Shown one piece after another: positions 1-64,000 of a stretch of 64,000 nt of DNA. Positions within the stretch are counted from its first letter, which is position 1; every line of letters begins with the position of its first letter. The notes under the pieces were generated by a model. It was not told where the DNA came from. It worked only from the letters and a program-made list of their open reading frames with translations, and did not search any database. The position numbers and the translations under genes are program-made. The DNA is from Gammaproteobacteria bacterium (GTDB taxonomy: Bacteria; Pseudomonadota; Gammaproteobacteria; Magnimaribacterales; AG-339-G14). The stretch lies in the NCBI GenBank assembly GCA_019652555.1, contig BPAJ01000003.1:14611-78610 (forward strand), read 5' to 3'.

Positions 1-270
1 AGGACGGAAAAGTCGACTATCTATTTTACTTAACTTCCAACTAGAAAGGGTTTTGTCAAAGGTTTTTAAAATATCTTGAGAGCGCATGTAAACCAAATAA
101 TCTAAAGGGGCATAACAATGAACAGATTTATTTTCTTTGTTCTCTTTTATGGTTAGTCTCTCTTGAGCTGTTTCATAAAATACGCCTCCGCCATCAAAGA
201 ATTCTCCATCTCCATGTTCAAAAAATAAGTCTAAGAGATAGTCACCTCTCTCCCCAATTTTCTTGTTCAT
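1..270 (-). CDS. hypothetical protein, N-terminal 90 codons only (continues past left edge)
   Basis: The reverse complement of 1-270 is open for all 90 codons from the ATG at 270-268: MNKKIGERGDYLLDLFFEHGDGEFFDGGGVFYETAQERLTIKENKENKSVHCYAPLDYLVYMRSQDILKTFDKTLSSWKLSKIDSRLFRP. It is missing from the ORF track only because it has no stop in the window. Its ATG shares one base with the TGA of the upstream ORF (TGATG). No family motif recognised. Confidence 0.55.
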   Translation of the reverse strand, partial: MNKKIGERGDYLLDLFFEHGDGEFFDGGGVFYETAQERLTIKENKENKSVHCYAPLDYLVYMRSQDILKTFDKTLSSWKLSKIDSRLFRP

Positions 271-906
271 CAACATCTAGCTCTGAAAATTTTCTGGGTA
301 AAAAGTGCAGAGGCATAGAACATATCTTTGTCCGTCTGTTTATCGAAATATTTTGTAAGCAGATCTTTAAAATTATCTTTTGTACAAAAAATGGGATTTA
401 TATTTTCTTTTCTAAACTTTTCTTCCAAATCTTTTTTAGACTCATCAACAGCGGCCGTGATGGTGTATTCGGGAAATAACTTGCTTATACCTGCATAACC
501 ACCTACAGATGAAAATGTTTCAGTACTGTAAACATACTTACAGAAATTAAAATATGTATTGCAAGCATCTCTATCAAGTCCAAAGAACACTACGCATTCG
601 GATTGCTCAAAATTTTGAGGTACTGTATTGATATCAAATTTATTATGAGGTTGTTCTCCGTTGTGCAAAACAAATTGAAAGTCATTGTTCGTAATAAATT
701 CATAAATGGTTTGCTTGTTTTCCTGTAATTCAACCTGATCTTGAAGGTGTATAAATATTTTTTATATCCAATACCTCCTTGAGAGTTAATGAGTTTTTCT
801 AAATATTGATAGTAAGCTTGGATGATATGAAAGTGAGAAAAAGTAGATCTACAAAAACACAAAAGTTTAAATTATCTGCTTTCAATTTAAGTTTATTTGT
901 AGACAT
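270..906 (-). pseudogene. hypothetical ~212-aa protein whose reading frame is spread over three frames (true frameshifts or uncorrected homopolymer indels)
   Basis: The ATG at 906 gives MSTNKLKLKADNLNFCVFVDLLF..., which stops after 35 codons. Track ORF 590..862 (STFSHFHIIQAYYQYLEKLINSQGGIGYKK...) and track ORF 270..668 continue it in the next two frames. The switches coincide with T4/T5 runs (838-864 on the + strand) and with the A6 run at 758-763. The 270..668 frame is closed by TAA at 762-764, exactly at that run. No known family motif. Confidence 0.5.
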
Positions 907-957
907 TAGACTTAAAAATGGATTTAATTTAATTTTTAAATTTATATCAACTTTAGT

Positions 958-1119
958 TCACTTCAAGAAATAGAACAAGGCAACAAATAAAACACCAACC
1001 ACTATAAATGCAGGGAACAAGTATTTGAGTGTCCTGATATTCAATTCATCATCGTTTTTAAATAGGTTTATCAATAGCGCGACAACCAAAACGGCTCCCA
1101 CAAAGTAAATTAAAATCAT
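958..1119 (-). CDS. 53-aa two-TM micro-protein (below ORF-track size cutoff)
   Basis: The ATG at 1119-1117 directly abuts the TAG (1122-1120) of the upstream ORF; TGA at 960-958. Product: MILIYFVGAVLVVALLINLFKNDDELNIRTLKYLFPAFIVVGVLFVALFYFLK, two hydrophobic helices joined by a short charged loop. Confidence 0.55.
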   Translation of the reverse strand: MILIYFVGAVLVVALLINLFKNDDELNIRTLKYLFPAFIVVGVLFVALFYFLK

Positions 1120-2551
1120 CTAGCTTGTGGCGCCTGCAGAGTTTAATACAGCTAATCTGTCTGTGATTGCAGATAGCTTTCTTTTTATTTCATTCACTAG
1201 AGTTTCGTCATCACTCACAACTTTCTTATGAGTTTCTAATTCATCTCTGATTTCATCTAATTCTGTCCCAATTTGAGTAGATTCTTTCATGTAATCTACA
1301 AATTTATTTAGATCAAAAGATAAACTGTTCTCTTTGACCTTTTTATTCAGCTTGTCGATACAATCTCTTAAGCTTGCTTCCAAAGATGATGAAAATAACT
1401 TGTGAATCTTATTATCAGGAGATTTTTTTCTTTTTAATACGAGAATTCTAACTATGGCCGGTGTCATAAACATGATGCCAACTCCCACAATGGAATCAAA
1501 GGCCGTTTCGGGCTCAAAGAAAACCAACACGACGGCTAAAATTCCAAAAATAACATTCCACCCGATCCAAAAATCTATTTTTTTTTGAATTTCAGGAGAT
1601 ATGGCTGGCCCTAATGATTCTTCCTTGTGGCAAAATTTTTCAAAGAAAATAAATTTGTCTCGTCATTGAATGACACATCCGCATGTTTTTCATTGTAAAG
1701 ATCAATAATAGATTTTTGTCTTGATATTTTTTTATCAGCCCACCGCTAAATCTCTGTTTAACAGATAAATCATGTGCTTCCTTAGTTACTTTGAGTTTTT
1801 CCTCAGCTGCGCGAAGTTCATCAAGTAATCTTCGCATTTCAGCTTTGTCTTCCCATCTGGTACCTAATTTTTTCTTTCCTTGTCTATTTTCTCAGCAAGT
1901 TCTTCTACCTTTACTTTAAAAGAAAGTTTTTCAGCTTGAGTCATAGTCCCTTTAATATTTTTACTCGTCTTTGTATTGGTATTTAAATAATTTTTATTGA
2001 GCTTATTAAAAGCTTCATTTTTCATTAAATTAGTTGCAAAGTTTTCTGCACTATCTTTTTTGATCAAATCAAATTCATTTCTCATTCCTTGAAAAATATC
2101 TACACCTCCTTCAAGTACTTTTATATATTCAGCTTGTTTTGCATCAAATTTATTTTGCCAATCTTTGACTATTTTTGTTTGATCAGGAAGTTTCGTTGTC
2201 TCAAGGTATTCAAGATCTCTATTAAGTTTTGCTTCTTCATTGAGTAAATCTTTTGCTTCTCTTTCTTGGTTTTCTTTGGCAATAGTTCCTTCAGATTTCT
2301 TACCTGAACAGTCTTCACACATCCAAACTGTTCTATATGTTGTGTGTGTTCTTTTTTTTGACGTTAGTAAGGATCTTTCTAAAGCTTTTTGAGAAGTTTG
2401 AAATCCTAAAATGGCACCTACAACCTCTTTGCCACCAACGGTATTTCGAGAAGTTGCTGTAATTTTTTTTGGGTGTCGTACCATGAAATTTGCCGGTGCT
2501 TGGCTTCCACAAATATTACAAGTCGTTAGTCTGTTTTTTTTTTTTCGCCAT
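1120..2551 (-). pseudogene. hypothetical ~477-aa protein with two CxxC pairs, coiled coil and two TM helices, split into 4-5 frame segments at homopolymer runs
   Basis: Segments: ATG 2551 plus the A12 run; track ORF 1864..2484 (206 aa, K/E-rich, contains CEDC); track ORF 1640..1837; an untracked frame reading RWADKKISRQKSIIDLYNEKHADVSFNDETNLFSLKNFATRKNH; and track ORF 1120..1530, whose frame is open back to 1662. The last segment carries two hydrophobic helices, IDFWIGWNVIFGILAVVLVFF and SIVGVGIMFMTPAIVRILVL. Each neighbouring frame opens only a few codons before an A-run. The net length after correction is divisible by 3 (1434 nt). Confidence 0.5.
2534..2545 (-). repeat. A12 homopolymer (T12 on + strand) starting 6 nt after a candidate start codon
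   Basis: Direct count: t2534-t2545, flanked by ctg and cgccat. On the coding strand this reads ATG GCG A12 CAG. Confidence 0.95.
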
Positions 2552-2610
2552 AGATTAATTATAGTAATTTTTGAAATTTAAAAATATATTCAAGTAAAAT
2601 AATTTGAAAA

Positions 2611-2799
2611 ATGAATGATGACCTTCTAGCTATTCTTATTGCAATCCCTTTGTGTATAGTTGCACTTGCTTGGTACTACAGTACCGATAGAGGAAAAAAG
2701 GACATTAAAGACTTAGAAAAAGCTCAACAAGATTTGAAAGCTGCACTAAAATTTGAGTCAGATTTAGAAAGCAATAAACCAAAAAAGAAAACAAATTAA
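2611..2799 (+). CDS. 62-aa N-terminally anchored small membrane protein, unknown function
   Basis: Track ORF with one hydrophobic helix (LLAILIAIPLCIVALAWYY) followed by a charged helical tail. It is divergent from the 2551 start across a 59-bp, almost pure A/T spacer. Confidence 0.45.
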   Translation: MNDDLLAILIAIPLCIVALAWYYSTDRGKKDIKDLEKAQQDLKAALKFESDLESNKPKKKTN

Positions 2800-2846
2800 T
2801 TTACTTTTTAAGTAATTCATATTTTGTACCAAAAATAACTTTTGTT

Positions 2847-3332
2847 TTAGCCTCTCAAATTTAATTGGCGCAGAGATAAGAGAAATATTCCAGCACAACA
2901 AATCAGTACCCAGCCTGGAATGGATATACCTAAGAGACTCCACATCACTTCAGCACAATTGCCATCTCCAATGAAAAATTGAATCAATGCATCTGAAATG
3001 AAGTTGTTCTCCAAAAGATAATTTAAATCAGGTCCGCAAGAGGGGACTCGATCTGGCGGTAATGATTGCAGATACAAATGCCTCACCGCGGAAGCACCTC
3101 CCACCAGACTAAAAAAGCCCGTTAGCGCTAAGTAAAACTTTCCTAAATTGTTGTGCAGTATGCCAATCAATGCTGCAGCTCCAGCTAGAGCAACAGCTAT
3201 TCTTTGCACGATACACATGGGACAGGGTTCGAGCCCAAGTTGGTATTCCATGTAAAATGCAGTGGCAATTAAACCGATGCAAGCAAGCAAAATTAAAGTT
3301 AAAACAACACGCGTTTCTTGCAGCAAATTCAT
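2847..3332 (-). CDS. dsbB: disulfide bond formation protein B
   Basis: 161 aa with four hydrophobic helices. It has the first-loop CPMC pair and a second Cys pair (SCGPD...GNCAE), as in DsbB. Confidence 0.85.
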   Translation of the reverse strand: MNLLQETRVVLTLILLACIGLIATAFYMEYQLGLEPCPMCIVQRIAVALAGAAALIGILHNNLGKFYLALTGFFSLVGGASAVRHLYLQSLPPDRVPSCGPDLNYLLENNFISDALIQFFIGDGNCAEVMWSLLGISIPGWVLICCAGIFLLSLRQLNLRG

Positions 3333-3367
3333 GGTATAAGTATAACGAAATTTAGGTAAAAAATTTT

Positions 3368-6073
3368 ATGGCAAAACCAGAAAGCGCATCAGATACCGAC
3401 TCCGTCATTCTCATCGATGGGTCATCATATGTATACCGTGCATACCATGCTTTACCGCCCTTAACGACTTCCTCTGGTCAGCCAACTGGTGCGGTAAGAG
3501 GGGTGACCACCATGGTGATGCGTATCTTAGAAGACCATCCAAATTCACCCATTGGGATGATCTTCGATGCCAAAGGCGATACTTTTCGCCACGAAATGTA
3601 TGAAGAATACAAAGCCAATCGACCACCGATGCCAGATGACTTACGTCCGCAAATTCAACCCATTTATGACATTGTTGAAGCCTTGGGTATCAAGATTTTT
3701 GTAGTCGATAACGTTGAGGCCGATGATGTGATTGGCACGCTTGCTAAGCAAGCTGAAGAAAAGGGCATTTCGACTGTGATTTCCACTGGCGATAAAGATT
3801 TGGCACAACTCGTAACTAAAAATATCAAATTGGTGAATACCATGACCAATGAAGTTCTGGATCAAAAAGGGGTGGAGAAAAAGTTTGGCGTAACCCCAGA
3901 ACAAATCATCGATTACTTGGCACTTGTTGGGGACACCTCGGATAACATTCCAGGGGTAAATAAAGTCGGTCCCAAAACTGCCGTTAATTGGTTAAGCAAA
4001 TATGGAACGGTTGAAACCATCATTGAAAAAGCTGAAGAAATTACCGGTAAGGTTGGCGAATACTTACGCGAAGGCATTGAGCAACTCAAACTCTCGCAAC
4101 AATTAACCACCATTAAAAAAGATGTCGCATTGGATTTTGGGATTGAGGATCTGGCAGTAGGAGAAACCGATCAAGCCAAGTTGCACAAGCTATTTACCGA
4201 ACTGGAATTTAAGACTTTATTAAAAAGTGCTGAAACAAAAAAAACTCCAGCAAAAAGCTCCAATGGCTCAGCTTCAAAAGACAATTACCGCGCCATTCTG
4301 AGTAAAAAAGATTTGGATGGTCTCATTAAGGAATTGAAAAAAGCCAAAGTTTTGGCTTTTGACACCGAAACGGATTCCTTGGATTTTACTCAAGCCAACT
4401 TGGTCGGTTTATCAGTTGCAACGGACGAAGACAATGCATACTACATTCCGGTAGGTCACGATTACGAAGGTGCGCCTAAGCAACTCGATCGAGACGAGGT
4501 TTTAAAAAAACTCAAACCAATTATTGAAAAGACTCCTTTGATCGGCCAACACTTAAAATTCGATCGCAATGTTTTAGCAAATTACGACATCCATTTGAAT
4601 GCTATTGAAAACGACACCATGTTGATGTCTTACGTCTATGATCCAACTGCGACCCGTCATAATTTGGATGCCATGGCGAGTCATTATTTAAATGTCAAAA
4701 CCACAACTTTTGAGGATGTTGCTGGTAAGGGCGTCAAACAACTTACTTTCAATCAGATACCTTTGGAAAAAGCGAGTGACTATGCAGCAGAAGATGCAGA
4801 TATCACTTTTCGTTGCTATTCCCATTTAAAACCAGCTTTAGCAAAGACACCTTCTTTGGAAAAAGTTCTGCATGAAATTGAATTACCCTTGGTGCCAGTG
4901 CTCTCCGATATGGAACAAGCAGGAACTTTAGTTAATGAAGAAGCATTAAAAATTCAATCCAATAATTTAGGACAACGTATCAGTGGGCTTGAAGAACAAG
5001 CTTATCGAGAAGCGGGTAAAGAATTCAACTTGGCTTCTACCAAAGATTTAAGAGCAATTTTCTTTGATGAGATGGAACTCCCGGTCGTGAAAAAAACTCC
5101 TGGCGGCCAACCTTCTACCGATGAGTCGGTTTTACAAGAATTAGCCAATCATTATGAATTACCAAAAATTCTCTTGGAACATCGTACTTTGGCAAAATTG
5201 AAAAGTACTTATACCGATAGTCTGCCGCAACAAATATCGAAAAAGACGGGTCGCGTGCATACTTCTTTTCATCAAGCTGTGACTTCAACTGGGAGATTGT
5301 CTTCTGCTGATCCCAATTTACAAAACATCCCAATCAAAACCGATGAGGGTAGGCTTATCAGAACGGCTTTTGTTGCGCCCAAGGGATATCAATTGCTAGC
5401 AGTTGATTATTCGCAAATTGAGTTGCGCATCATGGCGCATCTTTCTGAAGATAAAGGCTTGATTACCGCATTCGAAAATGGCGAAGACATTCATTCTGTT
5501 ACAGCGGCAGAAGTCTTTGCTGAACCCGGTGAAGAGGTCACTGCAGAACAACGTCGTGGCGCTAAGGCGATCAACTTCGGTTTAATTTATGGCATGTCGG
5601 CCTTTGGTCTGAGTAAAGCTTTGAATATTTCTAGACCTTTAGCTGCTGACTATATTGATTCATATTTTCACAAATACCCTGGCGTTAAATTGTATATGGA
5701 ACGCACCAAGGAGCTTGCTAAAGAGAAAGGTTATGTTGAAACCTTTTTTGGTAGAAGACTTTATTTACCTGGAATCCACAGCGGACGCAGTCGCATGGCT
5801 GCAGAAAGAGCAGCAATCAATGCGCCCATGCAAGGAACTGCTGCTGACATCATGAAAATTGCGATGATTGAAATTCATGAGTGGCTAGCCAAAGGCAAAG
5901 TTGATGCTCGGATGATCATGCAAGTTCACGATGAAGTAATTTTAGAGGTCAAAGATCAAGACGCTTCCAAAGTCGAGCAAGAAGTTTCAAAAATCATGCA
6001 AAATGCAGCGAAATTGAAAGTGCCTTTGGAAGTTGAAAGCGGTCTGGCTTCCAATTGGGGCGAAGCCCACTAG
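3368..6073 (+). CDS. polA: DNA polymerase I
   Basis: 901 aa. N-terminal 5'-3' exonuclease region, 3'-5' exo motif FDTETDSL, and polymerase motifs DYSQIELR, RRGAKAINFGLIYG and QVHDE. Confidence 0.98.
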   Translation: MAKPESASDTDSVILIDGSSYVYRAYHALPPLTTSSGQPTGAVRGVTTMVMRILEDHPNSPIGMIFDAKGDTFRHEMYEEYKANRPPMPDDLRPQIQPIYDIVEALGIKIFVVDNVEADDVIGTLAKQAEEKGISTVISTGDKDLAQLVTKNIKLVNTMTNEVLDQKGVEKKFGVTPEQIIDYLALVGDTSDNIPGVNKVGPKTAVNWLSKYGTVETIIEKAEEITGKVGEYLREGIEQLKLSQQLTTIKKDVALDFGIEDLAVGETDQAKLHKLFTELEFKTLLKSAETKKTPAKSSNGSASKDNYRAILSKKDLDGLIKELKKAKVLAFDTETDSLDFTQANLVGLSVATDEDNAYYIPVGHDYEGAPKQLDRDEVLKKLKPIIEKTPLIGQHLKFDRNVLANYDIHLNAIENDTMLMSYVYDPTATRHNLDAMASHYLNVKTTTFEDVAGKGVKQLTFNQIPLEKASDYAAEDADITFRCYSHLKPALAKTPSLEKVLHEIELPLVPVLSDMEQAGTLVNEEALKIQSNNLGQRISGLEEQAYREAGKEFNLASTKDLRAIFFDEMELPVVKKTPGGQPSTDESVLQELANHYELPKILLEHRTLAKLKSTYTDSLPQQISKKTGRVHTSFHQAVTSTGRLSSADPNLQNIPIKTDEGRLIRTAFVAPKGYQLLAVDYSQIELRIMAHLSEDKGLITAFENGEDIHSVTAAEVFAEPGEEVTAEQRRGAKAINFGLIYGMSAFGLSKALNISRPLAADYIDSYFHKYPGVKLYMERTKELAKEKGYVETFFGRRLYLPGIHSGRSRMAAERAAINAPMQGTAADIMKIAMIEIHEWLAKGKVDARMIMQVHDEVILEVKDQDASKVEQEVSKIMQNAAKLKVPLEVESGLASNWGEAH

Positions 6074-6148
6074 TTCAAGAACTTTTTCAAACATCCTCAG
6101 TCTAAAAAACGTTCTCCTAAAAAATAAGGAAATACATAATCCTTGTGG

Positions 6149-6190
6149 CCCGTCAGCATCTCTCTCCCCTGAAAACTGCTGACGGGTTTA
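6149..6190. terminator. hairpin between convergent polA and engB
   Basis: Perfect 10-bp inverted repeat cccgtcagca (6149-6158) / tgctgacggg (6177-6186) with an 18-nt loop, followed by ttt on the + strand. It lies immediately after the engB stop. Confidence 0.5.
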
Positions 6191-6796
6191 AACTTCTAAG
6201 AGCAGTTTAATTTTATTTAACAAAGTTTCCAAACCTATTTTTTTGGTTGCAGAAAATACCAGTGAGTCGACAATAGCTGGGTAATCAGCCATTTTTTCCG
6301 AGACAACTTTAAGAGTATTTTGGGTTTCTTTGCTATTAAGTTTATCGGCTTTGGTCAAAACCAAATGAATGGGTAAATTCAACGAATTGCAAAGACTTAA
6401 AAATTCCAGATCTTTGTTTTGAAAAGGGTGACGCATGTCCATGATCAAAATCAAATCGGTTAGGGCTGCTCTTTTTTCCAAATAACTCAAAATCAGTTTG
6501 GCCCAAGCATTTTGATCTTGCTTACTGGCTTTGGCGTAACCGAAGCCTGGTAAATCGACTATTTTTTTTGCTTCGTCATTTGTTAAATGAAAAAAATTGA
6601 TGGATTGGGTTCTTCCTGGTGTATTGGAGGTTTTGGCTAATTTTTTTTGATTAGCTAAAGCATTGATCAAAGTAGATTTTCCAGAATTTGATCTGCCGCA
6701 AAGAGCAATTTCATTACCCGAGTCAGAAGGGAAAAGTTTGCTTTCGGTTGCAGCACAAGCAAAGGTCAGAGGCAAAGGTTTTGACTTATAACTCAT
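6188..6796 (-). CDS. engB: ribosome biogenesis GTPase EngB/YihA
   Basis: 202 aa. P-loop GRSNSGKST, DLPGFGY and TKADK motifs. The polA-adjacent position matches Pseudomonas-type synteny. Confidence 0.93.
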   Translation of the reverse strand: MSYKSKPLPLTFACAATESKLFPSDSGNEIALCGRSNSGKSTLINALANQKKLAKTSNTPGRTQSINFFHLTNDEAKKIVDLPGFGYAKASKQDQNAWAKLILSYLEKRAALTDLILIMDMRHPFQNKDLEFLSLCNSLNLPIHLVLTKADKLNSKETQNTLKVVSEKMADYPAIVDSLVFSATKKIGLETLLNKIKLLLEV

Positions 6797-6869
6797 TCTT
6801 CTAAAATCAGGAAAAACAATATTCTATAGTATATAATTGCCAACCATTTAGCCCACTAATAAAGAATAA

Positions 6870-7511
6870 ATGATAAAAAAATTATTACTTCTATCGTTTT
6901 TGGTAAGTTCCTTTAGCGTTTTTGCAGCTGCTGCTGGAGAAATGTCTGAAGCCAAACCAATGAAAAGAGGGGATGCTGAAAAAGGTTCTAAACTTGTTGG
7001 AACTTGCGTTGCTTGTCATGGCGTTGATGGAAATAGTGTTGTGGGCCAGTGGCCAACTTTAGCTGGCCAAAGAGAAAGCTATCTTTTTGAGCAACTTGAG
7101 CACATCAGAGATGAAGAGCGAGTTATCGCGGTTATGAAAGGCCTTTTGAATAATTATTCCGACGATGATTTAAGAGACATGGCAGCTTTTTACGCAAGCC
7201 AAAAAACCAAAGTCGGCCAAGCTGATGAGACAAATTTAGAATTAGGCCAACAGATTTATCGAGCTGGAAACTTGGCTTCGGGCGTTCCGGCTTGCACCGG
7301 TTGTCATGGACCTGCGGGTAAAGGTTTAGAGTCAGCGCAATATCCAATGCTTGGTGGTCAAAAGGCAGAGTACGTAGTCACGAGTTTGATTGCTTATCAA
7401 ACTGGAGAGAGAGCTATCGACGAACATGGCAAAATCATGCAAGGAATAGCTTCAAGACTTACCATCGAAGAGATTAGGGCGGTCGCCAATTATGTTTCAG
7501 GCCTTTACTAA
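6870..7511 (+). CDS. dihaem cytochrome c4
   Basis: 213 aa with a signal peptide and two CxxCH haem motifs (CVACH, CTGCH), one in each half. Confidence 0.9.
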   Translation: MIKKLLLLSFLVSSFSVFAAAAGEMSEAKPMKRGDAEKGSKLVGTCVACHGVDGNSVVGQWPTLAGQRESYLFEQLEHIRDEERVIAVMKGLLNNYSDDDLRDMAAFYASQKTKVGQADETNLELGQQIYRAGNLASGVPACTGCHGPAGKGLESAQYPMLGGQKAEYVVTSLIAYQTGERAIDEHGKIMQGIASRLTIEEIRAVANYVSGLY

Positions 7512-8115
7512 AAAACTTTTACTAGTTTTCATTTTCTCAGTCAGTTCACTATTGATTGCCGAAGATTATCAGCCAGGCAAACACTACCAGATTTTATCTG
7601 AACCCATCGCTACCAGAGATTCAAAAAAAATCGAAGTCATCGAGTTCTTCTGGTTTGGGTGTGGACATTGTTACAGCTTAGAAAATCAACTCAATAGCTG
7701 GGAGAAGAAACTTCCTGCAGATATAGATTTTTGGCGCTCACCAATCACTTGGAATGAAATGGCTAAAACGCATGCCAAATTATTTTATGCTGCAGAATTT
7801 TTCAAAAAGCCGGATATCATTGCAAGTACTTTTGTTTCCATTCATGCCAACCAGCGTATGATGACTTCCGATCGAGAGTTACAACCTTTTTTTGCAAGCT
7901 TTGGGATTGCCGAAGATCAGTACCAATCTTTGTTTAATTCTTTTGCTATGCAAAACAAAATCCGTAGAGCTGATACTTTTGGACTCAAATATGAAATCCG
8001 AGGAGTACCTGCTTTTATCGTCAATGGAAAATACAAAGTATCAGCCTCACGACAAGTTGGGACTTCCGAACTTTTGGATGTGGTCGATTACCTCATTAAC
8101 TTAGAAAGGAAATAA
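7492..8115 (+). CDS. dsbA: thiol:disulfide interchange protein DsbA
   Basis: 207 aa with a signal peptide and the active site FGCGHC. It follows cytochrome c4, as in pseudomonads, with a 20-nt overlap. Confidence 0.92.
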   Translation: MFQAFTKKLLLVFIFSVSSLLIAEDYQPGKHYQILSEPIATRDSKKIEVIEFFWFGCGHCYSLENQLNSWEKKLPADIDFWRSPITWNEMAKTHAKLFYAAEFFKKPDIIASTFVSIHANQRMMTSDRELQPFFASFGIAEDQYQSLFNSFAMQNKIRRADTFGLKYEIRGVPAFIVNGKYKVSASRQVGTSELLDVVDYLINLERK

Positions 8116-8116
8116 C

Positions 8117-8944
8117 ATGAGATACAAATCAAACCTGTTCATTCCAGGTCACACGCTCGATCGTTTGGATCGAGGTCTCAATAGCAATGCCAGTGCTCTC
8201 ATCATCGACCTTGAAGATGGTTGCCCAGAAGATAAAAAAATCGATGCACGCGAAGAATTGATTGGTCTTTTAAAAAAAGGGAACGTATTTACCAAACCTT
8301 TATTTGTAAGAGTCAACGATGCCATGAATGAAAACGGCAGACAGGATATTGATGCTTTATCGGATTTTGAAGATCAAATCGAGGCTATCATTCTTCCCAA
8401 AACACAAAGTTTTGATTTCTTAGCAACGCTTGCACCAATGATTGCATTCGAAAACAAATTAGTTCCTTTGATTGAGACGCCTAGAGCAGTCGATACCGTT
8501 ACACAAATAGCAGCATTTAAAGGAGTCATCGGTTTGTTCTTTGGAGCTGCTGATTTTTCTGCAGGTATGGGTTCTAAATTAGCATGGGAACCGCTTTTGT
8601 ATGCTCGGCATAAAGTAGCTTTGGCTGCAGCTATGTACAACCTCTTTACCATCGATGCGCCATTTTTCTATATCGATAATGAAGAAGGTCTTATAGAAGA
8701 GGCTGAAAAAGTGAAGAACCTTGGTTTTACAGGAAAAGCCGCGATTCATCCTTCGCAAATCGATTTTATCAATGATGCGTTTGAACCTACTAAAGAAGAA
8801 AAAGAGGAAGCCAAAAAAGTCCTTGAGGAATACCAAAAGATGGATGGCGGAGCTGTTAAAATTGATGGCAAAATGGTTGACGAGCCGATTGCAGAAGCGA
8901 TGCGTTTAAAATTATCTTTAGGAGATAAAGAACAGGAGGACTAG
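8117..8944 (+). CDS. CitE/HpcH-family acyl-CoA lyase (citramalyl-/malyl-CoA lyase-like)
   Basis: 275 aa with LFIPG...IIDLEDG...IETPRAV...GAADFSAGMG, typical of citrate lyase beta-like / CLYBL / Rv2498c-type lyases. Confidence 0.8.
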   Translation: MRYKSNLFIPGHTLDRLDRGLNSNASALIIDLEDGCPEDKKIDAREELIGLLKKGNVFTKPLFVRVNDAMNENGRQDIDALSDFEDQIEAIILPKTQSFDFLATLAPMIAFENKLVPLIETPRAVDTVTQIAAFKGVIGLFFGAADFSAGMGSKLAWEPLLYARHKVALAAAMYNLFTIDAPFFYIDNEEGLIEEAEKVKNLGFTGKAAIHPSQIDFINDAFEPTKEEKEEAKKVLEEYQKMDGGAVKIDGKMVDEPIAEAMRLKLSLGDKEQED

Positions 8945-8945
8945 C

Positions 8946-9464
8946 ATGTCAAAGTCCAGCAAAGATTTAGGTAACAATAGATTTAGAGAATCCTTCGGTC
9001 GTTACTTTGAAGAATTTGAAGTAGGCCACATATACGAACACCGTCCTGGTAGAACCATTACCGAGTCGGACAACACCTGGTTTACGCTTTTAACCATGAA
9101 TACTCATCCGCTTCATTTTGATAAGGAGTATGGCAAGGCAACAGAATTCGGGAAAAATTTAGTAAACAGTACTTTCACCGTATCTGTGATGGTTGGTATG
9201 AGCGTGAGTGATATCAGTCAAAAAGCCATAGCCAATCTTGGTTGGACCGACATTGTGCTTCCACATCCATTATTTGTCGGTGACACTCTATATGCAGAGT
9301 CGGAAGTTTTAGAAACGCGTCTTTCCGAATCCAGGAAAAATGCTGGCATCGTTACTGTAAAAACAATTGGTAAGAATCAAAATGGGGATGTTGTAGCTTC
9401 CTTCAAACGCTCAGCTTTAGTTCCGACCAAAGGTAATGCGGTAGACGATAAGATCGATTATTAA
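8946..9464 (+). CDS. MaoC-like (R)-specific enoyl-CoA hydratase, single hot-dog
   Basis: 172 aa with FEVGHIYEHRPGRTITESDNTWFTLLTMNTHPLHFD, the hallmark MaoC dehydratase segment. There is a 1-nt gap to the upstream lyase gene. Confidence 0.8.
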   Translation: MSKSSKDLGNNRFRESFGRYFEEFEVGHIYEHRPGRTITESDNTWFTLLTMNTHPLHFDKEYGKATEFGKNLVNSTFTVSVMVGMSVSDISQKAIANLGWTDIVLPHPLFVGDTLYAESEVLETRLSESRKNAGIVTVKTIGKNQNGDVVASFKRSALVPTKGNAVDDKIDY

Positions 9465-9465
9465 G

Positions 9466-10629
9466 TTGAAGCAATCTTTAAAAGGCATAAAAGTTCTTGA
9501 TTTAACCCACATGTTGGCAGGTCCTTACACGACTATGATTCTGGCTGATTTGGGTGCCGAAGTTGTAAAAATCGAGCAACCAAAAACAGGCGACATTACC
9601 AGAAATCTGCTGAAAGACGATCCAAAGTATTCTTTGGATGGGATCGGTGCATATCATCTAACTTTAGGTAGAAACAAAAAAAGCGTTGAATTGGATCTCA
9701 AATCTGAAGAAGGCCTAAAACTTTTCAAAGAGTTGGTCTCAGTTGCAGATGTTGTTGTAGATAATTTCAGTCAAGGCGTAACGCAGCGTTTGGGCATTGA
9801 TCATCAAAGCTTAAAAAAAGTTAATCCAAAAATCATTACCTGTTCAATCAGTGGCTTTGGCGATACTGAATTAAATCGACCTGCCTATGACAATCTCATT
9901 CAAGGTTACGCTGGAGCAATGTCCATCACAGGAACAGACAAAGAAAATCCTGTTAAATCCGGCATCCCTATAGCTGACTTAGGAGCTGGACTTTATGCGG
10001 TGATCGGTATTTTAAGCGCTATACAGTCTCGAGAAAAAAATGACTCCGGCGAACATGTGGATATTTCCATGCTGGATACTCAGGTGAGTTTATTAACTTA
10101 CATGGCTACCATGCATTTTCTCTCAGGCGAAAATCCTGAGCCGATTGGAAATCAACACATGAATCATGTGCCGTTCAATTCTTATAGAACTTCGGATGGT
10201 TTTATTCAAATAGGAGTGGTTGCTGAAGATTTTTGGCCCAGCCTCATTGAAGCGCTTGATCTAAGACAATTGGATACTGAAGAAAATAAAGTAAGAATCG
10301 GTAGACTAAAAAACAGAGAAAATATTGATGAGGCTTTGCAAGAAGTTTTTATTACCAACACCACAGAACATTGGTTGAAAATTTTACAAGAACACCGTGT
10401 TCCTTGTGGACCAATTAATACTCTTTCTGAAACTTTTGAAGACGCTGACCTATTAAAAAGAAATATGATCGTCGAGGTTCTTCAAGATAGTGGAACGTCT
10501 GTAAAAATGCCTGGTAACCCAGTGAAAATTTCTAATCACGATGAAGAATTTAGACGCTCACCAAAACTTGGTGAACATACTGCTGAAATTTTCAAAAATT
10601 GGTTAAATAAAGACATTTCAGTTGACTAA
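9466..10629 (+). CDS. family III (CaiB/BaiF) CoA-transferase
   Basis: 387 aa with a TTG start 1 nt after the MaoC stop. N-terminal signature GIKVLDLTHMLAGPYTTMILADLGAEVVKIE. Confidence 0.88.
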   Translation: MKQSLKGIKVLDLTHMLAGPYTTMILADLGAEVVKIEQPKTGDITRNLLKDDPKYSLDGIGAYHLTLGRNKKSVELDLKSEEGLKLFKELVSVADVVVDNFSQGVTQRLGIDHQSLKKVNPKIITCSISGFGDTELNRPAYDNLIQGYAGAMSITGTDKENPVKSGIPIADLGAGLYAVIGILSAIQSREKNDSGEHVDISMLDTQVSLLTYMATMHFLSGENPEPIGNQHMNHVPFNSYRTSDGFIQIGVVAEDFWPSLIEALDLRQLDTEENKVRIGRLKNRENIDEALQEVFITNTTEHWLKILQEHRVPCGPINTLSETFEDADLLKRNMIVEVLQDSGTSVKMPGNPVKISNHDEEFRRSPKLGEHTAEIFKNWLNKDISVD

Positions 10630-10703
10630 GATTAAGACTGCCTACTCTTTTCAGGAACAATTTAGAGGATTAAACTAAATTTAATCATTAAGGAGAGAAA
10701 AAC

Positions 10704-11756
10704 ATGGATGCGGAAAAACTCAGTCAATTAACTCAAAAAGTCATTGGTGACGCAGCAGGAGCAGTGGGGTTGCTACTTGCTTACATTGGCGACCAATCAA
10801 AAGTCTATACAACAATGGACGAACTAGGCCCTTCTTCTGTAAAAGAAATTGCAGATAAAGCAGGTCTCGATGAACGTTACTTAAGAGAATTTCTCTCGTC
10901 TAATGCTGCCAATGGCTATGTAACTTACGAACCCGCGGAGGACAAATTTTCCCTTTCGCCAGAGCAAGCAGCTGTCTTTGCGAAAGATGGTGAGCCTACC
11001 TGTTTGCAGGGGTACTTCCAGGCAATTGTTGGACAATATGCAGAACATGAAAAAGCCGTAGAAACTTTTCAATCAGGAAAAGGCAGACCATGGGGAGAAC
11101 ATCATCTGTGTTGTTTTTGTGGCACCGATAGATTTTTTAGGCCTGGGTATGTTGGGAATTTAGTTAGCAATTGGATTCCATCTTTATCTGGAGTTGAAGA
11201 TCAACTTAAAGCTGGCGCTAAAGTTGCCGACATTGGTTGTGGATTAGGTTCAACGACAATTATCATGGCTCAGACTTATCCGAATTCAACAATTCATGGA
11301 TATGATTTTCATGGCCCATCTATTGAAGAGGCTAGCGCTAGAGCAAAGGAACTGGGATTAACTAATATTGAGTTTCATGTATCAGATGCTAGAGATATTC
11401 CAGATAATGGTTATGACTTTGCTTGTATCTTTGATGCTCTGCATGACATGGGCGATCCAGTAGGCGTTGCCAATCATATTAAAAATGTACTTTCCGATGA
11501 AGGAACCTTTATGTTGGTTGAACCTGCTGCAGCAGATAATTTAGAAGATAACCTCAATACTTTTGGCGGACTGGCCTATGGATTTTCAACAATAGTTTGT
11601 GTTCCTACTTCCAGAGCCCAAGACGTAGGTCTATGTTTAGGGGCTCAAGCTGGACCAAAAAGATTAACAGAGGTCTTAAATTCTGCTGGTTTTAATCATG
11701 TTAGAGAATCAGCAAGAACTGGAACGAATATGGTTTTTGAGGTCAAACAAGCTTAA
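10704..11756 (+). CDS. class I SAM-dependent methyltransferase with N-terminal winged-helix-like domain
   Basis: 350 aa. SAM motif I VADIGCGLGS and an acidic post-I residue (HGYDF). SD aaggag lies 8 nt upstream. Substrate unknown. Confidence 0.75.
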   Translation: MDAEKLSQLTQKVIGDAAGAVGLLLAYIGDQSKVYTTMDELGPSSVKEIADKAGLDERYLREFLSSNAANGYVTYEPAEDKFSLSPEQAAVFAKDGEPTCLQGYFQAIVGQYAEHEKAVETFQSGKGRPWGEHHLCCFCGTDRFFRPGYVGNLVSNWIPSLSGVEDQLKAGAKVADIGCGLGSTTIIMAQTYPNSTIHGYDFHGPSIEEASARAKELGLTNIEFHVSDARDIPDNGYDFACIFDALHDMGDPVGVANHIKNVLSDEGTFMLVEPAAADNLEDNLNTFGGLAYGFSTIVCVPTSRAQDVGLCLGAQAGPKRLTEVLNSAGFNHVRESARTGTNMVFEVKQA

Positions 11757-13078
11757 TGCCCAAGGAAAATACTTTTCTTGAAAAAGCTTTATTGGTTCAA
11801 GTTGAGACCACGAAGGTTAGGCGGATCTTAAATTTTGAAAATTCTTTTGAAGAGTTTAGAGACCTTGCCAGATCGGCTGGAGCCAATATTTTAGAAGAAA
11901 TTAAAGGCAAGCAGGAACTCGCATCGCCTAGATATTTTATTCAAAAAGGTAAGCTGGAAGAGATAAAGCAAGCCGTTCATAAAAATAAAATAGGTTTGGT
12001 GATATTCAACCACGCACTTTCTCCATCGCAGGAGAGAAATATCGAACGCTATTTAAAGGCCAGAGTATTAGATAGAACTGGTTTGATTTTAGATATTTTT
12101 GCAAGACGCGCTTTTAGTCACATTGGAAAACTTCAAGTTGAACTCGCCCAATTGTCACATCTGTCTACTAGATTAGTTAGAGGCTGGAGCCATTTGGAAA
12201 GACAAAAAGGAGGAATTGGTCTTAGAGGTCCTGGGGAAACTCAACTTGAAACAGATCGAAGATTGATTGGTAATAGAATCAAGGCACTCAAAAAGAAACT
12301 GACTAAAAGTCATAACCAAAAATCCTTAAATCGTTACGCCAGAAAAAAAGGAAAAAATAAAATAGTCGCTTTGGTCGGTTATACCAATGCAGGTAAAACA
12401 ACATTATTTAATGCTTTAACCGGTGGAGACGAATATCAAGCGGATCAGTTGTTTGCAACTTTAGATTCGGTTACCAGAAAGAATTTAAGTCCTGGAAGCA
12501 GGGCAATTTTATTTACTGACACTGTAGGTTTTATTTCTGAAATTCCAACGGAGTTGATTGAATCATTCAAAACCACTTTAGATGATCTTAGATCGGCAGA
12601 TTTATTAATCCATTTGGTAGACATCAATGATCCAGAAAAAGATTTGAAACAAAAAGAAGTTTCAAGAATTTTGAAAGATCTGAATGTTGATAACATTCCA
12701 CAACTTTTAGTGAATAATAAAATTGATTATCTTTCTGAAAAAAAGCAACAAGAGTTGGAATTTCAAAATCCTGAAGAACTTTTTATTTCCGCAGAAAAGA
12801 ATATCGGTATTGAGCCTTTAAAGGAAAAAATAATAGAGAGAATCAGTAATGGGCTCTTTAAAGGTTGGGTATCGATTTCCCATCAAGCGTCAGCTGCCAG
12901 AGCTAGGCTTTATGAAGAAGGATGTGTTCGCGATGAGGTTATAAAGGATAACGAGTGGCATCTGAAATTAAATATCGGAAATGATTTACTCACCGATTAC
13001 CTAAATTCATCGCAATTGAAAATTTTGCATGATGAGAATCAACAATCGTTAGAAGTTGGTGAGCCAGGCAGGACTTGA
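11756..13078 (+). CDS. hflX: GTPase HflX
   Basis: 440 aa with the HflX N-domain, G1 motif GYTNAGKTTLFNAL, and DTVGF and NKID motifs. Its ATG shares one base with the TAA of the methyltransferase (TAATG). Confidence 0.93.
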   Translation: MPKENTFLEKALLVQVETTKVRRILNFENSFEEFRDLARSAGANILEEIKGKQELASPRYFIQKGKLEEIKQAVHKNKIGLVIFNHALSPSQERNIERYLKARVLDRTGLILDIFARRAFSHIGKLQVELAQLSHLSTRLVRGWSHLERQKGGIGLRGPGETQLETDRRLIGNRIKALKKKLTKSHNQKSLNRYARKKGKNKIVALVGYTNAGKTTLFNALTGGDEYQADQLFATLDSVTRKNLSPGSRAILFTDTVGFISEIPTELIESFKTTLDDLRSADLLIHLVDINDPEKDLKQKEVSRILKDLNVDNIPQLLVNNKIDYLSEKKQQELEFQNPEELFISAEKNIGIEPLKEKIIERISNGLFKGWVSISHQASAARARLYEEGCVRDEVIKDNEWHLKLNIGNDLLTDYLNSSQLKILHDENQQSLEVGEPGRT

Positions 13079-13133
13079 ACCTGCGACCTTTTGCTCCGGA
13101 AACAAACGTTCTAATCCACTGAACTACTGGCTC
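13057..13133 (-). tRNA. tRNA-Arg (anticodon CCG)
   Basis: 77-nt cloverleaf read by hand. Acceptor GAGCCAG/CTGGCTC, D stem GTTC/GAAC, anticodon stem TTTGT/GCAAA, loop TTCCGGA (anticodon CCG), T stem GCAGG/CCTGC with loop TTCAAGT, discriminator A, and an encoded CCA. Confidence 0.9.
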
Positions 13134-13205
13134 AATACTTAAAATATTTTTAAATAAGCTTAAACTTTTCTCCGTACCAGAGATAGATTTAATTCTTTAG
13201 AGGTC

Positions 13206-13211
13206 TATAAT
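13206..13211 (+). promoter_or_regulatory. candidate -10 box (TATAAT) 6 nt upstream of the cytochrome c5 ATG
   Basis: A perfect TATAAT at 13206-13211 is followed by cgcgac and then ATG at 13218. No SD lies at a usable distance: the nearest GAGG is 14 nt upstream. Confidence 0.25.
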
Positions 13212-13217
13212 CGCGAC

Positions 13218-13661
13218 ATGAAAAAAATCTTCTTAATTGCTGTTGTATCCACAATGACTTTTCTCTTCGCTGCAGACATGCGTGAAGATGCAATTTTAAA
13301 AAGAATTCAACACCTTGGTTCCGTCTGCACTTCTGCAGACTGCGGTTTGAAGACTTCTGGTCCAGGTTGGAAAGTTTCTACCTCGATGTTTGCTGCTCCA
13401 GTGCAAGTTACTGATGCCAGCGGTCGAGATGGAAAAACAGTTTATGAAGCTGCTTGCACAACTTGTCATGCTGCTGGAATGGCTGGCGCACCAAAATTTG
13501 CTGATGCATCGAGTTGGGGAGATCGACCTAATAAAGGCCTGGCAACTCTAACCATGAACGTTAAAAATGGTTTAAATGCTATGCCTGCAATGGGTCTGTG
13601 TATGGATTGTACTGACGCTGAATTGGAAGCTTCTGTGCAGTATATGTTAGACGCTCTCTAA
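13218..13661 (+). CDS. monohaem cytochrome c5
   Basis: 147 aa with a signal peptide, CTTCH haem motif, GAPKF, NAMPAMG, and the C-terminal Cys pair CMDC typical of c5. Confidence 0.85.
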   Translation: MKKIFLIAVVSTMTFLFAADMREDAILKRIQHLGSVCTSADCGLKTSGPGWKVSTSMFAAPVQVTDASGRDGKTVYEAACTTCHAAGMAGAPKFADASSWGDRPNKGLATLTMNVKNGLNAMPAMGLCMDCTDAELEASVQYMLDAL

Positions 13662-14354
13662 GTCCGCAATTCCCTTTTCTAAGTCATACCAAGAAACTAT
13701 TTCGTTGGGCTTAAATTGCTTTTCCTCGGGCCAGTCGGCATCCAGCAAGTTCAGCCAAATTGCTTTCATGCCTAGTTTCACAGCTGCTTCAACATCATTA
13801 TCTGGATGATCGCCCACGTGACATACTTCTTCAGGGCTTAATTGAGTTATTTTCAAAGCTTCTTCAAACATTTTTGCTCCAGGCTTGCTGTCATTTACCA
13901 TTTCAGCGTTCAAATAAAAATCAAACAAGTGATCGATTTTCAAGGTTTCAATGCTGGCATTCCCGTTGGTTAAAACGCCAAGAGTGTATTTTTCTTTCAA
14001 AGATTTGAGAACCTCAAGGGTACCCTCGAAATAAGTAATATCGTGACGTAATTTTAAAAAAATATCGAAAGCATCTTTTGACGTTGCTTTTGCATCTTCA
14101 TCGGAAACACCATTTTCTGTTAATAATGTCTCAATAACTTTCATGCGAAGCTCAGACAAGCGATGTCTTAGAGAATTATCTTTTGCAATGAGCTTTTGCC
14201 ACATCTTTTGCTCCTGTTCTGTGAACAAAACTTTGGACATGTTTGGAAATTTATCGATTATCCAGTTGTTGGATTCTTTGTGCGCGTGGATGATGACTTC
14301 ACGCAGCGGCCATAGCGTGTCATCAAGATCAAAAGTTACTGCTTTAATTTTCAT
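13647..14354 (-). CDS. yigB: HAD-superfamily phosphatase (YigB-like)
   Basis: 235 aa with HAD motif I FDLDDTLW and the later VGDHPDND. Its position after xerC matches the dapF-yigA-xerC-yigB cluster. Confidence 0.8.
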   Translation of the reverse strand: MKIKAVTFDLDDTLWPLREVIIHAHKESNNWIIDKFPNMSKVLFTEQEQKMWQKLIAKDNSLRHRLSELRMKVIETLLTENGVSDEDAKATSKDAFDIFLKLRHDITYFEGTLEVLKSLKEKYTLGVLTNGNASIETLKIDHLFDFYLNAEMVNDSKPGAKMFEEALKITQLSPEEVCHVGDHPDNDVEAAVKLGMKAIWLNLLDADWPEEKQFKPNEIVSWYDLEKGIADLESV

Positions 14355-15250
14355 TTTTTATTTTTTGCATGTGGATGGCTTTTATCGTAAACCTTGGCCA
14401 AATGCTGGAAATCCAATTTAGTGTAGATTTGAGTGGTACTTAGATTAGCATGTCCTAATAATTCTTGAACAGCTCTAAGGTCGCCACTGGATTCTAAAAT
14501 ATGAGTTGCGAAGGAATGCCTCAACATATGAGGATGAATGTAAGGCAAGCCTCTGTCTTGACTTATTTTTTTAAGTCGAATTTGAACCGTTCTTGGACCC
14601 AGTCGATTTCCTTCTTTATTCACAAAAACCGAAGATTCATCTTGTTTGGCAATAGTTGCTCTATGTGCAAACCATTGCTCCAACGCCTCAATCGCTTTAG
14701 AGCCAACAGGACAAAGTCTTTCTTTGTTACCTTTTCCTAGAACTCTGCACATTTGTTCTTCCAGCAAAAGATCTTTTAAGTTCAAGGAGCAAAGTTCAGA
14801 AAGTCTCAGTCCAGAAGAATAGATCAATTCCATCATCGCTTTATCTCGATGTTCTATCCAGTTTTTTGGTTCAAAATTCAAGAGTTTATCGATCATGTCG
14901 GTATCGAGTGCTTTTGGTAAAAGAGCATCTTGCTTTGGTGCGCTGATACCAACTGTTGGATCGTTGGTAAATTTTCCTTCGGTCTTGAGAAATTTAAAAA
15001 AACTCCTTAGGGAAGATAAAATTCTTGCAAGACTCTTCGGGCTAAGACCTTTTCTTCTGTACAAACCTAAAAAATTTCTTACTAGATTATTGTTAACCTT
15101 TGCAATGGTTAAAATTTTGTTTTCATCAAGAAAGACCTCGAATTTATTCAAATCATTTCTGTAACTCTTAAGAGTGTGTTCTGAGTAGTTACGATTTTCT
15201 TTAAGAAAACTTAAAAAAGATTCTATTAAATTGCTAATCTCGGTTTTCAA
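14351..15250 (-). CDS. xerC: tyrosine recombinase XerC
   Basis: 299 aa with HMLRHSFATH and LGHANLSTTQIYT (catalytic Tyr box). Conserved dapF-yigA-xerC context. Confidence 0.9.
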   Translation of the reverse strand: MKTEISNLIESFLSFLKENRNYSEHTLKSYRNDLNKFEVFLDENKILTIAKVNNNLVRNFLGLYRRKGLSPKSLARILSSLRSFFKFLKTEGKFTNDPTVGISAPKQDALLPKALDTDMIDKLLNFEPKNWIEHRDKAMMELIYSSGLRLSELCSLNLKDLLLEEQMCRVLGKGNKERLCPVGSKAIEALEQWFAHRATIAKQDESSVFVNKEGNRLGPRTVQIRLKKISQDRGLPYIHPHMLRHSFATHILESSGDLRAVQELLGHANLSTTQIYTKLDFQHLAKVYDKSHPHAKNKK

Positions 15251-15917
15251 TTAATCTATCTATTTGATGGCTCAAAACTTCCACTATAAAACTTAGAAAC
15301 AATGTATCTTGGTCTGGAGTATATTTATCATCTACTGAAGAACCTAAAATTAATACTCCTGCAATCTTGTTGGAATGCAATTTGCCAATAACTGCTTCTT
15401 TGATACCAGCTTGAGCACCAAAAGTTAAGGAGGCAATTTCATTGGAAAGCTTTCCTAAAAAAATATCTACTTCTTTAAAAATTTTAGAGAAAATCTTAGT
15501 AGCTATTTCTGGCTCAATGATTCTCTTCGCGGATACTCGATACAGTTCTTCTTGAGTAAAGAACAATAATTTACATTTTTCTGTACCAAGCTCATTTATA
15601 AAAAAACTTTCTGTAGCAATCAACAATTTTTCTAAGTCTTCAGCACTCAGAATAATGCTTATCAGTTTTCTAACCTTCGCAAAAAGCAGCTCATTCGCAT
15701 TAGCATTTAAAATAAAGTCTTTCAGTTGCGTACTTGTTGCTAAATTCTTGGATTTTATGAATTCAACTTGTTTTTCAATAAAGCTTACCGCTTCACCTGA
15801 TTCATGTTTTATCTCTAAATGTTCTATAGCTTCTGGATGATCTATAAAAAAATCAGGATTTTCTTTTAAGAAATTAATTACTTCTTCGGGTTTAAGAGAT
15901 TTACTAAAAAGTTTCAT
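15234..15917 (-). CDS. yigA: DUF484 protein (YigA)
   Basis: 227 aa with N-terminal VINFLKENPDFF, as in YigA. Located between dapF and xerC. Confidence 0.75.
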   Translation of the reverse strand: MKLFSKSLKPEEVINFLKENPDFFIDHPEAIEHLEIKHESGEAVSFIEKQVEFIKSKNLATSTQLKDFILNANANELLFAKVRKLISIILSAEDLEKLLIATESFFINELGTEKCKLLFFTQEELYRVSAKRIIEPEIATKIFSKIFKEVDIFLGKLSNEIASLTFGAQAGIKEAVIGKLHSNKIAGVLILGSSVDDKYTPDQDTLFLSFIVEVLSHQIDRLIENRD

Positions 15918-15918
15918 T

Positions 15919-16734
15919 TTAAAGATTTAACAAAACATCTTGTTTTCTATATTCCGCGCTTCCTTGAAGCATAACTTTTGAATCATCTAAATTTACTTTA
16001 GTGAATACCTGGCCTTGATGAAAGTTTATTTTTAACTCTTGATCCAATTCTTTTTGAATTGCACATGCGATAGCTGCTGCACAAGCGCCACTTCCGCAAG
16101 CTTGAGTTTCTCCCACACCTCTTTCAAAAACTCTTAAATTTATCTCCTTGGCATTTTTCATTTGAATAAACCCAACGTTTACACCATTTTTAAAAAAATC
16201 ACTTTCTTGCAAAAATGTTCCAAACTTTTGCACATCTAAAGCCAACTCATCATTAAAAATTACAGCATGTGGATTTCCTATCGAAACTGCAAAACAAGGA
16301 ACTTTTTTATCATCAAATTCAATCTCAAAAACCTGCTCATTTTTATTTAGACCAATTTCAGAAGGAGATAGTGAAAATATATTTTCCACAATGTAATCAT
16401 TTTTTCTTTTCTCAACAGTAACTTGATTAGCGCCTATGAGTAACTTCACAGTATCACTGATGGATATATTTCTATCGGATAGATATCTAGCAACACACCT
16501 CATGCCGTTGACACAGTTTTCAGCCTCACTGCCATCTTGATTAAAGATTTTTACAGAAAAATCTGCAATTTCTTTTTCTGGAGGTTCTATTACCAAGACT
16601 TGATCAAACTCAAGAAAATCTTCCTTATCAACAAATTTTGGGATGCTGTTTTTAGAGAAAGAAAAATCTTGCGTAACTGAATCTACAATTATGAAATTGT
16701 TACCTAAAGCCTCCATAAACTGGATATAGGGCAT
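15919..16734 (-). CDS. dapF: diaminopimelate epimerase
   Basis: 271 aa with GNNFIIVD and the two catalytic Cys motifs NQDGSEAENCVNG and ACGSGACA. Confidence 0.95.
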   Translation of the reverse strand: MPYIQFMEALGNNFIIVDSVTQDFSFSKNSIPKFVDKEDFLEFDQVLVIEPPEKEIADFSVKIFNQDGSEAENCVNGMRCVARYLSDRNISISDTVKLLIGANQVTVEKRKNDYIVENIFSLSPSEIGLNKNEQVFEIEFDDKKVPCFAVSIGNPHAVIFNDELALDVQKFGTFLQESDFFKNGVNVGFIQMKNAKEINLRVFERGVGETQACGSGACAAAIACAIQKELDQELKINFHQGQVFTKVNLDDSKVMLQGSAEYRKQDVLLNL

Positions 16735-17966
16735 TAAAGTTCCTCTTCTTTAATGAGATCATCAAAGGTTTCTGCTTTCCTGATAACTTTATGGCTTTTT
16801 TGATCAACTAAAATTTCAGCAGGCTTAAGTCGGGTATTGTAATTAGAGCCCATACTTGAACCATAAGCTCCTGCTGAATATACAACCAAATAATCTCCAG
16901 CATTTGCACTGACCTCGAAATCCGAACCAAAACTATCGGCAGTCTCACAGACGGGCCCAACTACAGAATAAAGATCTTTCTTTTCAGAAGACTCCACTAA
17001 ATTCTCTATTTTGTGTCTTGCGCTATACAACGATGGCCTCATCAAATCGTTCATGCCGGCATCAACAATAAGAAACTTTTGACTGCCATTCTCTTTGATA
17101 CCCAACACTTTGGTTATCAAAACACCTGCTTGCGCAACAATGGAACGTCCTGGCTCCAAGGTTAAATTATATTTTGAAGAAAACTTTTTTAGTTTTTTTA
17201 TCAGTTCGTCAGGTGAAAAGTTTTTTTCTAATTCATAGTCGATTGCTAAACCACCACCAACGTCTATGTGATCTATTTCAAATCCCAACGAAACCAATTG
17301 GTCCGCTAAATTTTCAAGTTTTTCGTAAGCTTCAACCAGTAAATCTGTATTAATTATTTGGGATCCAATATGGGCTGAAACACCAACTAAGTTTATTTTT
17401 TCAGTTCCATACTTCTTTGCCAAAGAAAGAGCTTCTTCTTCAGAAATACCAAATTTGCAATCGGCCTTGCCAGTTTCAATATAAGGATGAGATTCTGCAG
17501 CAATATCCGGATTTATTCTAAATGAGATTCTTGGCTTCTTATTAAGTTGTTCAAGCAGTTCCAATTCATATTCAGATTCTACGTTGATGGAAAATATTTC
17601 ATGATCACAAGCAAGTCTCAATTCCTCTTTGCTTTTGCCAACTCCAGAAAAAACAATCTTCTTTGGATCTGCACCGATTTTTAAAACTCTTTTTAATTCT
17701 CCACCAGATACTACGTCAAAGCCCAGACCTTCATCTTTAATCAAAGACAAAATACTTAGATTACTGTTAGCTTTTACGGCATAGCAGGCTAGGTCCGAGG
17801 AAGATAAGCCAGCTTTATAAGATCGACAATTTTCTCTAATTGTTTCCGCAGAATAAACATAAAAAGGTGTTTCTAAGCTATCACTTAGCTCAAGCAAGTT
17901 AGTGTCTTCCGAATGTAAGACACCTTCGTTGAAATTAAAATGTTTTAAGTTCATTGATTTCTTCAT
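16734..17966 (-). CDS. lysA: diaminopimelate decarboxylase
   Basis: 410 aa with the PLP-Lys motif YAVKANSN, plus GGGL, EPGRSIVA and CETADSFG. The start may instead be the second Met, at 17954. Confidence 0.95.
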   Translation of the reverse strand: MKKSMNLKHFNFNEGVLHSEDTNLLELSDSLETPFYVYSAETIRENCRSYKAGLSSSDLACYAVKANSNLSILSLIKDEGLGFDVVSGGELKRVLKIGADPKKIVFSGVGKSKEELRLACDHEIFSINVESEYELELLEQLNKKPRISFRINPDIAAESHPYIETGKADCKFGISEEEALSLAKKYGTEKINLVGVSAHIGSQIINTDLLVEAYEKLENLADQLVSLGFEIDHIDVGGGLAIDYELEKNFSPDELIKKLKKFSSKYNLTLEPGRSIVAQAGVLITKVLGIKENGSQKFLIVDAGMNDLMRPSLYSARHKIENLVESSEKKDLYSVVGPVCETADSFGSDFEVSANAGDYLVVYSAGAYGSSMGSNYNTRLKPAEILVDQKSHKVIRKAETFDDLIKEEEL

Positions 17967-18054
17967 CTTCAGGCAGATATAAAGGACCTTTTATGCCACA
18001 CGAGCTTAGAAAGCCGAAACTGATTAGACATAACCCAAGTAAAAAAATTTTCAT
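17935..18054 (-). CDS. lptM: small lipoprotein LptM/YifL (LppL)
   Basis: 39-aa ORF not in the track: [39 protein letters not shown]. It has the lipobox LSSC followed by the conserved GxKGPLYLP motif. Its ATG overlaps the argH stop (ATGA), and its 3' end overlaps the lysA start. Confidence 0.8.
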   Translation of the reverse strand: MKIFLLGLCLISFGFLSSCGIKGPLYLPEDEEINELKTF

Positions 18055-19439
18055 TTCTTTAAATAGTCTTTTGCTCTTTTAATTTCTTTTTTTATTTGTT
18101 GCAAAGCAGTACCTCCAATTGAGGTTTTTGCTTGAATAGAGTCGCTAGGGTCTATGTAATCAAAAACGTCTTGGGAAATCTTCTTTGAAATTTTCTTAAA
18201 TTCATCAAGCGACATTTCAAATAGTAAGAGATCATTGTCTTCAGCGTATTTCACTGCAGTTCCAGTAATTTCATGAGCCTCTCTAAATGGCACCCCTTTA
18301 ATGACCAAATATTCGGCAAGATCTGTTGCAGTTAAGAAATCATCATAGACATCAGCAAGCATTTGATCGTTATTAAAAGATACGCCTTTGATCATCTCGA
18401 TCATGATACTCAATGCTTCTGTGGCATATTCTATCGAATTGATTAAAGGTGCTTTATCCTCTTGGTTGTCTCTGTTGTAAGCCAGAGGCTGATTCTTCAT
18501 TAAGCTTAACAAGGTCATTAAATTACCAACTGTTTTAGCAGAACCTCCTCTGACTAACTCAGCCATATCTGGATTTTTCTTCTGTGGCATAATCGAAGAA
18601 CCCGTACATAATTCTTCAGGCAATTGAGCATAATTAAATTGCGAAGAAGACCAAATGATCAATTCTTCACATATTCTTGAAAAATGAATAGCCATGACAC
18701 TTACATTGAAAGCAACTTCTAAAGCAAAATCTCTATCGGATACAGCATCAATGGAATTTCTGGTCACTGAATCGAATCCCAAAGACTTAGCTAGTTTTTG
18801 TCTATCCAATTTAAACCTATTACCGGATAGGGCACCGGAACCTAAAGGGCTTACCTTGAGTTCCTTTTTAGTTGCTGAAACTCTTTCCAAATCTCTTTTC
18901 ATCATTTCGTACCAAGATAAGAGATAGTGCGCCAAACTTACCGGCTGAGCATTTTGCAGATGGGTAAAACCCGGCATAAGAGTTTCTAACTCTCCCTCTG
19001 CTCTAACAACTAAGTTTTTCATTAAATTTCTTAACAAAGATTCAATTTCAATACTTCTTTCCAAGAGAAACAATTTAAAATCAGTCACGACTTGATCGTT
19101 CCTGGATCTACCTGTGTGAAGTTTTTTTGCAGTCACTCCAATTTCTTTTTCAAGCGCGGCTTCGATATTCATGTGAACATCTTCCAAAGCTGGATTCCAA
19201 TTAAAATTGCCAGCTTCGATTTTCTTTTTAATTTTTTTAAGACCAGTCTTAATTTTATTGCATTCATTTTTGGATAGCACTTTGGCTTCCATCAGCGCTT
19301 CTGCATAAGCAATCGAACCTTGAATGTCTTGACTATAGAGGGCCTGATCTACATCAACAGAGGACGAAAAATTCTGAGCAATTTGGGAAGGTTTTTTGGA
19401 AAATCTTCCTCCCCACGAGGGATTTTTTTTTGACATCAA
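18051..19439 (-). CDS. argH: argininosuccinate lyase
   Basis: 462 aa with GRSRNDQV and the signature [12 protein letters not shown]. Confidence 0.96.
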
Positions 19440-20812
19440 TACTTATAGTAATCAGGTTTATAAGGTCCATCAACATCTACATTTATGTAGTCAGCTTGAT
19501 CCTTTGTAAGCTTTGTAATGACTCCTCCAAAACCTTCTACCATATATGATGCAACTTCTTCATCCAGTTCCATAGGAAGAACTTGGACTTTTAACATTTC
19601 TTGCTTTGTAGTTTCATCATTAATTGAAGCAAAACCTTGTTTGTATAAAAATATTTGTGCAAGAACTTGGTTAGCAAACGAGCCATCCATAATTCTTGAA
19701 GGGTGACCGGTTGCATTACCAAGGTTAACCAATCTACCTTCTGCTAAAAGAAGCAAATAATCTTTTTTATCCTTTGGACCTCTGTAAACCTTATGCACTT
19801 GAGGTTTAATCTCTTCCCAAGTCCATTCATCTCTCATGTATTGAGTATCTATCTCGTTATCAAAATGTCCGATATTACTGACAATTGCTCCTGACTTTAA
19901 ATTATTCAAGATGTGTTTATCACAAACATTGAAGTTTCCAGTTGCGGTTACCACAAGATCAATATCACTCAGAAGCGTTTTATTGATTGATTCATCATTG
20001 TTTAAATTTTCACCATTTAAATAGGGCGAAACAACTTCATAACCATCCATACAAGCCTGCATGGCGCAAATAGGATCGATTTCGGTAATCTTGACCACCA
20101 TTCCTTCTTGTCTGAGACTCATTGCAGAACCCTTACCAACATCCCCATAACCAAACACCAGGGCTTTCCTTCCAGAAAGCAACATATCCGTGCCACGTTT
20201 TATAGCATCATTCAAACTATGTCTGCATCCATATTTGTTATCGTTTTTAGATTTTGTTACTGAGTCGTTAACATTTATGGCAGGTACCTTAAGCGTACCT
20301 TTTTCCAACATTTCATACAGTCTCAACACTCCAGTGGTCGTTTCTTCGGAAATACCATTTATTTTTTCTAACATTTCTGGATATTTTTCATGCACCATAG
20401 CAGTCAAATCACCACCGTCGTCCAAAATCATATTTGCGTCCCACGGTTTACCATCAGACAGGATAGTTTGTTCTATACACCAATCAAACTCTTCTTCATT
20501 CATACCTTTCCAGGCAAAAACAGGTATGCCTTTTTGAGCGATTGCCGCCGCCGCATGATCTTGTGTGGAAAAAATATTACAAGACGACCATCTCACAGAC
20601 GCTCCCAATTCAACTAAAGTTTCTATAAGAACTGCAGTTTGAATTGTCATATGTATGCAACCCATAATTTTTGCACCCTGCAAAGGTTTGTCCTTGCCAT
20701 ATCTTTCTCTGAGTTTAATCAAAGCTGGCATTTCTGATTCAGCCAGTTCTATTTCTTTTCTTCCAAACTCTGCAAGGGAGATATCTTTTACTTTGTAGTC
20801 TTTGAATTCCAT
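19436..20812 (-). CDS. ahcY: S-adenosyl-L-homocysteine hydrolase
   Basis: 458 aa with [13 protein letters not shown] and the NAD-binding motif [10 protein letters not shown]. Confidence 0.96.
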
Positions 20813-20814
20813 AA

Positions 20815-21969
20815 TTATTTAAGTTGTTCTATTTTATCAGTTGATTCCCAAGAAAAACTTTCTTCTTCTCTTCCAAAATGACCATATGAAGCAGTTAATT
20901 GATAAATAGGCCTTTTAAGATCTAACATTTCGATAAGTTTTTTGGGCTTTAGTTCAAAATTCTTTTCAACTAAGTCAACAATTTTTGGCTCTTCTATTTT
21001 ATTTGTATCAAATGTATTGATACTGATGGAAGTCGGTTCAGCTACTCCAATAGCATAAGACACCTGAATCTCACATTTATCTGCGAGACCTGCGGCAACA
21101 ATATTTTTAGCCACATATCTTCCAGCATAAGCGGCAGATCGATCAACTTTTGAAGGATCTTTACCAGAAAAAGCACCTCCACCATGTCGAGCCATGCCAC
21201 CATAAGTGTCAACAATTATCTTTCTTCCCGTTAATCCACAATCTCCGACAGGACCTCCTATCACGAAGCTTCCTGTTGGATTTATATAAATTTTTGTATC
21301 TTCATTAAGCCATGCATTTGGAATGACCGGTTTGATTATTTCTTCCATAACTCCTTCTTCAATTGTTTCTGCAGCTATATCTGGATCATGCTGGGTTGAT
21401 AAGACAATTGCTGAAACACTCGATGGATTTCCTTGATCATCGTATAAAAAACTCAACTGACTTTTTGCATCCGGTCTAAGCCAATTCAATTTTCCATTTT
21501 TTCTTACTTCAGACTGCTTCTTAACTAGTAGATGGGAGTAGTGAATTGGTGCGGGCATCAGAACATCTGTTTCATTAGTTGCGTAACCAAACATTAAACC
21601 TTGGTCACCCGCGCCTTGATCCAAATCTGTTCCAGAACCCTCATCTACTCCTGCAGCGATATCAACTGACTGTTGTCCAATGGCATTAATTATTTCAACT
21701 GTATTGCCATTGAATCCTAAGTCATCATTGTCATAGCCAATTTCATTGATTACTTCTCGAATAACTTTTTCTAAGTTAGGTTGAGCAGAGGAGGTTATCT
21801 CTCCTGCAATCACTACCAAATCGGTTTTAACCAAAGTTTCACATGCTACTCTGGCATTTGGATCCTCTTTTAGGTATGCATCCAAAATTGCATCGGAAAT
21901 TTGATCACACATTTTATCGGGGTGACCTTCAGAAACAGATTCAGAAGTGAAAGTTTTGTACTCAGACAT
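20815..21969 (-). CDS. metK: S-adenosylmethionine synthetase
   Basis: Motifs [25 protein letters not shown] and GGGAFSGKD. The start is set at [12 protein letters not shown] (21969). The 28-codon extension in the track ORF (to 22053) would overlap the tkt start and has no MetK homology. Confidence 0.95.
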
Positions 21970-22038
21970 GACAATAATAAAGTCAGCAATTCTACTATGA
22001 ACTGACCTTGAAATAGTAGAAAATAACATTCTAATTTC

Positions 22039-24012
22039 ATGACTGATCAACAAAACCTAGCCAATGCTATAAGAGCTCTATCTATGGATGCAGTTCAGAG
22101 AGCAGGATGCGGTCATCCTGGCATGCCTATGGGAATGGCAGATATCGCACAGGTTTTGTGGACCAAACATCTTAAATATAACCCCTCAAATCCCGATTGG
22201 TTTGATAGGGATAGGTTTGTTTTATCTAACGGACACGGTTCCATGCTTCTTTATTCGCTACTTCATTTGACAGGTTATGACCTTTCTATAGATGAGTTGA
22301 AAAATTTCCGTCAACTGGGTTCAAAAACACCTGGACATCCGGAATGTGACGTGACTCCTGGAGTGGAAACAACGACCGGTCCGCTTGGGCAAGGTATAGC
22401 GAACGCAGTTGGAATGGCAATGGCAGAAAAAATTCTTGCAAAGAGATTCAACAAAAAAGACTGTCCAATAATTGATCATTACACTTACGTTTTTTGTGGT
22501 GACGGTTGTTTGATGGAAGGTATTTCTCACGAGGTTTGTTCTTTAGCTGGTACTCATAAACTGAATAAATTAATTGTTTTATACGATGACAATAAAATCA
22601 GCATTGATGGCAAAGTTGAAGGTTGGTTTACAGACAATACGCCCGAAAGATTCAAAAGTTATGGTTGGAACGTTATAGCAGAAGTTGATGGGCATGATTT
22701 TCAAAGTATCGATAAAGCTTTGCAAGATGCAAAATCATCTAATCTTCCGACACTAATTTGTTGTAAAACAGAAATCGGGAAAGGATCTCCCAATAAGTCA
22801 GGTTCTGCAGATGCACATGGCGCAGCCCTCGGCGAAGAAGAAATTAAACTCACTAGAGAAAACATTAAATGGCAGCATGAGCCTTTTGAAATTCCCGAAG
22901 AAATTTATGAGGCTTGGGATCACAAAAAACAAGGACAAGAAAGTGAAGAAAAATGGCAAGAGATTCTTTCTGACTTTGAAAAAAACTATCCTGAAGATTC
23001 CAAAGAGCTGCATAGATTAATCACCGGAAGCTTGCCTAGTAATTTTGAATCTACCATCGAAAATTTAATCAACAATTTTTCTGAAGATGAAAATTCTTAT
23101 GCCAGCAGAAAGTGTTCTGGTATGTGTTTGGATGCTATTGGTCCAATCATGCCGGAGTTGATAGGTGGATCAGCAGATCTTTCTCCTTCAAACAATACCG
23201 AATGGAAGGGAACCTCTCATCTTGCTGAAGATGGTTCAGGTAATTACTTAAATTATGGCGTTCGAGAATTTGGTATGTCGGCAATCATGAATGGCATGAT
23301 CCTACATGGGGGTATTAGACCTTATGCAGGAACTTTTCTTACTTTTCTAGATTACGCTAGAAATGCCGTGAGGATGTCTGCCTTAATGAAATTACCTGTA
23401 ATTTATGTATATACGCATGATTCCATCGGGGTCGGTGAAGATGGTCCTACTCATCAACCGGTGGAACATATTTCAATGCTAAGAATTACGCCTGGCATTT
23501 ATACTTGGCGACCTTGTGATGGGGTTGAAACTGCTTGTGCGTGGAAATTTGCGCTGGAGTCAAAATCTGCACCGTCAGCATTGATATTATCCAGACAATC
23601 ATTGGATGCTCAGAAAAGAGAAACGAACGACCCAATTTTTCTAGGCGGATACGAACTTGCTTCAGACCAAAATCCCAAAATAACATTGGTTGCTTCGGGT
23701 TCAGAAGTGGGCTTAGCCATGAAAGTTCGAGATCAGCTTAATGAGCAAAAAATTTCATCAAGAGTTGTCTCAATGCCATGTACCGAAATATTTGATGAAC
23801 AATCACCAGAATATCAAAGAGAAACTTTGGGTGACTTGCCAAAAATTTTCATAGAAGCAGGGCAGAGTGATTTTTGGAAGAAATATTGTGAAGGAGATGA
23901 TCAAGTAGTCGGTATCGACAAATTTGGCGAATCAGCTCCAATAGATGATTTGATGAACCACTTTGGTTTTACAGTTGAAAATATAATCGAACAAATTAAT
24001 AAAACAATTTAA
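22039..24012 (+). CDS. tkt: transketolase
   Basis: 657 aa with [20 protein letters not shown] and [16 protein letters not shown]. Confidence 0.97.
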
Positions 24013-25173
24013 GTGGATTTAACAAATTCAAAACTATCCTCTTTTGATTTCGAGGGAAAAAGAGTTCTATTGAGAGTAGATTTCAATATTCCAATCAGAG
24101 ACGAAGAAGTTCTCAACGACGAAAGAATGGTCAGAGCTTTACCGACCATTAAACACTTATTGGAAAAAGCAAAATCTCTCAGAATCATAACGCATCGTGG
24201 AAGACCTCAAGAATCGGGAGAAGTTCAGCCTGAATTTTCGATTAAGCCAATAGCAAAAAGACTCTCTCAATTATTAGATATTCCTGTTCCAATAGCTGAT
24301 TCTTTAGATGATTTAGAGCAAGACAAAAAAATTATCATGTTGGAAAACATAAGATTTTTTCAAGGAGAAAAAGAAAACTCTACAAATCTTTCAAAAACAC
24401 TGGGTAATTATGGAGATGTTTACATCATGGATGCTTTCGGTACTGCACATCGTAAGCAAGCATCTACTTTTGGCGTAATTGACTCAGTAGCTGAAGCAGG
24501 CGTTGGCTTTTTGGTTGAAGATGAACTCGAGGCTTTGAAAAAGATTTTGGTGAATCCAAAAAAACCTCTAATTGGAATTATTGGCGGCTCAAAGATCTCA
24601 ACCAAAATTAATGTGATTGATTCGCTCACATCATACGTTGATAAATTAATCATAGGCGGTGCTTTGGCAAATACTTGCTATATGGCAATGGGAAAAAACA
24701 TTGGAAAATCTTTATTTGAAGAAGACTATTTAGATGTAGCAGAAAAATTAGTTGGTAATGAGAAGATTGTATTGCCAGAAAATGTCGTTGTTTTAGATAC
24801 ATCTAACGATTCTGTATTTGAAAAGCATATTGATGATATAGCCAGTCATGAAGCTATCTGCGATGTAGGTAAAAAATCTTTGGAGTATTTTCAAAAACAT
24901 ATTAATTCCGCTAAAACTGTTTTTTGGAATGGCCCTTTGGGTAAGTTTGAGGATCCAAGATTTTCAGAAGGGACTTCTGAGGTAGCAAAAATCATGTCTG
25001 AATCTAAAGCCTATAGCATTATTGGCGGCGGGGAGACGATTACCTCTTTTGCAAATATTAATTTAATGGATTCTGTAGATTATGCTTCCACTGCGGGAGG
25101 AGCTTTCTTAGAATATATAGAAAATAATTCCTTGCCTTGCATAGATAAGATAATAACTAAAAATAAAGGATAG
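24013..25173 (+). CDS. pgk: phosphoglycerate kinase
   Basis: 386 aa with a GTG start abutting the tkt stop. Motifs RVDFNIP and WNGPLGKFE. Confidence 0.95.
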   Translation: MDLTNSKLSSFDFEGKRVLLRVDFNIPIRDEEVLNDERMVRALPTIKHLLEKAKSLRIITHRGRPQESGEVQPEFSIKPIAKRLSQLLDIPVPIADSLDDLEQDKKIIMLENIRFFQGEKENSTNLSKTLGNYGDVYIMDAFGTAHRKQASTFGVIDSVAEAGVGFLVEDELEALKKILVNPKKPLIGIIGGSKISTKINVIDSLTSYVDKLIIGGALANTCYMAMGKNIGKSLFEEDYLDVAEKLVGNEKIVLPENVVVLDTSNDSVFEKHIDDIASHEAICDVGKKSLEYFQKHINSAKTVFWNGPLGKFEDPRFSEGTSEVAKIMSESKAYSIIGGGETITSFANINLMDSVDYASTAGGAFLEYIENNSLPCIDKIITKNKG

Positions 25174-25177
25174 AAAT

Positions 25178-26185
25178 ATGAAATCACTGGAAGAAATTGC
25201 AACTTATATTGTTTCTGATGGAAAGGGCATATTAGCTGCTGATGAGAGTACCCCAACAATAGGGAAAAGATTTGCAACAATAAATGCTGAGTCCACGGAA
25301 GACTCCAGAAGGGATTATCGTGAGATGCTTTTTCGAGCTGATGGAATGAAAAATAATATTGGCGGAGTTATTTTATTTGATGAGACTTTGAGACAAGACG
25401 CAAAAGACGGCACTCCTTTGAAAGATATAATTTCCGAACAAGGTGCATTGCCAGGTATCAAGGTAGATAAGGGAATCAGCCCGCTTGATTCTTCTCCTGA
25501 AGAAAATATCACTGGTGGCTTAGAAGGACTTAATGAGAGATGCGCAGAATATTTTGATCTTGGTGCTAAATTTACCAAGTGGCGTGCAGTTATAAAAATT
25601 GCCGACGGCCTGCCTTCCCAAGCGGCTATCAAAGCAAACATGGATGCTCTTGCTGATTACGCAAAAATAGTTCAGGAAAATAACATGGTTCCAATTGTCG
25701 AGCCTGAAGTTTTGATGGATGGCAGTCATTCCATAGAATCTTGTGAAGACGCAACAAAAAGATGTTTGAGTACTCTATTTGAATCTTTGGCAGAGAAAGG
25801 CGTTTTGGTAGAAGGAACCATTTTAAAACCCAATATGGTGGTCTCAGGAAATGAATGTTCGGAGCAAGCTGGAATCCAACAAGTTGCTGAAATGACACTC
25901 AATTGTCTATTGGAAAATGTGCCTAGCAATCTGCCAGGAATCACATTTCTTTCTGGGGGACAATCTGATGTTGACGCCACAGCTCATTTAGATGCCATGA
26001 ATAAAATTGGTGGCAATCCATGGAAGCTCAGTTTTTCTTATGGCCGTGCTTTGCAACAGGCTGCTCTCAAAACTTGGAGCGGTAAACAAGATAATGAGCA
26101 AGCCGCGCAAGAGGCCTTCAGCCACAGAGCCAAAATGAATATGTTGGCAGCAAAAGGTGAGTGGTCAGAAAACTTAGAAGGCTAG
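25178..26185 (+). CDS. fba: fructose-bisphosphate aldolase, class I
   Basis: 335 aa with ILAADESTPTIGKRF and the Schiff-base Lys context TILKPNMV, the class I (not class II) family. Confidence 0.9.
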   Translation: MKSLEEIATYIVSDGKGILAADESTPTIGKRFATINAESTEDSRRDYREMLFRADGMKNNIGGVILFDETLRQDAKDGTPLKDIISEQGALPGIKVDKGISPLDSSPEENITGGLEGLNERCAEYFDLGAKFTKWRAVIKIADGLPSQAAIKANMDALADYAKIVQENNMVPIVEPEVLMDGSHSIESCEDATKRCLSTLFESLAEKGVLVEGTILKPNMVVSGNECSEQAGIQQVAEMTLNCLLENVPSNLPGITFLSGGQSDVDATAHLDAMNKIGGNPWKLSFSYGRALQQAALKTWSGKQDNEQAAQEAFSHRAKMNMLAAKGEWSENLEG

Positions 26186-26189
26186 TCTT

Positions 26190-26900
26190 TTATTTATTTA
26201 TAAAAAATCTACTGGCTAAAAGTCCCACTTCATAAAGCAGCCAGACAGGAAGAGCCAAAAGTGTTTGTGAAAAAATATCGGGAGGTGTAAGAAACATTCC
26301 CACAACAAAACATCCTATGATCACGTAAGGTCTGGCACTAGAGAGTTGTTGAGCATTTGTAACTCCAGACCAAATCATCAGCATTAAAACAATTGGTACT
26401 TCAAATGCAAATCCAAAGACAAAAAGAATTCTAACAACAAAATCAATGTATTCATTGATGTCGGTCATTACCAAAACTTCCGAGGGAGAGGCTTGAACAA
26501 AAAAAGTGAAAATCAGTGGAAAAATTACAAAAAAAGCAAAACAAATACCTGCTAGGAACAAAACTATGCTGGAAAACAAAACCGCAAAAAAACCTATTTT
26601 TTCTTCTTTATACAAACCTGGCGCAATGAAGTTCCATAACTCAAAAAGTAAATACGGAATTGCTACAAATGTAGCCACATAAAAAGTAAGCCTTAATGGA
26701 GTCAAAAAGGGTGACACCACACCAGTTGCAATCATTGAAGAATTGGCAGGCAAGATTTCTGTTAAGGGATTGGCAAAAACAAGAAAAATTTCATTTCTAA
26801 AAAATACCAACACAAAAAAAATTAGAGCAATTGCGCCAAGGCTTCTTAAAAGAACATTTCGCAGGGAGTTTAAATGTTCAAGATAACTTTTTTCAGTCAT
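26190..26900 (-). CDS. tatC: twin-arginine translocase subunit TatC
   Basis: 236 aa with six hydrophobic segments. N-terminal HLNSLRNVLLRS resembles the TatC HLxELRxRL motif. Follows tatB. Confidence 0.92.
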   Translation of the reverse strand: MTEKSYLEHLNSLRNVLLRSLGAIALIFFVLVFFRNEIFLVFANPLTEILPANSSMIATGVVSPFLTPLRLTFYVATFVAIPYLLFELWNFIAPGLYKEEKIGFFAVLFSSIVLFLAGICFAFFVIFPLIFTFFVQASPSEVLVMTDINEYIDFVVRILFVFGFAFEVPIVLMLMIWSGVTNAQQLSSARPYVIIGCFVVGMFLTPPDIFSQTLLALPVWLLYEVGLLASRFFINK

Positions 26901-27099
26901 CTTTATTTTCTTTGTTGTTTTGGAAGTCTTCCGAATATATCTCTTGTTTTATCTCTTGCGAGATTGAAGAACTTTTTGAGCGAATTAGCTTCACATATTC
27001 TTCTAATTTAGTGAGAAATCCCGGCAATCTTTTAGGGCCTAAAATAAGTAAAGCAATGATTCCTATTAATAAGATTTCAAAGAATCCTATGTCGAACAT
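26893..27099 (-). CDS. tatB: TatB
   Basis: 68 aa with MFDIGFFEILLIGIIALLILGPKRLP, closely matching the TatB N-terminus. Confidence 0.85.
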   Translation of the reverse strand: MFDIGFFEILLIGIIALLILGPKRLPGFLTKLEEYVKLIRSKSSSISQEIKQEIYSEDFQNNKENKDD

Positions 27100-27276
27100 T
27101 TAATCTTCTTTTTTGTCGTCTAAACTTTTATCTTCTTCTTTGACTGCTTTTTTAAACCCTTTAACAAAAGAACCTAAATCTCCACCAAGATTTCTAATTC
27201 TTTTGGTGCCGAAGATCAAAACAATAATTGCTAGAATGATCAGCAATTGCCAAATACTTATTCCACCAAAACCCAT
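27100..27276 (-). CDS. tatA: TatA
   Basis: 58-aa ORF below the track cutoff: [58 protein letters not shown]. It abuts the hisE stop (27277) and the tatB start (27099). Confidence 0.85.
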
Positions 27277-27597
27277 TTATTCTTTCCTTCCTTTTTTTTC
27301 TTCTATTCCAGAAAGACCCTCTCTGCTTTCAAGTTCTTTTAAAACCTCAGTCGGATCGATTCCGTTATTAGTCAATAATACCATGACGTGAAACCATAAA
27401 TCTGCAGCTTCATGAATAACCTTATTTTTCTCTGGATCTTCAGTTATTTCGGCAATTAGTTCGTCAGTCTCTTCAGCTATTTTTTCAATAATCTTCTCGT
27501 TTCCCTTTGCATACAAACTAGCTACATAAGATGAAGAAGGATCGGCATTTTTTCGCTCCTTCAGTAAGGCACTCAATCTTTCTACGATGTTTTTCAT
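27277..27597 (-). CDS. hisE: phosphoribosyl-ATP pyrophosphatase
   Basis: 106 aa with SSYVASLYAKG...EEtdE...EAADLWFHVMVLL, typical of HisE. Not fused or adjacent to hisI. Confidence 0.88.
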   Translation of the reverse strand: MKNIVERLSALLKERKNADPSSSYVASLYAKGNEKIIEKIAEETDELIAEITEDPEKNKVIHEAADLWFHVMVLLTNNGIDPTEVLKELESREGLSGIEEKKGRKE

Positions 27598-29144
27598 TGA
27601 ATAACTATTATGGCAACTAAAAGCAATGCAGTAACACCTATGTATATAAATTTATTATTGTTTTTTGATTGCTTGATCTCTTTTTTTAAGTTTTTTATTT
27701 CCGAGTTGTATTCTTCTAATCTAGACAAGTTATCTAATATGATTTCAATTTTTTCAGGAAGTTCGTAAGCTTTTTCTGCCAAAGCAAAAGAATCATTTTT
27801 AAATCTTTCAAACATTGCCTTCGGGCTATATTTTTTTGCAACCCAAGATTGAATAAATGGCTTGGCTGTTGTCCACAAATCCAATTCTGGATAAATTTGT
27901 CTGCCCAACCCCTCAATGTTAATCAAAGTTTTGTTGAGTAGTAACAATGAAGTCGGAAGGGATAAATCAAATTTTCTTGTAGCATCGAATAAATAGAGCA
28001 ACATTTCTCCAAATTTAATTTCATCGAAGGGTTTCTCGAAAATTGGATCCAAAACCGTTCTTATCACAACTTCTAGTTCAACTTCTTTTGTATCTTCGCC
28101 AACCCAACCGGCATTTATCATGGTCTTGGCAACTCCAGAATAATTTTTGTTGAACATTTCCGAAAGCATCTTGCCGATGATGAGTTGTTCTTTCTCAGTT
28201 AAGGAACCGCAAATGGCATAATCAACGGCAACATAGGTAGGATTTTCAGGATTGGAATTGTTTACAAAAATATTTCCTGGATGCATATCGGCATGGAAAA
28301 AATTATCATCAAAAAGTTGTTTGAAGAAAATCTTTACACCTGTTTCGGCTAGGGCTTTTAAATTTATGTTTTCTTTTTTTAGTACCTCTATGTCCGTTAC
28401 CGGTATTCCAGAAATTTTTTCCATGGTCATGACGTTTTTCGAAGAGAAATTTTCATAAACCTCTGGAATATACAAAAGAGAATTTTCTTTGAAGAAGTTT
28501 TTTGTTTGGATGGCGTTCGCGGCTTCTTTTTTTAGATCGGTTTCAGCAGTAATAACCAATTCATATTCTCTTATCAAATCCATCAGTTTTAATCTTCGAG
28601 CATCGGAGAGAATTAATTCAGCTAAACCGCCTAAAAACTTTATTGAATTAACATCAGCAGAAATTCTTTTATCCAAACCGGGCCGAACAATTTTTACAAC
28701 CACCGATTCACCGTCTTTTAAAATTGCTTCGTGCACTTGAGCAATAGAAGCTGCAGCGAGTGGTTCTTCACTAAATGACTCGAAAATTTGATCTATAGGA
28801 CTTTCCAAATCCTGCTCTACTATTTTGATAGCCTCTCTTGTTGAAAAAGGTTTTAAGTCGTTTTGAAATTTTTTTAAGACGCTTGATTGTTTTTCTCCAA
28901 CAAGATCTGGTCTGGTTGACAAAAGCTGACCAAATTTAATAAAGAGCGGACCCATCTCCTCTAATGCATCGCTTAAACGATACTCTATTTCTTTTTGTTT
29001 TCTGAAGAAGATTTTTGGGAAAAAAAATAAAAGAGATAAAAGAACTTTGTTTGCCAAAGGATCAAGTAGTTCATCCAATCTGTATTTACAAAAAATATAA
29101 GAGATTCGAATCAGACTGAAAATAGCCATTTTACTTTTCCGCAA
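27594..29144 (-). CDS. ubiB: ubiquinone biosynthesis kinase-like protein UbiB
   Basis: 516 aa. ABC1 domain with PLAAASIAQVHEA, VKIVRPG and HADMHPGNIF, plus a C-terminal TM helix. Confidence 0.92.
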   Translation of the reverse strand: MRKSKMAIFSLIRISYIFCKYRLDELLDPLANKVLLSLLFFFPKIFFRKQKEIEYRLSDALEEMGPLFIKFGQLLSTRPDLVGEKQSSVLKKFQNDLKPFSTREAIKIVEQDLESPIDQIFESFSEEPLAAASIAQVHEAILKDGESVVVKIVRPGLDKRISADVNSIKFLGGLAELILSDARRLKLMDLIREYELVITAETDLKKEAANAIQTKNFFKENSLLYIPEVYENFSSKNVMTMEKISGIPVTDIEVLKKENINLKALAETGVKIFFKQLFDDNFFHADMHPGNIFVNNSNPENPTYVAVDYAICGSLTEKEQLIIGKMLSEMFNKNYSGVAKTMINAGWVGEDTKEVELEVVIRTVLDPIFEKPFDEIKFGEMLLYLFDATRKFDLSLPTSLLLLNKTLINIEGLGRQIYPELDLWTTAKPFIQSWVAKKYSPKAMFERFKNDSFALAEKAYELPEKIEIILDNLSRLEEYNSEIKNLKKEIKQSKNNNKFIYIGVTALLLVAIIVIQ

Positions 29145-29880
29145 TGTGAAGAGTTACTATGCCTGCTGTCATGATGTCATAGGAAACATTTTTAAAATTT
29201 ACAGACTCAAGCATTTGTTTAAATTCTTCTTGCGATGGATGCATCCTTATTGATTCTGCAAGATATTGATAACTTTCCTCATCTTGAGCAAAAAATTTTC
29301 CAAGTTTAGGCAAAATCTTAAATGAATAGAAATCGTATAAGTCAGATATCAAAGGAGCTTCAGGCTTTGAAAATTCCAAGACCAAAAGTCTACCTCCAGG
29401 TTTTAAACATCTGTAAAAATTTTTTAAGGCTTCAAGCTTATTCGTTACATTTCTAATTCCGAAACCTATGGTTATGCAATTGAATCTGTTATCGGGAAAA
29501 GGGAGGTTTTCAGCATCAGCAACAGCAGTTTTTATATTCAATTTATTTTTATCAAGACTTCTTGCTTTGCCTAGCTTTAACATTTTCTCATTGATATCAC
29601 TTAGGATGATTTCACCTGACTCCCCAACCAAATCTGACATTAAAATAGATAGGTCTCCCGTTCCTCCGGCGACATCTAAAACAGAATCTCCTTGTTTCAA
29701 ATTAGAAAGCTCGACTGTGCCCCTCTTCCACAAGCGATGAATCCCCAAAGACATTAGGTCGTTCATAAGATCGTAGTTTTCAGCAACAGAATCAAAAACA
29801 CCCTTAACCATTTCGGGTTTTTCCGTTTTATCTACATTCTTATAACCAAAGTTGGTTTCGTTGTTTTCGTTTTTACTCAT
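29131..29880 (-). CDS. ubiE: demethylmenaquinone/ubiquinone C-methyltransferase UbiE
   Basis: 249 aa with YDLMNDLMSLGIHRLWK and SAM motif VLDVAGGTGDL. Confidence 0.95.
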   Translation of the reverse strand: MSKNENNETNFGYKNVDKTEKPEMVKGVFDSVAENYDLMNDLMSLGIHRLWKRGTVELSNLKQGDSVLDVAGGTGDLSILMSDLVGESGEIILSDINEKMLKLGKARSLDKNKLNIKTAVADAENLPFPDNRFNCITIGFGIRNVTNKLEALKNFYRCLKPGGRLLVLEFSKPEAPLISDLYDFYSFKILPKLGKFFAQDEESYQYLAESIRMHPSQEEFKQMLESVNFKNVSYDIMTAGIVTLHIAEK

Positions 29881-29915
29881 TTCTTTGGAATCTGTTAGTA
29901 TTGTAGTTTATTCAT

Positions 29916-30455
29916 ATGGAAAACAAATTAATTTGGCTAGACTTAGAAATGACTGGTCTAGAACCGCAATCCGAAAGAATTATAGAGATTTTCACCGCCA
30001 TTACTAATGAAGATTTAACAGAAGTAATCGAAGGACCAAATATCGTTATATCACAACCTAGTGAATATTTAGACAACATGGATGATTGGAATCAAGATCA
30101 TCATTCTAGATCGGGATTATTAGATGAAGTTAAAAAGAGTGAGATTTCTCAAGAGGATGCAGAGTTGAGGACTTTGAATTTCATTAAAGAACATGTCGGT
30201 AAAAATAAATCACCTCTTTGTGGAAACACAATTCACCACGACAGAAAATTTTTAACCTTGTATATGCCTCAACTAGAAGAGTATTTTCACTACAGAAATA
30301 TAGATGTAAGCTCTTTAAAAGAAGTTGCAAAAAGATGGCGTCCAGAAGTCACTATGGAACAAGCTAAGCAAGTAGCGCATCGAGCAAGAGCAGATGTTTT
30401 TGAATCTATAAATGAATTGCGGTTTTACCGAGATGAATTTTTTGCAAAAAACTAA
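29916..30455 (+). CDS. orn: oligoribonuclease
   Basis: 179 aa with LIWLDLEMTGL (DEDD exo I) and a later H-x4-D motif. Confidence 0.93.
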   Translation: MENKLIWLDLEMTGLEPQSERIIEIFTAITNEDLTEVIEGPNIVISQPSEYLDNMDDWNQDHHSRSGLLDEVKKSEISQEDAELRTLNFIKEHVGKNKSPLCGNTIHHDRKFLTLYMPQLEEYFHYRNIDVSSLKEVAKRWRPEVTMEQAKQVAHRARADVFESINELRFYRDEFFAKN

Positions 30456-30509
30456 CTTTTTTACTGTATCTTTCCCCGTTTTCTTTATAATTGCCATCCC
30501 TTTTAAGAT

Positions 30510-31841
30510 ATGAAGAAAGTCTTTATCCAAACCCATGGCTGTCAGATGAATGAATACGATTCAGCCAAAATGCTTGAGTTACTAGGCGAGAAAAGTAATT
30601 TTCAAACTACAGAAAATGAGGCAGAAGCAGATTTATTAGTGCTAAATACTTGTTCAATCAGAGAAAAAGCACAAGAAAGGGTATTCCACCAAGTTGGACG
30701 CTGGAAAGCTTTGAAAGACAATAATCCCAATCTAAAGATTGCCGTTGGTGGGTGTGTTGCAAGCCAAGAAGGAGAAGCTATTTCTAAAAGAGCTCCTGCA
30801 GTAGATATTGTCTTTGGTCCGCAAACTCTGCACAAACTCCCAGATTTGTATGAAGAATCTTCAAAAGATGGAAAAAGAAAGCTTGATATTTCCTTTCCAA
30901 AAATTGAAAAATTTGATCACTTTCCTGAGCCTAGAGCCGAAGGACCTTCCGCTTTTGTTTCTGTCATGGAAGGATGCAATAAATATTGTTCTTTTTGTGT
31001 GGTCCCGCACACCAGAGGGCATGAGGTTAGCAGACCGTTTGATGATATTTTAAAAGAAGTGAAATCATTGGCGGATCAAGGAGTAAGAGAAATAAATTTT
31101 TTAGGACAAAATGTAAATAATTTCAAAGGCGAAAAAGATGGAGAAAAATCCTCTTTAGCGGAATTGATTAGGGATGCTGCTCAGATCAAAAATATAGATC
31201 GCCTAAGATTTACTACCAGTCATCCGTTTGAATTTAAAGATGATCTTGTAGAACTTTATCTTGATGTACCTGAGTTGGTCAGCCATGTACATTTGCCGGT
31301 TCAAAGTGGATCAGACAGGATTTTGAAGTTAATGAGAAGAAGGTATACCCGAGAGAGTTACTTGGATTTAGTAAATCGTATAAGAACAAATCGTCCCGAC
31401 ATTAGTTTTTCTTCAGATTTTATAGTTGGTTTTCCGGGCGAGACAGAAGAAGACTTTCAAGATACTTTGGATGTTATCGATAGCGTTAAGTTCGATGAAT
31501 CTTTTAGTTTCATATACAGCCCAAGACCCAATACACCAGCAGCTAAAATGGAAGACGATGTCAGTCTGGATGAAAAAAAAGAAAGATTGAGTATCCTCCA
31601 AAATAAGCTAAACAACTATTCCAGTCAGATCAGTCGCAAAATGGTTGGTACCACGGAAAAGTGTTTAGTCACAGACATTTCAAAGAGGAATCCGGGAGAA
31701 TTCCAAGCCAGAACGGAAAATAATCGTGTCGTTAATTTCTCTTCAGCTAAAAATATGATTGGAAGTTTTGTTGATTTAGAAATTGTGGAGGCAAAACCAA
31801 ACTCACTTAGAGGTAATTTTACTGGAGGCACAATAAATTAA
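30510..31841 (+). CDS. miaB: tRNA-i6A37 methylthiotransferase MiaB
   Basis: 443 aa with N-terminal [10 protein letters not shown], the radical-SAM motif [11 protein letters not shown], and a TRAM-like C-terminus. Confidence 0.95.
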
Positions 31842-31844
31842 TTT

Positions 31845-32819
31845 ATGTCTGAATTGAAATTCAAACTTGAATCGGACGATTCAAAAAAACTATCAATAAT
31901 TTGCGGTCCAGTTAACTCTAACTTATCAAAGATAGAGGATTCTCTTTCAATTAAAATCAAAAATAGAGGCAGCTTATTTTCTCTTTCTGGTGAAGATCAA
32001 AACATTACAAAAGGTCGACTCGTTATTGAAGAGCTCTTTAGTTTCGCTGACCAGTCAAAAGACATCTCTCCAAAAGAAATCCATTTCTTTATTTCCAAAG
32101 CTTTGAATCAGCCAAACGAATCAAAAAACTTTAAATTGGAATCAAAAAGCGCTTTTTCTCTAGCAACACCAAAATTAGAGGTCATTCCAAGAAACCAATC
32201 TCAAGAAGATTTTATCAACTCCATTTCTTCTCATGATATTTCCTTTGGCATCGGACCAGCTGGTACTGGAAAAACATATTTGGCTGTTGCGGTTGCTGTG
32301 AATTTATTCATTCAGAGGAAAATTAATAAAATTATTTTGACTAGGCCTTTGGTAGAGGCTGGTGAGAGACTAGGGTTCTTGCCAGGTGATTTGGCTCAAA
32401 AAGTAGATCCATACCTGCAGCCGCTCTATGATGCTTTGAATGAAATGTTAGGCTTTGAAACTGTCAACAAATTCATAGAAAGAGGGAATATTGAATTGGC
32501 ACCCTTGGCTTATATGAGAGGAAGAACCTTAAACGATGCTTTTTTGATTTTAGATGAAGCTCAAAACTGTACTTCCATGCAAATGAAAATGTTTTTAACA
32601 AGATTGGGTTTTAATTCCAAAGCGGTTGTTACTGGAGATGTTACTCAAATAGACCTACCATCTAAAAAAATGTCCGGTCTGGCAGATGCTGTAAAGATTT
32701 TAGAAGGTCAAAAAGGAATCTCTTTTTTCCATTTTGCATCCAAAGATGTAGTCAGACACAACCTGGTACAAAGCATCATCGAAGCTTACGAAAAAAACTC
32801 AAAAAATAATGAAGATTGA
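31845..32819 (+). CDS. ybeZ: PhoH-like ATPase YbeZ
   Basis: 324 aa with Walker A GPAGTGKTYLAV. miaB-ybeZ-ybeY-corC order. Confidence 0.9.
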   Translation: MSELKFKLESDDSKKLSIICGPVNSNLSKIEDSLSIKIKNRGSLFSLSGEDQNITKGRLVIEELFSFADQSKDISPKEIHFFISKALNQPNESKNFKLESKSAFSLATPKLEVIPRNQSQEDFINSISSHDISFGIGPAGTGKTYLAVAVAVNLFIQRKINKIILTRPLVEAGERLGFLPGDLAQKVDPYLQPLYDALNEMLGFETVNKFIERGNIELAPLAYMRGRTLNDAFLILDEAQNCTSMQMKMFLTRLGFNSKAVVTGDVTQIDLPSKKMSGLADAVKILEGQKGISFFHFASKDVVRHNLVQSIIEAYEKNSKNNED

Positions 32820-33270
32820 GCTAATCAACGATCACTACAAAAAAATTCCTGAGCCTTTTAAGAAAAAGGAAATAAAAAAGCTCATTGATGTAGTCTTAAA
32901 AAAGATTGGCTTTGAAGAACTTGAAAATGGTCAAATCAACATAAAATATACATCAGAAGAAGAAATTAAAATGTTGAACGAGAAGTTTTACAACAAAGTG
33001 GGTGTGACAAATGTCTTGGCTTTTACCAATAACCAAGAAACTCCTGAAAGCAAAGAAAGATTAATTGGTGAGATTGCCATATGTATCAGTCAAATCGAAA
33101 AAGAAGCAAAAATGTATAAAAAAGCTGTCGAGACAAGGTTGAAACACATGATTGTCCATGGCGTGCTTCATCTTTTCGGCTTTGACCATCAAAAAAAAGG
33201 CGAACAAAAAGAGATGGAAAAGGTAGAAGATGATATTATCACCAGCTGTCTTGGCGAGAGACCTTATTAA
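32809..33270 (+). CDS. ybeY: rRNA maturation endoribonuclease YbeY
   Basis: 153 aa with the zinc motif HGVLHLFGFDH. Confidence 0.93.
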   Translation: MKIELINDHYKKIPEPFKKKEIKKLIDVVLKKIGFEELENGQINIKYTSEEEIKMLNEKFYNKVGVTNVLAFTNNQETPESKERLIGEIAICISQIEKEAKMYKKAVETRLKHMIVHGVLHLFGFDHQKKGEQKEMEKVEDDIITSCLGERPY

Positions 33271-33273
33271 ATA

Positions 33274-34176
33274 ATGAAAGAAGAACCTCCAAGTATAAGT
33301 GCCCAACCGGAAAAGTTGGGCTTAATACAACGTATTAAAAGCTTTTTTAGGGATTTCCACATCAGGATTTCCTTCAAACCATCAAATCAAGAAGAGTTAA
33401 CCTCTGTTTTAAGAGATGCAGAGGAAAACAATCTCATCGATAAAGGTGTTTTGGATATGATGGAAGAAACCATTGATTTTTCCTCTACTCCAGTAAAAGA
33501 AGTGATGGTGCCAAAAACTCAAGTTATATCCATCAAAGAAACCGAAGGTTTAGCTGAATTTTTGCCTCGAATTCTTGAATCAGCTCATTCAAGATTTCCA
33601 GTTTTTGATGAGCCTCAAGAAAAAATAAAAGGTATCTTGTTGGCAAAAGATTTATTGAAATTTGGCCCCGGTCTATTAGGACAAGACGAAAATATAAATT
33701 TCGATTTGTCTCAGATTTTAAGGCCAATTAATTTCATCCCTGAAAGTAAAAAAATCAACATTCTCTTGGAAGAATTTAAAACGAACCGAAGTCACATGGC
33801 TGCAGTTGTCGACGAGTTTGGTGAAATAAGTGGAATCGTTACTATTGAAGATGTTTTAGAAGAAATTGTTGGAGAAATTGTCGATGAAACTGATATCAGT
33901 GAATCTGAAGATATTATTCAATTAACCGATAATGAGTTTAATGTTTCAGCCTTAACCGAGATTGAAACTTTCAACGATCGCTTTTCTTCAAGTTTTGAGG
34001 CAACAGACTTTGATACCATCGGCGGAATTGTCTTAAACGCTTTTGGAAAAATTCCTTTAGTAAATGACTCAATCGAAATACAAAATTTTCACTTCACTGT
34101 TTTAGCCGCAAACAAAAGACAAATTTTAAAGTTGAGAATTAAGGTTTTAGAATCTACACCCGAAGAACCTAACTAG
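33274..34176 (+). CDS. corC: CBS-pair/CorC_HlyC domain magnesium/cobalt efflux protein CorC (YbeX)
   Basis: 300 aa with a tandem CBS region and a C-terminal transporter-associated domain. Conserved position after ybeY. Confidence 0.85.
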   Translation: MKEEPPSISAQPEKLGLIQRIKSFFRDFHIRISFKPSNQEELTSVLRDAEENNLIDKGVLDMMEETIDFSSTPVKEVMVPKTQVISIKETEGLAEFLPRILESAHSRFPVFDEPQEKIKGILLAKDLLKFGPGLLGQDENINFDLSQILRPINFIPESKKINILLEEFKTNRSHMAAVVDEFGEISGIVTIEDVLEEIVGEIVDETDISESEDIIQLTDNEFNVSALTEIETFNDRFSSSFEATDFDTIGGIVLNAFGKIPLVNDSIEIQNFHFTVLAANKRQILKLRIKVLESTPEEPN

Positions 34177-35071
34177 AATTTTCTTCAAGAATTTTCTTTA
34201 ACTCCGCGCCGAGCAATTCAACATCTTGGATGCCCCCATAATTAGGTCTTATGACTATTGCAATTTCTCTGTGAGGGCCAGATTCGTCAAGATGTAAATT
34301 TTTAAGGTCTGGATTACCTGCCATCAACTGACTAATAGCCATCCTCGGCACCAAAGTAGTACCCATGCCGCTTTTTACAAATTGTATTAGTGTATTTAAA
34401 GAAGAGGCTTTGAAAGAAATATTGCTTGCTTGCTTTGTCATTTTGCACGCAGACAGTATGTGATCTTTGAGGCAATGTCCTTCTTCTAGTAATAGTAATT
34501 CAGATCGATCAAGTTCATTGGCTTTTATTTCATTGTCCTTAGAGCGAGCATCATTTTTCTTAGTAATCCAAAAAAAATCTTCAGCCCAAAATTTTATTGG
34601 TATCAGACCTTGAAGCTTGAAGGGCAGTGCAAGAATAGCCATATCCAAATCACCGTTTTTGACTTTATCAATGAGATCGTTTGACTGACCTTCAGAAATA
34701 TTTAAATTCAATTTAGGAAATTTAGCACTCAAAGACTTGATGGCGTATGGCATCAAAAAGGGACTTATGGTTGGGATGACTCCAAGAGATATAGGGTGTG
34801 AAAGCGGTTGTGAATTATTTTCAGAAATTTTTTGAATGTCCTCCAGTTGCAACTTAATGCTTTTATATTTCTTTAAAATTTCTTCACCCAATTTAGTAAC
34901 AATTACTTTTTTATTGTTTCTTTCAAAAATTTCAAAACCCAGTTGTTTTTCCATTTCTGATATAGCATTACTCAAGGTGGAAGCGGAGACAAAACACTTA
35001 TCTGCAGCATTTTTAAAATGCATCTCTTTTTCAACCGCTAAGGCATAATTTATTTGCTTGATACTAACCAT
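34169..35071 (-). CDS. oxyR: LysR-family peroxide sensor OxyR
   Basis: 300 aa with an N-terminal HTH and the redox Cys pair in EEGHCLKDHILSAC, spaced as E. coli C199/C208. Divergent from katG. Confidence 0.85.
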   Translation of the reverse strand: MVSIKQINYALAVEKEMHFKNAADKCFVSASTLSNAISEMEKQLGFEIFERNNKKVIVTKLGEEILKKYKSIKLQLEDIQKISENNSQPLSHPISLGVIPTISPFLMPYAIKSLSAKFPKLNLNISEGQSNDLIDKVKNGDLDMAILALPFKLQGLIPIKFWAEDFFWITKKNDARSKDNEIKANELDRSELLLLEEGHCLKDHILSACKMTKQASNISFKASSLNTLIQFVKSGMGTTLVPRMAISQLMAGNPDLKNLHLDESGPHREIAIVIRPNYGGIQDVELLGAELKKILEENSS

Positions 35072-35177
35072 TTATGTTCGATTTTTTAGAATATTAAATA
35101 AGAAATATACATATTTAACAATACATAAAAAGATAGTTTAATATGGGAAGAATTTGTTTTTATATGAGGTGAAATAG

Positions 35178-37324
<2,147 letters not shown>

Positions 37325-37356
37325 CTCTTAGGTCGAAAGTTCTTCTTGGCTTTTAA

Positions 37357-38665
<1,309 letters not shown>

Positions 38666-38666
<1 letters not shown>

Positions 38667-40012
38667 TAACTATCTAGATAACCACTAATCTCATAGATGT
38701 CTGCTGGCGATAAAATACCTGAAGCTAATTTCAATTCTAAAGTACTAATGATGTAATCGTACTTAGCAGCAATGAGATCTCTTTGTGCTGAAAAATAGTT
38801 TTTTTCTGCGTTTAACAAATCAACAATATTTCTAGTATTTTCTTCATAACCAACCATTGTTGCTTTGAGCGCAAAATTTGAGGATTCTAAGGAAGCTTTC
38901 CTAGCATTCACATTTGCTAAATTGGTCAATACCGAAGTGAATTTTGTTTTTACGTCCCGAATTACAAATCTTTCAGTAAGAAGTTCTTGCTGATCTGCTT
39001 GCTCTGCTAAGGCATTAGCTTCTCTTCTTTCTGCATGCAACAAGCCGCCTGTAACAATTGGCCAATTGAATTCCAAACTGTATCTAGTTTGCTCAATCCC
39101 GTTTGGACCAAAAGTAGCACCATTCTGTGGATCGAAACCAACTATACCTCTTGAGTTATTTTGAGTAATGCTAGCTACTAAGTCTATATCTGGGAAATGA
39201 GAAGCAAGTTTTGCTTGCGAATTTTTCCTAGCTGCCGTTGCGTTTAACTTAGATGCTTTCAAGGTAAAACTATTTGCCAAAGCCAAATCTGCCCACTGAT
39301 CCTGTTCTACTGGATCAGGCTTACTCACAGGAAAATCATCATTTAAATCTTTTATGTCAGGAGCATCACCTATGATTGAGATCATTGCCTCTCTGGCAAA
39401 TTCAAGTTGTCCTTCAGAAGCAATTTTTGAAACTCTTGCTAAATCATAAAAGGCTTGGGCTTCTTGAAATTCAGATTTAGAGGATACGCCTTCTTCGTAA
39501 AGTCGTTTGGTTCGATCTCTTTGTTTTTTAATTGACTGTTCTTCTAATCTTGCGACTTCAAGATTTTTTTTAGCTTTTAAAAGATTGAAATAAATGTTGG
39601 ATATTCTGATGATGGTTTCTTGTTGTGAAAGGGCGAATTTTGCTTCTGCAGCTTCGCCAAGTGCTTTACCTTGAGAAAATTGAAACCATGTATCAACTCT
39701 AAAGATTGGTTGAATCAAATTAGCTGAGTAATAATTAGAGTTGCTGCCTTGGGTATCAGTAAATAATGAAGTATTTTCAGTATTTTTATTTTCGTTCCAA
39801 GTAGTTCCCGCTCTAAGAGAAAACTTAGGCAGCAAGCCTGCCATGGCTTTATTTTTTATCTCTTTATTAGCATTAAATGTTGCTTCATCAATTTTCAGCT
39901 GCGGATCGTTCGTAAGAGCAAGCTCATAGACGTCTGCCAAAGTCGCCGTATGAGCAAAGGAGCCTAATAATAAAAGGGATAAAGTTATTAGAAATGATGC
40001 AAATTTTTCCAA
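38666..40012 (-). CDS. tolC: TolC-family outer membrane channel
   Basis: Two repeated OEP halves (ADVYELALTNDPQLK...). The start is placed at the TTG at 40012, which has GAGGAG 6 nt upstream and yields the signal peptide MEKFASFLITLSLLLLGSFA. The track ORF start at 40093 adds 27 non-signal residues. Confidence 0.85.
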
Positions 40013-40097
40013 AAGATGCTCCTCTTGAGTTAAATTATGATTTGGAATGACATGATAATTTTTTGTAACCTTTTTTACCATTAAAATAATCAAATAA

Positions 40098-41855
<1,758 letters not shown>

Positions 41856-41857
41856 AG

Positions 41858-42334
41858 ATGAAACAACAAGGCGATCAAATTTCAGATGCTACTCTGAGAA
41901 AATTAGGCTCTGAGGGCATCGATTCTATTCAATTAAACGAATACTCTAAAGACAAAAAGTTAGTGTTGATAGGAGTTCCTGGAGCTTTTACTCCTACGTG
42001 TTCTGTAAATCACGTCCCTGGGTTTATTGAAAAAGCCGATGAAATTCTTGCTAAAGGAGTTGATGAAATAATCTGTATTTCGGTAACCAATCCTTGGGTT
42101 ATGGATGCTTGGGGAAAAAATTTAAAGGCAGATAAAATTACCATGCTGTCAGACGGAAACTGCGAATTCACAGAGAGCATGGGACTCATTATGGACGGCA
42201 GCGGCTTTGGTCTTGGGAAGGTTTCATCGAGATATGCTGCTATTGTCGAAGACGGAAAGATAAATTGCTTACTTGCAGAAAAAGGCGGTGCATTTGAAGT
42301 AAGCAGTGCAGAAAATATTCTAGAACACTTATAA
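41858..42334 (+). CDS. Prx5-type peroxiredoxin
   Basis: 158 aa with the active-site context GVPGAFTPTCS. Confidence 0.88.
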   Translation: MKQQGDQISDATLRKLGSEGIDSIQLNEYSKDKKLVLIGVPGAFTPTCSVNHVPGFIEKADEILAKGVDEIICISVTNPWVMDAWGKNLKADKITMLSDGNCEFTESMGLIMDGSGFGLGKVSSRYAAIVEDGKINCLLAEKGGAFEVSSAENILEHL

Positions 42335-42336
42335 GC

Positions 42337-44232
42337 TTGGCTAATAGAGACTACACATCTGAATCCATTGAGGTGCTTTCGGGTCTAGAGCCCGTTAGAA
42401 AAAGGCCTGGAATGTATACCGATACAACCAGTCCCAATCACTTGGTGATGGAAGTGATTGATAATAGTGTAGATGAGGCTTTGGCAGGTTATGCAAAAGA
42501 AATTTCAGTTGTCCTAAATAAAGATTTTTCTGTTTCTGTTGAAGATGATGGCAGAGGTATGCCAGTTGATATTCACCCAGAAGAAAAAGTACCAGGTGTG
42601 GAATTGATTTTTTCAAGACTGCATGCAGGTGCTAAGTTTTCAAATAAAGATTATGTTTTTTCTGGAGGTCTTCATGGTGTTGGTGTTTCAGTTGTAAATG
42701 CTCTTTCGACTTATCTCGATGCGGAAATCAAACGAGACGGAAAAAAGTATGAAATTAAATTTAAAGATAGCGTAAAGAAAAAAGATCTGAAGGTTATAGA
42801 TAGTGTTGGACAAAGAAATTCAGGAACAAAAATTTTATTCAAAGCAGATCCATCATTTTTTGATACCGAAAAAATTTCCGGAAAATACCTTTCCAATTCC
42901 CTGAAAGCAAAAGCCGTTCTTTGCCCAGGTCTTAAAATAAAATTTAAGGATGAAGTTAATAAGACAAAAGAAGAGTGGTGTTTCGTTGATGGGCTTGGAA
43001 AATATTTAAGTACCTCGCTAGGCGAAGGCGAATATCTACCTGACGAACCGATCGAAGGAGAGTTCGAGGATGAGGAAAACTCACTTGCTTGGGCAGTGTC
43101 TTGGGAATTACGAGATCAAGATAGTATTACTGAAAGTTATGTGAACCTAATTCCTACTATACAAGGCGGTACACATGTTGCTGGTATGCGAACTGGAATC
43201 ACCGATGCCTTGAAAGAATTTTGTGAATATCGAAATTTAATTCCCAAAGGCGTAAAAGTTACTGCGGAAGATGTCTGGAAAAATGCCTCTTATGTTCTTT
43301 CCGCAAAACTAAAAGACCCACAATTTTCTGGGCAGACCAAAGAGAAACTTTCTTCGAAAGACTTTCAAACTATTGCAGCGAATATTACAAGAGATGCTTT
43401 TGCCATTTGGCTTAATAAGGAAACAGAACTCGCTGAAAGAATCGCTAATATTGCAATCGATAACGCACAAAAAAGAGTCAAGGAAAGTAAATCTGTAGAG
43501 AGAAAAAAAGTTACCAAAGGAGTAACTCTTCCAGGAAAACTCTCTGATTGTGTTTCGTCTAATTACGAAGAAACCGAGTTGTTTTTAGTAGAAGGAGATT
43601 CTGCTGGAGGTTCAGCGAAACAAGCTAGGGATAGAAACTTTCAAGCTGTTATGGCTTTAAAAGGCAAAATTTTAAATACTTGGGAAGTTGATACCGATGC
43701 GGTAAATCAATCGCAAGAGGTAAAAGATATTGGCATGGCAATTGGATTGCAACCAGGATGTAGAGTCTTGGACGGTCTGAGATACGGCAAGATATGTATC
43801 TTGGCAGACGCAGATTCTGATGGCCTACACATTGCAACGTTGATTTGTGCTTTATTTCTCAAACATTTCAGGCCTTTGGTAGAGGAAGGTAGGTTATATG
43901 TAGCCCAGCCTCCTTTATTCAGAATCGATCAAGGCAAGGATATTTATTATGCCCTGGATGAAAAGGAAAAAGACGACTTGGTAAAAAAACTTACAACTCA
44001 AAATAAAAGAACCAAAGTTGAAATACAAAGATTCAAAGGTTTGGGTGAAATGAATCCATCTCAGTTGAAAGAAACTACCATGTCTCAAGATGTAAGAAAA
44101 TTGCTGCAACTTAAATTAGAAAAAGGAAATAGTGCAACAACGATGTTCAATATGCTGCTCTCAAAAAAAAGAGCTCCAGATAGAAAAAGTTGGTTAGAAA
44201 GTAAAGGAGATTTAGCAAGTATCAATGAGTAA
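42337..44232 (+). CDS. parE: DNA topoisomerase IV subunit B
   Basis: 631 aa with a TTG start. Motifs [22 protein letters not shown] and DADSDGLHI. Its length and the adjacent parC distinguish it from gyrB. Confidence 0.93.
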
Positions 44233-46453
44233 AGAGAAAAGCCTAAGTATTGGCGGCTTTGCAGAGAAAGCCTATCTCGATTACTCCATGTATGTAATCT
44301 TAGATAGGGCGCTACCTTTTATTGGAGATGGTTTAAAACCAGTTCAAAGAAGAATAATTTATGCGATGTCCGAAATTGGATTGAAATCTACTTCCAAGTT
44401 TAAGAAAAGTGCAAGAACCGTCGGTGAGGTGATAGGTAAATTTCATCCTCATGGTGACAATGCCGCCTATGAGGCAATGGTCTTAATGGCACAGAATTTC
44501 TCTACTAGGTATCCCTTGATTGAAGGACAAGGAAATTGGGGTTCTCTTGATGATCCAAAGAGTTTCGCTGCAGTGAGGTATACAGAGTGTAGACTTTCAG
44601 CCTACGCACAAGTATTGCTCTCGGAATTATCTCAAGGAACTGTAGATTGGGGTCCTAATTTTGATGGTACTTTGATCGAGCCAAGATTTTTATCATCCAG
44701 AATTCCAAATGTTTTACTCAACGGTGCTTCCGGTATTGCAGTTGGTATGGCAACAGATATTCCGCCTCATAATTTAAATGAAGTTGTAGATGCAACTATT
44801 GCCCTTATTGACTCTCCTAAACTTTCTGTAAAAGAGCTTTTAAAAATTATTCCAGCCCCTGACTTTCCAACTAAGGCAGAAATTATCTCAACGCCTGAAG
44901 AACTATTGGAAATGTATCAGACCGGAAGAGGAGCAGTTAAGTTAAGAGCAACATATGAAATAGAAAATGGCGAGGTTGTCATTACAGCTCTTCCATATCA
45001 GGTTTCAACAACAAGGATTCTAGAACAGATTGCTGCACAAATTGATTCAAAAAAAATGAATCTAATAGAAGATCTTAGAGACGAAAGCGATGGTGAAAAT
45101 CCGGTAAGAATTATTGTCGTACCAAGATCGAATAGGGTTGATAAAGATGCTTTGATGAGTCATCTCTTTGCTACAACAGATTTACAAAAGAATGTCAGAG
45201 TTAATCTGAATGTGATTGGTTTAAGCGGAAGGCCAAAAGTTTTTGATTTGAGAGAAATTCTAAAAGAATGGATCACTTTTAGAACACAAACCGTCAAAAG
45301 GAGACTGCAACACAGATTAGATTGGCTCAACGATAGATTGCACATTCTTGAAGGTTTGATGATTGCTTATCTAAATTTGGATGAGGTAATTAAAATAATC
45401 AGAACTCATGACGATCCAAAAAAACAATTAATCAAAAAATTTAAACTCACTGAAATTCAGGCAAACGCCATTCTTGATATTCGCCTGCGCCAGCTCGCAA
45501 AGCTTGAAGAACAAAGCATCATCGAAGAAAGGGATTCATTAAAAGCAGAAGCAAAGGAAATTGAAAAAATACTTAATTCAGCATCTCGCTTAAAAACTCT
45601 TATTAAAAAAGAATTAAAAGAAGACCAGGAAGAATTTGGCGATGAAAGAAACAGCATGCTTGCCGAGGCAGAGGAAGCAAAAGCTTTTGATGAAAAGGAG
45701 CTCATTTCAAACGATCCAATGACTGTGGTTCTATCAGAAAAAGGTTGGATTCGAGCTGCCAAAGGACATGATGTAGACGTAGAAGGATTGCAATACAGAG
45801 AAGGAGATTCTTACTTATCTTCGTCTTTTGCAAGAAACAGCCAAAATGCAGTTCTACTGGATAATTTTGGCAAAGCCTATACTTTACCTATTCATCAATT
45901 GCCATCTGCGAGAGGCCAAGGCGATCCAGTTTCAGGAAAGATTAATGCTCAATCCGGAGCAACTTTTCCCGGTGTGATTGCAGGATCGGATGAAACTTTA
46001 GCTGTGTTAGCGTCTAATTTAGGCTATGGTTTTGTGGTTAAGTTGGGAGACCTGCAAACAAAAAACAAATCCGGTAAAGCGGCTTTGAATGCGAAGAATG
46101 CTAAGCCAATCACACCTAAGATTCTTTCAGCAGTTGAGGAAAATTACATTGCCTCGATTACTCAAGAAGGCAAAATGTTAATTATCGAAGCAGGCGAATT
46201 ACCAATTTTAGGAAAAGGTAAGGGTAATAAAATCATTTCAATTGATAAAAAGAAATTTGAAGCTAAAGAAGACCAACTCATGTATTTGGTAACTTTCAAA
46301 AAAGGAGAGTCCTTAAAACTTTACAGTGGCAAACAACATTTTGTTATCAAACCGAACGATTTAGAAAATTTTCTAGGAAATCGAGGTAGAAAGGGAAACT
46401 TCTTACCTAAGGGTTATCGCAAGGTTGATAAAGTCGAAGTAATCTCTGAGTAA
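44225..46453 (+). CDS. parC: DNA topoisomerase IV subunit A
   Basis: 742 aa with the active-site Tyr context [10 protein letters not shown]. Overlaps parE by 8 nt. Confidence 0.93.
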
Positions 46454-47647
46454 TCACTTCAAAGCTTTGACAGCTTTTTCAAATCTTTTAAAACCTTCTT
46501 CAATCTCATTGTCTGAAATAATTAACGAAGGGGCGATTCTAATTGTTTTTTCTCCGGCAGCTTGGACTAATATCAATCCTTTTTTATAGCAGGCATCAAT
46601 AAAGTCTTTTGCTTTTATTTTTTTAAAGTCGCAACAGATCCATAGGCCGGCTGATCTTACATCTTCAAATAAATCAAACTTTTCAGATAATTTGTTTAAT
46701 TTTTCATGAAAGATGAATGTTTTTTTCATAACACCTTTTAAAACTTTTTGAGAAGAGACTATTTCTACAACTTTCTTAGCAACTTCGCAGGCAAGGGGAT
46801 TTCCTCCAAAGGTACTGCCATGAGTGCCTGGTTGAAAAGCTTTAGCAATTTTGCCGGTCGTTAAAGTTGCCCCAATTGGTATTCCTCCACCAAGGCCTTT
46901 TGCTAGAGTGGAAATATCTGGCTTAACGCCATAACCCATATAAGCCATTAAAGTTCCTGTTCTTCCAATACCACTTTGTACCTCATCAAATATCAATAGA
47001 CAGTCTTTTTCATTAGCTAATTTTCTAAGACCCTCTAAGAAAGGATTTTCTGCTCTGATTATTCCTGACTCTCCCAGAATTGGTTCCACAAAAATAGCGG
47101 CGGTTTTTTTGGAAATAGTTTTTTTGACAGAGTTAAGATCGTTAAATTTTGCTCTCTTGAATCCTTGCAGAAGAGGACCAAAACCTGTTTTTTGGAATGT
47201 CGAATCACCGGCTGTTATATTCAACATTGATCTGCCATGAAAAGCATTCGTAAAAACAATGATTTCATGTTTTTCTGGTTTGCCTTGGTCAAAATAATAT
47301 TTTCTGGCTAATTTAATTGCCGCTTCATTTGCTTCATTTCCAGAATTGGAAAAAAATACCTTGTCGGCAAATGTTTTATCAGCAAGCATTCTGCTTAGCT
47401 CTAATGCTGGTTTGTTGTACAAATAATTACTCACATGCCAAAGCTTTGAAGATTGTTCTTTCAAAACTTTATTGAGTTGTGGATGAGAATGACCAAGACA
47501 AGTAACGGCAATACCTCCACCAAAGTCGATGTAGTCTTTACCTTGTTCGTCCCACAGGACTGACTTTTTACCCCTTACAGGAATAAATGCTGCCGGAGCA
47601 TAATTCGGCATCAAGGAAGTTCTATTTATAGAATTAATCTTTGTCAT
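46454..47647 (-). CDS. argD: acetylornithine (or succinylornithine) aminotransferase
   Basis: 397 aa class III aminotransferase with DEVQSGIGRTG and the PLP-Lys context TLAKGLGGG. Confidence 0.88.
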   Translation of the reverse strand: MTKINSINRTSLMPNYAPAAFIPVRGKKSVLWDEQGKDYIDFGGGIAVTCLGHSHPQLNKVLKEQSSKLWHVSNYLYNKPALELSRMLADKTFADKVFFSNSGNEANEAAIKLARKYYFDQGKPEKHEIIVFTNAFHGRSMLNITAGDSTFQKTGFGPLLQGFKRAKFNDLNSVKKTISKKTAAIFVEPILGESGIIRAENPFLEGLRKLANEKDCLLIFDEVQSGIGRTGTLMAYMGYGVKPDISTLAKGLGGGIPIGATLTTGKIAKAFQPGTHGSTFGGNPLACEVAKKVVEIVSSQKVLKGVMKKTFIFHEKLNKLSEKFDLFEDVRSAGLWICCDFKKIKAKDFIDACYKKGLILVQAAGEKTIRIAPSLIISDNEIEEGFKRFEKAVKALK

Positions 47648-47708
47648 TTTTTGCTATTGATTATTGAAAATATCATAATCTGAACAGTTTTTTTCATAAA
47701 AAGGTATT

Positions 47709-48197
47709 TTGTTAATGGTTATAACTGAACAAATAGATAATGGATATAGATTATCTTTGATGCCAAATAGTTCAATTTCTTGGCAGGGCAGTTTGTTATT
47801 TTTAGCGCTGATTTCCTTTCCGATATCCATTATCGGTATTACTTTCTTTTTTTATGGTGCTCCGATTATTCTTCCCTTTGCAGGCTTGGAAATTTTAATC
47901 GTCGGGACAGCTCTATATGTTGTTTTTAAAAAAAGTTCAAAGAAGGAAGTCATAACACTCACTAAAGAAAAATTAACAATTGAAAAGGGTCGTTTTAGAC
48001 CGGATTCAGTTTCGGAATTCATCAGGGAATGGTCATATGTTTTTGTTGAAAAACCTTCTCACCATTGGTATCCAATTAAAATTGTCATATCTTCCAAGGG
48101 AGAAAAAATTCCTGTCGGGAATTTTTTAACTGAAGAAGAAAAAAAAGAATTTGTCAGCAGTTTGGAAGAAATTATCAGCGAATATCGAGCTGACTAA
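47709..48197 (+). CDS. DUF2244-like two-TM membrane protein
   Basis: 162 aa with an N-terminal L-x-PN-S-S-x-S segment followed by two hydrophobic helices (PFAGLEILIVGTALY). The family assignment is from memory of the DUF2244 pattern. Confidence 0.55.
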   Translation: MLMVITEQIDNGYRLSLMPNSSISWQGSLLFLALISFPISIIGITFFFYGAPIILPFAGLEILIVGTALYVVFKKSSKKEVITLTKEKLTIEKGRFRPDSVSEFIREWSYVFVEKPSHHWYPIKIVISSKGEKIPVGNFLTEEEKKEFVSSLEEIISEYRAD

Positions 48198-48198
48198 A

Positions 48199-49386
48199 TT
48201 ACTTAGCTCTCTGATTGAAACGTCTGCCAATCATTGCTGAAGCAATATTTACTTTTTGAACATCAATTGTTCCACCAGCAATTCCCCAACCAAAAGAATC
48301 TCTGACGCGTCTTTCCATTTTGTATTCTTTGTTGAATCCATAACCGCCCATAAGCTGCATCGCATTCGTTGTGACCTCTCTTGCGATTTCATTGGCAAAA
48401 CATTTTGCAGTACTTGATTCCAATATATCTGGCAAACCATTGGCGGCATTGAAAACTGCACGGTGAATCAAAAGTCTAGATGCTTCCACTCTAATGAGCA
48501 TGTCTGCAAGTTTGATTTGGACTGCTTGAAAATCAACCAATTGCTTGCCAAATTGCTCCCTCTCTTGAACATATTCTTTGACATAGTCTAAAGCTGCTGC
48601 TGCTTGAGATAGAGCCATTGTTGCATTCCCACATCTTTCTAAATCAAAGGTTTCCATTAATTTTTTGAACCCATCTTCAGGCTCAACCAATAAATTATCA
48701 ATTGGAACCTCTACGTTATCGAAGTAGATATCTGCAGATGGTATTCCACGCCAACCCATCAGGCTCTCACTATTTCCGAAAGTCAGCCCGGGTGTATCGA
48801 TATCAACAAAAACAGCACCAATACCTTTTGCAGCAGGAGCATCAGACATTCGGGCATAAACTACATAACCATCAGAATGACCGGCACCTGAACACCAACG
48901 TTTGGTTCCATTGATTACGATTTTGTCTCCTTTGATTTCAGCTTTGGTTTTTAAATCGGTCAAACCGGTTCCAGCATTGGGTTCTGACATACTTACAGCT
49001 ACCACCATCTCGCCTTTACAAACTTTGGGAATCACTCTTTTCTTCAGTGCATCTGAACCAAAATGCTCAATGACTTTTACAGGACCTGCATTTGCTTCAA
49101 ATACTGGCCAACCTACTGCAGAAGATATCTTTCCAAATTCTTCAAGAACTATAATGGCATCAAGATTAGAGAGGCCCAGTCCACCATACTCTGTTGGTGT
49201 ATTGATTCCTAAAAAGCCCAATTCACCAATTTTTTTCAGCACATCCTTTGGTACAGGGTTTGCTGATTCTTCCATTTCATCAGCCAATGCTGTTAATTCT
49301 TTTTGAGCAAAATCTCTTGCGACTTTTTGCAACTCTAATTGTTCTGCAGTTAATTTAAAATCCATAATGAAAGGATAATTATACAC
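48199..49386 (-). CDS. acyl-CoA dehydrogenase
   Basis: 395 aa with ACAD N/M/C architecture, WCSGAG and the C-terminal QLMGGYGF region. Substrate not inferable. Confidence 0.85.
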   Translation of the reverse strand: MYNYPFIMDFKLTAEQLELQKVARDFAQKELTALADEMEESANPVPKDVLKKIGELGFLGINTPTEYGGLGLSNLDAIIVLEEFGKISSAVGWPVFEANAGPVKVIEHFGSDALKKRVIPKVCKGEMVVAVSMSEPNAGTGLTDLKTKAEIKGDKIVINGTKRWCSGAGHSDGYVVYARMSDAPAAKGIGAVFVDIDTPGLTFGNSESLMGWRGIPSADIYFDNVEVPIDNLLVEPEDGFKKLMETFDLERCGNATMALSQAAAALDYVKEYVQEREQFGKQLVDFQAVQIKLADMLIRVEASRLLIHRAVFNAANGLPDILESSTAKCFANEIAREVTTNAMQLMGGYGFNKEYKMERRVRDSFGWGIAGGTIDVQKVNIASAMIGRRFNQRAK

Positions 49387-49406
49387 ATTGAGTTAAAATC
49401 ATCATC

Positions 49407-49823
49407 ATGACGGCAAAAAAATTTTCTACCCCTAAAGGTTACGAAAGTCTTAATCAAACCGAAGATCATATTGCGAATATTGGCCAAGGTTTTTACAAAA
49501 GAAATGAAGCAGGAGATTTGATAATGGCTTTTTGGGTAAGACCTGAAAACGGAAATTCTGGTGGAGTTGCTCATGGGGGAATGTTGATGAGTATTGCAGA
49601 TTACTGTTTGTGCTCTGTTGCGATGGAATCAAAAGAAAATTATGCAGCAACCATAAGTTTTAGATCGGAATTTGTAGCTCCTGCAAAGGTTGGCTCCTTG
49701 GTAGAAATATTTACTACGATTACCAAAGAGACAAGAAGTCTTGCTTTTGGACAAGGCTACATTGAATGTGAAGGGGAAATTGTTTTTAGTTTTTCTGGAA
49801 TAGTAAAAAAGATAAAGAAATAA
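49407..49823 (+). CDS. PaaI/4HBT-type hot-dog thioesterase
   Basis: 138 aa with NSGGVAHGGMLMSIADY, typical of PaaI-family thioesterases. Confidence 0.75.
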   Translation: MTAKKFSTPKGYESLNQTEDHIANIGQGFYKRNEAGDLIMAFWVRPENGNSGGVAHGGMLMSIADYCLCSVAMESKENYAATISFRSEFVAPAKVGSLVEIFTTITKETRSLAFGQGYIECEGEIVFSFSGIVKKIKK

Positions 49824-49824
49824 G

Positions 49825-51069
49825 TTAACTTAATTTCTTTTTTACTTTTATCTTTTTTAGTTCAGCAATATCAGGAAGGCCATTTACATATTTTATTGGT
49901 GCCTCTCCTTTTATAAGAGGACTTAAATATGTTTTTCCTGCTTGAGTAATTTCAAAACCATTTTTAGAAATAAATTTTTTAGGCATAGTTTTTTCAATAT
50001 TAGCCACATTTTTTAGAGGCGCAGTTGCTATTTTCCATTTATAAGGTGAATCACTTGTTCTTTTAATAATTGGCATTAGAGCTGTCTTTCCAGCAATAGC
50101 TAGTTTCACCGCATGTTCTCCAACAGCATAAGCCTGATCTAGATCGGTTTTTGATGCTAAGTGTCTTGCTGAGCGCTGAAGATAATCTGCTACTGCCCAA
50201 TGATTTTTTAATCCAATCTTTGAAATCATTCCAGCTAAAACAGGAGCTACTCCTCCAAGCTGTTTGTGACCAAAAGCGTCTGTTAACCCTGAGTCTGCTA
50301 AAAACTTCCCATTTTTTGTTTGAGTACCTTCTGAAGCAACAATGACACAATAGCCTTGCTCTTTAACAGTTTGTTTGACCTGAGTAATAAATTTAGTTTT
50401 CTCAAAAGGCACTTCGGGAAGCAAAATAATGTGAGGCGGATCACCTGCTTTAGTTGCAGCTAAACAGGATGCTGCAGCAATCCATCCTGCATGTCTTCCC
50501 ATGACTTCCAAAATGAAAACTTTCGTTGATGTTTCAGCCATGCTTTTCACGTCAAGTCCGGCTTCTAAAGTTGAAGTAGCAATGTATTTTGCAACTGAAC
50601 CAAAGCCAGGTGAGCAGTCTGTATAAGGCAAATCATTATCAACCGTTTTTGGTATCCCAACACATTTCAATGGAAACTTTAGTTTTTTTGCCATTTCAGA
50701 TACCTTAAAAGTAGTATCTTGACTGTCTCCTCCCCCGTTATAAAAAAAATATTCAATATCATGCGCAGCAAAAACTTCAAACAATCTCTCATATTCTTTC
50801 TTTTGCTTTATTGGATCCTGTAATTTAAATCTGCAAGAACCAAATGCTCCACCGGGAGTTTGTTTCAGTTTTGCAATATTCGATTTAGTTTCTTTGGAAG
50901 TATCTATAAGTTCTTCATTTAAAGCACCAAGGATGCCATTCTCCCCAGCAAGCACCTTGTGAATTTTTTTTGATTTATTTACAGTCTCAATGACACCACA
51001 TGCAGATGCATTTATTACAGCTGTTACTCCGCCTGATTGAGCATAGAAGGCGTTTTTAACTTTTGTCAT
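49825..51069 (-). CDS. pfp: PfkA-family phosphofructokinase, predicted pyrophosphate-dependent
   Basis: 414 aa with NAFYAQSGGVTAVINASACGVIE, NGGGDS, IPKTVDNDL and MGRHAGW. By my by-eye alignment, Asp and Lys occupy the positions equivalent to E. coli PfkA Gly104 and Gly124. Confidence 0.8.
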   Translation of the reverse strand: MTKVKNAFYAQSGGVTAVINASACGVIETVNKSKKIHKVLAGENGILGALNEELIDTSKETKSNIAKLKQTPGGAFGSCRFKLQDPIKQKKEYERLFEVFAAHDIEYFFYNGGGDSQDTTFKVSEMAKKLKFPLKCVGIPKTVDNDLPYTDCSPGFGSVAKYIATSTLEAGLDVKSMAETSTKVFILEVMGRHAGWIAAASCLAATKAGDPPHIILLPEVPFEKTKFITQVKQTVKEQGYCVIVASEGTQTKNGKFLADSGLTDAFGHKQLGGVAPVLAGMISKIGLKNHWAVADYLQRSARHLASKTDLDQAYAVGEHAVKLAIAGKTALMPIIKRTSDSPYKWKIATAPLKNVANIEKTMPKKFISKNGFEITQAGKTYLSPLIKGEAPIKYVNGLPDIAELKKIKVKKKLS

Positions 51070-51121
51070 TGAGGCAATATAACTGAAAAAAGGTTGTGTG
51101 GGAAAAGGATATAATCATCAG

Positions 51122-52465
51122 ATGAAAATATATGTTTTAGGTATTTGCGGAACTTTTATGGGCGGACTTGCGCAGTTGGCAGCTGAAAAAGGCATTAAAG
51201 TTTCTGGCTGTGACGAGAATGTATATCCTCCTATGGACCAAGTCTTACTTTCAAATGGCATTACGATTGATGAAGGATACAATCCAAAAAATTTACCCAA
51301 AGATGTTGATTTGGTTGTTGTGGGAAATGTTATAGCGCGTGGTAACCCCATGATCGAAGAAATACTTAATAAAGGTATAGACTTCATTTCTGGCCCAGAG
51401 TTTTTATCAAAATACTTATTAGCCAAGAGACATGTGGTAGCTATAAGCGGAACTCATGGCAAAACCTCTGTATCCTCAATGGTGACAAAAGTACTTCTAG
51501 ATAATGGAGTAGATTGTGGTTACTTAATTGCTGGAAGAGCGAAGGATTTAGATGCAACTGCTTCATTAGGAACTCATGAGTTTTTTGTCATAGAGGCTGA
51601 CGAGTATGACACTGCTTTTTTTGATAAAAGATCGAAATTTATTCACTATCATCCTAAAACTCTTCTAATCAATAATCTTGAGTTTGATCATGCTGATATT
51701 TTTAGTAGCTTGAGTGATATTAAAAAGCAATTTCATCACCTATTGAGATTGATGTCTTCCAAATCAACGTTAATTTTTCCTGAGCATAACATCAATATTA
51801 AAAATGTTATGAAAATGGGTTTTTACAGTCAAAGCCTTCCTTTCAATACTAAATTTGCCAGAGGCTGGCATGCCAAGAAAGTTAAGGCAGATTCCTCTAA
51901 ATTTGATATTTTTAAAGACAAAAAGAAAAAAGCGTCTATAAGTTGGTCGTCTATTGGCGAGCATAGTCTACAAAATGGATTAGCCAGTTATCTTGTTTGT
52001 AAATCCTTAGGCTTGAAATCAAGGGATATTGCAGAGTCACTCTCCAAGTTTAAAGGAGTAACAAGAAGAATGGATCTGGTTGGGGATAAAAGCAGCGTCA
52101 AAGTTTACGACGACTTCGCACACCATCCGACTGCAATTAAATACACTCTTGAGGGCTTAAGAAAAAAAGTTGGAAGTGAGAAGATAATTTGCCTTTTGGA
52201 AATGCGGTCCAATACGATGCTTTCAGGATATCATGACAAAAAAATTCCAAAGGCCGTAGCTTCAGCCGATCAAGTCTTTATTTTTTCAAAAGACAAGAAG
52301 CAAATCTCTGCTCTAGAGAGCGGAAGTAAAAATATCGAAGCATGTTCCACTACGCAAGAATTTTTAAGAAAGCTTTCTAGCTTGGATTTAGACAATACTC
52401 ACTTAATTTGTTTATCTAATGGCTCATTTGATGGTATCCATCAAGCCATTTTAGAAAGAATTTAA
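51122..52465 (+). CDS. mpl: UDP-N-acetylmuramate:L-Ala-gamma-D-Glu-meso-DAP ligase
   Basis: MKIYVLGICGTFMGGLA matches the Mpl N-terminus, and GTHGKTS is present. The start is set at 51122 rather than the GTG at 51098. Confidence 0.9.
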   Translation: MKIYVLGICGTFMGGLAQLAAEKGIKVSGCDENVYPPMDQVLLSNGITIDEGYNPKNLPKDVDLVVVGNVIARGNPMIEEILNKGIDFISGPEFLSKYLLAKRHVVAISGTHGKTSVSSMVTKVLLDNGVDCGYLIAGRAKDLDATASLGTHEFFVIEADEYDTAFFDKRSKFIHYHPKTLLINNLEFDHADIFSSLSDIKKQFHHLLRLMSSKSTLIFPEHNINIKNVMKMGFYSQSLPFNTKFARGWHAKKVKADSSKFDIFKDKKKKASISWSSIGEHSLQNGLASYLVCKSLGLKSRDIAESLSKFKGVTRRMDLVGDKSSVKVYDDFAHHPTAIKYTLEGLRKKVGSEKIICLLEMRSNTMLSGYHDKKIPKAVASADQVFIFSKDKKQISALESGSKNIEACSTTQEFLRKLSSLDLDNTHLICLSNGSFDGIHQAILERI

Positions 52466-53766
52466 TCTAAATTTATCCAACTTCCGTGAAATCCAAAAGG
52501 TACTCTTTGAGGCAAGGTTACTCTGGCTAGGGGCGCATCTGAAAAATTCTGAGCATCCAAAACAACAAAATCACTTAAGTCAGTTGTTTTATCATAGACA
52601 AATCCAACAACAAAACCATCATCTTCTGATTTAGCATTTTTCCTAGGAATAAAAACCGGCTCAGCAGCTTGGCAACTTTCGCCAAAATCATGAGCGATGG
52701 TTTCACTTTTTTCAAAATCATGTTTGAAATAGTTGTTAAGTCTTCCATCATTGAGCAAGTATCCAAAACGATGTTGTTTGCCATCAAAATCCGGATGAAC
52801 TCTGGAAAATTCCATAGGCCTATCATCTAACATTTCTTCGGAACATGTTTTAGTTTTTGGATCTAGAATCCATCTTGTAAGAAAAGGTTTTTGTCCCATG
52901 GGAAGAGGATTATCAAAATCAAACAGTCTTTCGTATCGACAAAAGTCTAAGACAACTTGGCCGTTGTCATCTTCATACGAATTAACTATGTGAAATAAAA
53001 ACCCTGGATTAACCTCTATCCAGATAATTTCATCAGTTTTCTTGTTTTGTAATCCTACTCTGGAAGTATGTTTATCATTCCAGACCACTGGATAATCTCC
53101 ACCAATAGGATTATTGTCATCGTCTCTCCTACCAAGATTAAACGTAACAGGCAGATCAAAAATAAGAACATAATTTTTGGTAATAGCACAATCATGAACC
53201 ATTGGTCTGCTTGGTGTTTCAATGATTTGATCTTTGATGAGTTTGCCGTTGCTATCTATAGTTACATAATGAACTTGGCCTAATCCATTTACGTATTCCC
53301 CAAAATCGTAACTCACGGCATGCATTTCCCCAGTATCTGAATCAATTTTTGGATGGGCAGTAAATCTTTTATTATCTGCTGCTGGAAAAGGCTCTTCTTC
53401 AAGAAAATTCATCTCAGAGTCCATAATTACTGGAGATACTCCTCCCTCGACTAAGGCATAAATTTTTTCGCCGTGTTTAAGCACATGAGTATTGGGACCA
53501 AAACCAAAAGGTGAGGTCACAAATTTATTCTTATACCAAAGAGCCTTCCCATCTTCTACTCTTATGCCATGAATCATTCCGTCGCCAAAAAAAGGATGAT
53601 AATTTTCATGATTTATTGGTTCTTTTGGATTAGGTCCGTTTCTGAGAAATAGACCTGATAGTTCTCTAGGTAATTCTCCTGAAATCTTTAATTCAGTTGT
53701 AGATGTTTCTTCTACCGGATACCAGTTTCCAGATAAAAATTTATTTTTACTTTCTCTTTTAGTCAT
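52462..53766 (-). CDS. carotenoid cleavage oxygenase family (RPE65/CCO) dioxygenase
   Basis: 434 aa. Conserved His contexts YHPFFGDGMIHG, FTAHPK, MVHDCAITKNY, LFHIVNSYE and FGFHGSWI fit the 4-His iron site of CCOs. Substrate unknown. Confidence 0.82.
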   Translation of the reverse strand: MTKRESKNKFLSGNWYPVEETSTTELKISGELPRELSGLFLRNGPNPKEPINHENYHPFFGDGMIHGIRVEDGKALWYKNKFVTSPFGFGPNTHVLKHGEKIYALVEGGVSPVIMDSEMNFLEEEPFPAADNKRFTAHPKIDSDTGEMHAVSYDFGEYVNGLGQVHYVTIDSNGKLIKDQIIETPSRPMVHDCAITKNYVLIFDLPVTFNLGRRDDDNNPIGGDYPVVWNDKHTSRVGLQNKKTDEIIWIEVNPGFLFHIVNSYEDDNGQVVLDFCRYERLFDFDNPLPMGQKPFLTRWILDPKTKTCSEEMLDDRPMEFSRVHPDFDGKQHRFGYLLNDGRLNNYFKHDFEKSETIAHDFGESCQAAEPVFIPRKNAKSEDDGFVVGFVYDKTTDLSDFVVLDAQNFSDAPLARVTLPQRVPFGFHGSWINLD

Positions 53767-54358
53767 TTTTTTTATCCTCCCTTAAGTTCATTGGATCTTT
53801 ATATACGGTATAAATTGTTATGACAAGAATGAATCCAATTAAGAAATAATTAAAATATTCTATAAATGCAACCCCCAAAAAGTAGCCACTTAAGACATAC
53901 AAAGAAGTCCATATTGGCGCAGATAAAATAGTCACAGGAAAAAAAACTCTTTTATTCATTCCCAAAGAACCTGCTGTAAAGGGCACTACGCATCTTAATG
54001 GACCAAAAAACCTTCCTAGCGCGACACTTAAAACTCCATATTTGCCCATAAACTTTTGAGCCTGTTTTATATAGCCATGATAATTATCAGGTACCCAATC
54101 GTAGAGTTTGTTTCCAACTAATATGCCCAAGCCATAGCTGACAGAATCTCCAGCTACCATTCCCATAGTTGCGTAAAAAGTTATCTCAAAAGGACTTATT
54201 CCGACTGTTGCCGCAAGCGCTCCAACACCAGGAACAATTAATGTAGCTGGTGTAAACAAACCTGCAATGAAGAGGGATTCAATAAAAATCAACGCGAAAA
54301 TAGTCCAATTCACCCAATCAGGATTTGTCTCTAAAAAAGAAAGGATAGAATCGAACAT
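53759..54358 (-). CDS. DedA/VTT-family membrane protein
   Basis: 199 aa, polytopic, with the DedA-like segments FIESLFIAGLFTPA and GRFFGPLRCVVPFTAG. Overlaps the oxygenase start by 8 nt. Confidence 0.75.
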   Translation of the reverse strand: MFDSILSFLETNPDWVNWTIFALIFIESLFIAGLFTPATLIVPGVGALAATVGISPFEITFYATMGMVAGDSVSYGLGILVGNKLYDWVPDNYHGYIKQAQKFMGKYGVLSVALGRFFGPLRCVVPFTAGSLGMNKRVFFPVTILSAPIWTSLYVLSGYFLGVAFIEYFNYFLIGFILVITIYTVYKDPMNLREDKKND

Positions 54359-54393
54359 AGGCAGATAATTAAATTATTGCAATAATACAGTAC

Positions 54394-55656
54394 ATGAGTG
54401 CAAAAACATCCCTTTCAGAGTTAGATTTAATCTGCAAACAAGCTCAAGAAGCAAAGATTGATTTAAGGAGATCTTCGAAAGCAAAAAAAAATGACGCGCT
54501 AAAATATGCAGCAGAGTTTTTGTTGAAGAATAAAGCAAAGCTGATAGATGCCAATACCATAGATATGGAATTGGCCAGTCAAAAAGACTTACAAGATTCA
54601 TTTGTTGATCGACTTGAGCTGAATGAAAAAAGAATAGATTCAATGATTTCTGGATTAGATAAAGTCATAAATTTAGATGATCCAGTAGGTCAAACCGAGC
54701 AACCTCACACTTCGCCATCTGGTTTCGAAGTATCAAAAATGCGTGTTCCTCTGGGCGTGATAGGGATAATTTATGAATCTCGTCCAAACGTTACAGCGGA
54801 CGCATCTGCATTGTGCTTGAAGTCTGGTAATGCATGTATCTTAAGAGGAGGATCTGAAGCAGCAAATTCTAATGCTGTAATTGAGGAGTGCATGCAAGAC
54901 GGTTTGGATAAAGCATCATTGCCAAAATACTCTATTCAGCTTATTAAAAATCAAGATAGAAAGCTTGTAGGTGAAATGATTAAGCGGGAAGGGGATATTG
55001 ATTTATTAATCCCTAGGGGGGGAAAAAGTTTAATAAAAGTTGTTTCTGATGAAGCCAAAATTCCTGTGCTCAAACACTATGAAGGTTTATGTCATGTATT
55101 CATCGATAAAGATGCTGATTTAAAAAAAGCCATAGAAATATCTGTAAACGCAAAAACATATCGTTACGGAATCTGCGGTACGATGGAGACTTTGTTAACT
55201 TCAGAAGAAGTAGCAGCAAAAGTTTTACCAGAGATCAAAGCCGAATTAGATAAGTTGGGTGTAGAACTAAGAGGCTGTGAAAAAACAAAAAAAATTATCG
55301 ATGTTAAATCTGCTTCAGATGCAGATTGGATTACGGAGTATCTTGCCCCAATTCTTTCTGTGAAAGTCGTTACAGATCTTCAATCAGCAATCTCACACAT
55401 AAATATGTATGGCTCTGGCCACACCGACTCAATAGTTTCTGAGAATTTGTCGGCGGTAGAAACTTTTTTCAATGAAGTAGACTCTTCTTCGGTTATGCAT
55501 AATCTTCCTACTTGTTATGCAGATGGATTTGAGTATGGACTTGGAGCAGAAGTGGGAATATCCACAGATAAGTTGCATGCCAGAGGGCCTGTTGGATTGG
55601 AAGGTTTAACAAGTCAGAAATTTGTAATTAAAGGTCAAGGACAACTTAGATCTTAA
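54394..55656 (+). CDS. proA: gamma-glutamyl phosphate reductase
   Basis: 420 aa with IYESRPNVT, LRGGSEA and the catalytic Cys context ICGTMETLL. Confidence 0.95.
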   Translation: MSAKTSLSELDLICKQAQEAKIDLRRSSKAKKNDALKYAAEFLLKNKAKLIDANTIDMELASQKDLQDSFVDRLELNEKRIDSMISGLDKVINLDDPVGQTEQPHTSPSGFEVSKMRVPLGVIGIIYESRPNVTADASALCLKSGNACILRGGSEAANSNAVIEECMQDGLDKASLPKYSIQLIKNQDRKLVGEMIKREGDIDLLIPRGGKSLIKVVSDEAKIPVLKHYEGLCHVFIDKDADLKKAIEISVNAKTYRYGICGTMETLLTSEEVAAKVLPEIKAELDKLGVELRGCEKTKKIIDVKSASDADWITEYLAPILSVKVVTDLQSAISHINMYGSGHTDSIVSENLSAVETFFNEVDSSSVMHNLPTCYADGFEYGLGAEVGISTDKLHARGPVGLEGLTSQKFVIKGQGQLRS

Positions 55657-55659
55657 TTG

Positions 55660-56286
55660 ATGATAAAAAGATTGGGTATCTTTGGCGGAGCGTTTGATCC
55701 AGTTCATAAAGGTCACACGCAATCTCTAAAATACATCAGCGATCTTAAAATTATTGACGAAATCCAAGTTATTCCAAACTATGCATCGCCGCATAACAAG
55801 GATATTCAAACTGACGAGAAGCATCGTTTAAAAATGCTGGAAATCGGCTTTAAAGAGATAAAAAATATTAAGCTAAATGATATTGAATTAAAAAATAAAA
55901 CCAAATCCTATACTTACGAAACGCTTAAACACTTGAAAGAGATTTATCCTGAACAACATCTATCTCTAATTATAGGTTTGGATTCTTTACATAGCTTTAC
56001 GACTTGGAAAAATTGGGAAAACATTTTGTCTTTGTGTTCGCTTTTAGTCTTGGAAAGAAAATTGAATGATAGTTTGGGGCTTAATAAGGAGTTAGAAAGT
56101 AAAATATCACCTGATTATGATGATTTTTTCTCTGGTCATGGAAAAATCCTAATTTTAAAAAACGACTTGATAAACATATCCTCAACAGACGTTAGACATA
56201 AAATCAAGAACAATGAAAACCTAACAGACTTGGTTGATGATCAAGTATTGGAATACATCTCAAAAAAATCTCTCTATAAAATTTAA
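55660..56286 (+). CDS. nadD: nicotinate-nucleotide adenylyltransferase
   Basis: GIFGGAFDPVHKGH and a C-terminal ISSTDVR motif. The ATG at 55660 is preferred over the TTG at 55657. Confidence 0.92.
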   Translation: MIKRLGIFGGAFDPVHKGHTQSLKYISDLKIIDEIQVIPNYASPHNKDIQTDEKHRLKMLEIGFKEIKNIKLNDIELKNKTKSYTYETLKHLKEIYPEQHLSLIIGLDSLHSFTTWKNWENILSLCSLLVLERKLNDSLGLNKELESKISPDYDDFFSGHGKILILKNDLINISSTDVRHKIKNNENLTDLVDDQVLEYISKKSLYKI

Positions 56287-56613
56287 ATGCCCAAAAAATC
56301 AAAAAAAATTATTCAAAATAGTTTAGAGGAGATAAAAGCACAAAATACAATATTTTTAGATCTATCAAAATTAAACAGTTTTACAGACTTTTTAGTCATA
56401 ACATCAGGGACTTCTTCCCGTCACATGTCGGCTATAAAAGATAAATTATTAGAAGACTTAAAAAATAATAAGATATCAATCAGTGGGGTTGAGGGCCAAA
56501 ATTCTAGTGAATGGATCCTATTGGATTTGGGAGACTTTGTAATAAACATTATGTCTAAGGACTCAAGAGCATTGTATGATTTGGAAAGTCTTTGGGATCC
56601 AGCTTTGAATTGA
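56287..56613 (+). CDS. rsfS: ribosomal silencing factor RsfS (YbeB)
   Basis: 108 aa with DFLVITSGTSSRH and EWILLDLGDFVINIM, plus the conserved position after nadD. Confidence 0.88.
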   Translation: MPKKSKKIIQNSLEEIKAQNTIFLDLSKLNSFTDFLVITSGTSSRHMSAIKDKLLEDLKNNKISISGVEGQNSSEWILLDLGDFVINIMSKDSRALYDLESLWDPALN

Positions 56614-56614
56614 A

Positions 56615-58441
56615 ATGAATAATTTTTCTAGAGAAAGATTCAAAACAGGAGAAGAATATTCTAGGGCTTTATTTTTTTTATCACCTTTTATTCTTCTTTT
56701 TTCAATATCACTTTTTCAAGTTTTAAACTTAACTTTATTTCAGGGAGATAAATATCAAACAATAGCTGAGTCAAATAGGATTTATCAAAAACCCATTAGT
56801 CCTGTAAGAGGCTTCATCTATGATAGAAATGGGACTTTATTAGCAGAGAATATTGTCCAGCGAGATCTTTACGTCACTCCAGCCTACATTGAAGATTCTG
56901 CTGAAACCATTTTAAAGTTGTCTAATTTATTAGATGTGCCTTATGAACTTTTGGACGAAAACTTCTCAAGGGGTGTAAAAAAAGTAAAGAAATTTGATTC
57001 CTTTCCTTTGGTGAAGGCTCTTAATGAAGAACAGATTGCTAAAGCCAAAGTAAACCTAGATTCAATTTCAGGTATCGAAGTAAAAGCTACTCTTAAAAGG
57101 TATGTTCTCCATGAGGAGACCTTGGCTCATGTGTTAGGTTACGTTGGAGATATTTCGTCTGATGATATCAGAAGAGACAAACTATTAGCTGAACTACAAA
57201 ATACTCAAATTGGAAAAACAGGTATTGAAAAAGAGTTTGACTACGTTTTAAGAGGTAAACCTGGTATTCAAACTCAAGAAAGAGATGTTAAAGGAAAATT
57301 GGTAAGGATTTTAGATACTCAAGGAGCAGAAGACGGTAAAGATATTTACTTAACTATTGATCAAAAATTACAAGACCATCTCTTTAAGCTTTTTGAAAAC
57401 AGAAGAGGTGCGCTAGTAGCCTTAGAGCCAAAAACCGGCTTGATAAGAGCTTTGATTAGCTCTCCCTCATTCAATCCAAATATATTAAATTCAATTGTGG
57501 ATACCGATGAGGTAGAAAGTTTATTTTCAAATAAAGAAAGCCCAATTTTTAATAGAGCCATTTCTGGGCAATATCCTCCTGCGTCAACCTTGAAGCCTTT
57601 TGTAGGTCTTGCTGCAATAGAAAACGAAGTAATCAGTTGGGATAAAACAATTAAAGACGATGGTGAATTTTATGTCGAGGGAGATCCAAGGCCTTATCGG
57701 GGCTGGAAAGAGAATGGACATGGCAGAGTAGATATGAGGAAAGCGATTGCAGAATCCTCTGATGTATATTTTTATACCATCGCTTTTGATTTAACTTTAG
57801 CGGGGATAAGGCCAATGCTCGACAGTTTTGGATTTGGTAAAAAAACAGGCCTAACTGACTTTGAAGCCAATGGTCTTCTTCCCGATAAAAAATGGAAGTT
57901 AGGTTACAAAGGAGATTTTTGGTTCAAAGGCGACACAATAAATTTAGGAATAGGGCAAGGTTATATTTTAGCCACACCACTTCAATTAGCGATGGCTTAT
58001 TCAGGTCTAGCAAACAAAGGAGTAATTTATCAGCCTCAATTTATACAGCCGGAAGACGAAAAATCTTTTGAACCAAAAAAAGTAGCTGAAATTCAACTTT
58101 CTGATAACAAAGCTTGGGAAAAAATGGAACAAGCTCTAGTTGACGTGATTTCTGCGAGAAATGGAACAGCCCATAAAGTTTTTGATGCCAATTCAGTCGT
58201 TATTGCAGGTAAAACAGGTACTGCACAAATCAAAAGTATTCTTCCGGGTAAAGAATACGATGCAATTCGTGAAAATCCTGCATTACGAGATCATGCTCTT
58301 TTCGTTGGCTATGGGCCAGTAGAAGATCCAAAACTAGTTGTAGCGGTAATCATAGAAAACGGTGAATCAGGTAGCGAAGTTGCAGCCCCAATTGTTAAAT
58401 CTGCAATAAATTTTTACACAGGAGGATTTGATGCAGAATAA
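56615..58441 (+). CDS. mrdA: penicillin-binding protein 2 (elongasome transpeptidase)
   Basis: 608 aa with an N-terminal anchor and the SxxK (ASTLKPF), SxD (ESSDVYF) and KTGTAQ motifs. Confidence 0.94.
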   Translation: MNNFSRERFKTGEEYSRALFFLSPFILLFSISLFQVLNLTLFQGDKYQTIAESNRIYQKPISPVRGFIYDRNGTLLAENIVQRDLYVTPAYIEDSAETILKLSNLLDVPYELLDENFSRGVKKVKKFDSFPLVKALNEEQIAKAKVNLDSISGIEVKATLKRYVLHEETLAHVLGYVGDISSDDIRRDKLLAELQNTQIGKTGIEKEFDYVLRGKPGIQTQERDVKGKLVRILDTQGAEDGKDIYLTIDQKLQDHLFKLFENRRGALVALEPKTGLIRALISSPSFNPNILNSIVDTDEVESLFSNKESPIFNRAISGQYPPASTLKPFVGLAAIENEVISWDKTIKDDGEFYVEGDPRPYRGWKENGHGRVDMRKAIAESSDVYFYTIAFDLTLAGIRPMLDSFGFGKKTGLTDFEANGLLPDKKWKLGYKGDFWFKGDTINLGIGQGYILATPLQLAMAYSGLANKGVIYQPQFIQPEDEKSFEPKKVAEIQLSDNKAWEKMEQALVDVISARNGTAHKVFDANSVVIAGKTGTAQIKSILPGKEYDAIRENPALRDHALFVGYGPVEDPKLVVAVIIENGESGSEVAAPIVKSAINFYTGGFDAE

Positions 58442-59531
58442 GCCATTAAGTTTTTCAGTAGATATCAGATTGAATCAAAGAAGAAATTTATTAAATTTTG
58501 ATTATTCTATTGTTCTTACGGTTTTTCTTTTGGGTCTTTTTGGGTTGGCGATGATTTACAGCGCCAGTGGATCCTTCACTTTGGTTTTAAGGCAAGCAAT
58601 GTACTTTTTTCTTGGTGTAATTCTGATGATTACAGCAGCAATGTCTAATTTTAGAAAAATGGAACCTATTTATTTGAATGCAGTCTGGATAGGCTTCTTT
58701 TTTTTGGTTTTAGTTTTAATTTTGCCTAATTCTGGAACCACCAATCGATGGATAAATTTGGGTTTCATTGGATTTCAACCTTCTGAGCTAATGAGGTTTT
58801 TATTACCTATTTCTGCAGCAGCATATTTAACACGAAATCCACAGATAAAATTATCCGACTGGATAATTGTCTTGGTTACAACATTGGTAGCCTTTATTTT
58901 AGTTTTCCTCCAGCCAGATTTTGGCACCTCAGCGATAGTTTTGCTCTCCGGAATAATGCCAATAATTTTATCTGGTCTACCTTGGAGATTTATTATTTAT
59001 AGTTTTTTAGGAGGTATTGGAACTCTTCCTTTCTTATGGATGAGCTTGATGGATTATCAAAAAGAGAGAATATATACCTTTATTAGTCCCGAAGCTGATG
59101 CTTTAGGTTCTGGATGGAATATTGCCCAATCAAAGATTGCCATCGGATCTGGGCAATTTTTTGGAAAGGGCTATATGGAAGGAAGTCAAAGCCAGCTGGA
59201 TTTTATCCCCGAAAGCCATACCGATTTTATTTTTGCAGTAATTGTTGAGGAGTTTGGATTTTTAGGTGCTCTTGGACTTTTTCTTCTTTATGCTTTTTTA
59301 ATTCATCGTCTCTTATACGTTGCTAAAAGCAGTAATTCCAAATTTGCAAAATTGGTTTCAGCCACGCTTTCAATTATTTTAGCTGCTTACATAACATTAA
59401 ACATTTCAATGGTAGTTGGTATCTTTCCTGTAGTAGGAATGCCTTTGCCATTCATAAGTCAAGGTGGAACAGCATTAGTGGTTAATATGATTACTATCGG
59501 TATAATTTTATCTTTAAGGAGAACGACTTGA
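58428..59531 (+). CDS. rodA: SEDS glycosyltransferase RodA
   Basis: 367 aa, polytopic, with SGWNIAQSKIAIGSGQFFGKG and PESHTDFIF. Confidence 0.94.
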   Translation: MMQNKPLSFSVDIRLNQRRNLLNFDYSIVLTVFLLGLFGLAMIYSASGSFTLVLRQAMYFFLGVILMITAAMSNFRKMEPIYLNAVWIGFFFLVLVLILPNSGTTNRWINLGFIGFQPSELMRFLLPISAAAYLTRNPQIKLSDWIIVLVTTLVAFILVFLQPDFGTSAIVLLSGIMPIILSGLPWRFIIYSFLGGIGTLPFLWMSLMDYQKERIYTFISPEADALGSGWNIAQSKIAIGSGQFFGKGYMEGSQSQLDFIPESHTDFIFAVIVEEFGFLGALGLFLLYAFLIHRLLYVAKSSNSKFAKLVSATLSIILAAYITLNISMVVGIFPVVGMPLPFISQGGTALVVNMITIGIILSLRRTT

Positions 59532-60478
59532 AAAAAATAAGTTTGCTTTTGCTTTTAGTTTTTTTTGTGCCTCTAATCCATATGGATTATTCAAAAAGCT
59601 ATGAAACATTGTCTTTCATAGATGAAATGGTTTCCAAACATAAATTTGAAAAATCTTATTTGGTAGAAATTTTCAAAAGTGCTGAAAAAAGAGAAAAAAT
59701 AATCAATTCTATGAATAGACCCGCAGAAAAGAAGTTTTCTTGGGTTCAATACAAATCCAGATTAATTTCGCCTATAAGAATAAACAATGGAGTAAGTTTT
59801 CTGCAGAGATTTTTACCTGAGTTTGAAAAAGCAGAAAAAGAATTTGGAGTTCCTAAAGAAATTATTGCAGCAATCATCGGGATTGAATCCAGTTATGGTT
59901 CTATTACTGGCAGGGAAAGAGTAATAGATTCGTTGTCGACTCTTGCCTTTGATTATCCGAGACGAAGCAAATTTTTTACTAAACAATTAGAGCATTTTCT
60001 CCTTCTTACTAGAGAAGAAAAACTTGATCCTTTGGTTATGAAAGGATCATATGCTGGAGCTATGGGCTATGGTCAATTTATTCCAAGCTCTTATCGATCT
60101 TATGCAATTGATTTTGATGACGACGGAATAAGAAATATCGTAACAAACCCGATTGATGCAATTGGCAGCGTTGCAAATTATTTGAGTAAGCATGGCTGGG
60201 AAAGAAATGCCACTATAGCAGAGGCTCTCACAAAAAATGATGTGAACTCAAACTTCAAGACATCACTATCATTAAAAGAGCCAGATGCTTTGGAACTGGC
60301 ATCTAAGATCAATTTACCAAATAAAAAATACTTACAAATAAATTTTGAAGATAAAGAATTTTGGTTGGGCCATAAAAATTTATATGTCTTATCACGTTAT
60401 AATAGAAGTTCTTTTTATGTGATGGCCGTCTTTCTTCTGAGCCAAGAAATTGACTATGCGTATAGAGTAAAAATATGA
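59528..60478 (+). CDS. mltB: lytic murein transglycosylase B family
   Basis: 316 aa with a TTG start in a TTGA overlap with rodA. Motifs IIGIESSYG (catalytic Glu) and GAMGYGQFIPSS. Confidence 0.88.
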   Translation: MKKISLLLLLVFFVPLIHMDYSKSYETLSFIDEMVSKHKFEKSYLVEIFKSAEKREKIINSMNRPAEKKFSWVQYKSRLISPIRINNGVSFLQRFLPEFEKAEKEFGVPKEIIAAIIGIESSYGSITGRERVIDSLSTLAFDYPRRSKFFTKQLEHFLLLTREEKLDPLVMKGSYAGAMGYGQFIPSSYRSYAIDFDDDGIRNIVTNPIDAIGSVANYLSKHGWERNATIAEALTKNDVNSNFKTSLSLKEPDALELASKINLPNKKYLQINFEDKEFWLGHKNLYVLSRYNRSSFYVMAVFLLSQEIDYAYRVKI

Positions 60479-61626
60479 AAAAAATTTTCTTGATAAGTTT
60501 TATATTCTCTGCAGTAGCATTCTCGCAAACTTTAATTCCCAAATTACCGCAAATCACCGCCTCTAGTTTTTTACTTATTGATGCTGAAACAAATAAAATA
60601 ATTGCTCAACAAAACCCAGAAGCTTCAACAGGGTTGGCAAGCATCACAAAAATAATGACAAGTTACATAGTAGCTGACTATTTGAAGCAAGGATTTTTAA
60701 ACATTAAAGACTCCACAACAGTAAGTGAAAAATGTTGGCGCATGGAAGGCTCGAGAATGTTCATCCAAGAAGGCAAAAAGGTTTTGATAGAAGATTTGAT
60801 GCGCGGCATGATTATTCAATCTGGAAATGATGCAGCTTGTGCCTTAGCTGAACATATTGCAGGAACTCAAGAAGATTTTGCGAGTCTCATGAATGACTAT
60901 GCTCAAAAAATGGAGTTAAAAAATACGAACTTTACCAATCCAACGGGCTTACCAAATGTTAATCACTATTCAACTGCTGAAGATATAGCAAAATTAAGTA
61001 TAGTTTTAATAAACGACTTTCCTGATGAATATGCAATCTACAGCGAGAAAGAATTTACTTACAACGATATAAGGCAGTTAAATAGAAATAGCTTACTCTG
61101 GCAAGATGACTCAATAGATGGTATCAAGACAGGTCATACTAGAGCTTCAGGATATTGCTTGGTTGCCTCGTCCAAAAGAGCAGATATGAGGCTAATTTCG
61201 ATAGTTCTTAATAGTGCCTCTGAAAAATCGAGACTTCAAGATACTAGAAGATTACTGGATTATGGTTTTAAGTATTATCAAACTAAAAAAATAATCGCCA
61301 AATACCAACCAATATCTATAGTTGATGTCTGGGGCGGAATGGAAGATAAATTGGAACTTGGTCCTGAGAAGGATATCTTCGTTACATTAACTAAACCTAC
61401 TTTTGATAGGCTTACAATTGAGGCATCAAAAAATTTAGGTGTAAAAGCACCTGTTAGGAAGGATTCAGTTATAGACAGATTAGATATCAAAGTTGATGGA
61501 GAAACCATTCAATCTGTAGATTTGGTTGCGGTAAATAATGTACAAAGAAAAGGGATTGTCATCGCAACTTTAGAGTCTTTGATGTTTTACGTTTACAGTT
61601 TCTTCATGCAAGATGAAATAAATTAA
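60475..61626 (+). CDS. dacA: D-alanyl-D-alanine carboxypeptidase (PBP5/6 class)
   Basis: 383 aa with a signal peptide and the SITKIMT (SxxK), SGND and KTGHT motifs. Confidence 0.93.
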   Translation: MKKIFLISFIFSAVAFSQTLIPKLPQITASSFLLIDAETNKIIAQQNPEASTGLASITKIMTSYIVADYLKQGFLNIKDSTTVSEKCWRMEGSRMFIQEGKKVLIEDLMRGMIIQSGNDAACALAEHIAGTQEDFASLMNDYAQKMELKNTNFTNPTGLPNVNHYSTAEDIAKLSIVLINDFPDEYAIYSEKEFTYNDIRQLNRNSLLWQDDSIDGIKTGHTRASGYCLVASSKRADMRLISIVLNSASEKSRLQDTRRLLDYGFKYYQTKKIIAKYQPISIVDVWGGMEDKLELGPEKDIFVTLTKPTFDRLTIEASKNLGVKAPVRKDSVIDRLDIKVDGETIQSVDLVAVNNVQRKGIVIATLESLMFYVYSFFMQDEIN

Positions 61627-62459
61627 TGTCAATTTGTTTTTTAAACGACAAATATCTAGATCTTCAAGAAGCAAAAATCTCACCACTGGATAGAGGTTTT
61701 CTTTTTGGAGATGCAATTTATGAAGTAATTATTGCAGTAAATAAAAAACCCTTTGAACTTGGCGCTCATCTAACTAGATTAAAAAAAAATATATCTTCCT
61801 TAAAGTATTCATTATCAGATCAATTTGACCTAGAAGAAACAATTCTAGAAGTAATTTCCAGAAATAAATTTTTGAATCAGGTAATTTACGTCCAAATCTC
61901 TAGAGGCACAGACATTGTAAGAGACCATATTCCAAGTAATGATTTATCACCAACCATATTTGTATCTTCTCATGAACTGAAAACAGACTTTTCTCCGAGT
62001 TCTGGCGAGAAGGCAATTTTATTAGAAGATTTTAGATGGAGAAAAAGTCAGATAAAGGCTACTTCTTTATTAGCCAATGTCATTTATAGATCTGAGGCTA
62101 AAAATCAGGAAGTTTTTGAGACTATTCTTTTTGAAAACGGATTCATTACTGAGGGTGCGGTAAGTAACGTTTTTTGTTGTATCGATAATAAAATCTTAAC
62201 GCCGCCTTTAACTGAAAATATTCTTCCTGGAGTAACAAGAAAAGTAATCTTAGAGCTGATTCAAGATACCTCTTTTGAATACGAAGAGACAAAAATTACT
62301 GTGGATTCTTTTCTATCAGCAGAAGAGATTTGGGTTACGAACTCAACCAAAGGAGTCATTCCAATCATTGAACTTGATGGTAAAAAAATAGGATCCGGAT
62401 TACCTGGTGAAAAATATCTTCAAATTTCTAAAGCTTTCATAAGCAAACTTTCAGGTTAG
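61626..62459 (+). CDS. dat: class IV aminotransferase, D-amino-acid transaminase-like
   Basis: 277 aa with DRGFLFGDAIYEV, QISRGT, EDFRWRKSQIKATSLL (Lys context as in Bacillus Dat RWLRCDIKSLNLL), EGAVSNVF and ILPGVTR. PabC is not fully excluded. Confidence 0.72.
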   Translation: MSICFLNDKYLDLQEAKISPLDRGFLFGDAIYEVIIAVNKKPFELGAHLTRLKKNISSLKYSLSDQFDLEETILEVISRNKFLNQVIYVQISRGTDIVRDHIPSNDLSPTIFVSSHELKTDFSPSSGEKAILLEDFRWRKSQIKATSLLANVIYRSEAKNQEVFETILFENGFITEGAVSNVFCCIDNKILTPPLTENILPGVTRKVILELIQDTSFEYEETKITVDSFLSAEEIWVTNSTKGVIPIIELDGKKIGSGLPGEKYLQISKAFISKLSG

Positions 62460-63367
62460 ATATACCCAAAATTTACAATAATTTTTCTTAATTCAGTCCA
62501 GAATTCCGCCTTTCCTGTTTTAAAGTCTTTATCAAGATCTGCGATTTTTTTTCTTAAACTTTTAATTTGTGGTGGTGATATCTTCTTTGCTTTTATTTTA
62601 AGCTTGGAAAGGTAATCTCTTGGAACACCTTTTAGAAAAAAATTTGGATTCTTTTTGTATTGCTCTAATCGATCTAGCTGTTGGTGAATGACAGCGATTA
62701 TGCCTGGCTCATTTTCTTTATTTAATTTCATAATTTCCAAAATTTCTAAAGATTTTGAAACTTGGTTAGACAAACAACTATTTATTAAGCTAAAGACATG
62801 ATATTCAGAGCTATCTTTTACAAATTCATAATCCGTATGATTTTGATCCAAACATTTTAAAAATTTTAGCTCTTGATAAGCAGACAATAAATTTTCTTCA
62901 TTTCGGGACGCAATTAAATTAATACCTTCTTCGCTCAAAAGTAAATCCATATTTTTCGCCTCGTCCTTGATCCAATCTTTGAATTGATTTGAATAGACCG
63001 GCTGAATTTCAGAGATTTCAAGGTATTTTGATATTTTTTTAAACCAAGCAGATGTTTTGATTTTTTTATTTATTGAAGAAATAACTACTATACGATCTGA
63101 GTTATCGTCTCCTAATAAGCTCAAAAAAAAATCTAAATCATCTTTAAGGATACTTTTTTCTTGAAGGCGCAAATCTATTATTTCTTTTTCACTGAATAAA
63201 CTACCCTGTTGATTTTCAATATTTATTTCTTCTTTAATTCCTTTTTTGTAAAAGAAAATCTTTCTACTTAGGAAGCCTTCTTTTTTAAGATTAGAAATGA
63301 ATTTGTCTCTCAACTTAGAGTTAAGTAACTCGTCATTGCTTAAAATTAATTTATGCTGATTCCGCAT
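62456..63367 (-). CDS. holA: DNA polymerase III delta subunit
   Basis: 303 aa, assigned mainly on the conserved leuS-lptE-holA order and general delta-like helical composition. The sequence is divergent and short. Confidence 0.7.
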   Translation of the reverse strand: MRNQHKLILSNDELLNSKLRDKFISNLKKEGFLSRKIFFYKKGIKEEINIENQQGSLFSEKEIIDLRLQEKSILKDDLDFFLSLLGDDNSDRIVVISSINKKIKTSAWFKKISKYLEISEIQPVYSNQFKDWIKDEAKNMDLLLSEEGINLIASRNEENLLSAYQELKFLKCLDQNHTDYEFVKDSSEYHVFSLINSCLSNQVSKSLEILEIMKLNKENEPGIIAVIHQQLDRLEQYKKNPNFFLKGVPRDYLSKLKIKAKKISPPQIKSLRKKIADLDKDFKTGKAEFWTELRKIIVNFGYI

Positions 63368-63881
63368 TGCTTTTTTCTGAAAAGAAAATCAATAACTCAT
63401 TGACCGCCTCACTGAAGAAATCCAGTTTAATTTCATCTGCTTGTTTTTCATTTGAAAGAATACTTTCGGTGTCGTAAGAAAAATCTTCTGATGTAAAGAT
63501 TGGAATCTCATGGATGGTATTGGTATTTTTTTCAAAAATACTTAACTTAACTTGATAATCAAGACTTACTACAGCAGGAAAAAAATTTTCATCTGTTGCT
63601 TCTAGAAATTTACCCAGTCTATGGTTACTGATTTCAATTACAAAATCTGCAGCATCTTTAGTTTCTGCTAGATTCGCATTCATTAAGAAAAAATTCTTTT
63701 TTAATTCTTGTACAAGAGAGAAGTTAAGAGGATTTTTTTGAAACTCAAAAAAAATCGTAATCTTTTTTTCAGAATAATTTAGTGGTTTAAAACCACATGC
63801 AGCAATAAAAAGAATTAATAAGGAATTTAAGAAGATTCTTTTTAATTCAAATGACAAAATTGACGAGTTTTTTTGGAACAT
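63351..63881 (-). CDS. lptE: LPS assembly lipoprotein LptE
   Basis: 176 aa with a signal peptide and lipobox LFIAAC. Located between leuS and holA. Confidence 0.78.
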   Translation of the reverse strand: MFQKNSSILSFELKRIFLNSLLILFIAACGFKPLNYSEKKITIFFEFQKNPLNFSLVQELKKNFFLMNANLAETKDAADFVIEISNHRLGKFLEATDENFFPAVVSLDYQVKLSIFEKNTNTIHEIPIFTSEDFSYDTESILSNEKQADEIKLDFFSEAVNELLIFFSEKSNAESA

Positions 63882-64000
63882 ATATTGTTTTTTTTATATC
63901 TTCTTTTTCTAAATATTTTTTTATATTCTCTAATTCTTTACTTTCTTTAATAATTGTTTCTTCACTGCTTAAAATATCCACTAGGATCTTTCCTCTTAAT
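63847..64000 (-). CDS. leuS: leucyl-tRNA synthetase, C-terminal 50 codons only
   Basis: The reverse complement from 63999 reads LRGKILVDILSSEETIIKESKELENIKKYLEKEDIKKTIYVPKKLVNFVI, with TGA at 63849-63847. This matches the conserved LeuS C-terminus pattern (GK..V....S.EE....K.L.......K.IYVP.KL.N.V). Not in the ORF track because the start lies outside the window. Overlaps the lptE start by 35 nt. Confidence 0.85.
   Translation of the reverse strand, partial: LRGKILVDILSSEETIIKESKELENIKKYLEKEDIKKTIYVPKKLVNFVI

What the first reader, a model, noticed from the sequence alone, without database searches (positions are those of the whole stretch)
1..2799. Orphan minus-strand gene block at the left edge: CxxC/coiled-coil/2-TM protein, 2-TM micro-protein and two unknown proteins
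Seen directly: between the left edge and dsbB, all long coding capacity is on the minus strand, apart from a divergent 62-aa anchored protein at 2611-2799. The genes are chained without spacers (TAG|ATG at 1120/1119; TGATG at 272-268). Unlike every other gene in the window, none carries a catalytic or family motif I can recognise. The reconstructed 2551->1120 product (~477 aa) begins MAKKKNRLTTCNICGSQ... and has a second CxxC pair (WMCEDCSGK) about 60 residues later. It continues with roughly 250 residues of K/E/N-rich heptad-like sequence. Two hydrophobic helices follow (IDFWIGWNVIFGILAVVLVFF and SIVGVGIMFMTPAIVRILVL), then a ~100-residue helical tail (...TELDEIRDELETHKKVVSDDETLVNEIKRKLSAITDRLAVL). 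Downstream come a 53-aa 2-TM peptide, a ~212-aa protein and a further protein that leaves the window. Inference only: a cytoplasmic Cys-rich/coiled-coil module fused to a 2-TM hairpin, plus a tiny membrane partner, resembles membrane-disrupting abortive-infection effectors (for example SLATT-like 2-TM modules) or lysis-type cassettes. The flanking genes (dsbB, polA, engB, c4, dsbA) are a conserved core block, so this looks like an insertion at its edge. The system is probably only partly inside the window.
Basis: partly seen in the sequence, partly recalled or inferred. Interest (0 to 1): 0.8.

Follow-up and report, generated by a model that had tools for sequence, protein, structure and literature searches.

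The report
Broken membrane genes beside defence island
The left edge of this SAR86 window is the start of a strain-variable phage-defence island, holding an uncharacterised zinc-ribbon membrane protein with a tiny membrane partner and the start of a bacterial ligand-gated ion channel; both large genes are real and intact in relatives but frameshifted in this sequence.

Summary
The reading frames are real. In this window it needs four frame corrections.

The "212-aa protein" and the "protein leaving the window" are fragments of one gene, with six more frameshifts. Its intact 696-aa orthologue folds as a binding-protein-like domain fused to a GLIC-type pentameric ligand-gated channel.

The 53-aa 2-TM ORF is intact, starts directly after the big gene's stop codon, and is conserved in the two nearest clades.

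No Pfam, NCBIfam, PADLOC or PDB family fits the big protein, including SLATT. Its 85-residue four-Cys N-terminal domain is under very strong purifying selection (omega 0.01-0.08). The same domain occurs in small membrane-anchored proteins of uncultured T4-like phages and in TerB- or peptidoglycan-binding-domain membrane proteins. The rest of the protein differs by about 50% between strains whose core genes are 93-100% identical.

In relatives the neighbours are a KAP NTPase, a WYL-WCX regulator, RmuC and type 4 BREX.

A phage-conflict role is plausible but untested. The ten indels are either real decay or local consensus errors; I could not decide which.

The parts
2611..2799 (+). 62-aa small protein with an N-terminal membrane anchor, divergent from the big gene. 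It is conserved and belongs to the core side of the boundary.
   Evidence: ORF. It is 87.5% identical to the 56-aa ORF next to dsbB in L003. Near-identical 62-aa ORFs occur in L004 and L036. The 95.5% nt identity with L003 runs through it, to about 2595.
2552..2610 (.). 59-bp divergent intergenic region, and the point where core-level similarity between strains ends.
   Evidence: The similarity break is at about 2595. Promoter-like hexamers occur on both strands (2571-2600 plus, 2610-2583 minus), but no more often than in shuffled sequence. Relatives carry a KAP NTPase gene or its remnant inserted here.
1120..2551 (-). Big gene: a 477-aa Zn-ribbon / coiled-coil / 2-TM hairpin / helical-tail protein, interrupted here by four frameshifts.
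   Evidence: Frame analysis. Indels against the intact orthologue in L002 lie in the A12 run at 2534-2545 (+1) and near 1873, 1717 and 1628 (-1 each). Intact homologues of 474-478 aa range from 96% down to 36% identity. The AF2 model has pLDDT 87.9.
2281..2551 (-). N-terminal Cys4 zinc-ribbon domain (codons 1-90): the constant module.
   Evidence: C78, C81, M23 and R67 are invariant, and C11, C14, G15 and W76 are at least 90% conserved, across 59 diverse sequences. Omega is 0.01-0.08. It is homologous to the N-termini of TerB-bearing proteins (hhalign probability 99.7) and to small proteins on T4-like phage contigs (probability 99.2, E 7e-20).
1435..1572 (-). Two transmembrane helices (FWIGWNVIFGILAVVLVFF, loop EPETAFDS, IVGVGIMFMTPAIVRILVL), giving an N-in / C-in hairpin.
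   Evidence: Translation. Model helices 320-346 and 348-375. KK lies before TM1, there is no K/R in the 8-residue loop, and KRKKSPDNK follows TM2 (read directly from the sequence).
958..1119 (-). 53-aa two-helix micro-protein, intact, with its ATG directly after the big gene's TAG.
   Evidence: The same ORF with the same stop-start junction occurs in L002, L030, L031 and L036 (cut by the contig end), and 6 nt after the stop in L037/L038. The 55% clade (L003, L004, L005, L032) has it at 51 aa. It is degenerate in the 40% clade and absent in the 39% clade. dN/dS is 0.13.
1..906 (-). [quoted passage not shown] It is broken by six frameshifts and runs off the window.
   Evidence: Indels near 847, 763, 304, 289, 252 (2 nt) and 7, measured against L001 and L002. 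The ORF is continuous at 696-697 aa in L001, L002 and L038. The model of the orthologue P0121 matches GLIC over all 311 residues, with Foldseek E 1e-12 and probability 1.0. The N-terminal part weakly matches a LivJ-type binding protein (E 0.024).

Best explanation
**Shown**
- Positions 1-2600 are the proximal edge of a strain-variable genomic island beside dsbB in a SAR86-type genome.
- The edge holds two unrelated membrane modules.

Module 1 is a 477-aa inner-membrane protein restricted to SAR86-like bacteria.
- It has a cytoplasmic four-Cys zinc-ribbon domain, about 230 residues of antiparallel coiled coil, a 2-TM hairpin and a cytoplasmic helical tail.
- A 53-aa 2-TM protein starts directly after its stop codon.
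- The gene is a mosaic. The zinc-ribbon domain is constant and has diverged only as much as the core genome. Everything after codon 90 or so exists as old, about 50% divergent alleles in strains that are otherwise 93-100% identical.
- The zinc-ribbon domain is also encoded, as a small membrane-anchored protein, by uncultured marine T4-like phages.

Module 2 is the start of a 696-aa fusion of a binding-protein-like domain and a GLIC-type pentameric channel.
- It has no export signal.
- Its charge distribution places the sensor domains in the cytoplasm.

**Inferred**
- Both modules are phage-conflict genes of the island.
- In module 1, the constant zinc ribbon would bind a conserved partner at the inner face of the membrane, either a host component or the phage homologue. 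The swappable coiled coil, hairpin and tail, with the micro-protein, would form the membrane-acting part.
- In module 2, the channel would open on binding a cytoplasmic ligand and collapse the membrane potential.

**State in this sequence**
- Both large genes carry ten frame-breaking indels in total, so they are either inactive in this strain or mis-called in this assembly. I rate the two about even.
For: **The genes are real**
- There are 135 homologues, most of them full-length and intact, and 13 for the channel.
- Selection is purifying.

**Architecture**
- The AF2 model of the big protein has pLDDT 87.9.
- The channel model matches GLIC at E 1e-12 over the whole target.
- The NYPFD motif, in an otherwise variable part of the alignment, and the RP(Q/N)P...T.ID motif after M2 are nearly invariant across the family.

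**Mosaic structure**
- Between the window or L030 and L003, core proteins are 93-100% identical, with dS 0.12-0.33.
- The big protein is only 57% identical: 97% in the N-domain and 43-50% in the rest.
- N-domain dS is 0.37-0.41. For the rest, dS is at least 1.3 and dN is 0.42-0.54.

**Island context**
- Neighbours in relatives include KAP NTPase, a WYL-WCX regulator, RmuC, DUF4007, BrxC/PglY and PAPS reductase. Other alleles carry CHAT, NOV_C or DNA methylase fragments instead.
- The type 4 BREX gene set is as described in PMC12839542.
- A 30% identical channel homologue sits next to a WYL-WCX regulator and GmrSD in an unrelated contig.

**Link to phages**
- N-domain genes lie on contigs with a T4-type major head protein, prohead protease, UvsX, gp41 and gp46, and on IMG/VR contigs, one of 146.6 kb.
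- Profile-profile comparison gives probability 99.2%.

**Channel topology**
- Mean K+R counts are 9.7 on the pre-M1 / M2-M3 / post-M4 side and 0.4 on the other side.
- No hydrophobic segment occurs in the roughly 545 residues before M1 in any of 12 members.
Against: - No defence, toxin or effector profile matches either protein (PADLOC, Pfam, NCBIfam, PHROGs). The defence role rests on neighbourhood alone.
- The big gene was present in every locus recovered, including three reached through the channel gene. Its N-domain diverges at the core-genome rate. This resembles a resident gene more than a mobile defence gene.
- Other proteins with the same N-domain carry SPOR or peptidoglycan-binding domains, which points towards envelope biology.
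- Overall omega of the variable part is about 0.3, so positive selection is not demonstrated.
- The micro-protein is degenerate or absent in the two most distant clades, so it is not an obligate partner.
- One channel homologue sits among housekeeping genes.
- The channel model has a mean pLDDT of only 67, and lower in the channel part. No Pfam pLGIC profile matched.
- The topology is predicted only from charge and hydrophobicity.
Confidence: 0.45

Rival explanations
1. The big protein is a resident envelope or division scaffold of SAR86: a membrane-anchored coiled-coil protein whose zinc ribbon docks on a conserved cytoplasmic partner. It only happens to border the island, and its variable part diverged through linkage to island alleles kept apart for a long time.
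For: - It occupies the same position next to dsbB in every strain and species recovered.
- N-domain dS is close to that of core genes.
- Relatives of the N-domain are fused to SPOR, PG_binding_1 and TerB/DUF533 domains.
- There is only a weak, sub-threshold EzrA-like coiled-coil hit.
- No defence profile matches.
Against: - About 50% protein divergence between strains with near-identical core genes is far beyond a hitch-hiking effect on a constrained housekeeping gene (dN 0.42-0.54).
- The family is confined to four 50%-identity clusters among 1.8 billion representatives.
- In the 40% and 39% clades the neighbours are different: a probable peptide-modification gene cluster (ATP-grasp MvdD type) in one, and HD-domain and metallo-beta-lactamase-fold genes in the other.
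- If the frameshifts in this window are real, the gene is dispensable.
Confidence: 0.28
2. What lies in this window is dead DNA. The strain carries decaying pseudogenes of both large genes, and the block does nothing here.
For: - There are ten frame-breaking indels in 2.55 kb. No frameshift-split gene is evident among the tightly packed long ORFs of the remaining 61 kb.
- That remainder holds 161 A/T 6-mers and 85 7-mers. In the island 2 of 7 and 2 of 4 such runs carry indels. A uniform sequencing error rate is therefore excluded.
- Three of the indels are not single-base changes in a homopolymer run.
- Nine of the ten are deletions, as expected for bacterial gene decay.
Against: - After frame correction there is no in-frame stop and no larger deletion.
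- dN/dS against intact copies is unchanged: 0.14 for the big gene, and 0.32 for the channel gene against 0.32-0.38 between two intact copies. Substitutions therefore show no relaxation despite ten indels.
- The indel pattern (mostly shortened A/T runs, more frequent with run length) is also what long-read consensus errors look like where short-read polishing fails. Such a region would coincide with a variable island.
- Related long-read contigs L003, L005 and L030 show split genes of this kind.
Confidence: 0.45
3. The block is a SLATT-type or holin-like membrane-disruption cassette.
For: A 2-TM hairpin followed by a helical tail, a small 2-TM partner, and a defence-island setting.
Against: - No SLATT or holin profile matches at E up to 1 in the window protein or in 59 relatives.
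- No cyclic-nucleotide synthase (SMODS/CD-NTase), LOG, endolysin or spanin genes appear in any of the contexts examined.
- The full-length protein has no relatives in IMG/VR.
Confidence: 0.05

Closest known systems
GLIC / DeCLIC-type prokaryotic pentameric ligand-gated ion channels
   Same: The orthologue of the gene at 906 to 1 has a beta-sandwich followed by four TM helices. This part superposes on GLIC over all 311 residues (Foldseek E 1e-12). It carries the Pro-loop motif NYPFD and a proline-containing M2-M3 loop motif. Like DeCLIC it has an extra N-terminal domain; N-terminal domains in prokaryotic pLGICs are described in PMC9897478.
   Different: - No Pfam pLGIC profile matches.
- The N-terminal domain is alpha/beta and binding-protein-like, not the two jelly-roll lobes of DeCLIC.
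- There is no signal peptide, and charge bias predicts that the sensor domains are cytoplasmic. DeCLIC's N-terminal domain is periplasmic (PMC9897478); that GLIC's sensor domain is periplasmic too is my own knowledge.
- In two of three lineages it sits in defence-island contexts.
TerB-domain membrane proteins that carry the same N-terminal zinc ribbon
   Same: The N-terminal Cys4 domain is homologous (hhalign probability 99.7). The overall plan is the same: N-domain, coiled coil, TM helices, C-terminal helical domain.
   Different: The C-terminal tail of the window protein gives no TerB match in Pfam or in profile-profile comparison. These relatives are themselves uncharacterised.
Small tail-anchored proteins of uncultured marine T4-like phages (the gene just upstream of uvsX)
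   Same: Same 80-residue Cys4 domain, with 37% identity at profile level and probability 99.2. They are also membrane-anchored with the domain in the cytoplasm.
   Different: The phage proteins are 110-165 aa with a single C-terminal helix and no coiled coil. They gave no tblastn match (E <= 1e-3) in 50,697 GenBank phage records, and their function is unknown.
SLATT 2-TM effector domains of nucleotide-signalling defence systems
   Same: Two TM helices followed by a helical cytoplasmic region, in a defence-island setting.
   Different: No profile match and no signal-generating partner genes. The sensor here would be a zinc ribbon plus coiled coil.
Polymorphic toxin / immunity-type cassettes (constant N-terminus, swappable C-terminus, small downstream gene)
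   Same: The N-terminal module is constant. The recombination junction lies right after it. The C-terminal part is highly divergent and is linked to a small downstream membrane ORF.
   Different: There is no secretion signal and no toxin domain. The micro-protein is better conserved between alleles than the C-terminal part it would have to neutralise. This is only an analogy.

Membership tests
SLATT domain effectors | Match to a SLATT profile (Pfam SLATT_1 to SLATT_5) | tested here: not met
   No SLATT hit at E up to 1 for the frame-corrected window protein or for 59 relatives.
SLATT domain effectors | Neighbourhood with SMODS/CD-NTase, LOG or other nucleotide-signal genes | tested here: not met
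   None in L002, L003, L005, L006, L030, L033 or L037/38.
Pentameric ligand-gated ion channels (Pro-loop / Cys-loop superfamily) | Beta-sandwich domain followed by a four-helix transmembrane bundle | tested here: met
   Model of P0121: strands 403-564 and helices 567-682. Foldseek against GLIC gives E 1e-12, probability 1.0, 309-311 aligned columns of 311. Only the N-terminal non-channel part of the gene lies inside the window.
Pentameric ligand-gated ion channels (Pro-loop / Cys-loop superfamily) | Conserved (F/Y)PFD Pro-loop motif | tested here: met
   N484 Y485 P486 F487 D488 are invariant in 12 family members.
Pentameric ligand-gated ion channels (Pro-loop / Cys-loop superfamily) | Sequence-profile match (Pfam Neur_chan_LBD / Neur_chan_memb, or PDB channel sequences) | tested here: not met
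   No such Pfam hit at E up to 0.1. A family profile searched against PDB sequences at E up to 10 found no channel.
Pentameric ligand-gated ion channels (Pro-loop / Cys-loop superfamily) | Exported (periplasmic or extracellular) ligand-binding domain with an N-terminal signal | tested here: not met
   No hydrophobic N-terminal segment in any of 12 members. K+R bias is 9.7 against 0.4, which places pre-M1 and post-M4 in the cytoplasm. This is a prediction only.
Pentameric ligand-gated ion channels (Pro-loop / Cys-loop superfamily) | Pentameric assembly and ligand-gated conductance | not testable with these tools
   Needs multimer modelling, cryo-EM or electrophysiology.
TerB-domain proteins | TerB (PF05099) domain | tested here: not met
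   TerB is present in distant relatives P0149, P0154, P0158, P0182 and P0209. It is absent from the window family. hhalign aligns only residues 5-92.
Zinc-ribbon (Cys4) domains | Two CxxC knuckles on beta-hairpins, conserved across the family | tested here: met
   C78 and C81 are invariant, and C11, C14 and G15 are at least 90% conserved, in 59 sequences. The model has strands 8-10, 17-19, 24-35 and 66-77. Metal binding itself was not tested.
Type 4 BREX | Obligate co-occurrence with BrxC/PglY, PAPS reductase, DUF4007, PglZ and BrxL | tested here: not met
   Type 4 BREX genes lie 3-10 kb further left in L002 and L030 (gene set per PMC12839542). The big gene also occurs beside other cargo without BREX genes in the stretches read (L003, L005, L032), and on short contigs where none are seen (L006, L033).
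Type 1 periplasmic-binding-protein fold (N-terminal half of the channel gene, the part inside the window) | Profile or fold match to LivJ / LacI-type binding domains | tested here: inconclusive
   The family profile against 3ipc (amino-acid binding protein) gives E 0.024 over residues 29-194. The model is alpha/beta with pLDDT 80-93. The listed fold hits were dominated by the channel part.
Phage lysis cassette (holin, endolysin, spanin) | Phage or prophage context with a lysis enzyme | tested here: not met
   No such neighbours. The full-length protein has no relatives in IMG/VR. The only PHROG hit is one marginal match to a family of unknown function.

The most novel reading that the evidence does not exclude
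Two linked ideas remain open.

1. The zinc-ribbon domain is a module shared between SAR86 hosts and their T4-like phages. The host protein would use the constant domain to detect, or be targeted by, the phage homologue. Its swappable coiled-coil and hairpin cassette, with the micro-protein, would be the membrane effector.

2. The neighbouring gene encodes an inside-out pentameric ligand-gated channel whose sensor domains face the cytoplasm. It would act as an abortive-infection effector opened by an intracellular ligand.

Either would be a kind of defence effector not described before.
Probability: 0.2. Interest if true: 0.85.

Novelty: new variant of a known kind. Interest (0 to 1): 0.55.

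Why it matters
SAR86 is one of the most abundant uncultured bacterial groups in the surface ocean, and almost nothing is known about how it resists phages.

- **An island insertion site.** The locus marks a hot spot for island insertion beside dsbB.
- **An unusual channel.** It shows a ligand-gated channel homologue that apparently has its sensor domains inside the cell. If confirmed, this would widen the known design space of the Cys-loop receptor superfamily and suggest a new type of defence effector.
- **A domain shared by host and phage.** The uncharacterised zinc-ribbon domain occurs both in host membrane proteins and in T4-like phage proteins. It offers a concrete handle for finding host-phage protein contacts in an uncultured system.
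- **A caution for scans like this one.** Ten indels confined to the variable edge of an otherwise clean window can make one gene look like several orphan ORFs.

Tried and rejected
**Profile and structure searches that found nothing**
- Pfam, NCBIfam, PADLOC and PHROGs scans of the window proteins and intact orthologues gave nothing above threshold for the big protein, the micro-protein or the channel gene.
- PDB sequence searches with four family profiles gave nothing for the zinc-ribbon domain or the channel.
- Foldseek of the big-protein model against PDB and BFVD returned only coiled-coil noise (MukB elbow, SMC/SbcC). It also returned weak local hits of the N-domain to ribosomal protein eS26 (E 0.4-1), which I do not rely on.
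- The afdb50 library was unavailable.

**Look-ups that failed or led nowhere**
- The exact-protein look-up of the window's DsbB failed, so the source assembly is not in that collection.
- The left flank was instead taken from a 95% identical SAR86 single-cell genome.
- tblastn of host and phage-contig N-domains against 50,697 GenBank phage records gave no match.
- IMG/VR scans for the full-length big protein and for the channel gave no relatives.
- A search seeded with a TerB-bearing relative returned only the query itself, on a 1.7-kb contig.
- The Rfam and repeat scans of 1-3400 gave nothing meaningful, and the promoter and terminator scans gave counts at or below those in shuffled sequence.
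- Fragmentary database proteins were checked for the same frameshifts as the window. They are contig-end partials, adapter chimeras or other noisy copies.

**Ideas rejected**
- A TerB identity for the C-terminal tail.
- Uniform sequencing error as the cause of the frameshifts.
- Phase variation at the 5' A-run, because short-read assemblies all have in-frame A9 or A10 runs.

**Literature**
- Searches for a pentameric channel in phage defence, and for TerB plus zinc-ribbon proteins, found nothing.

Full report
**1. What is in the sequence**

Positions 1-2600 are about 28-35% G+C, against about 36-45% in the next 9 kb of the window. The long ORFs there are all on the minus strand. A 62-aa ORF with a hydrophobic N-terminus lies at 2611-2799 on the plus strand, and dsbB lies at 2847-3332.

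A six-frame translation shows it is spread over three frames.

An exact 40-mer search located a 95% identical relative, a SAR86 single-cell genome (L001). A protein search then gave an intact orthologous locus (L002). Alignment of the window to L002 shows 95.4% nucleotide identity and ten frame-breaking indels:
- Four are in the big gene: +1 in the A12 run at 2534-2545, and -1 near 1873, 1717 and 1628.
- Six are in the next large gene: near 847, 763, 304, 289, 252 (2 nt) and 7.

The 53-aa ORF at 958-1119 is intact, and its ATG directly follows the big gene's TAG.

**2. The two "unknown proteins" are one gene**

In L001 the region matching window positions 906 to 1 and beyond is a single 697-aa ORF. 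In L002, L037 and L038 it is called as 696 aa. The "TGATG" junction at 272-268 is a frameshift inside this gene.

The family has 13 clusters in the 5.8-billion-protein collection. An AlphaFold model of the orthologue P0121 (mean pLDDT 67) shows three parts:
- a confident alpha/beta domain at residues 1-340;
- a beta-sandwich at 403-564;
- four helices at 567-682.

Foldseek matches the beta-sandwich and helices to GLIC over the full 311 residues, with E 1e-12 and probability 1.0. The Pro-loop motif NYPFD is invariant across the family, and the RP(Q/N)P...T.ID motif after M2 nearly so. No Pfam channel profile matches. The N-terminal domain weakly matches a LivJ-type binding protein (E 0.024).

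None of the 12 members has a hydrophobic N-terminal segment. Lys+Arg counts average 9.7 on the pre-M1, M2-M3 and post-M4 side against 0.4 on the other side. I therefore predict that the sensor domains are cytoplasmic. DeCLIC's N-terminal domain is periplasmic (PMC9897478); that GLIC's is too is my own knowledge. Only the first 300 or so codons of this gene lie in the window.

**3. The big protein**

After frame correction it is 96% identical over its full length to intact 477-aa proteins. Homologues of 474-522 aa range down to 36% identity. A search of 1.84 billion representatives found only four full-length clusters, so the family is narrow.

The model (pLDDT 87.9) shows:
- a small beta/alpha N-terminal domain (residues 1-85);
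- a 91-residue helix and returning helices (87-286);
- a conserved beta-hairpin (292-305);
- two TM helices (320-375);
- two long C-terminal helices.

Charges place both ends in the cytoplasm. No Pfam, NCBIfam, PADLOC, PDB-sequence or fold match was found beyond coiled-coil noise.

**4. The N-terminal domain is a wider, uncharacterised module**

The profile search recovered more than 100 other proteins that share only residues 5-85 or so. C78, C81, M23 and R67 are invariant, and C11, C14, G15 and W76 are at least 90% conserved. These proteins fall into three groups:
- 80-165-aa proteins, many with one C-terminal hydrophobic helix;
- proteins of about 500 aa with a coiled coil, TM helices and a C-terminal TerB domain;
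- a few with SPOR or peptidoglycan-binding domains.

Profile-profile comparison confirms homology for the N-domain only (probability 99.7).

Loci fetched for the small versions are T4-like phage contigs. They carry a prohead protease, the major head protein, a UvsW-type helicase, gp46, UvsX, gp41 and RNase H. Some are IMG/VR contigs, one of 146.6 kb. Comparison of the host family with the phage set gives probability 99.2% and E 7e-20. A tblastn search (E <= 1e-3) found no GenBank phage record with it.

**5. Context and population genetics**

In every locus that extends far enough, the big gene sits between dsbB (with the small anchored ORF) and variable cargo.
- A KAP NTPase gene or its remnant is inserted upstream in some strains.
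- Downstream cargo differs by allele. One set has the channel gene, two further genes, a HAD phosphatase, a WYL-WCX regulator, RmuC, DUF4007, BrxC/PglY and PAPS reductase; the last three are components of type 4 BREX as described in PMC12839542.
- Another set has methylase and ATPase fragments, DUF4420, NOV_C or CHAT.
- In the 40% and 39% clades the neighbours are unrelated.
- In L036 a 56% identical channel gene lies on the other side, between dsbB and the 62-aa ORF.

Core proteins of the window and L003 are 93-100% identical, yet the big protein is only 57% identical: 97% in the N-domain and 43-50% elsewhere. Between allele classes the N-domain has dS 0.37-0.41 and omega 0.04-0.05, similar to core genes. 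The remainder has dS of at least 1.3 and dN 0.42-0.54. The gene is therefore a mosaic, with the boundary of the variable region just after codon 90.

The micro-ORF is kept in the two nearer clades, with the same junction to the big gene's stop codon or a 6-nt gap (L037/L038), and has dN/dS 0.13. It is degenerate in the 40% clade and absent in the 39% clade.

**6. The frameshifts**

No frameshift-split gene is evident among the tightly packed long ORFs in the other 61 kb. That part has 161 A/T 6-mers and 85 7-mers. In the island, 2 of 7 and 2 of 4 such runs carry indels. A uniform error rate is therefore excluded.

After frame correction there are no stop codons, and dN/dS is the same as between intact copies. 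Two readings fit these facts:
- very recent decay driven by slippage in homopolymer runs;
- a long-read consensus left unpolished where population short reads do not map, which would be exactly the variable island.

Related long-read contigs show split genes of this kind. I could not decide between the two readings.

**7. Interpretation**

The anatomy is secure. The function is inferred. I favour a phage-conflict role for both modules (about 45%). The reasons are the defence-island setting, the allelic hypervariability of the big protein, the phage-encoded homologues of its constant domain, and the recurrence of the channel gene next to WYL-WCX regulators in unrelated lineages.

The main rival is a resident envelope or division scaffold (about 28%). 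It is supported by the gene's constant presence and position and by the SPOR and peptidoglycan-binding relatives.

The finding is real and moderately interesting, but in this window it is incomplete and broken.

Noticed in passing
L001 2195-4668 (left of the window); also L002 6220-8684 and L038 6478-8966: A convergent pair of unknown genes travels with the channel gene in L001, L002 and L038 but is missing in L030. One is a 532-535-aa protein with an N-terminal hydrophobic segment, a coiled coil and a central TM helix. The other is a 289-296-aa protein starting with a CxxC...C zinc-ribbon-like motif. Neither matches any family.
   Followed up: partly
L002 9697-13923; L030 14879-21431: A WYL-WCX regulator, RmuC, DUF4007, BrxC/PglY and PAPS reductase lie a few kb to the left of the window in close relatives. 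DUF4007, BrxC/PglY and PAPS reductase are type 4 BREX components. Other strains carry different cargo at the same site (methylase fragments, DUF4420, NOV_C, CHAT).
   Followed up: partly
L002 294-2441; remnants at L030 9675-9953, L031 128-406, L003 about 8000-9950 and L005 8093-9513: A KAP-family NTPase gene is inserted between the small anchored ORF and the big gene. It is full length in one strain, reduced to remnants in others, and absent from the window. This is a second sign that the site turns over quickly.
   Followed up: partly
P0081, P0109, P0112 (alignment A1 columns 201-236): Some 55%-clade alleles carry a 34-residue insertion in the coiled coil (ATSRNTVSGKEVVGGKEIIGSLLGNEASQRALERA). 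It duplicates the central segment of the zinc-ribbon domain, which suggests that this segment is a functional unit of its own.
   Followed up: no
L018 20-355, L019 85-420, L027 5980-6318: In T4-like phage contigs the small zinc-ribbon / tail-anchor gene sits immediately upstream of uvsX in L018 and L027, and one gene (a 330-aa ORF) upstream of it in L019. The order in L027 is: this gene, uvsX, a 102-aa gene, then the gp41 helicase. A tblastn search (E <= 1e-3) found no sequenced GenBank phage with it.
   Followed up: partly
model m61e314fd2014, residues 1-85: There are repeated weak local Foldseek matches of the N-domain to eukaryotic ribosomal protein eS26 (probability 0.6-0.87, E 0.4-1, about 81 aligned columns). 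From memory, eS26 is also a Cys4 protein with widely spaced CxxC pairs. The matches are not significant.
   Followed up: no
L010 2776-8509, L011, L012: A 30% identical homologue of the channel gene lies next to a 254-aa unknown gene, a WYL-WCX regulator, GmrSD and a TerB protein. The contig also encodes a Por_Secre_tail protein, so it is probably from Bacteroidota. This indicates transfer between phyla into another defence neighbourhood.
   Followed up: partly
L006-L009, downstream of the 40%-clade big gene: Downstream of the 40%-clade big gene lie an ATP-grasp (MvdD-type) gene with several small ORFs, a TM2-domain protein and tRNA-Ala(TGC). This looks like a peptide-modification gene cluster (RiPP-like), an entirely different neighbourhood.
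   Followed up: no
L003, L005, L032 (contig names ending in '_pilon'); L030: These long-read contigs split polA and other core genes into several pieces. Truncated or N-terminally altered database copies of the big protein (P0102, P0105-P0110, P0118) are therefore likely to be assembly errors, not variants.
   Followed up: partly
window 2534-2545: The Lys-codon A-run at the 5' end of the big gene is A12 here, against A9-A10 in all short-read assemblies. It combines a T-to-A change with one extra A and stops translation after 11 codons. An internal ATG at 2484 would give a product lacking the first CxxC.
   Followed up: yes

Follow-up and report, generated by a model that had tools for sequence, protein, structure and literature searches.

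An A12 tract behind the start codon of a SAR86 membrane protein gene is most likely a consensus error of the deposited assembly

Does a run of twelve adenines directly behind a start codon switch a gene on and off, mark a gene in decay, or record an error of assembly? The question is raised by the first part of a 64,000-nt stretch of DNA (the window) from the MAG CM1_5m.P123 (CM15mP123), a member of SAR86. On the minus strand the deposited sequence reads TATAAT-TAATCT-ATG GCG AAA AAA AAA AAA CAG ACT AAC GAC TTG TAA, and the frame of this ATG ends after 11 codons. A 206-aa ORF (P0002, 2484-1864, minus strand; annotated CM15mP123_13220) begins 67 nt 3' of the ATG and is shifted by one base; its frame is open back to a stop codon at 2580-2578, with no ATG, GTG or TTG before 2484. 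With the tract at A11 or A14 the ATG reads through CNIC into MVRHPKK; removal of one A, or addition of two, gives MAKKK(K)NRLTTCNICGSQAPANFMVRHPKK... All of this was described in a first-pass annotation and is confirmed in the deposited sequence. That annotation proposed an ON/OFF switch, with a one-base assembly error as the alternative, and pointed to slippage on long A runs as a process that can rescue frameshifted genes; it overlooked that the 3' end of the 206-aa ORF is likewise truncated. We conclude that the tract is very probably a consensus error, because it belongs to a cluster of indels with regional limits, relatives are intact, a near-identical strain has A9-TAC at the same place (scaffold L024), and the assembly method is of a kind that leaves such errors. 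The coordinates are collected in Table 1.

Table 1. Features of the first part of the window; all coordinates are window positions.
Feature	Position	Strand	Comparison or basis
Gene 1	1120-2551	minus	477-aa clean ORF after four single-base corrections
Start codon ATG (GTG in 3 relatives)	2551-2549	minus	homologue N-termini
A12 tract	2545-2534	minus	relatives A9-TAC/TAT/TTC; in the window T->A at 2535 and an additional A
TATAAT hexamer	2558-2563	minus	ends 6 nt 5' of start codon
A8 run	2352-2359	minus	AAGAAAAA (Arg65) in L024 and other relatives; window G->A at 2357
A6, 1-nt deletion	1868-1873	minus	5-7 relatives one base longer; A7 in close relatives L001, L002
A5 for A6, 1-nt deletion	1713-1717	minus	A6 in 5-7 relatives
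Lost T, outside homopolymer	1628-1629	minus	CCTACAAGG in relatives, CCACAAGG in window; 5-7 references
Intergenic T5	2607-2611	minus reading	T6 in L024, L013
Intergenic T5	2831-2835	minus reading	T6 in L024, L013; outermost indel seen of low-quality stretch
Gene 2	1-906	minus	orthologue of 696-aa orphan in SAG L021 (11648-13738); runs off window start
Gene 2, C lost, outside homopolymer	847/848	minus	three references
Gene 2, A6 for A7	758-763	minus	two references
Gene 2, T5 for T6	300-304	minus	pairwise alignment
Gene 2, T4 for T5	286-289	minus	pairwise alignment
Gene 2, 2-nt loss	245-255	minus	pairwise alignment
Gene 2, CC for CCC	6-7	minus	pairwise alignment

The A12 tract is the longest homopolymer of the window, the runners-up being 9 nt long. 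Dinucleotide-preserving shuffles contained a mean of 1.5 12-A runs, with at least one in 62 of 100, so that a run of this length is unsurprising by composition in a window of 36.5% GC.

The tract was compared with those of relatives, as the first-pass annotation had proposed, using sixteen metagenome loci, three SAR86 single-cell genomes and L001. Among 19 relatives 16 have A9, one has A10 and two have A6; every run keeps the frame, and in 19 of 19 the run is ended by T (of a Tyr or Phe codon) or G. The comparison thus yielded no out-of-frame and no uninterrupted allele in these 19. Wherever contig and assembly span the whole gene, including in the three single-cell genomes, there is a single ORF of 474-508 aa, and the frameshifts of the window are carried by no independent assembly examined.

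Some public sequences of this gene are themselves defective. The protein P0005, which also starts MVRHPKK, was considered as independent evidence for the frameshift and rejected as uninformative: it comes from L020, a contig that turns chimeric upstream of GAAGCCAAGC and does not extend to the tract. Chimeric or adapter-tailed ends occur on several short public scaffolds with gene 1 (L020 1-50; L024 970-1130) and affect the tails of P0005, P0003 and P0012—the end of P0012 looks adapter-derived (...LLYTSPSPRD...)—and such tails lead to spurious termini in the protein database. Comparison of L001, a contig of 3x coverage, with the window (2455-2985 against 769-1292) shows that after GGGCCAGCAATACCTCCT the 3' part of its gene gives way to the reverse complement of the downstream region; an inversion is possible, a chimeric low-coverage assembly is more likely, and P0001 ends at 320 aa because of this rearrangement.

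An independent view of the same strain is given by L024, an ENA short-read scaffold from another sample that encodes P0003. Its alignment with window 2911-1943 covers 971 columns with six differences and no ordinary substitution. Five of the six occur in the context of A/T runs: the two intergenic T5 runs are T6 in L024, the tract has its extra A, and at 2535 (T->A) and 2357 (G->A) an A run has swallowed an interrupting base. The sixth is one base abutting L024's own chimeric junction. The gene starts ATGGCG-A9-TAC in L024, which, coming from another sample, shows A9-TAC in a near-identical strain, not in the population of the source sample. Judged by this alignment, the window departs from L024 only in ways that homopolymer miscalling would yield.

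The tract is one of several breaks in the same gene. Searches of homologues against the window with tblastn crossed the frameshifts in one frame and so masked them, and a k-mer frame-aware mapping was used, which follows gene 1 through frames 0->1->0->2->1. DNA alignments with up to eight relatives identify exactly four window-private indels, namely a +1 at the tract and the three deletions of Table 1. Repair of the tract alone (A11 or A14) gives 228 aa as opposed to the full 477 aa, because the second break, the deletion at 1868-1873, makes the TAG stop (1866-1864) that ends the 206-aa ORF, and two more deletions lie beyond it. Homologues extend well past this stop: P0001 has 320 aa, and P0010 reaches the 136-aa ORF at 1530-1120. 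The corrected ORF stops where the ORFs of the relatives stop. Gene 1 also holds a second A9 run (1578-1586, minus strand, codons IQKKID), which is as long as in L002, so not all long runs in the low-quality stretch are miscalled.

Two small hydrophobic ORFs lie beside gene 1, at 958-1119 (minus, 53 aa) and at 2611-2799 (plus, 62 aa); the DNA of both is conserved in close relatives (L001, L002 and L005; L013 and L024), and the 53-aa ORF begins directly after the stop codon of gene 1 (TAG ATG).

Gene 2 is damaged in the same manner. The 696-aa gene of L021 maps to window 859-7 in three frames, and pairwise alignments found at least six small deletions. Pfam, PADLOC, PDB sequence and Foldseek searches with gene 2 gave no significant match; in its single-cell version the orphan has a C-terminal block with several hydrophobic helices. 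Together with gene 1 and the intergenic runs this makes about 12 indels in window 1-2836 (11 of them deletions, nine in mononucleotide runs, two intergenic), a density of about 0.4%.

Outside this region the window looks clean. L021, whose gene 1 homologue is 90% identical, has flanks of 10 kb, and its ORFs match window 2850-10410 at full length and in single frames, save for an 18-residue start-codon difference in one. DsbB, PolA and six others are intact there, with 91-98% amino-acid identity. The two sequences are 91% identical over this interval, with 3 net indels per ~680 substitutions, one of the indels being an in-frame 3-nt change and two being intergenic; 21 of the 29 runs of at least 6 nt have the same length in both, and most of the other eight differ by substitution. 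No frame-breaking indel was found in 2850-10410 and none is apparent in the remaining window, where long ORFs tile and 18 of 20 small same-strand ORFs match Pfam end-to-end or nearly so. A Fisher test that set the ten indels then counted in the initial 2545 bp against 0 frameshifts across 7561 bp gave p = 1e-6. One of the genes that appear intact encodes a 434-aa protein of the RPE65/carotenoid-oxygenase family (52462-53766, minus; Pfam 7.5e-105), which may have a part in supplying retinal to the proteorhodopsin of SAR86.

Between gene 1 and L001 there are 29 synonymous and 10 non-synonymous codon changes, and 29 of 40 base changes fall at third positions. Gene 1 has six substitutions that occur in the window alone, namely five synonymous third-position changes and the T->A in the tract. 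Neither gene 1 nor gene 2 contains a stop codon born of a substitution. Relative to L021, the final ~400 nt of gene 2 hold about 3 substitutions but 4 indels. Gene 2 as a whole shows 4 synonymous and 16 non-synonymous codon changes against L021; we considered this excess as a mark of decay and rejected it, as most of the changes are also in L005 and point to lineage divergence of a fast-evolving gene. The indels apart, neither gene shows decay.

The origin of the assembly fits such errors. Residual errors of CCS reads are mostly homopolymer indels, and a wtdbg2 consensus is usually polished before use. In the locus tag of P0002 the prefix CM15mP stands for sample CM1_5m of PMC8919816, and by this convention the ORF belongs to genome CM1_5m.P123. 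The MAG was assembled with wtdbg2 from PacBio Sequel CCS reads of at least 5 passes and over 99% accuracy; HyPo polishing is described for ONT contigs only, and subread depth went down to 31x for some MAGs (PMC8919816). One or a few Q20-Q25 reads would be expected to leave indels at a density of about 0.4%. The boundary of quality lies between 2836 and DsbB (2847-3332) and coincides with a strain-variable spot, where L008, L011, L012 and L015 carry an insert of ~2 kb between DsbB and gene 1 (L008 356-2434; window equivalent ~2590-2850). The L008 insert codes for a P-loop NTPase of the KAP family, 692 aa long and similar to the defence proteins PifA and QatA (Pfam 3e-37; PADLOC PifA 2.5e-33). 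Reads of co-occurring strains would diverge at such a spot and leave few reads for the haplotype of the window, and the contig may also end there. From this we infer low read depth as the local cause, in a stretch that adjoins a strain-variable island and perhaps a contig end.

On this evidence the first ~2.8 kb of the window would be a low-quality stretch in which about 12 small indels, mostly 1-nt deletions in A/T runs, have persisted. The real sequence at the start is most likely ATG GCG AAA AAA AAA TAC AGA ..., or M-A-K-K-K-Y-R-L-T-T-C-N-I-C, which would open an intact SAR86 gene of ~477 aa in frame. Of the first-pass annotation's one-base assembly error, the assembly error therefore stands and the single base does not, since about 12 indels share the 2.8-kb stretch. 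Some points count against an artefact. The step from A9-TAC to A12-C takes an apparent substitution as well as an insertion and is less simple than a length error; a restriction of the errors to ~2.8 kb, with the other ~61 kb looking clean, calls for a local cause that is itself deduced; and the deletions at 1628/1629 (T) and 847/848 (C) are not in homopolymers.

The start at ATG 2551, with the CNIC knuckle included, as the first-pass annotation had it, is supported by the protein family. A protein search returned 17 homologues, and those that reach the N-terminus start M[A/P/T]KKK[Y/F]RLTTCNICG; taken over all homologues the start is M[A/S/P/T]KK[K/N][Y/F]RLT[T/S]CNICG. The first ~90 residues are almost invariant even where overall identity is only ~45%. 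An AF2 model brings the CxxC motifs at 11-14 and 78-81 together on the β-hairpins of a single Zn-ribbon-like core (local pLDDT about 80), which contains a low-confidence loop and is followed by long helices. The model is moderately confident overall (pLDDT 61, pTM 0.25), and a fold search with it hence carries little weight; gene 1 matched nothing significantly in Pfam, PADLOC or PDB, and Foldseek reached an E-value of 0.36 at best. In a profile search across 1.8 billion representatives the ~85-aa N-terminal domain recurred in 118 remote clusters, where its start is almost always at residue 3-6. The homologue N-termini, the Zn-ribbon model and the position of the domain in the clusters together make ATG 2551 the real start. 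What distant members have in common is this N-terminal domain together with hydrophobic segments; TerB occurs in some of them as well. Gene 1 encodes a SAR86 membrane protein that begins with the Zn-ribbon, has long helices and hydrophobic, probably transmembrane segments, and closes with a helical region.

The TATAAT hexamer upstream of this start lies at the identical distance in 15 of the 19 relatives (L001, L004-L006, L008-L016, L021 and L022), and at -16 in 3 distant ones. No Shine-Dalgarno-like sequence occurs between the hexamer and the start codon, and a consensus promoter scan left TATAAT 2558-2563 uncalled, as no -35 hexamer fits. The arrangement hints at a leaderless mRNA that would begin with the start codon itself and for which the hexamer may be the promoter; with the GTG start of 3 relatives a leaderless start fits less well. 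A conserved AAA AAA AAA (KKK) run follows directly 3' of the putative leaderless start.

Other readings have to be weighed against the consensus error. Genes 1 and 2 might truly be decaying in the SAR86 population, with A12 as one true slippage mutation. Such pseudogenisation agrees with ORFs that are disrupted relative to intact orthologues, with the fact that natural slippage favours homopolymers too, with a position beside a strain-variable island where gene loss is plausible, and with damage that is regional, not genome-wide. Genuine decay nevertheless seems unlikely to us, for about 12 indels stand beside essentially no ordinary substitutions relative to the same-strain scaffold, and the ordinary private substitutions are five of five synonymous with no stop among them, which is not the mark of relaxed selection. 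Further, the natural baseline of the adjoining DNA is 3 indels, none of them disruptive, for ~680 substitutions; intergenic runs carry indels too; the frameshifts recur in no independent assembly; and indel errors are a known residue of the assembly method.

The switch proposed by the first-pass annotation would require that this strain lost the interrupting T and that A11/A12 toggles the gene by slipped-strand mispairing. Hypermutability would be expected of a homopolymer of at least 11 nt that lies 6 nt inside a coding region, and since the T->A at 2535 is not a pure length error, a true A11 is conceivable; an uninterrupted homopolymer of at least about 8 nt in the 5' coding region stands in the deposited sequence as A12, though L024 with its A9-TAC makes it doubtful that this run is real. 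The tracts of 19 of 19 relatives, however, are interrupted and in frame, without the expected length variation, and the same-strain scaffold has A9-TAC. Even the ON state would still be truncated by the three further frameshifts and would not restore the full-length protein, and the similar loss of an interrupter at 2357 (AAGAAAAA becoming A8), also within the low-quality stretch, suggests that one kind of artefact lies behind both. We therefore drop the switch as highly improbable. Slippage of RNA polymerase or ribosome on the A run, rescuing a truly frameshifted gene, is barely credible. A runs of at least 9 nt do induce RNA polymerase slippage, poly(A) slippage rescue has been reported in AT-rich endosymbionts, and this genome, at 36.5% GC, is AT-rich; yet rescue at the tract could not mend the three deletions that follow in the gene, of which one is not in a run, and the frameshifted state is conserved in no relative. 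A mixed reading follows from the apparent substitution beside the insertion, which would allow a true uninterrupted A11 (Tyr6->Asn) to exist: the T would be truly lost, a run of A11-A12 beginning 6 nt into a probably leaderless gene would slip in vivo and make expression of the Zn-ribbon protein stochastic, and the other indels would be assembly errors. It is very unlikely; if true, heterogeneity of the tract would be biological in spite of the assembly errors around it.

If the tract is the consensus error that we favour, indels of this kind have split two genes into pieces that are annotated in GenBank as separate hypothetical proteins, CM15mP123_13220 among them, and gene 1, once corrected, defines an uncharacterised but conserved family of SAR86 proteins that carry a Zn-ribbon at the N-terminus. 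A caution also follows, as homopolymer frameshifts in unpolished long-read MAGs can mimic contingency loci exactly; inspection of neighbouring genes and of near-identical short-read contigs is a cheap discriminator.

Among known systems, slipped-strand contingency genes with poly-A or poly-G in the 5' coding region occur in Neisseria, Haemophilus and Campylobacter. The locus resembles them in its long homopolymer right after the start and in a deposited ORF that is out of frame; it differs in that no relative has an out-of-frame or uninterrupted tract and the ON state is not full length, and their hosts are host-adapted pathogens, whereas this is a streamlined free-living SAR86 bacterium. With poly(A) slippage in endosymbionts it shares an A-rich genome and an A run of at least 9 nt within a coding region, but there the frameshift is a conserved genomic state, while here every relative is in frame. 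The likeness to unpolished PacBio CCS/wtdbg2 assemblies goes further. The indels are 1-nt, mostly deletions, mostly in A/T runs, clustered and lacking in accompanying substitutions; biased to homopolymers, they cross genic and intergenic borders and affect non-coding as well as coding DNA. This MAG is documented to come from a platform and assembler prone to indels, with polishing described for ONT only (PMC8919816), and the independent assembly of a near-identical strain, L024, is free of the indels over the 971 aligned columns, with T6 at both intergenic runs. Unlike in such assemblies, the errors are confined to ~2.8 kb, two deletions are not in homopolymers, and the tract needs a substitution. 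The gene itself has its place among the membrane proteins with an N-terminal CxxC...CxxC Zn-ribbon, an uncharacterised group with no Pfam model of which gene 1 is a member, and in which the ~85-aa domain is nearly always at the extreme N-terminus and is followed by helices and hydrophobic segments.

What the first reader, a model, noticed from the sequence alone, without database searches (positions are those of the whole stretch)
1636..1873. Three further frame switches inside the coiled-coil gene, each exactly at an A-run and each fixed by adding one A
Seen, site 1 (A6, + strand T-run 1868-1873): the 206-aa ORF ends ...EELAEKIDKERKN*. The next frame opens about 6 codons before the run and reads ...KKLGTRWEDKAEMRRLLDELRAAEEKLKV, so one extra A gives ...KIDKERKKLGTRWEDKAEM..., continuing the same coiled-coil character. 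Seen, site 2 (A7, 1727-1733): the tracked frame degenerates into ...YQDKNLLLIFTMKNMRMCHSMTRQIYFL*. The adjacent frame opens 4 codons before the run and reads RWADKKISRQKSIIDLYNEKHADVSFNDETNLFSLKNFATRKNH*. Seen, site 3 (A5, 1636-1640): that frame joins ...NLFSLKK to FCHKEESLGPAISPEIQKKIDFWIGWNV..., the frame of ORF 1120..1530, which is open back to 1662. By contrast, roughly 60 housekeeping genes in the remaining 61 kb are all single intact ORFs, although they contain A8/T8 runs (for example in engB at about 6561-6568 and 6644-6651). Inference: this is either genuine decay or contingency behaviour confined to the accessory block, or it is an artefact. The artefact case would be systematic one-base under-calling of homopolymers that was repaired only where database homologues exist (homology-guided polishing). 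That would itself mean these genes have no close homologues.
Basis: partly seen in the sequence, partly recalled or inferred. Interest (0 to 1): 0.6.

Follow-up and report, generated by a model that had tools for sequence, protein, structure and literature searches.

The report
Assembly errors break one intact gene
The three "frame switches" are real in this sequence, but they are almost certainly uncorrected long-read sequencing errors in a strain-variable island of a SAR86 metagenome-assembled genome. The gene is a single intact 477-codon gene in more than 100 other assemblies, so the finding is an artefact, not biology.

Summary
The minus-strand gene 2551..1120 changes frame three times between 1873 and 1629, and once more at the A12 tract after its start codon. 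Only site 1 (A6, 1873-1868) is placed correctly. The true lesion 2 is the next run (A5 at 1717-1713; orthologues have A6). Lesion 3 is a lost T between 1629 and 1628, not in a run.

The stitched protein has over 100 full-length intact homologues of 474-478 aa. After orthologue-guided repair it is identical to an intact ORF in an independent Illumina assembly.

The window is contig DNA of MAG CM1_5m.P123 (Hiraoka et al. 2022). That study assembled ONT and PacBio reads with wtdbg2 and polished ONT contigs with reads, using HyPo.

The accessory block (1-2883) carries 14 one- or two-base indels, 13 of them deletions, in coding and intergenic DNA alike. Against its nearest relative it has only 6 substitutions in 1.9 kb. 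The adjoining 18.9 kb of core DNA has 1 indel per about 557 substitutions (Fisher p = 2e-14).

Verdict: a polishing artefact confined to a low-coverage flexible island. It is not decay, contingency or recoding. Homology-guided repair is not needed to explain it, and the gene does have close homologues.

The parts
1120..2551 (-). One gene of the 477-aa zinc-ribbon / coiled-coil / 2-TM family. In this record it is broken into four annotated fragments (CM15mP123_13200, _13210, _13220 and an unannotated start).
   Evidence: The stitched product is 477 aa. More than 100 intact homologues of 474-478 aa cover 100% of it. Alignment A1 reads through all junctions, with invariant GTRWE directly after site 1.
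1868..1873 (-).
   Evidence: L001, L002 and L089 all have one more A.
1713..1717 (-). True lesion 2: A5 where orthologues have A6.
1727..1733 (-). It is not the lesion; orthologues also have A7.
   Evidence: no gap at this run; the orthologue-guided repair gives ...KKYQDKKSII..., as in all homologues.
1628..1629 (-). True lesion 3: one T missing between these bases (GCC[T]ACAAGG). It is not in a homopolymer.
1636..1640 (-). It is not the lesion; orthologues have the same length.
2534..2545 (-). A12 tract right after the ATG at 2551. Orthologues have A9-T-A, so the window differs by a T>A change plus one extra base. This separates MAKKK from the zinc-ribbon frame.
   Evidence: All close homologues start MAKKKYRLTTCNICG.
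2352..2359 (-). A8 run created by a window-only G>A at 2357. It changes family-invariant Arg65 to Lys.
958..1119 (-). Intact 53-aa two-TM small ORF. Its ATG follows directly on the stop codon of the 477-aa gene (TAGATG).
   Evidence: It is conserved in the same position in L001, L002, L089 and L088.
1..906 (-). 5' part of the next gene (696-699 aa in relatives; it runs off the window). It is broken by six more lesions: a missing C at 848, A6/A7 at 763-758, T5/T6 at 304-300, T4/T5 at 289-286, a (GA)n 2-nt loss at about 253-246, and CC/CCC at 7-6.
   Evidence: Intact 696-aa and 699-aa versions are in L001 and L089.
914..937 (.). Two intergenic runs shorter than in L002: A5/A6 at 914-918 and T5/T6 at 933-937.
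   Evidence: Only L002 covers these cleanly, so they are less certain.
2607..2611 (.). Intergenic lesion: A5 against A6.
   Evidence: L002 and L089.
2831..2835 (.). Intergenic lesion: A5 against A6. This is the last lesion before the core.
   Evidence: L089.
2611..2799 (+). Intact 62-aa ORF (CM15mP123_13230). The exact protein is seen on 19 contigs elsewhere.
2847..3332 (-). dsbB. Homology to the core of related genomes starts at 2883, inside its 3' end, which marks the island/core boundary.
   Evidence: Pfam DsbB, 8.9e-39. HSPs with L091, L094, L095 and L092 all begin at 2883.

Best explanation
The frame switches are consensus errors of the assembly, not features of the organism's DNA.

**Provenance**
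- The window belongs to MAG CM1_5m.P123, a SAR86-clade gammaproteobacterium from Pacific surface water.
- In that study PacBio CCS and Nanopore reads were each assembled with wtdbg2. The Nanopore contigs were then polished with HiFi and MiSeq reads using HyPo.

**Proposed mechanism**
- Read-based polishing can only correct where accurate reads map.
- The first 2.9 kb of the window is a flexible, strain-variable defence-type island next to dsbB, carried by only part of the population.
- The draft's typical long-read errors survived there: one-base deletions, mostly in A/T runs, plus non-run bases inside A-tracts 'smoothed' to A.
- Four of these errors fall in one real 477-codon gene and cut it into pieces. 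Six more cut the next gene, and four lie in intergenic DNA.

**Shown**
- The lesions, their spectrum and their confinement to the island.
- The intact identical allele in another assembly.
- The sequencing and polishing history.

**Inferred**
- That this contig came from the Nanopore assembly rather than the HiFi one.
- That accurate-read depth drops over the island.
For: 1. **The gene is single and intact elsewhere.** There are 135 homologues. The 54 closest (81-96% identity to the stitched query) are all full length at 474-478 aa. Alignment A1 runs through all junctions.
2. **An identical intact allele exists.** The orthologue-guided repair, with Y6 and R65, equals P0350 exactly. P0350 is an intact ORF on an 18x SPAdes contig.
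3. **Differences from that allele look like errors.** Window 1045-2954 against that contig (L089) has 6 substitutions and 6 one-base indels. Four of the 6 substitutions convert an interrupting base inside an A/T tract into the run base, leaving only 2 ordinary transitions.
4. **Spectrum.** There are 14 window-specific indels in 2.85 kb, and 13 of them are deletions. Nine are in A/T runs of 4 or more, four are intergenic, and about 6 of 14 true A/T runs of 6-7 nt are shortened.
5. **Same contig, core part.** Positions 2883-21756 against two Illumina MEGAHIT contigs show 555-559 mismatches and a single 1-bp non-coding indel. Against L095 there are 278 mismatches and 0 gaps. Fisher's test of island (13:37) against core (1:559) gives p = 2e-14. 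At island density, 287 indels would be expected in the core coding DNA, and no frameshift is seen.
6. **No sign of relaxed selection.** The repaired protein has only 2 residues not seen in 54 relatives, and both arise inside A-tracts.
7. **Provenance.** Exact protein matches to GIS23417-GIS23464, locus tags CM15mP123_*. The same tag style (CM15mP111_3240) and the methods appear in PMC8919816. Those methods are ONT for CM1_5m only (67 Gb against 3.2-4.8 Gb HiFi), wtdbg2 assembly and HyPo polishing.
8. **The region is hypervariable.** The DNA beyond dsbB differs among relatives L001, L083, L084, L087 and L091.
9. **Other assemblies show the same problem.** Long-read plus Pilon assemblies of the same population have split genes. 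Examples are L088 (A11 for A10 at the same 5' tract, RmuC in two pieces), L092 (polA as 310 + 586 aa), L093 and L097.
10. **Literature.** Residual homopolymer-length errors are the commonest error of long-read assemblies and need short-read polishing (PMC8812927 and PMC9262707, abstracts).
Against: - No reads could be examined, so the true run lengths in the sampled cells are not directly known.
- Two of the 14 indels are not in repeats: the missing T at 1629/1628 and the missing C at 848.
- It cannot be told from the sequence whether the contig is ONT- or HiFi-derived.
- The drop in accurate-read depth over the island is inferred, not measured.
- A few other database copies of the gene are also broken (P0273, P0110, P0103-P0109). 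Some are on short contigs whose sequencing technology is unknown.
Confidence: 0.93

Rival explanations
1. Genuine recent decay. In this strain the island is dead DNA that has accumulated real one-base deletions, giving a pseudogene.
For: - The ORF is disrupted relative to intact orthologues.
- The lesions are confined to accessory DNA, where selection could be relaxed.
- Homopolymer slippage is a real mutational route in AT-rich genomes (established knowledge).
Against: - At least 10 slippage-type differences stand against 2 ordinary substitutions relative to a 99.9%-identical intact allele.
- The island's indel-to-substitution ratio is about 200-fold that of the same contig's core, non-coding DNA included.
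- There are no excess unique amino-acid changes.
- No larger deletions are seen.
- The small neighbouring ORFs (53 aa and 62 aa) are intact.
- No other record shares the stops.
- The assembly is of an error-prone kind.
Confidence: 0.04
2. Contingency or phase variation. The A-tracts are hypermutable switches that turn a defence-island gene off and on.
For: - An A9-A10 tract sits directly after the start codon in all orthologues.
- Its length differs in the window (A12) and in L088 (A11).
- Several database copies start at the downstream Met (P0103-P0109).
Against: - Four separate lesions are present, and a switch needs only one.
- One lesion is not in a repeat.
- The runs at lesions 1 and 2 are short (6-7 nt) and are in frame in all 54 close homologues.
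- Intergenic runs are hit equally.
- The two records examined that have an altered 5' tract are both from long-read-based projects.
Confidence: 0.02
3. Artefact repaired elsewhere by homology-guided (protein-guided) frameshift correction.
For: The core genes are all intact while the island is not.
Against: - The published methods list only read-based polishing with HyPo.
- The core's intergenic DNA is also free of indels, and protein-guided repair would not fix that: 1 indel in 18.9 kb, with 525 non-coding bases.
- Close homologues of the broken gene exist in public data, including NCBI records (P0002, P0043).
Confidence: 0.01
4. Programmed -1 ribosomal frameshifting or transcriptional slippage, or alternatively several genuine small genes.
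For: - All three changes are -1.
- Site 1 reads A AAA AAT in the incoming frame, which has the form of a slippery heptamer.
Against: - Orthologues encode the protein in one frame with no shift, so nothing is conserved to be recoded.
- Lesion 3 has no slippery sequence.
- Three serial shifts would give negligible product.
- The short ORFs are not conserved as separate genes anywhere.
Confidence: 0.003

Closest known systems
Residual homopolymer-length indel errors in long-read (Nanopore R9-era or low-pass PacBio) assemblies that fragment ORFs, and their incomplete removal by read-based polishing (PMC8812927 Polypolish; PMC9262707 Sereika et al. 2022; PMC12007338 Kastor)
   Same: - One-base indels, mostly deletions in A/T runs, split a gene that is intact in accurate assemblies.
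- Errors persist where accurate reads cannot be placed.
   Different: - Here the unpolished stretch coincides with a strain-variable genomic island of a metagenome population rather than with a repeat.
- The cause is probably low accurate-read depth (inferred), not ambiguous mapping.
Poly(A)-tract frameshifts in AT-rich endosymbiont genes, partly rescued by transcriptional slippage (Buchnera and Blochmannia; own knowledge, Tamas et al. 2008 PNAS)
   Same: Apparent one-base frameshifts occur at A-runs in an AT-rich gene.
   Different: - Those tracts are long (about 9 or more), are conserved as frameshifted in sequenced isolates, and were verified by accurate sequencing.
- Here the runs are 5-7 nt, one lesion is outside any run, and an identical intact allele exists.
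Phase-variable contingency loci with homopolymer tracts (own knowledge; Haemophilus, Neisseria, Campylobacter, Helicobacter)
   Same: There is a homopolymer tract immediately after the start codon of an accessory, possibly defence-related gene.
   Different: - There are multiple simultaneous lesions, and intergenic runs are hit too.
- No tract-length polymorphism is seen in the two short-read-style contigs read at the DNA level (L002, L089) or in L001, and all 54 close homologues are in frame.

Membership tests
Long-read assembly / polishing artefact | The sequence derives from an error-prone long-read draft with coverage-dependent polishing. | tested here: met
   Exact protein matches give locus tags CM15mP123_* and a 112,495-bp contig. 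PMC8919816 describes wtdbg2 assemblies of ONT and CCS reads, with ONT contigs polished by HyPo using HiFi and MiSeq reads. Which of the two assemblies this contig came from is not known.
Long-read assembly / polishing artefact | Indels are concentrated in homopolymers, biased towards deletion, and blind to coding status. | tested here: met
   13 of 14 indels are deletions, 9 are in A/T runs of 4 or more, and 4 are intergenic.
Long-read assembly / polishing artefact | The same allele is intact in independent accurate assemblies. | tested here: met
   The repaired protein equals P0350 exactly. DNA of L089 differs by only 2 ordinary substitutions in 1.9 kb.
Long-read assembly / polishing artefact | Raw accurate reads contradict the consensus at the lesions. 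| not testable with these tools
Genuine pseudogene | Signs of relaxed selection accompany the disruptions: unique non-synonymous changes and larger deletions. | tested here: not met
   There are 2 unique residues, against a median of 0 and a mean of 1.5 in 54 relatives, and both lie in A-tracts. No indel is longer than 2 bp.
Genuine pseudogene | The indel-to-substitution ratio is compatible with neutral evolution in this lineage. | tested here: not met
   Island 13:37 (against L002) and 6:6 (against L089), compared with core 1:559. p = 2e-14 and 1e-10.
Phase-variable contingency locus | Tract length is polymorphic among accurate sequences of the population, toggling the frame. | tested here: not met
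   All 54 close homologues are in frame through lesions 1-3. At the 5' tract, the only altered lengths examined are in the window and in L088, a Pilon-polished contig. The short contigs carrying P0103-P0108 were not examined.
Programmed -1 frameshift / transcriptional slippage | The shift site is conserved in orthologues, with a slippery sequence at each site. | tested here: not met
   Orthologues are in one frame. Lesion 3 lies in GCC[T]AC, which is not slippery. Stimulatory RNA structures were not tested.

The most novel reading that the evidence does not exclude
The lesions might be real in a rare SAR86 subpopulation. Its dsbB-adjacent defence island would then be undergoing slippage-driven inactivation, or switching at A/T tracts, fast enough to outrun point substitution by about 100-fold. 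That would be a free-living, streamlined marine bacterium showing endosymbiont-style homopolymer erosion or contingency behaviour in a defence module.
Probability: 0.04. Interest if true: 0.4.

Novelty: not a real feature. Interest (0 to 1): 0.08.

Why it matters
The frame switches have little biological significance. There are three practical points.

- Four fragments of one or two real genes are deposited as separate 'hypothetical proteins' (GIS23417-GIS23420) and now seed spurious clusters in protein databases.
- In hybrid or long-read metagenome assemblies the residual error is not uniform. It concentrates in flexible genomic islands, which are the regions mined for new defence systems, so frameshifted 'novel small genes' there need checking against short-read assemblies.
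- The underlying intact gene family is itself uncharacterised: a zinc ribbon with an almost invariant 90-residue N-terminus, coiled coils and two TM helices, followed by a 53-aa TM peptide and often a 696-699-aa membrane protein. It may be worth study, but that is separate from this finding.

Tried and rejected
- **Exact look-up of the window's DsbB:** not on record. Provenance was obtained later from other proteins.
- **GTDB genome scan with PolA:** this only placed the window in SAR86 at 76% identity and gave no close genome.
- **First set of core relatives (L083-L087):** these were too divergent (86-91% nt) to judge homopolymers. Their many gaps were compensated alignment noise. They were replaced by L091, L094 and L095 at 97-99%.
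- **Function of the 477-aa protein:** no significant match in Pfam, NCBIfam, PADLOC, PDB sequence search, or an AlphaFold2 model (pLDDT 75) searched with Foldseek against PDB. Only generic coiled-coil hits appeared, best E = 4.7e-3.
- **Function of the 696-aa neighbour:** no hit in Pfam, PADLOC, NCBIfam or PDB. My impression of a Cys-loop-like 'YPFDxQ' motif stays an untested lead.
- **Supplementary files of PMC8919816:** not held, so the MAG table for P123 could not be read.
- **Rfam and tRNA scans of the window:** nothing relevant to the block.
- **Coding-potential scan across the junctions:** considered and dropped. Orthologue alignments resolve the junctions to the base.

Full report
**Observation**

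On the minus strand a gene starts at the ATG at 2551 and ends at 1120. The three-frame translation shows the frame changing from the 206-aa ORF (2484..1864) to a second frame, then to a third, then to the frame of ORF 1530..1120. The runs A6 (1873-1868), A7 (1733-1727) and A5 (1640-1636) are present.

All three changes are -1, so one added base repairs each.

The rest of the window is tightly packed with uninterrupted genes. There are 56 ORFs of at least 120 aa covering 59,062 of 61,154 bases. The only apparent gap holds tatA, tatB and hisE-size genes. These genes remain intact among 32 A/T runs of 8 or more outside the block. The block 1-2850 has 30-33% G+C, against about 40% beyond it.

**Is it one gene?**

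Yes. The stitched protein finds 135 homologues. The 54 closest (81-96% identity to the stitched query) are all 474-478 aa and cover 100% of it. Further groups at about 55% and about 40% identity are also full length.

A 17-sequence alignment runs without disturbance through all junctions. The invariant GTRWE motif lies directly after site 1, 'KY.DKKSII' spans site 2, and 'LKNF.YKEESL' spans site 3. That condition is not met.

**Where exactly are the lesions?**

I aligned DNA of three intact orthologous loci: L002 (NCBI GCA_035092705.1, 98.1% nt), L001 (ENA, 95%) and L089 (ENA, SPAdes, 18x).

- Site 2 is not the A7 run, which is A7 in all orthologues. It is the next run, 1717-1713 (A5 against A6).
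- Site 3 is not the A5 run. A single T is missing between 1629 and 1628 (GCC[T]AC), outside any homopolymer.
- The A12 tract corresponds to A9-T-A in the orthologues, so the window differs by a T>A change plus one extra base.

Given 21 A-runs of 5 or more in 1432 nt, and permissive two-frame zones of 28, 106 and 52 nt, finding an A-run in each zone is near chance expectation.

**The lesions are not confined to this gene**

Across 1-2850 the window carries 14 indels relative to the relatives, and 13 of them are deletions.

- Six break the next gene (906..1, a 696-699-aa protein in relatives).
- Four are intergenic (914-918, 933-937, 2607-2611, 2831-2835).
- Nine lie in A/T runs of 4 or more. 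One is a (GA)n unit, one is CCC>CC, one is the +1 insertion in the A12 tract, and two are outside repeats.
- About 6 of the 14 true A/T runs of 6-7 nt in the block are shortened.

**Artefact or biology? Four independent lines**

*Identical intact allele.* I repaired the window gene as the orthologues dictate and set its two unique residues to the family consensus. Those residues are N6, produced by the A12 tract, and K65, produced by a G>A that creates an A8 run and hits an invariant Arg. The result is exactly equal to P0350, an intact ORF in an independent assembly.

*DNA differences from that allele.* Window 1045-2954 differs from that contig by 6 substitutions and 6 one-base indels. Four of the substitutions turn an interrupting base within an A/T tract into the run base. 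Only two ordinary transitions remain in 1.9 kb. Real decay would need roughly ten slippage-type events in the time of two point changes.

*Contrast within the same contig.* From 2883 onward the window aligns to two Illumina MEGAHIT contigs over 18,874 bp, with 555-559 mismatches and one 1-bp non-coding indel. It aligns to L095 over 16.9 kb with 278 mismatches and no gap. The island-to-core contrast in indel-to-substitution ratio is about 200-fold (Fisher p = 2e-14). At island density, 287 indels would be expected in the core coding DNA. The last island lesion is at 2831, and homology to core relatives starts at 2883, so the error-rich stretch is the island.

*Provenance.* Exact look-ups identify the window's proteins as GIS23417-GIS23464, locus tags CM15mP123_*, on a 112,495-bp contig. 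The same tag style (CM15mP111_3240) appears in Hiraoka et al. 2022 (PMC8919816). Sample CM1_5m was the only one with Nanopore data (67 Gb, against 3.2-4.8 Gb of CCS reads). CCS and ONT reads were each assembled with wtdbg2, and ONT contigs were polished with HiFi and MiSeq reads using HyPo. No protein-guided correction is described.

**Why only the island?**

The DNA beyond dsbB is hypervariable in related SAR86 genomes.

- L001 has a KAP NTPase, the 477-aa gene, the 696-aa gene, WYL, RmuC, DUF4007 and BrxC/PglY.
- L083 and L084 carry different helicase and nuclease sets.
- L087, L091 and L094 have RmuC followed by esterase and nuclease genes.

A variant carried by a minority of cells would have enough depth in 67 Gb of ONT reads to be assembled. 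It would have little depth in the roughly 15-fold smaller accurate-read sets, so polishing would leave the draft untouched. This step is inferred.

The general phenomenon is documented. Homopolymer-length errors are the commonest residual errors of long-read assemblies and need short reads to fix (PMC8812927 and PMC9262707). It is also visible in other long-read plus Pilon assemblies of this same population:

- L088 has A11 for A10 at the same 5' tract and a split RmuC.
- L092 has polA split into 310 + 586 aa.
- L093 and L097 have several split core genes.

**Rivals**

- *Genuine decay* is contradicted by the indel-to-substitution ratios, the absence of unique amino-acid changes, the intergenic hits and the intact neighbouring small ORFs.
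- *Contingency* is contradicted by four simultaneous lesions, one of them outside a repeat, and by in-frame tracts in all 54 close homologues. The 5' A9-A10 tract is the only place where it remains conceivable.
- *Programmed frameshifting or slippage* is excluded as a conserved mechanism, because orthologues use one frame.
It does not explain the indel-free core intergenic DNA, and its corollary (no close homologues) is false.

**What the gene is**

The protein is an uncharacterised family, largely from marine metagenomes. Its parts are:

- an N-terminal CxxC...CxxC zinc ribbon with a conserved insert. Residues 1-90 are almost invariant even between homologues only 40% identical overall, and the DNA shows many synonymous differences;
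- long coiled-coil hairpins;
- two TM helices (about 320-375);
- a C-terminal helical hairpin (AlphaFold2 pLDDT 75).

It has no match in Pfam, NCBIfam, PADLOC or PDB. A conserved 53-aa TM ORF follows it with stop-start adjacency. In four of five loci a 696-699-aa membrane protein comes next. Function is unknown. A defence-island context is the only clue.

**Verdict**

The frame switches are real in the record, one of the three lesions is correctly placed, and two of the three lie in A-runs. This is not a real biological feature. Interest is low.

Noticed in passing
window 1120-2551 (-); alignment A1: The intact 477-aa family has an almost invariant N-terminal 90 residues: a CNIC...CEDC zinc ribbon with the insert TATSRNTVGGKEV..SLLTSRKRTHT. 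This holds even between members only 40% identical overall, and the DNA carries many synonymous differences. The rest is coiled coil, GTRWED and NEKHADV motifs, and 2 TM helices. No known family or fold match was found.
   Followed up: partly
window 958-1119 (-); L001, L002, L089, L088: A 52-53-aa two-TM ORF whose ATG follows directly on the stop of the 477-aa gene (TAGATG). It is conserved in all four relatives examined but was not called as a gene in any of them.
   Followed up: partly
window 1-906 (-); L001:4125-6215, L089:2464-4563: The next gene encodes a 696-699-aa protein with a very conserved C-terminal half. That half contains 'NYPFDxQLVFISY' and several TM helices, which reminded me of the Cys-loop of pentameric ligand-gated channels. 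Pfam, NCBIfam, PADLOC and PDB sequence searches gave nothing, so this is only a lead.
   Followed up: partly
window 1-2883; L001, L083, L084, L087, L091: The DNA beyond the 3' end of dsbB is a hypervariable island in SAR86 relatives. It holds changing sets of defence-type genes: KAP NTPase (PifA/QatA-like), WYL, RmuC, SNF2 and AAA_12 helicases, DUF4007, BrxC/PglY. The DsbB C-terminus itself differs (161 against 204-205 aa).
   Followed up: partly
window 2883-3268 vs L089: L089 carries an island allele 99.9% identical to the window (1045-2954), but its dsbB is only about 85% identical from 2955 on. The window's core is 97-99% identical to other contigs that lack this island. Either the island moves between SAR86 lineages by recombination in the dsbB 3' end, or one of the contigs is chimeric.
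   Followed up: no
L088, L092, L093, L097 (ENA ERZ285480xx '*_pilon' contigs): Other long-read plus Pilon assemblies of the same population show split core genes: polA as 310 + 586 aa, and split DapF, XerC, DUF484 and citrate-lyase beta. L088 has RmuC in two pieces and A11 for A10 in the 5' tract of the 477-family gene.
   Followed up: partly
window 270-668, 1120-1530, 1640-1837, 1864-2484: The fragments are deposited as separate hypothetical proteins GIS23417-GIS23420 (CM15mP123_13190 to _13220). They act as representatives of their own 90% clusters in the protein collection.
   Followed up: yes
window 848 and 1628/1629: Two deletions are not in homopolymers. One is GA[G]TC>GATC on the + strand, which is a GANTC site. 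The other is CTTGT[A]GGC. A methylated-motif basecalling error is conceivable for the first but was not tested.
   Followed up: no
window 13057-13133 (-) and 11756-13078 (+); L090, L092, L095: tRNA-Arg(CCG) overlaps the last ~20 nt of the hflX ORF. Directly after hflX, some relatives carry an extra cobW plus DUF1826 pair (L090, L092, L095) or other small genes (L083, L084). This looks like a second variable spot.
   Followed up: no
L090:1-2544: In contig lagoon_1__contig_16587_pilon a partial second copy of the CoA-transferase, methyltransferase and hflX-N-terminus segment sits directly upstream of polA in place of dsbB (window 9574-12075 matches L090 1-2504). This could be a rearrangement or a misassembly.
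   Followed up: no
P0273, P0110, P0102, P0103-P0109: A few other database copies of the 477-aa family start in a wrong frame or at the downstream Met. Some are on long contigs (28-298 kb) and some on 1-3 kb contigs. Whether any of these reflects real variation at the 5' A-tract was not resolved.
   Followed up: partly
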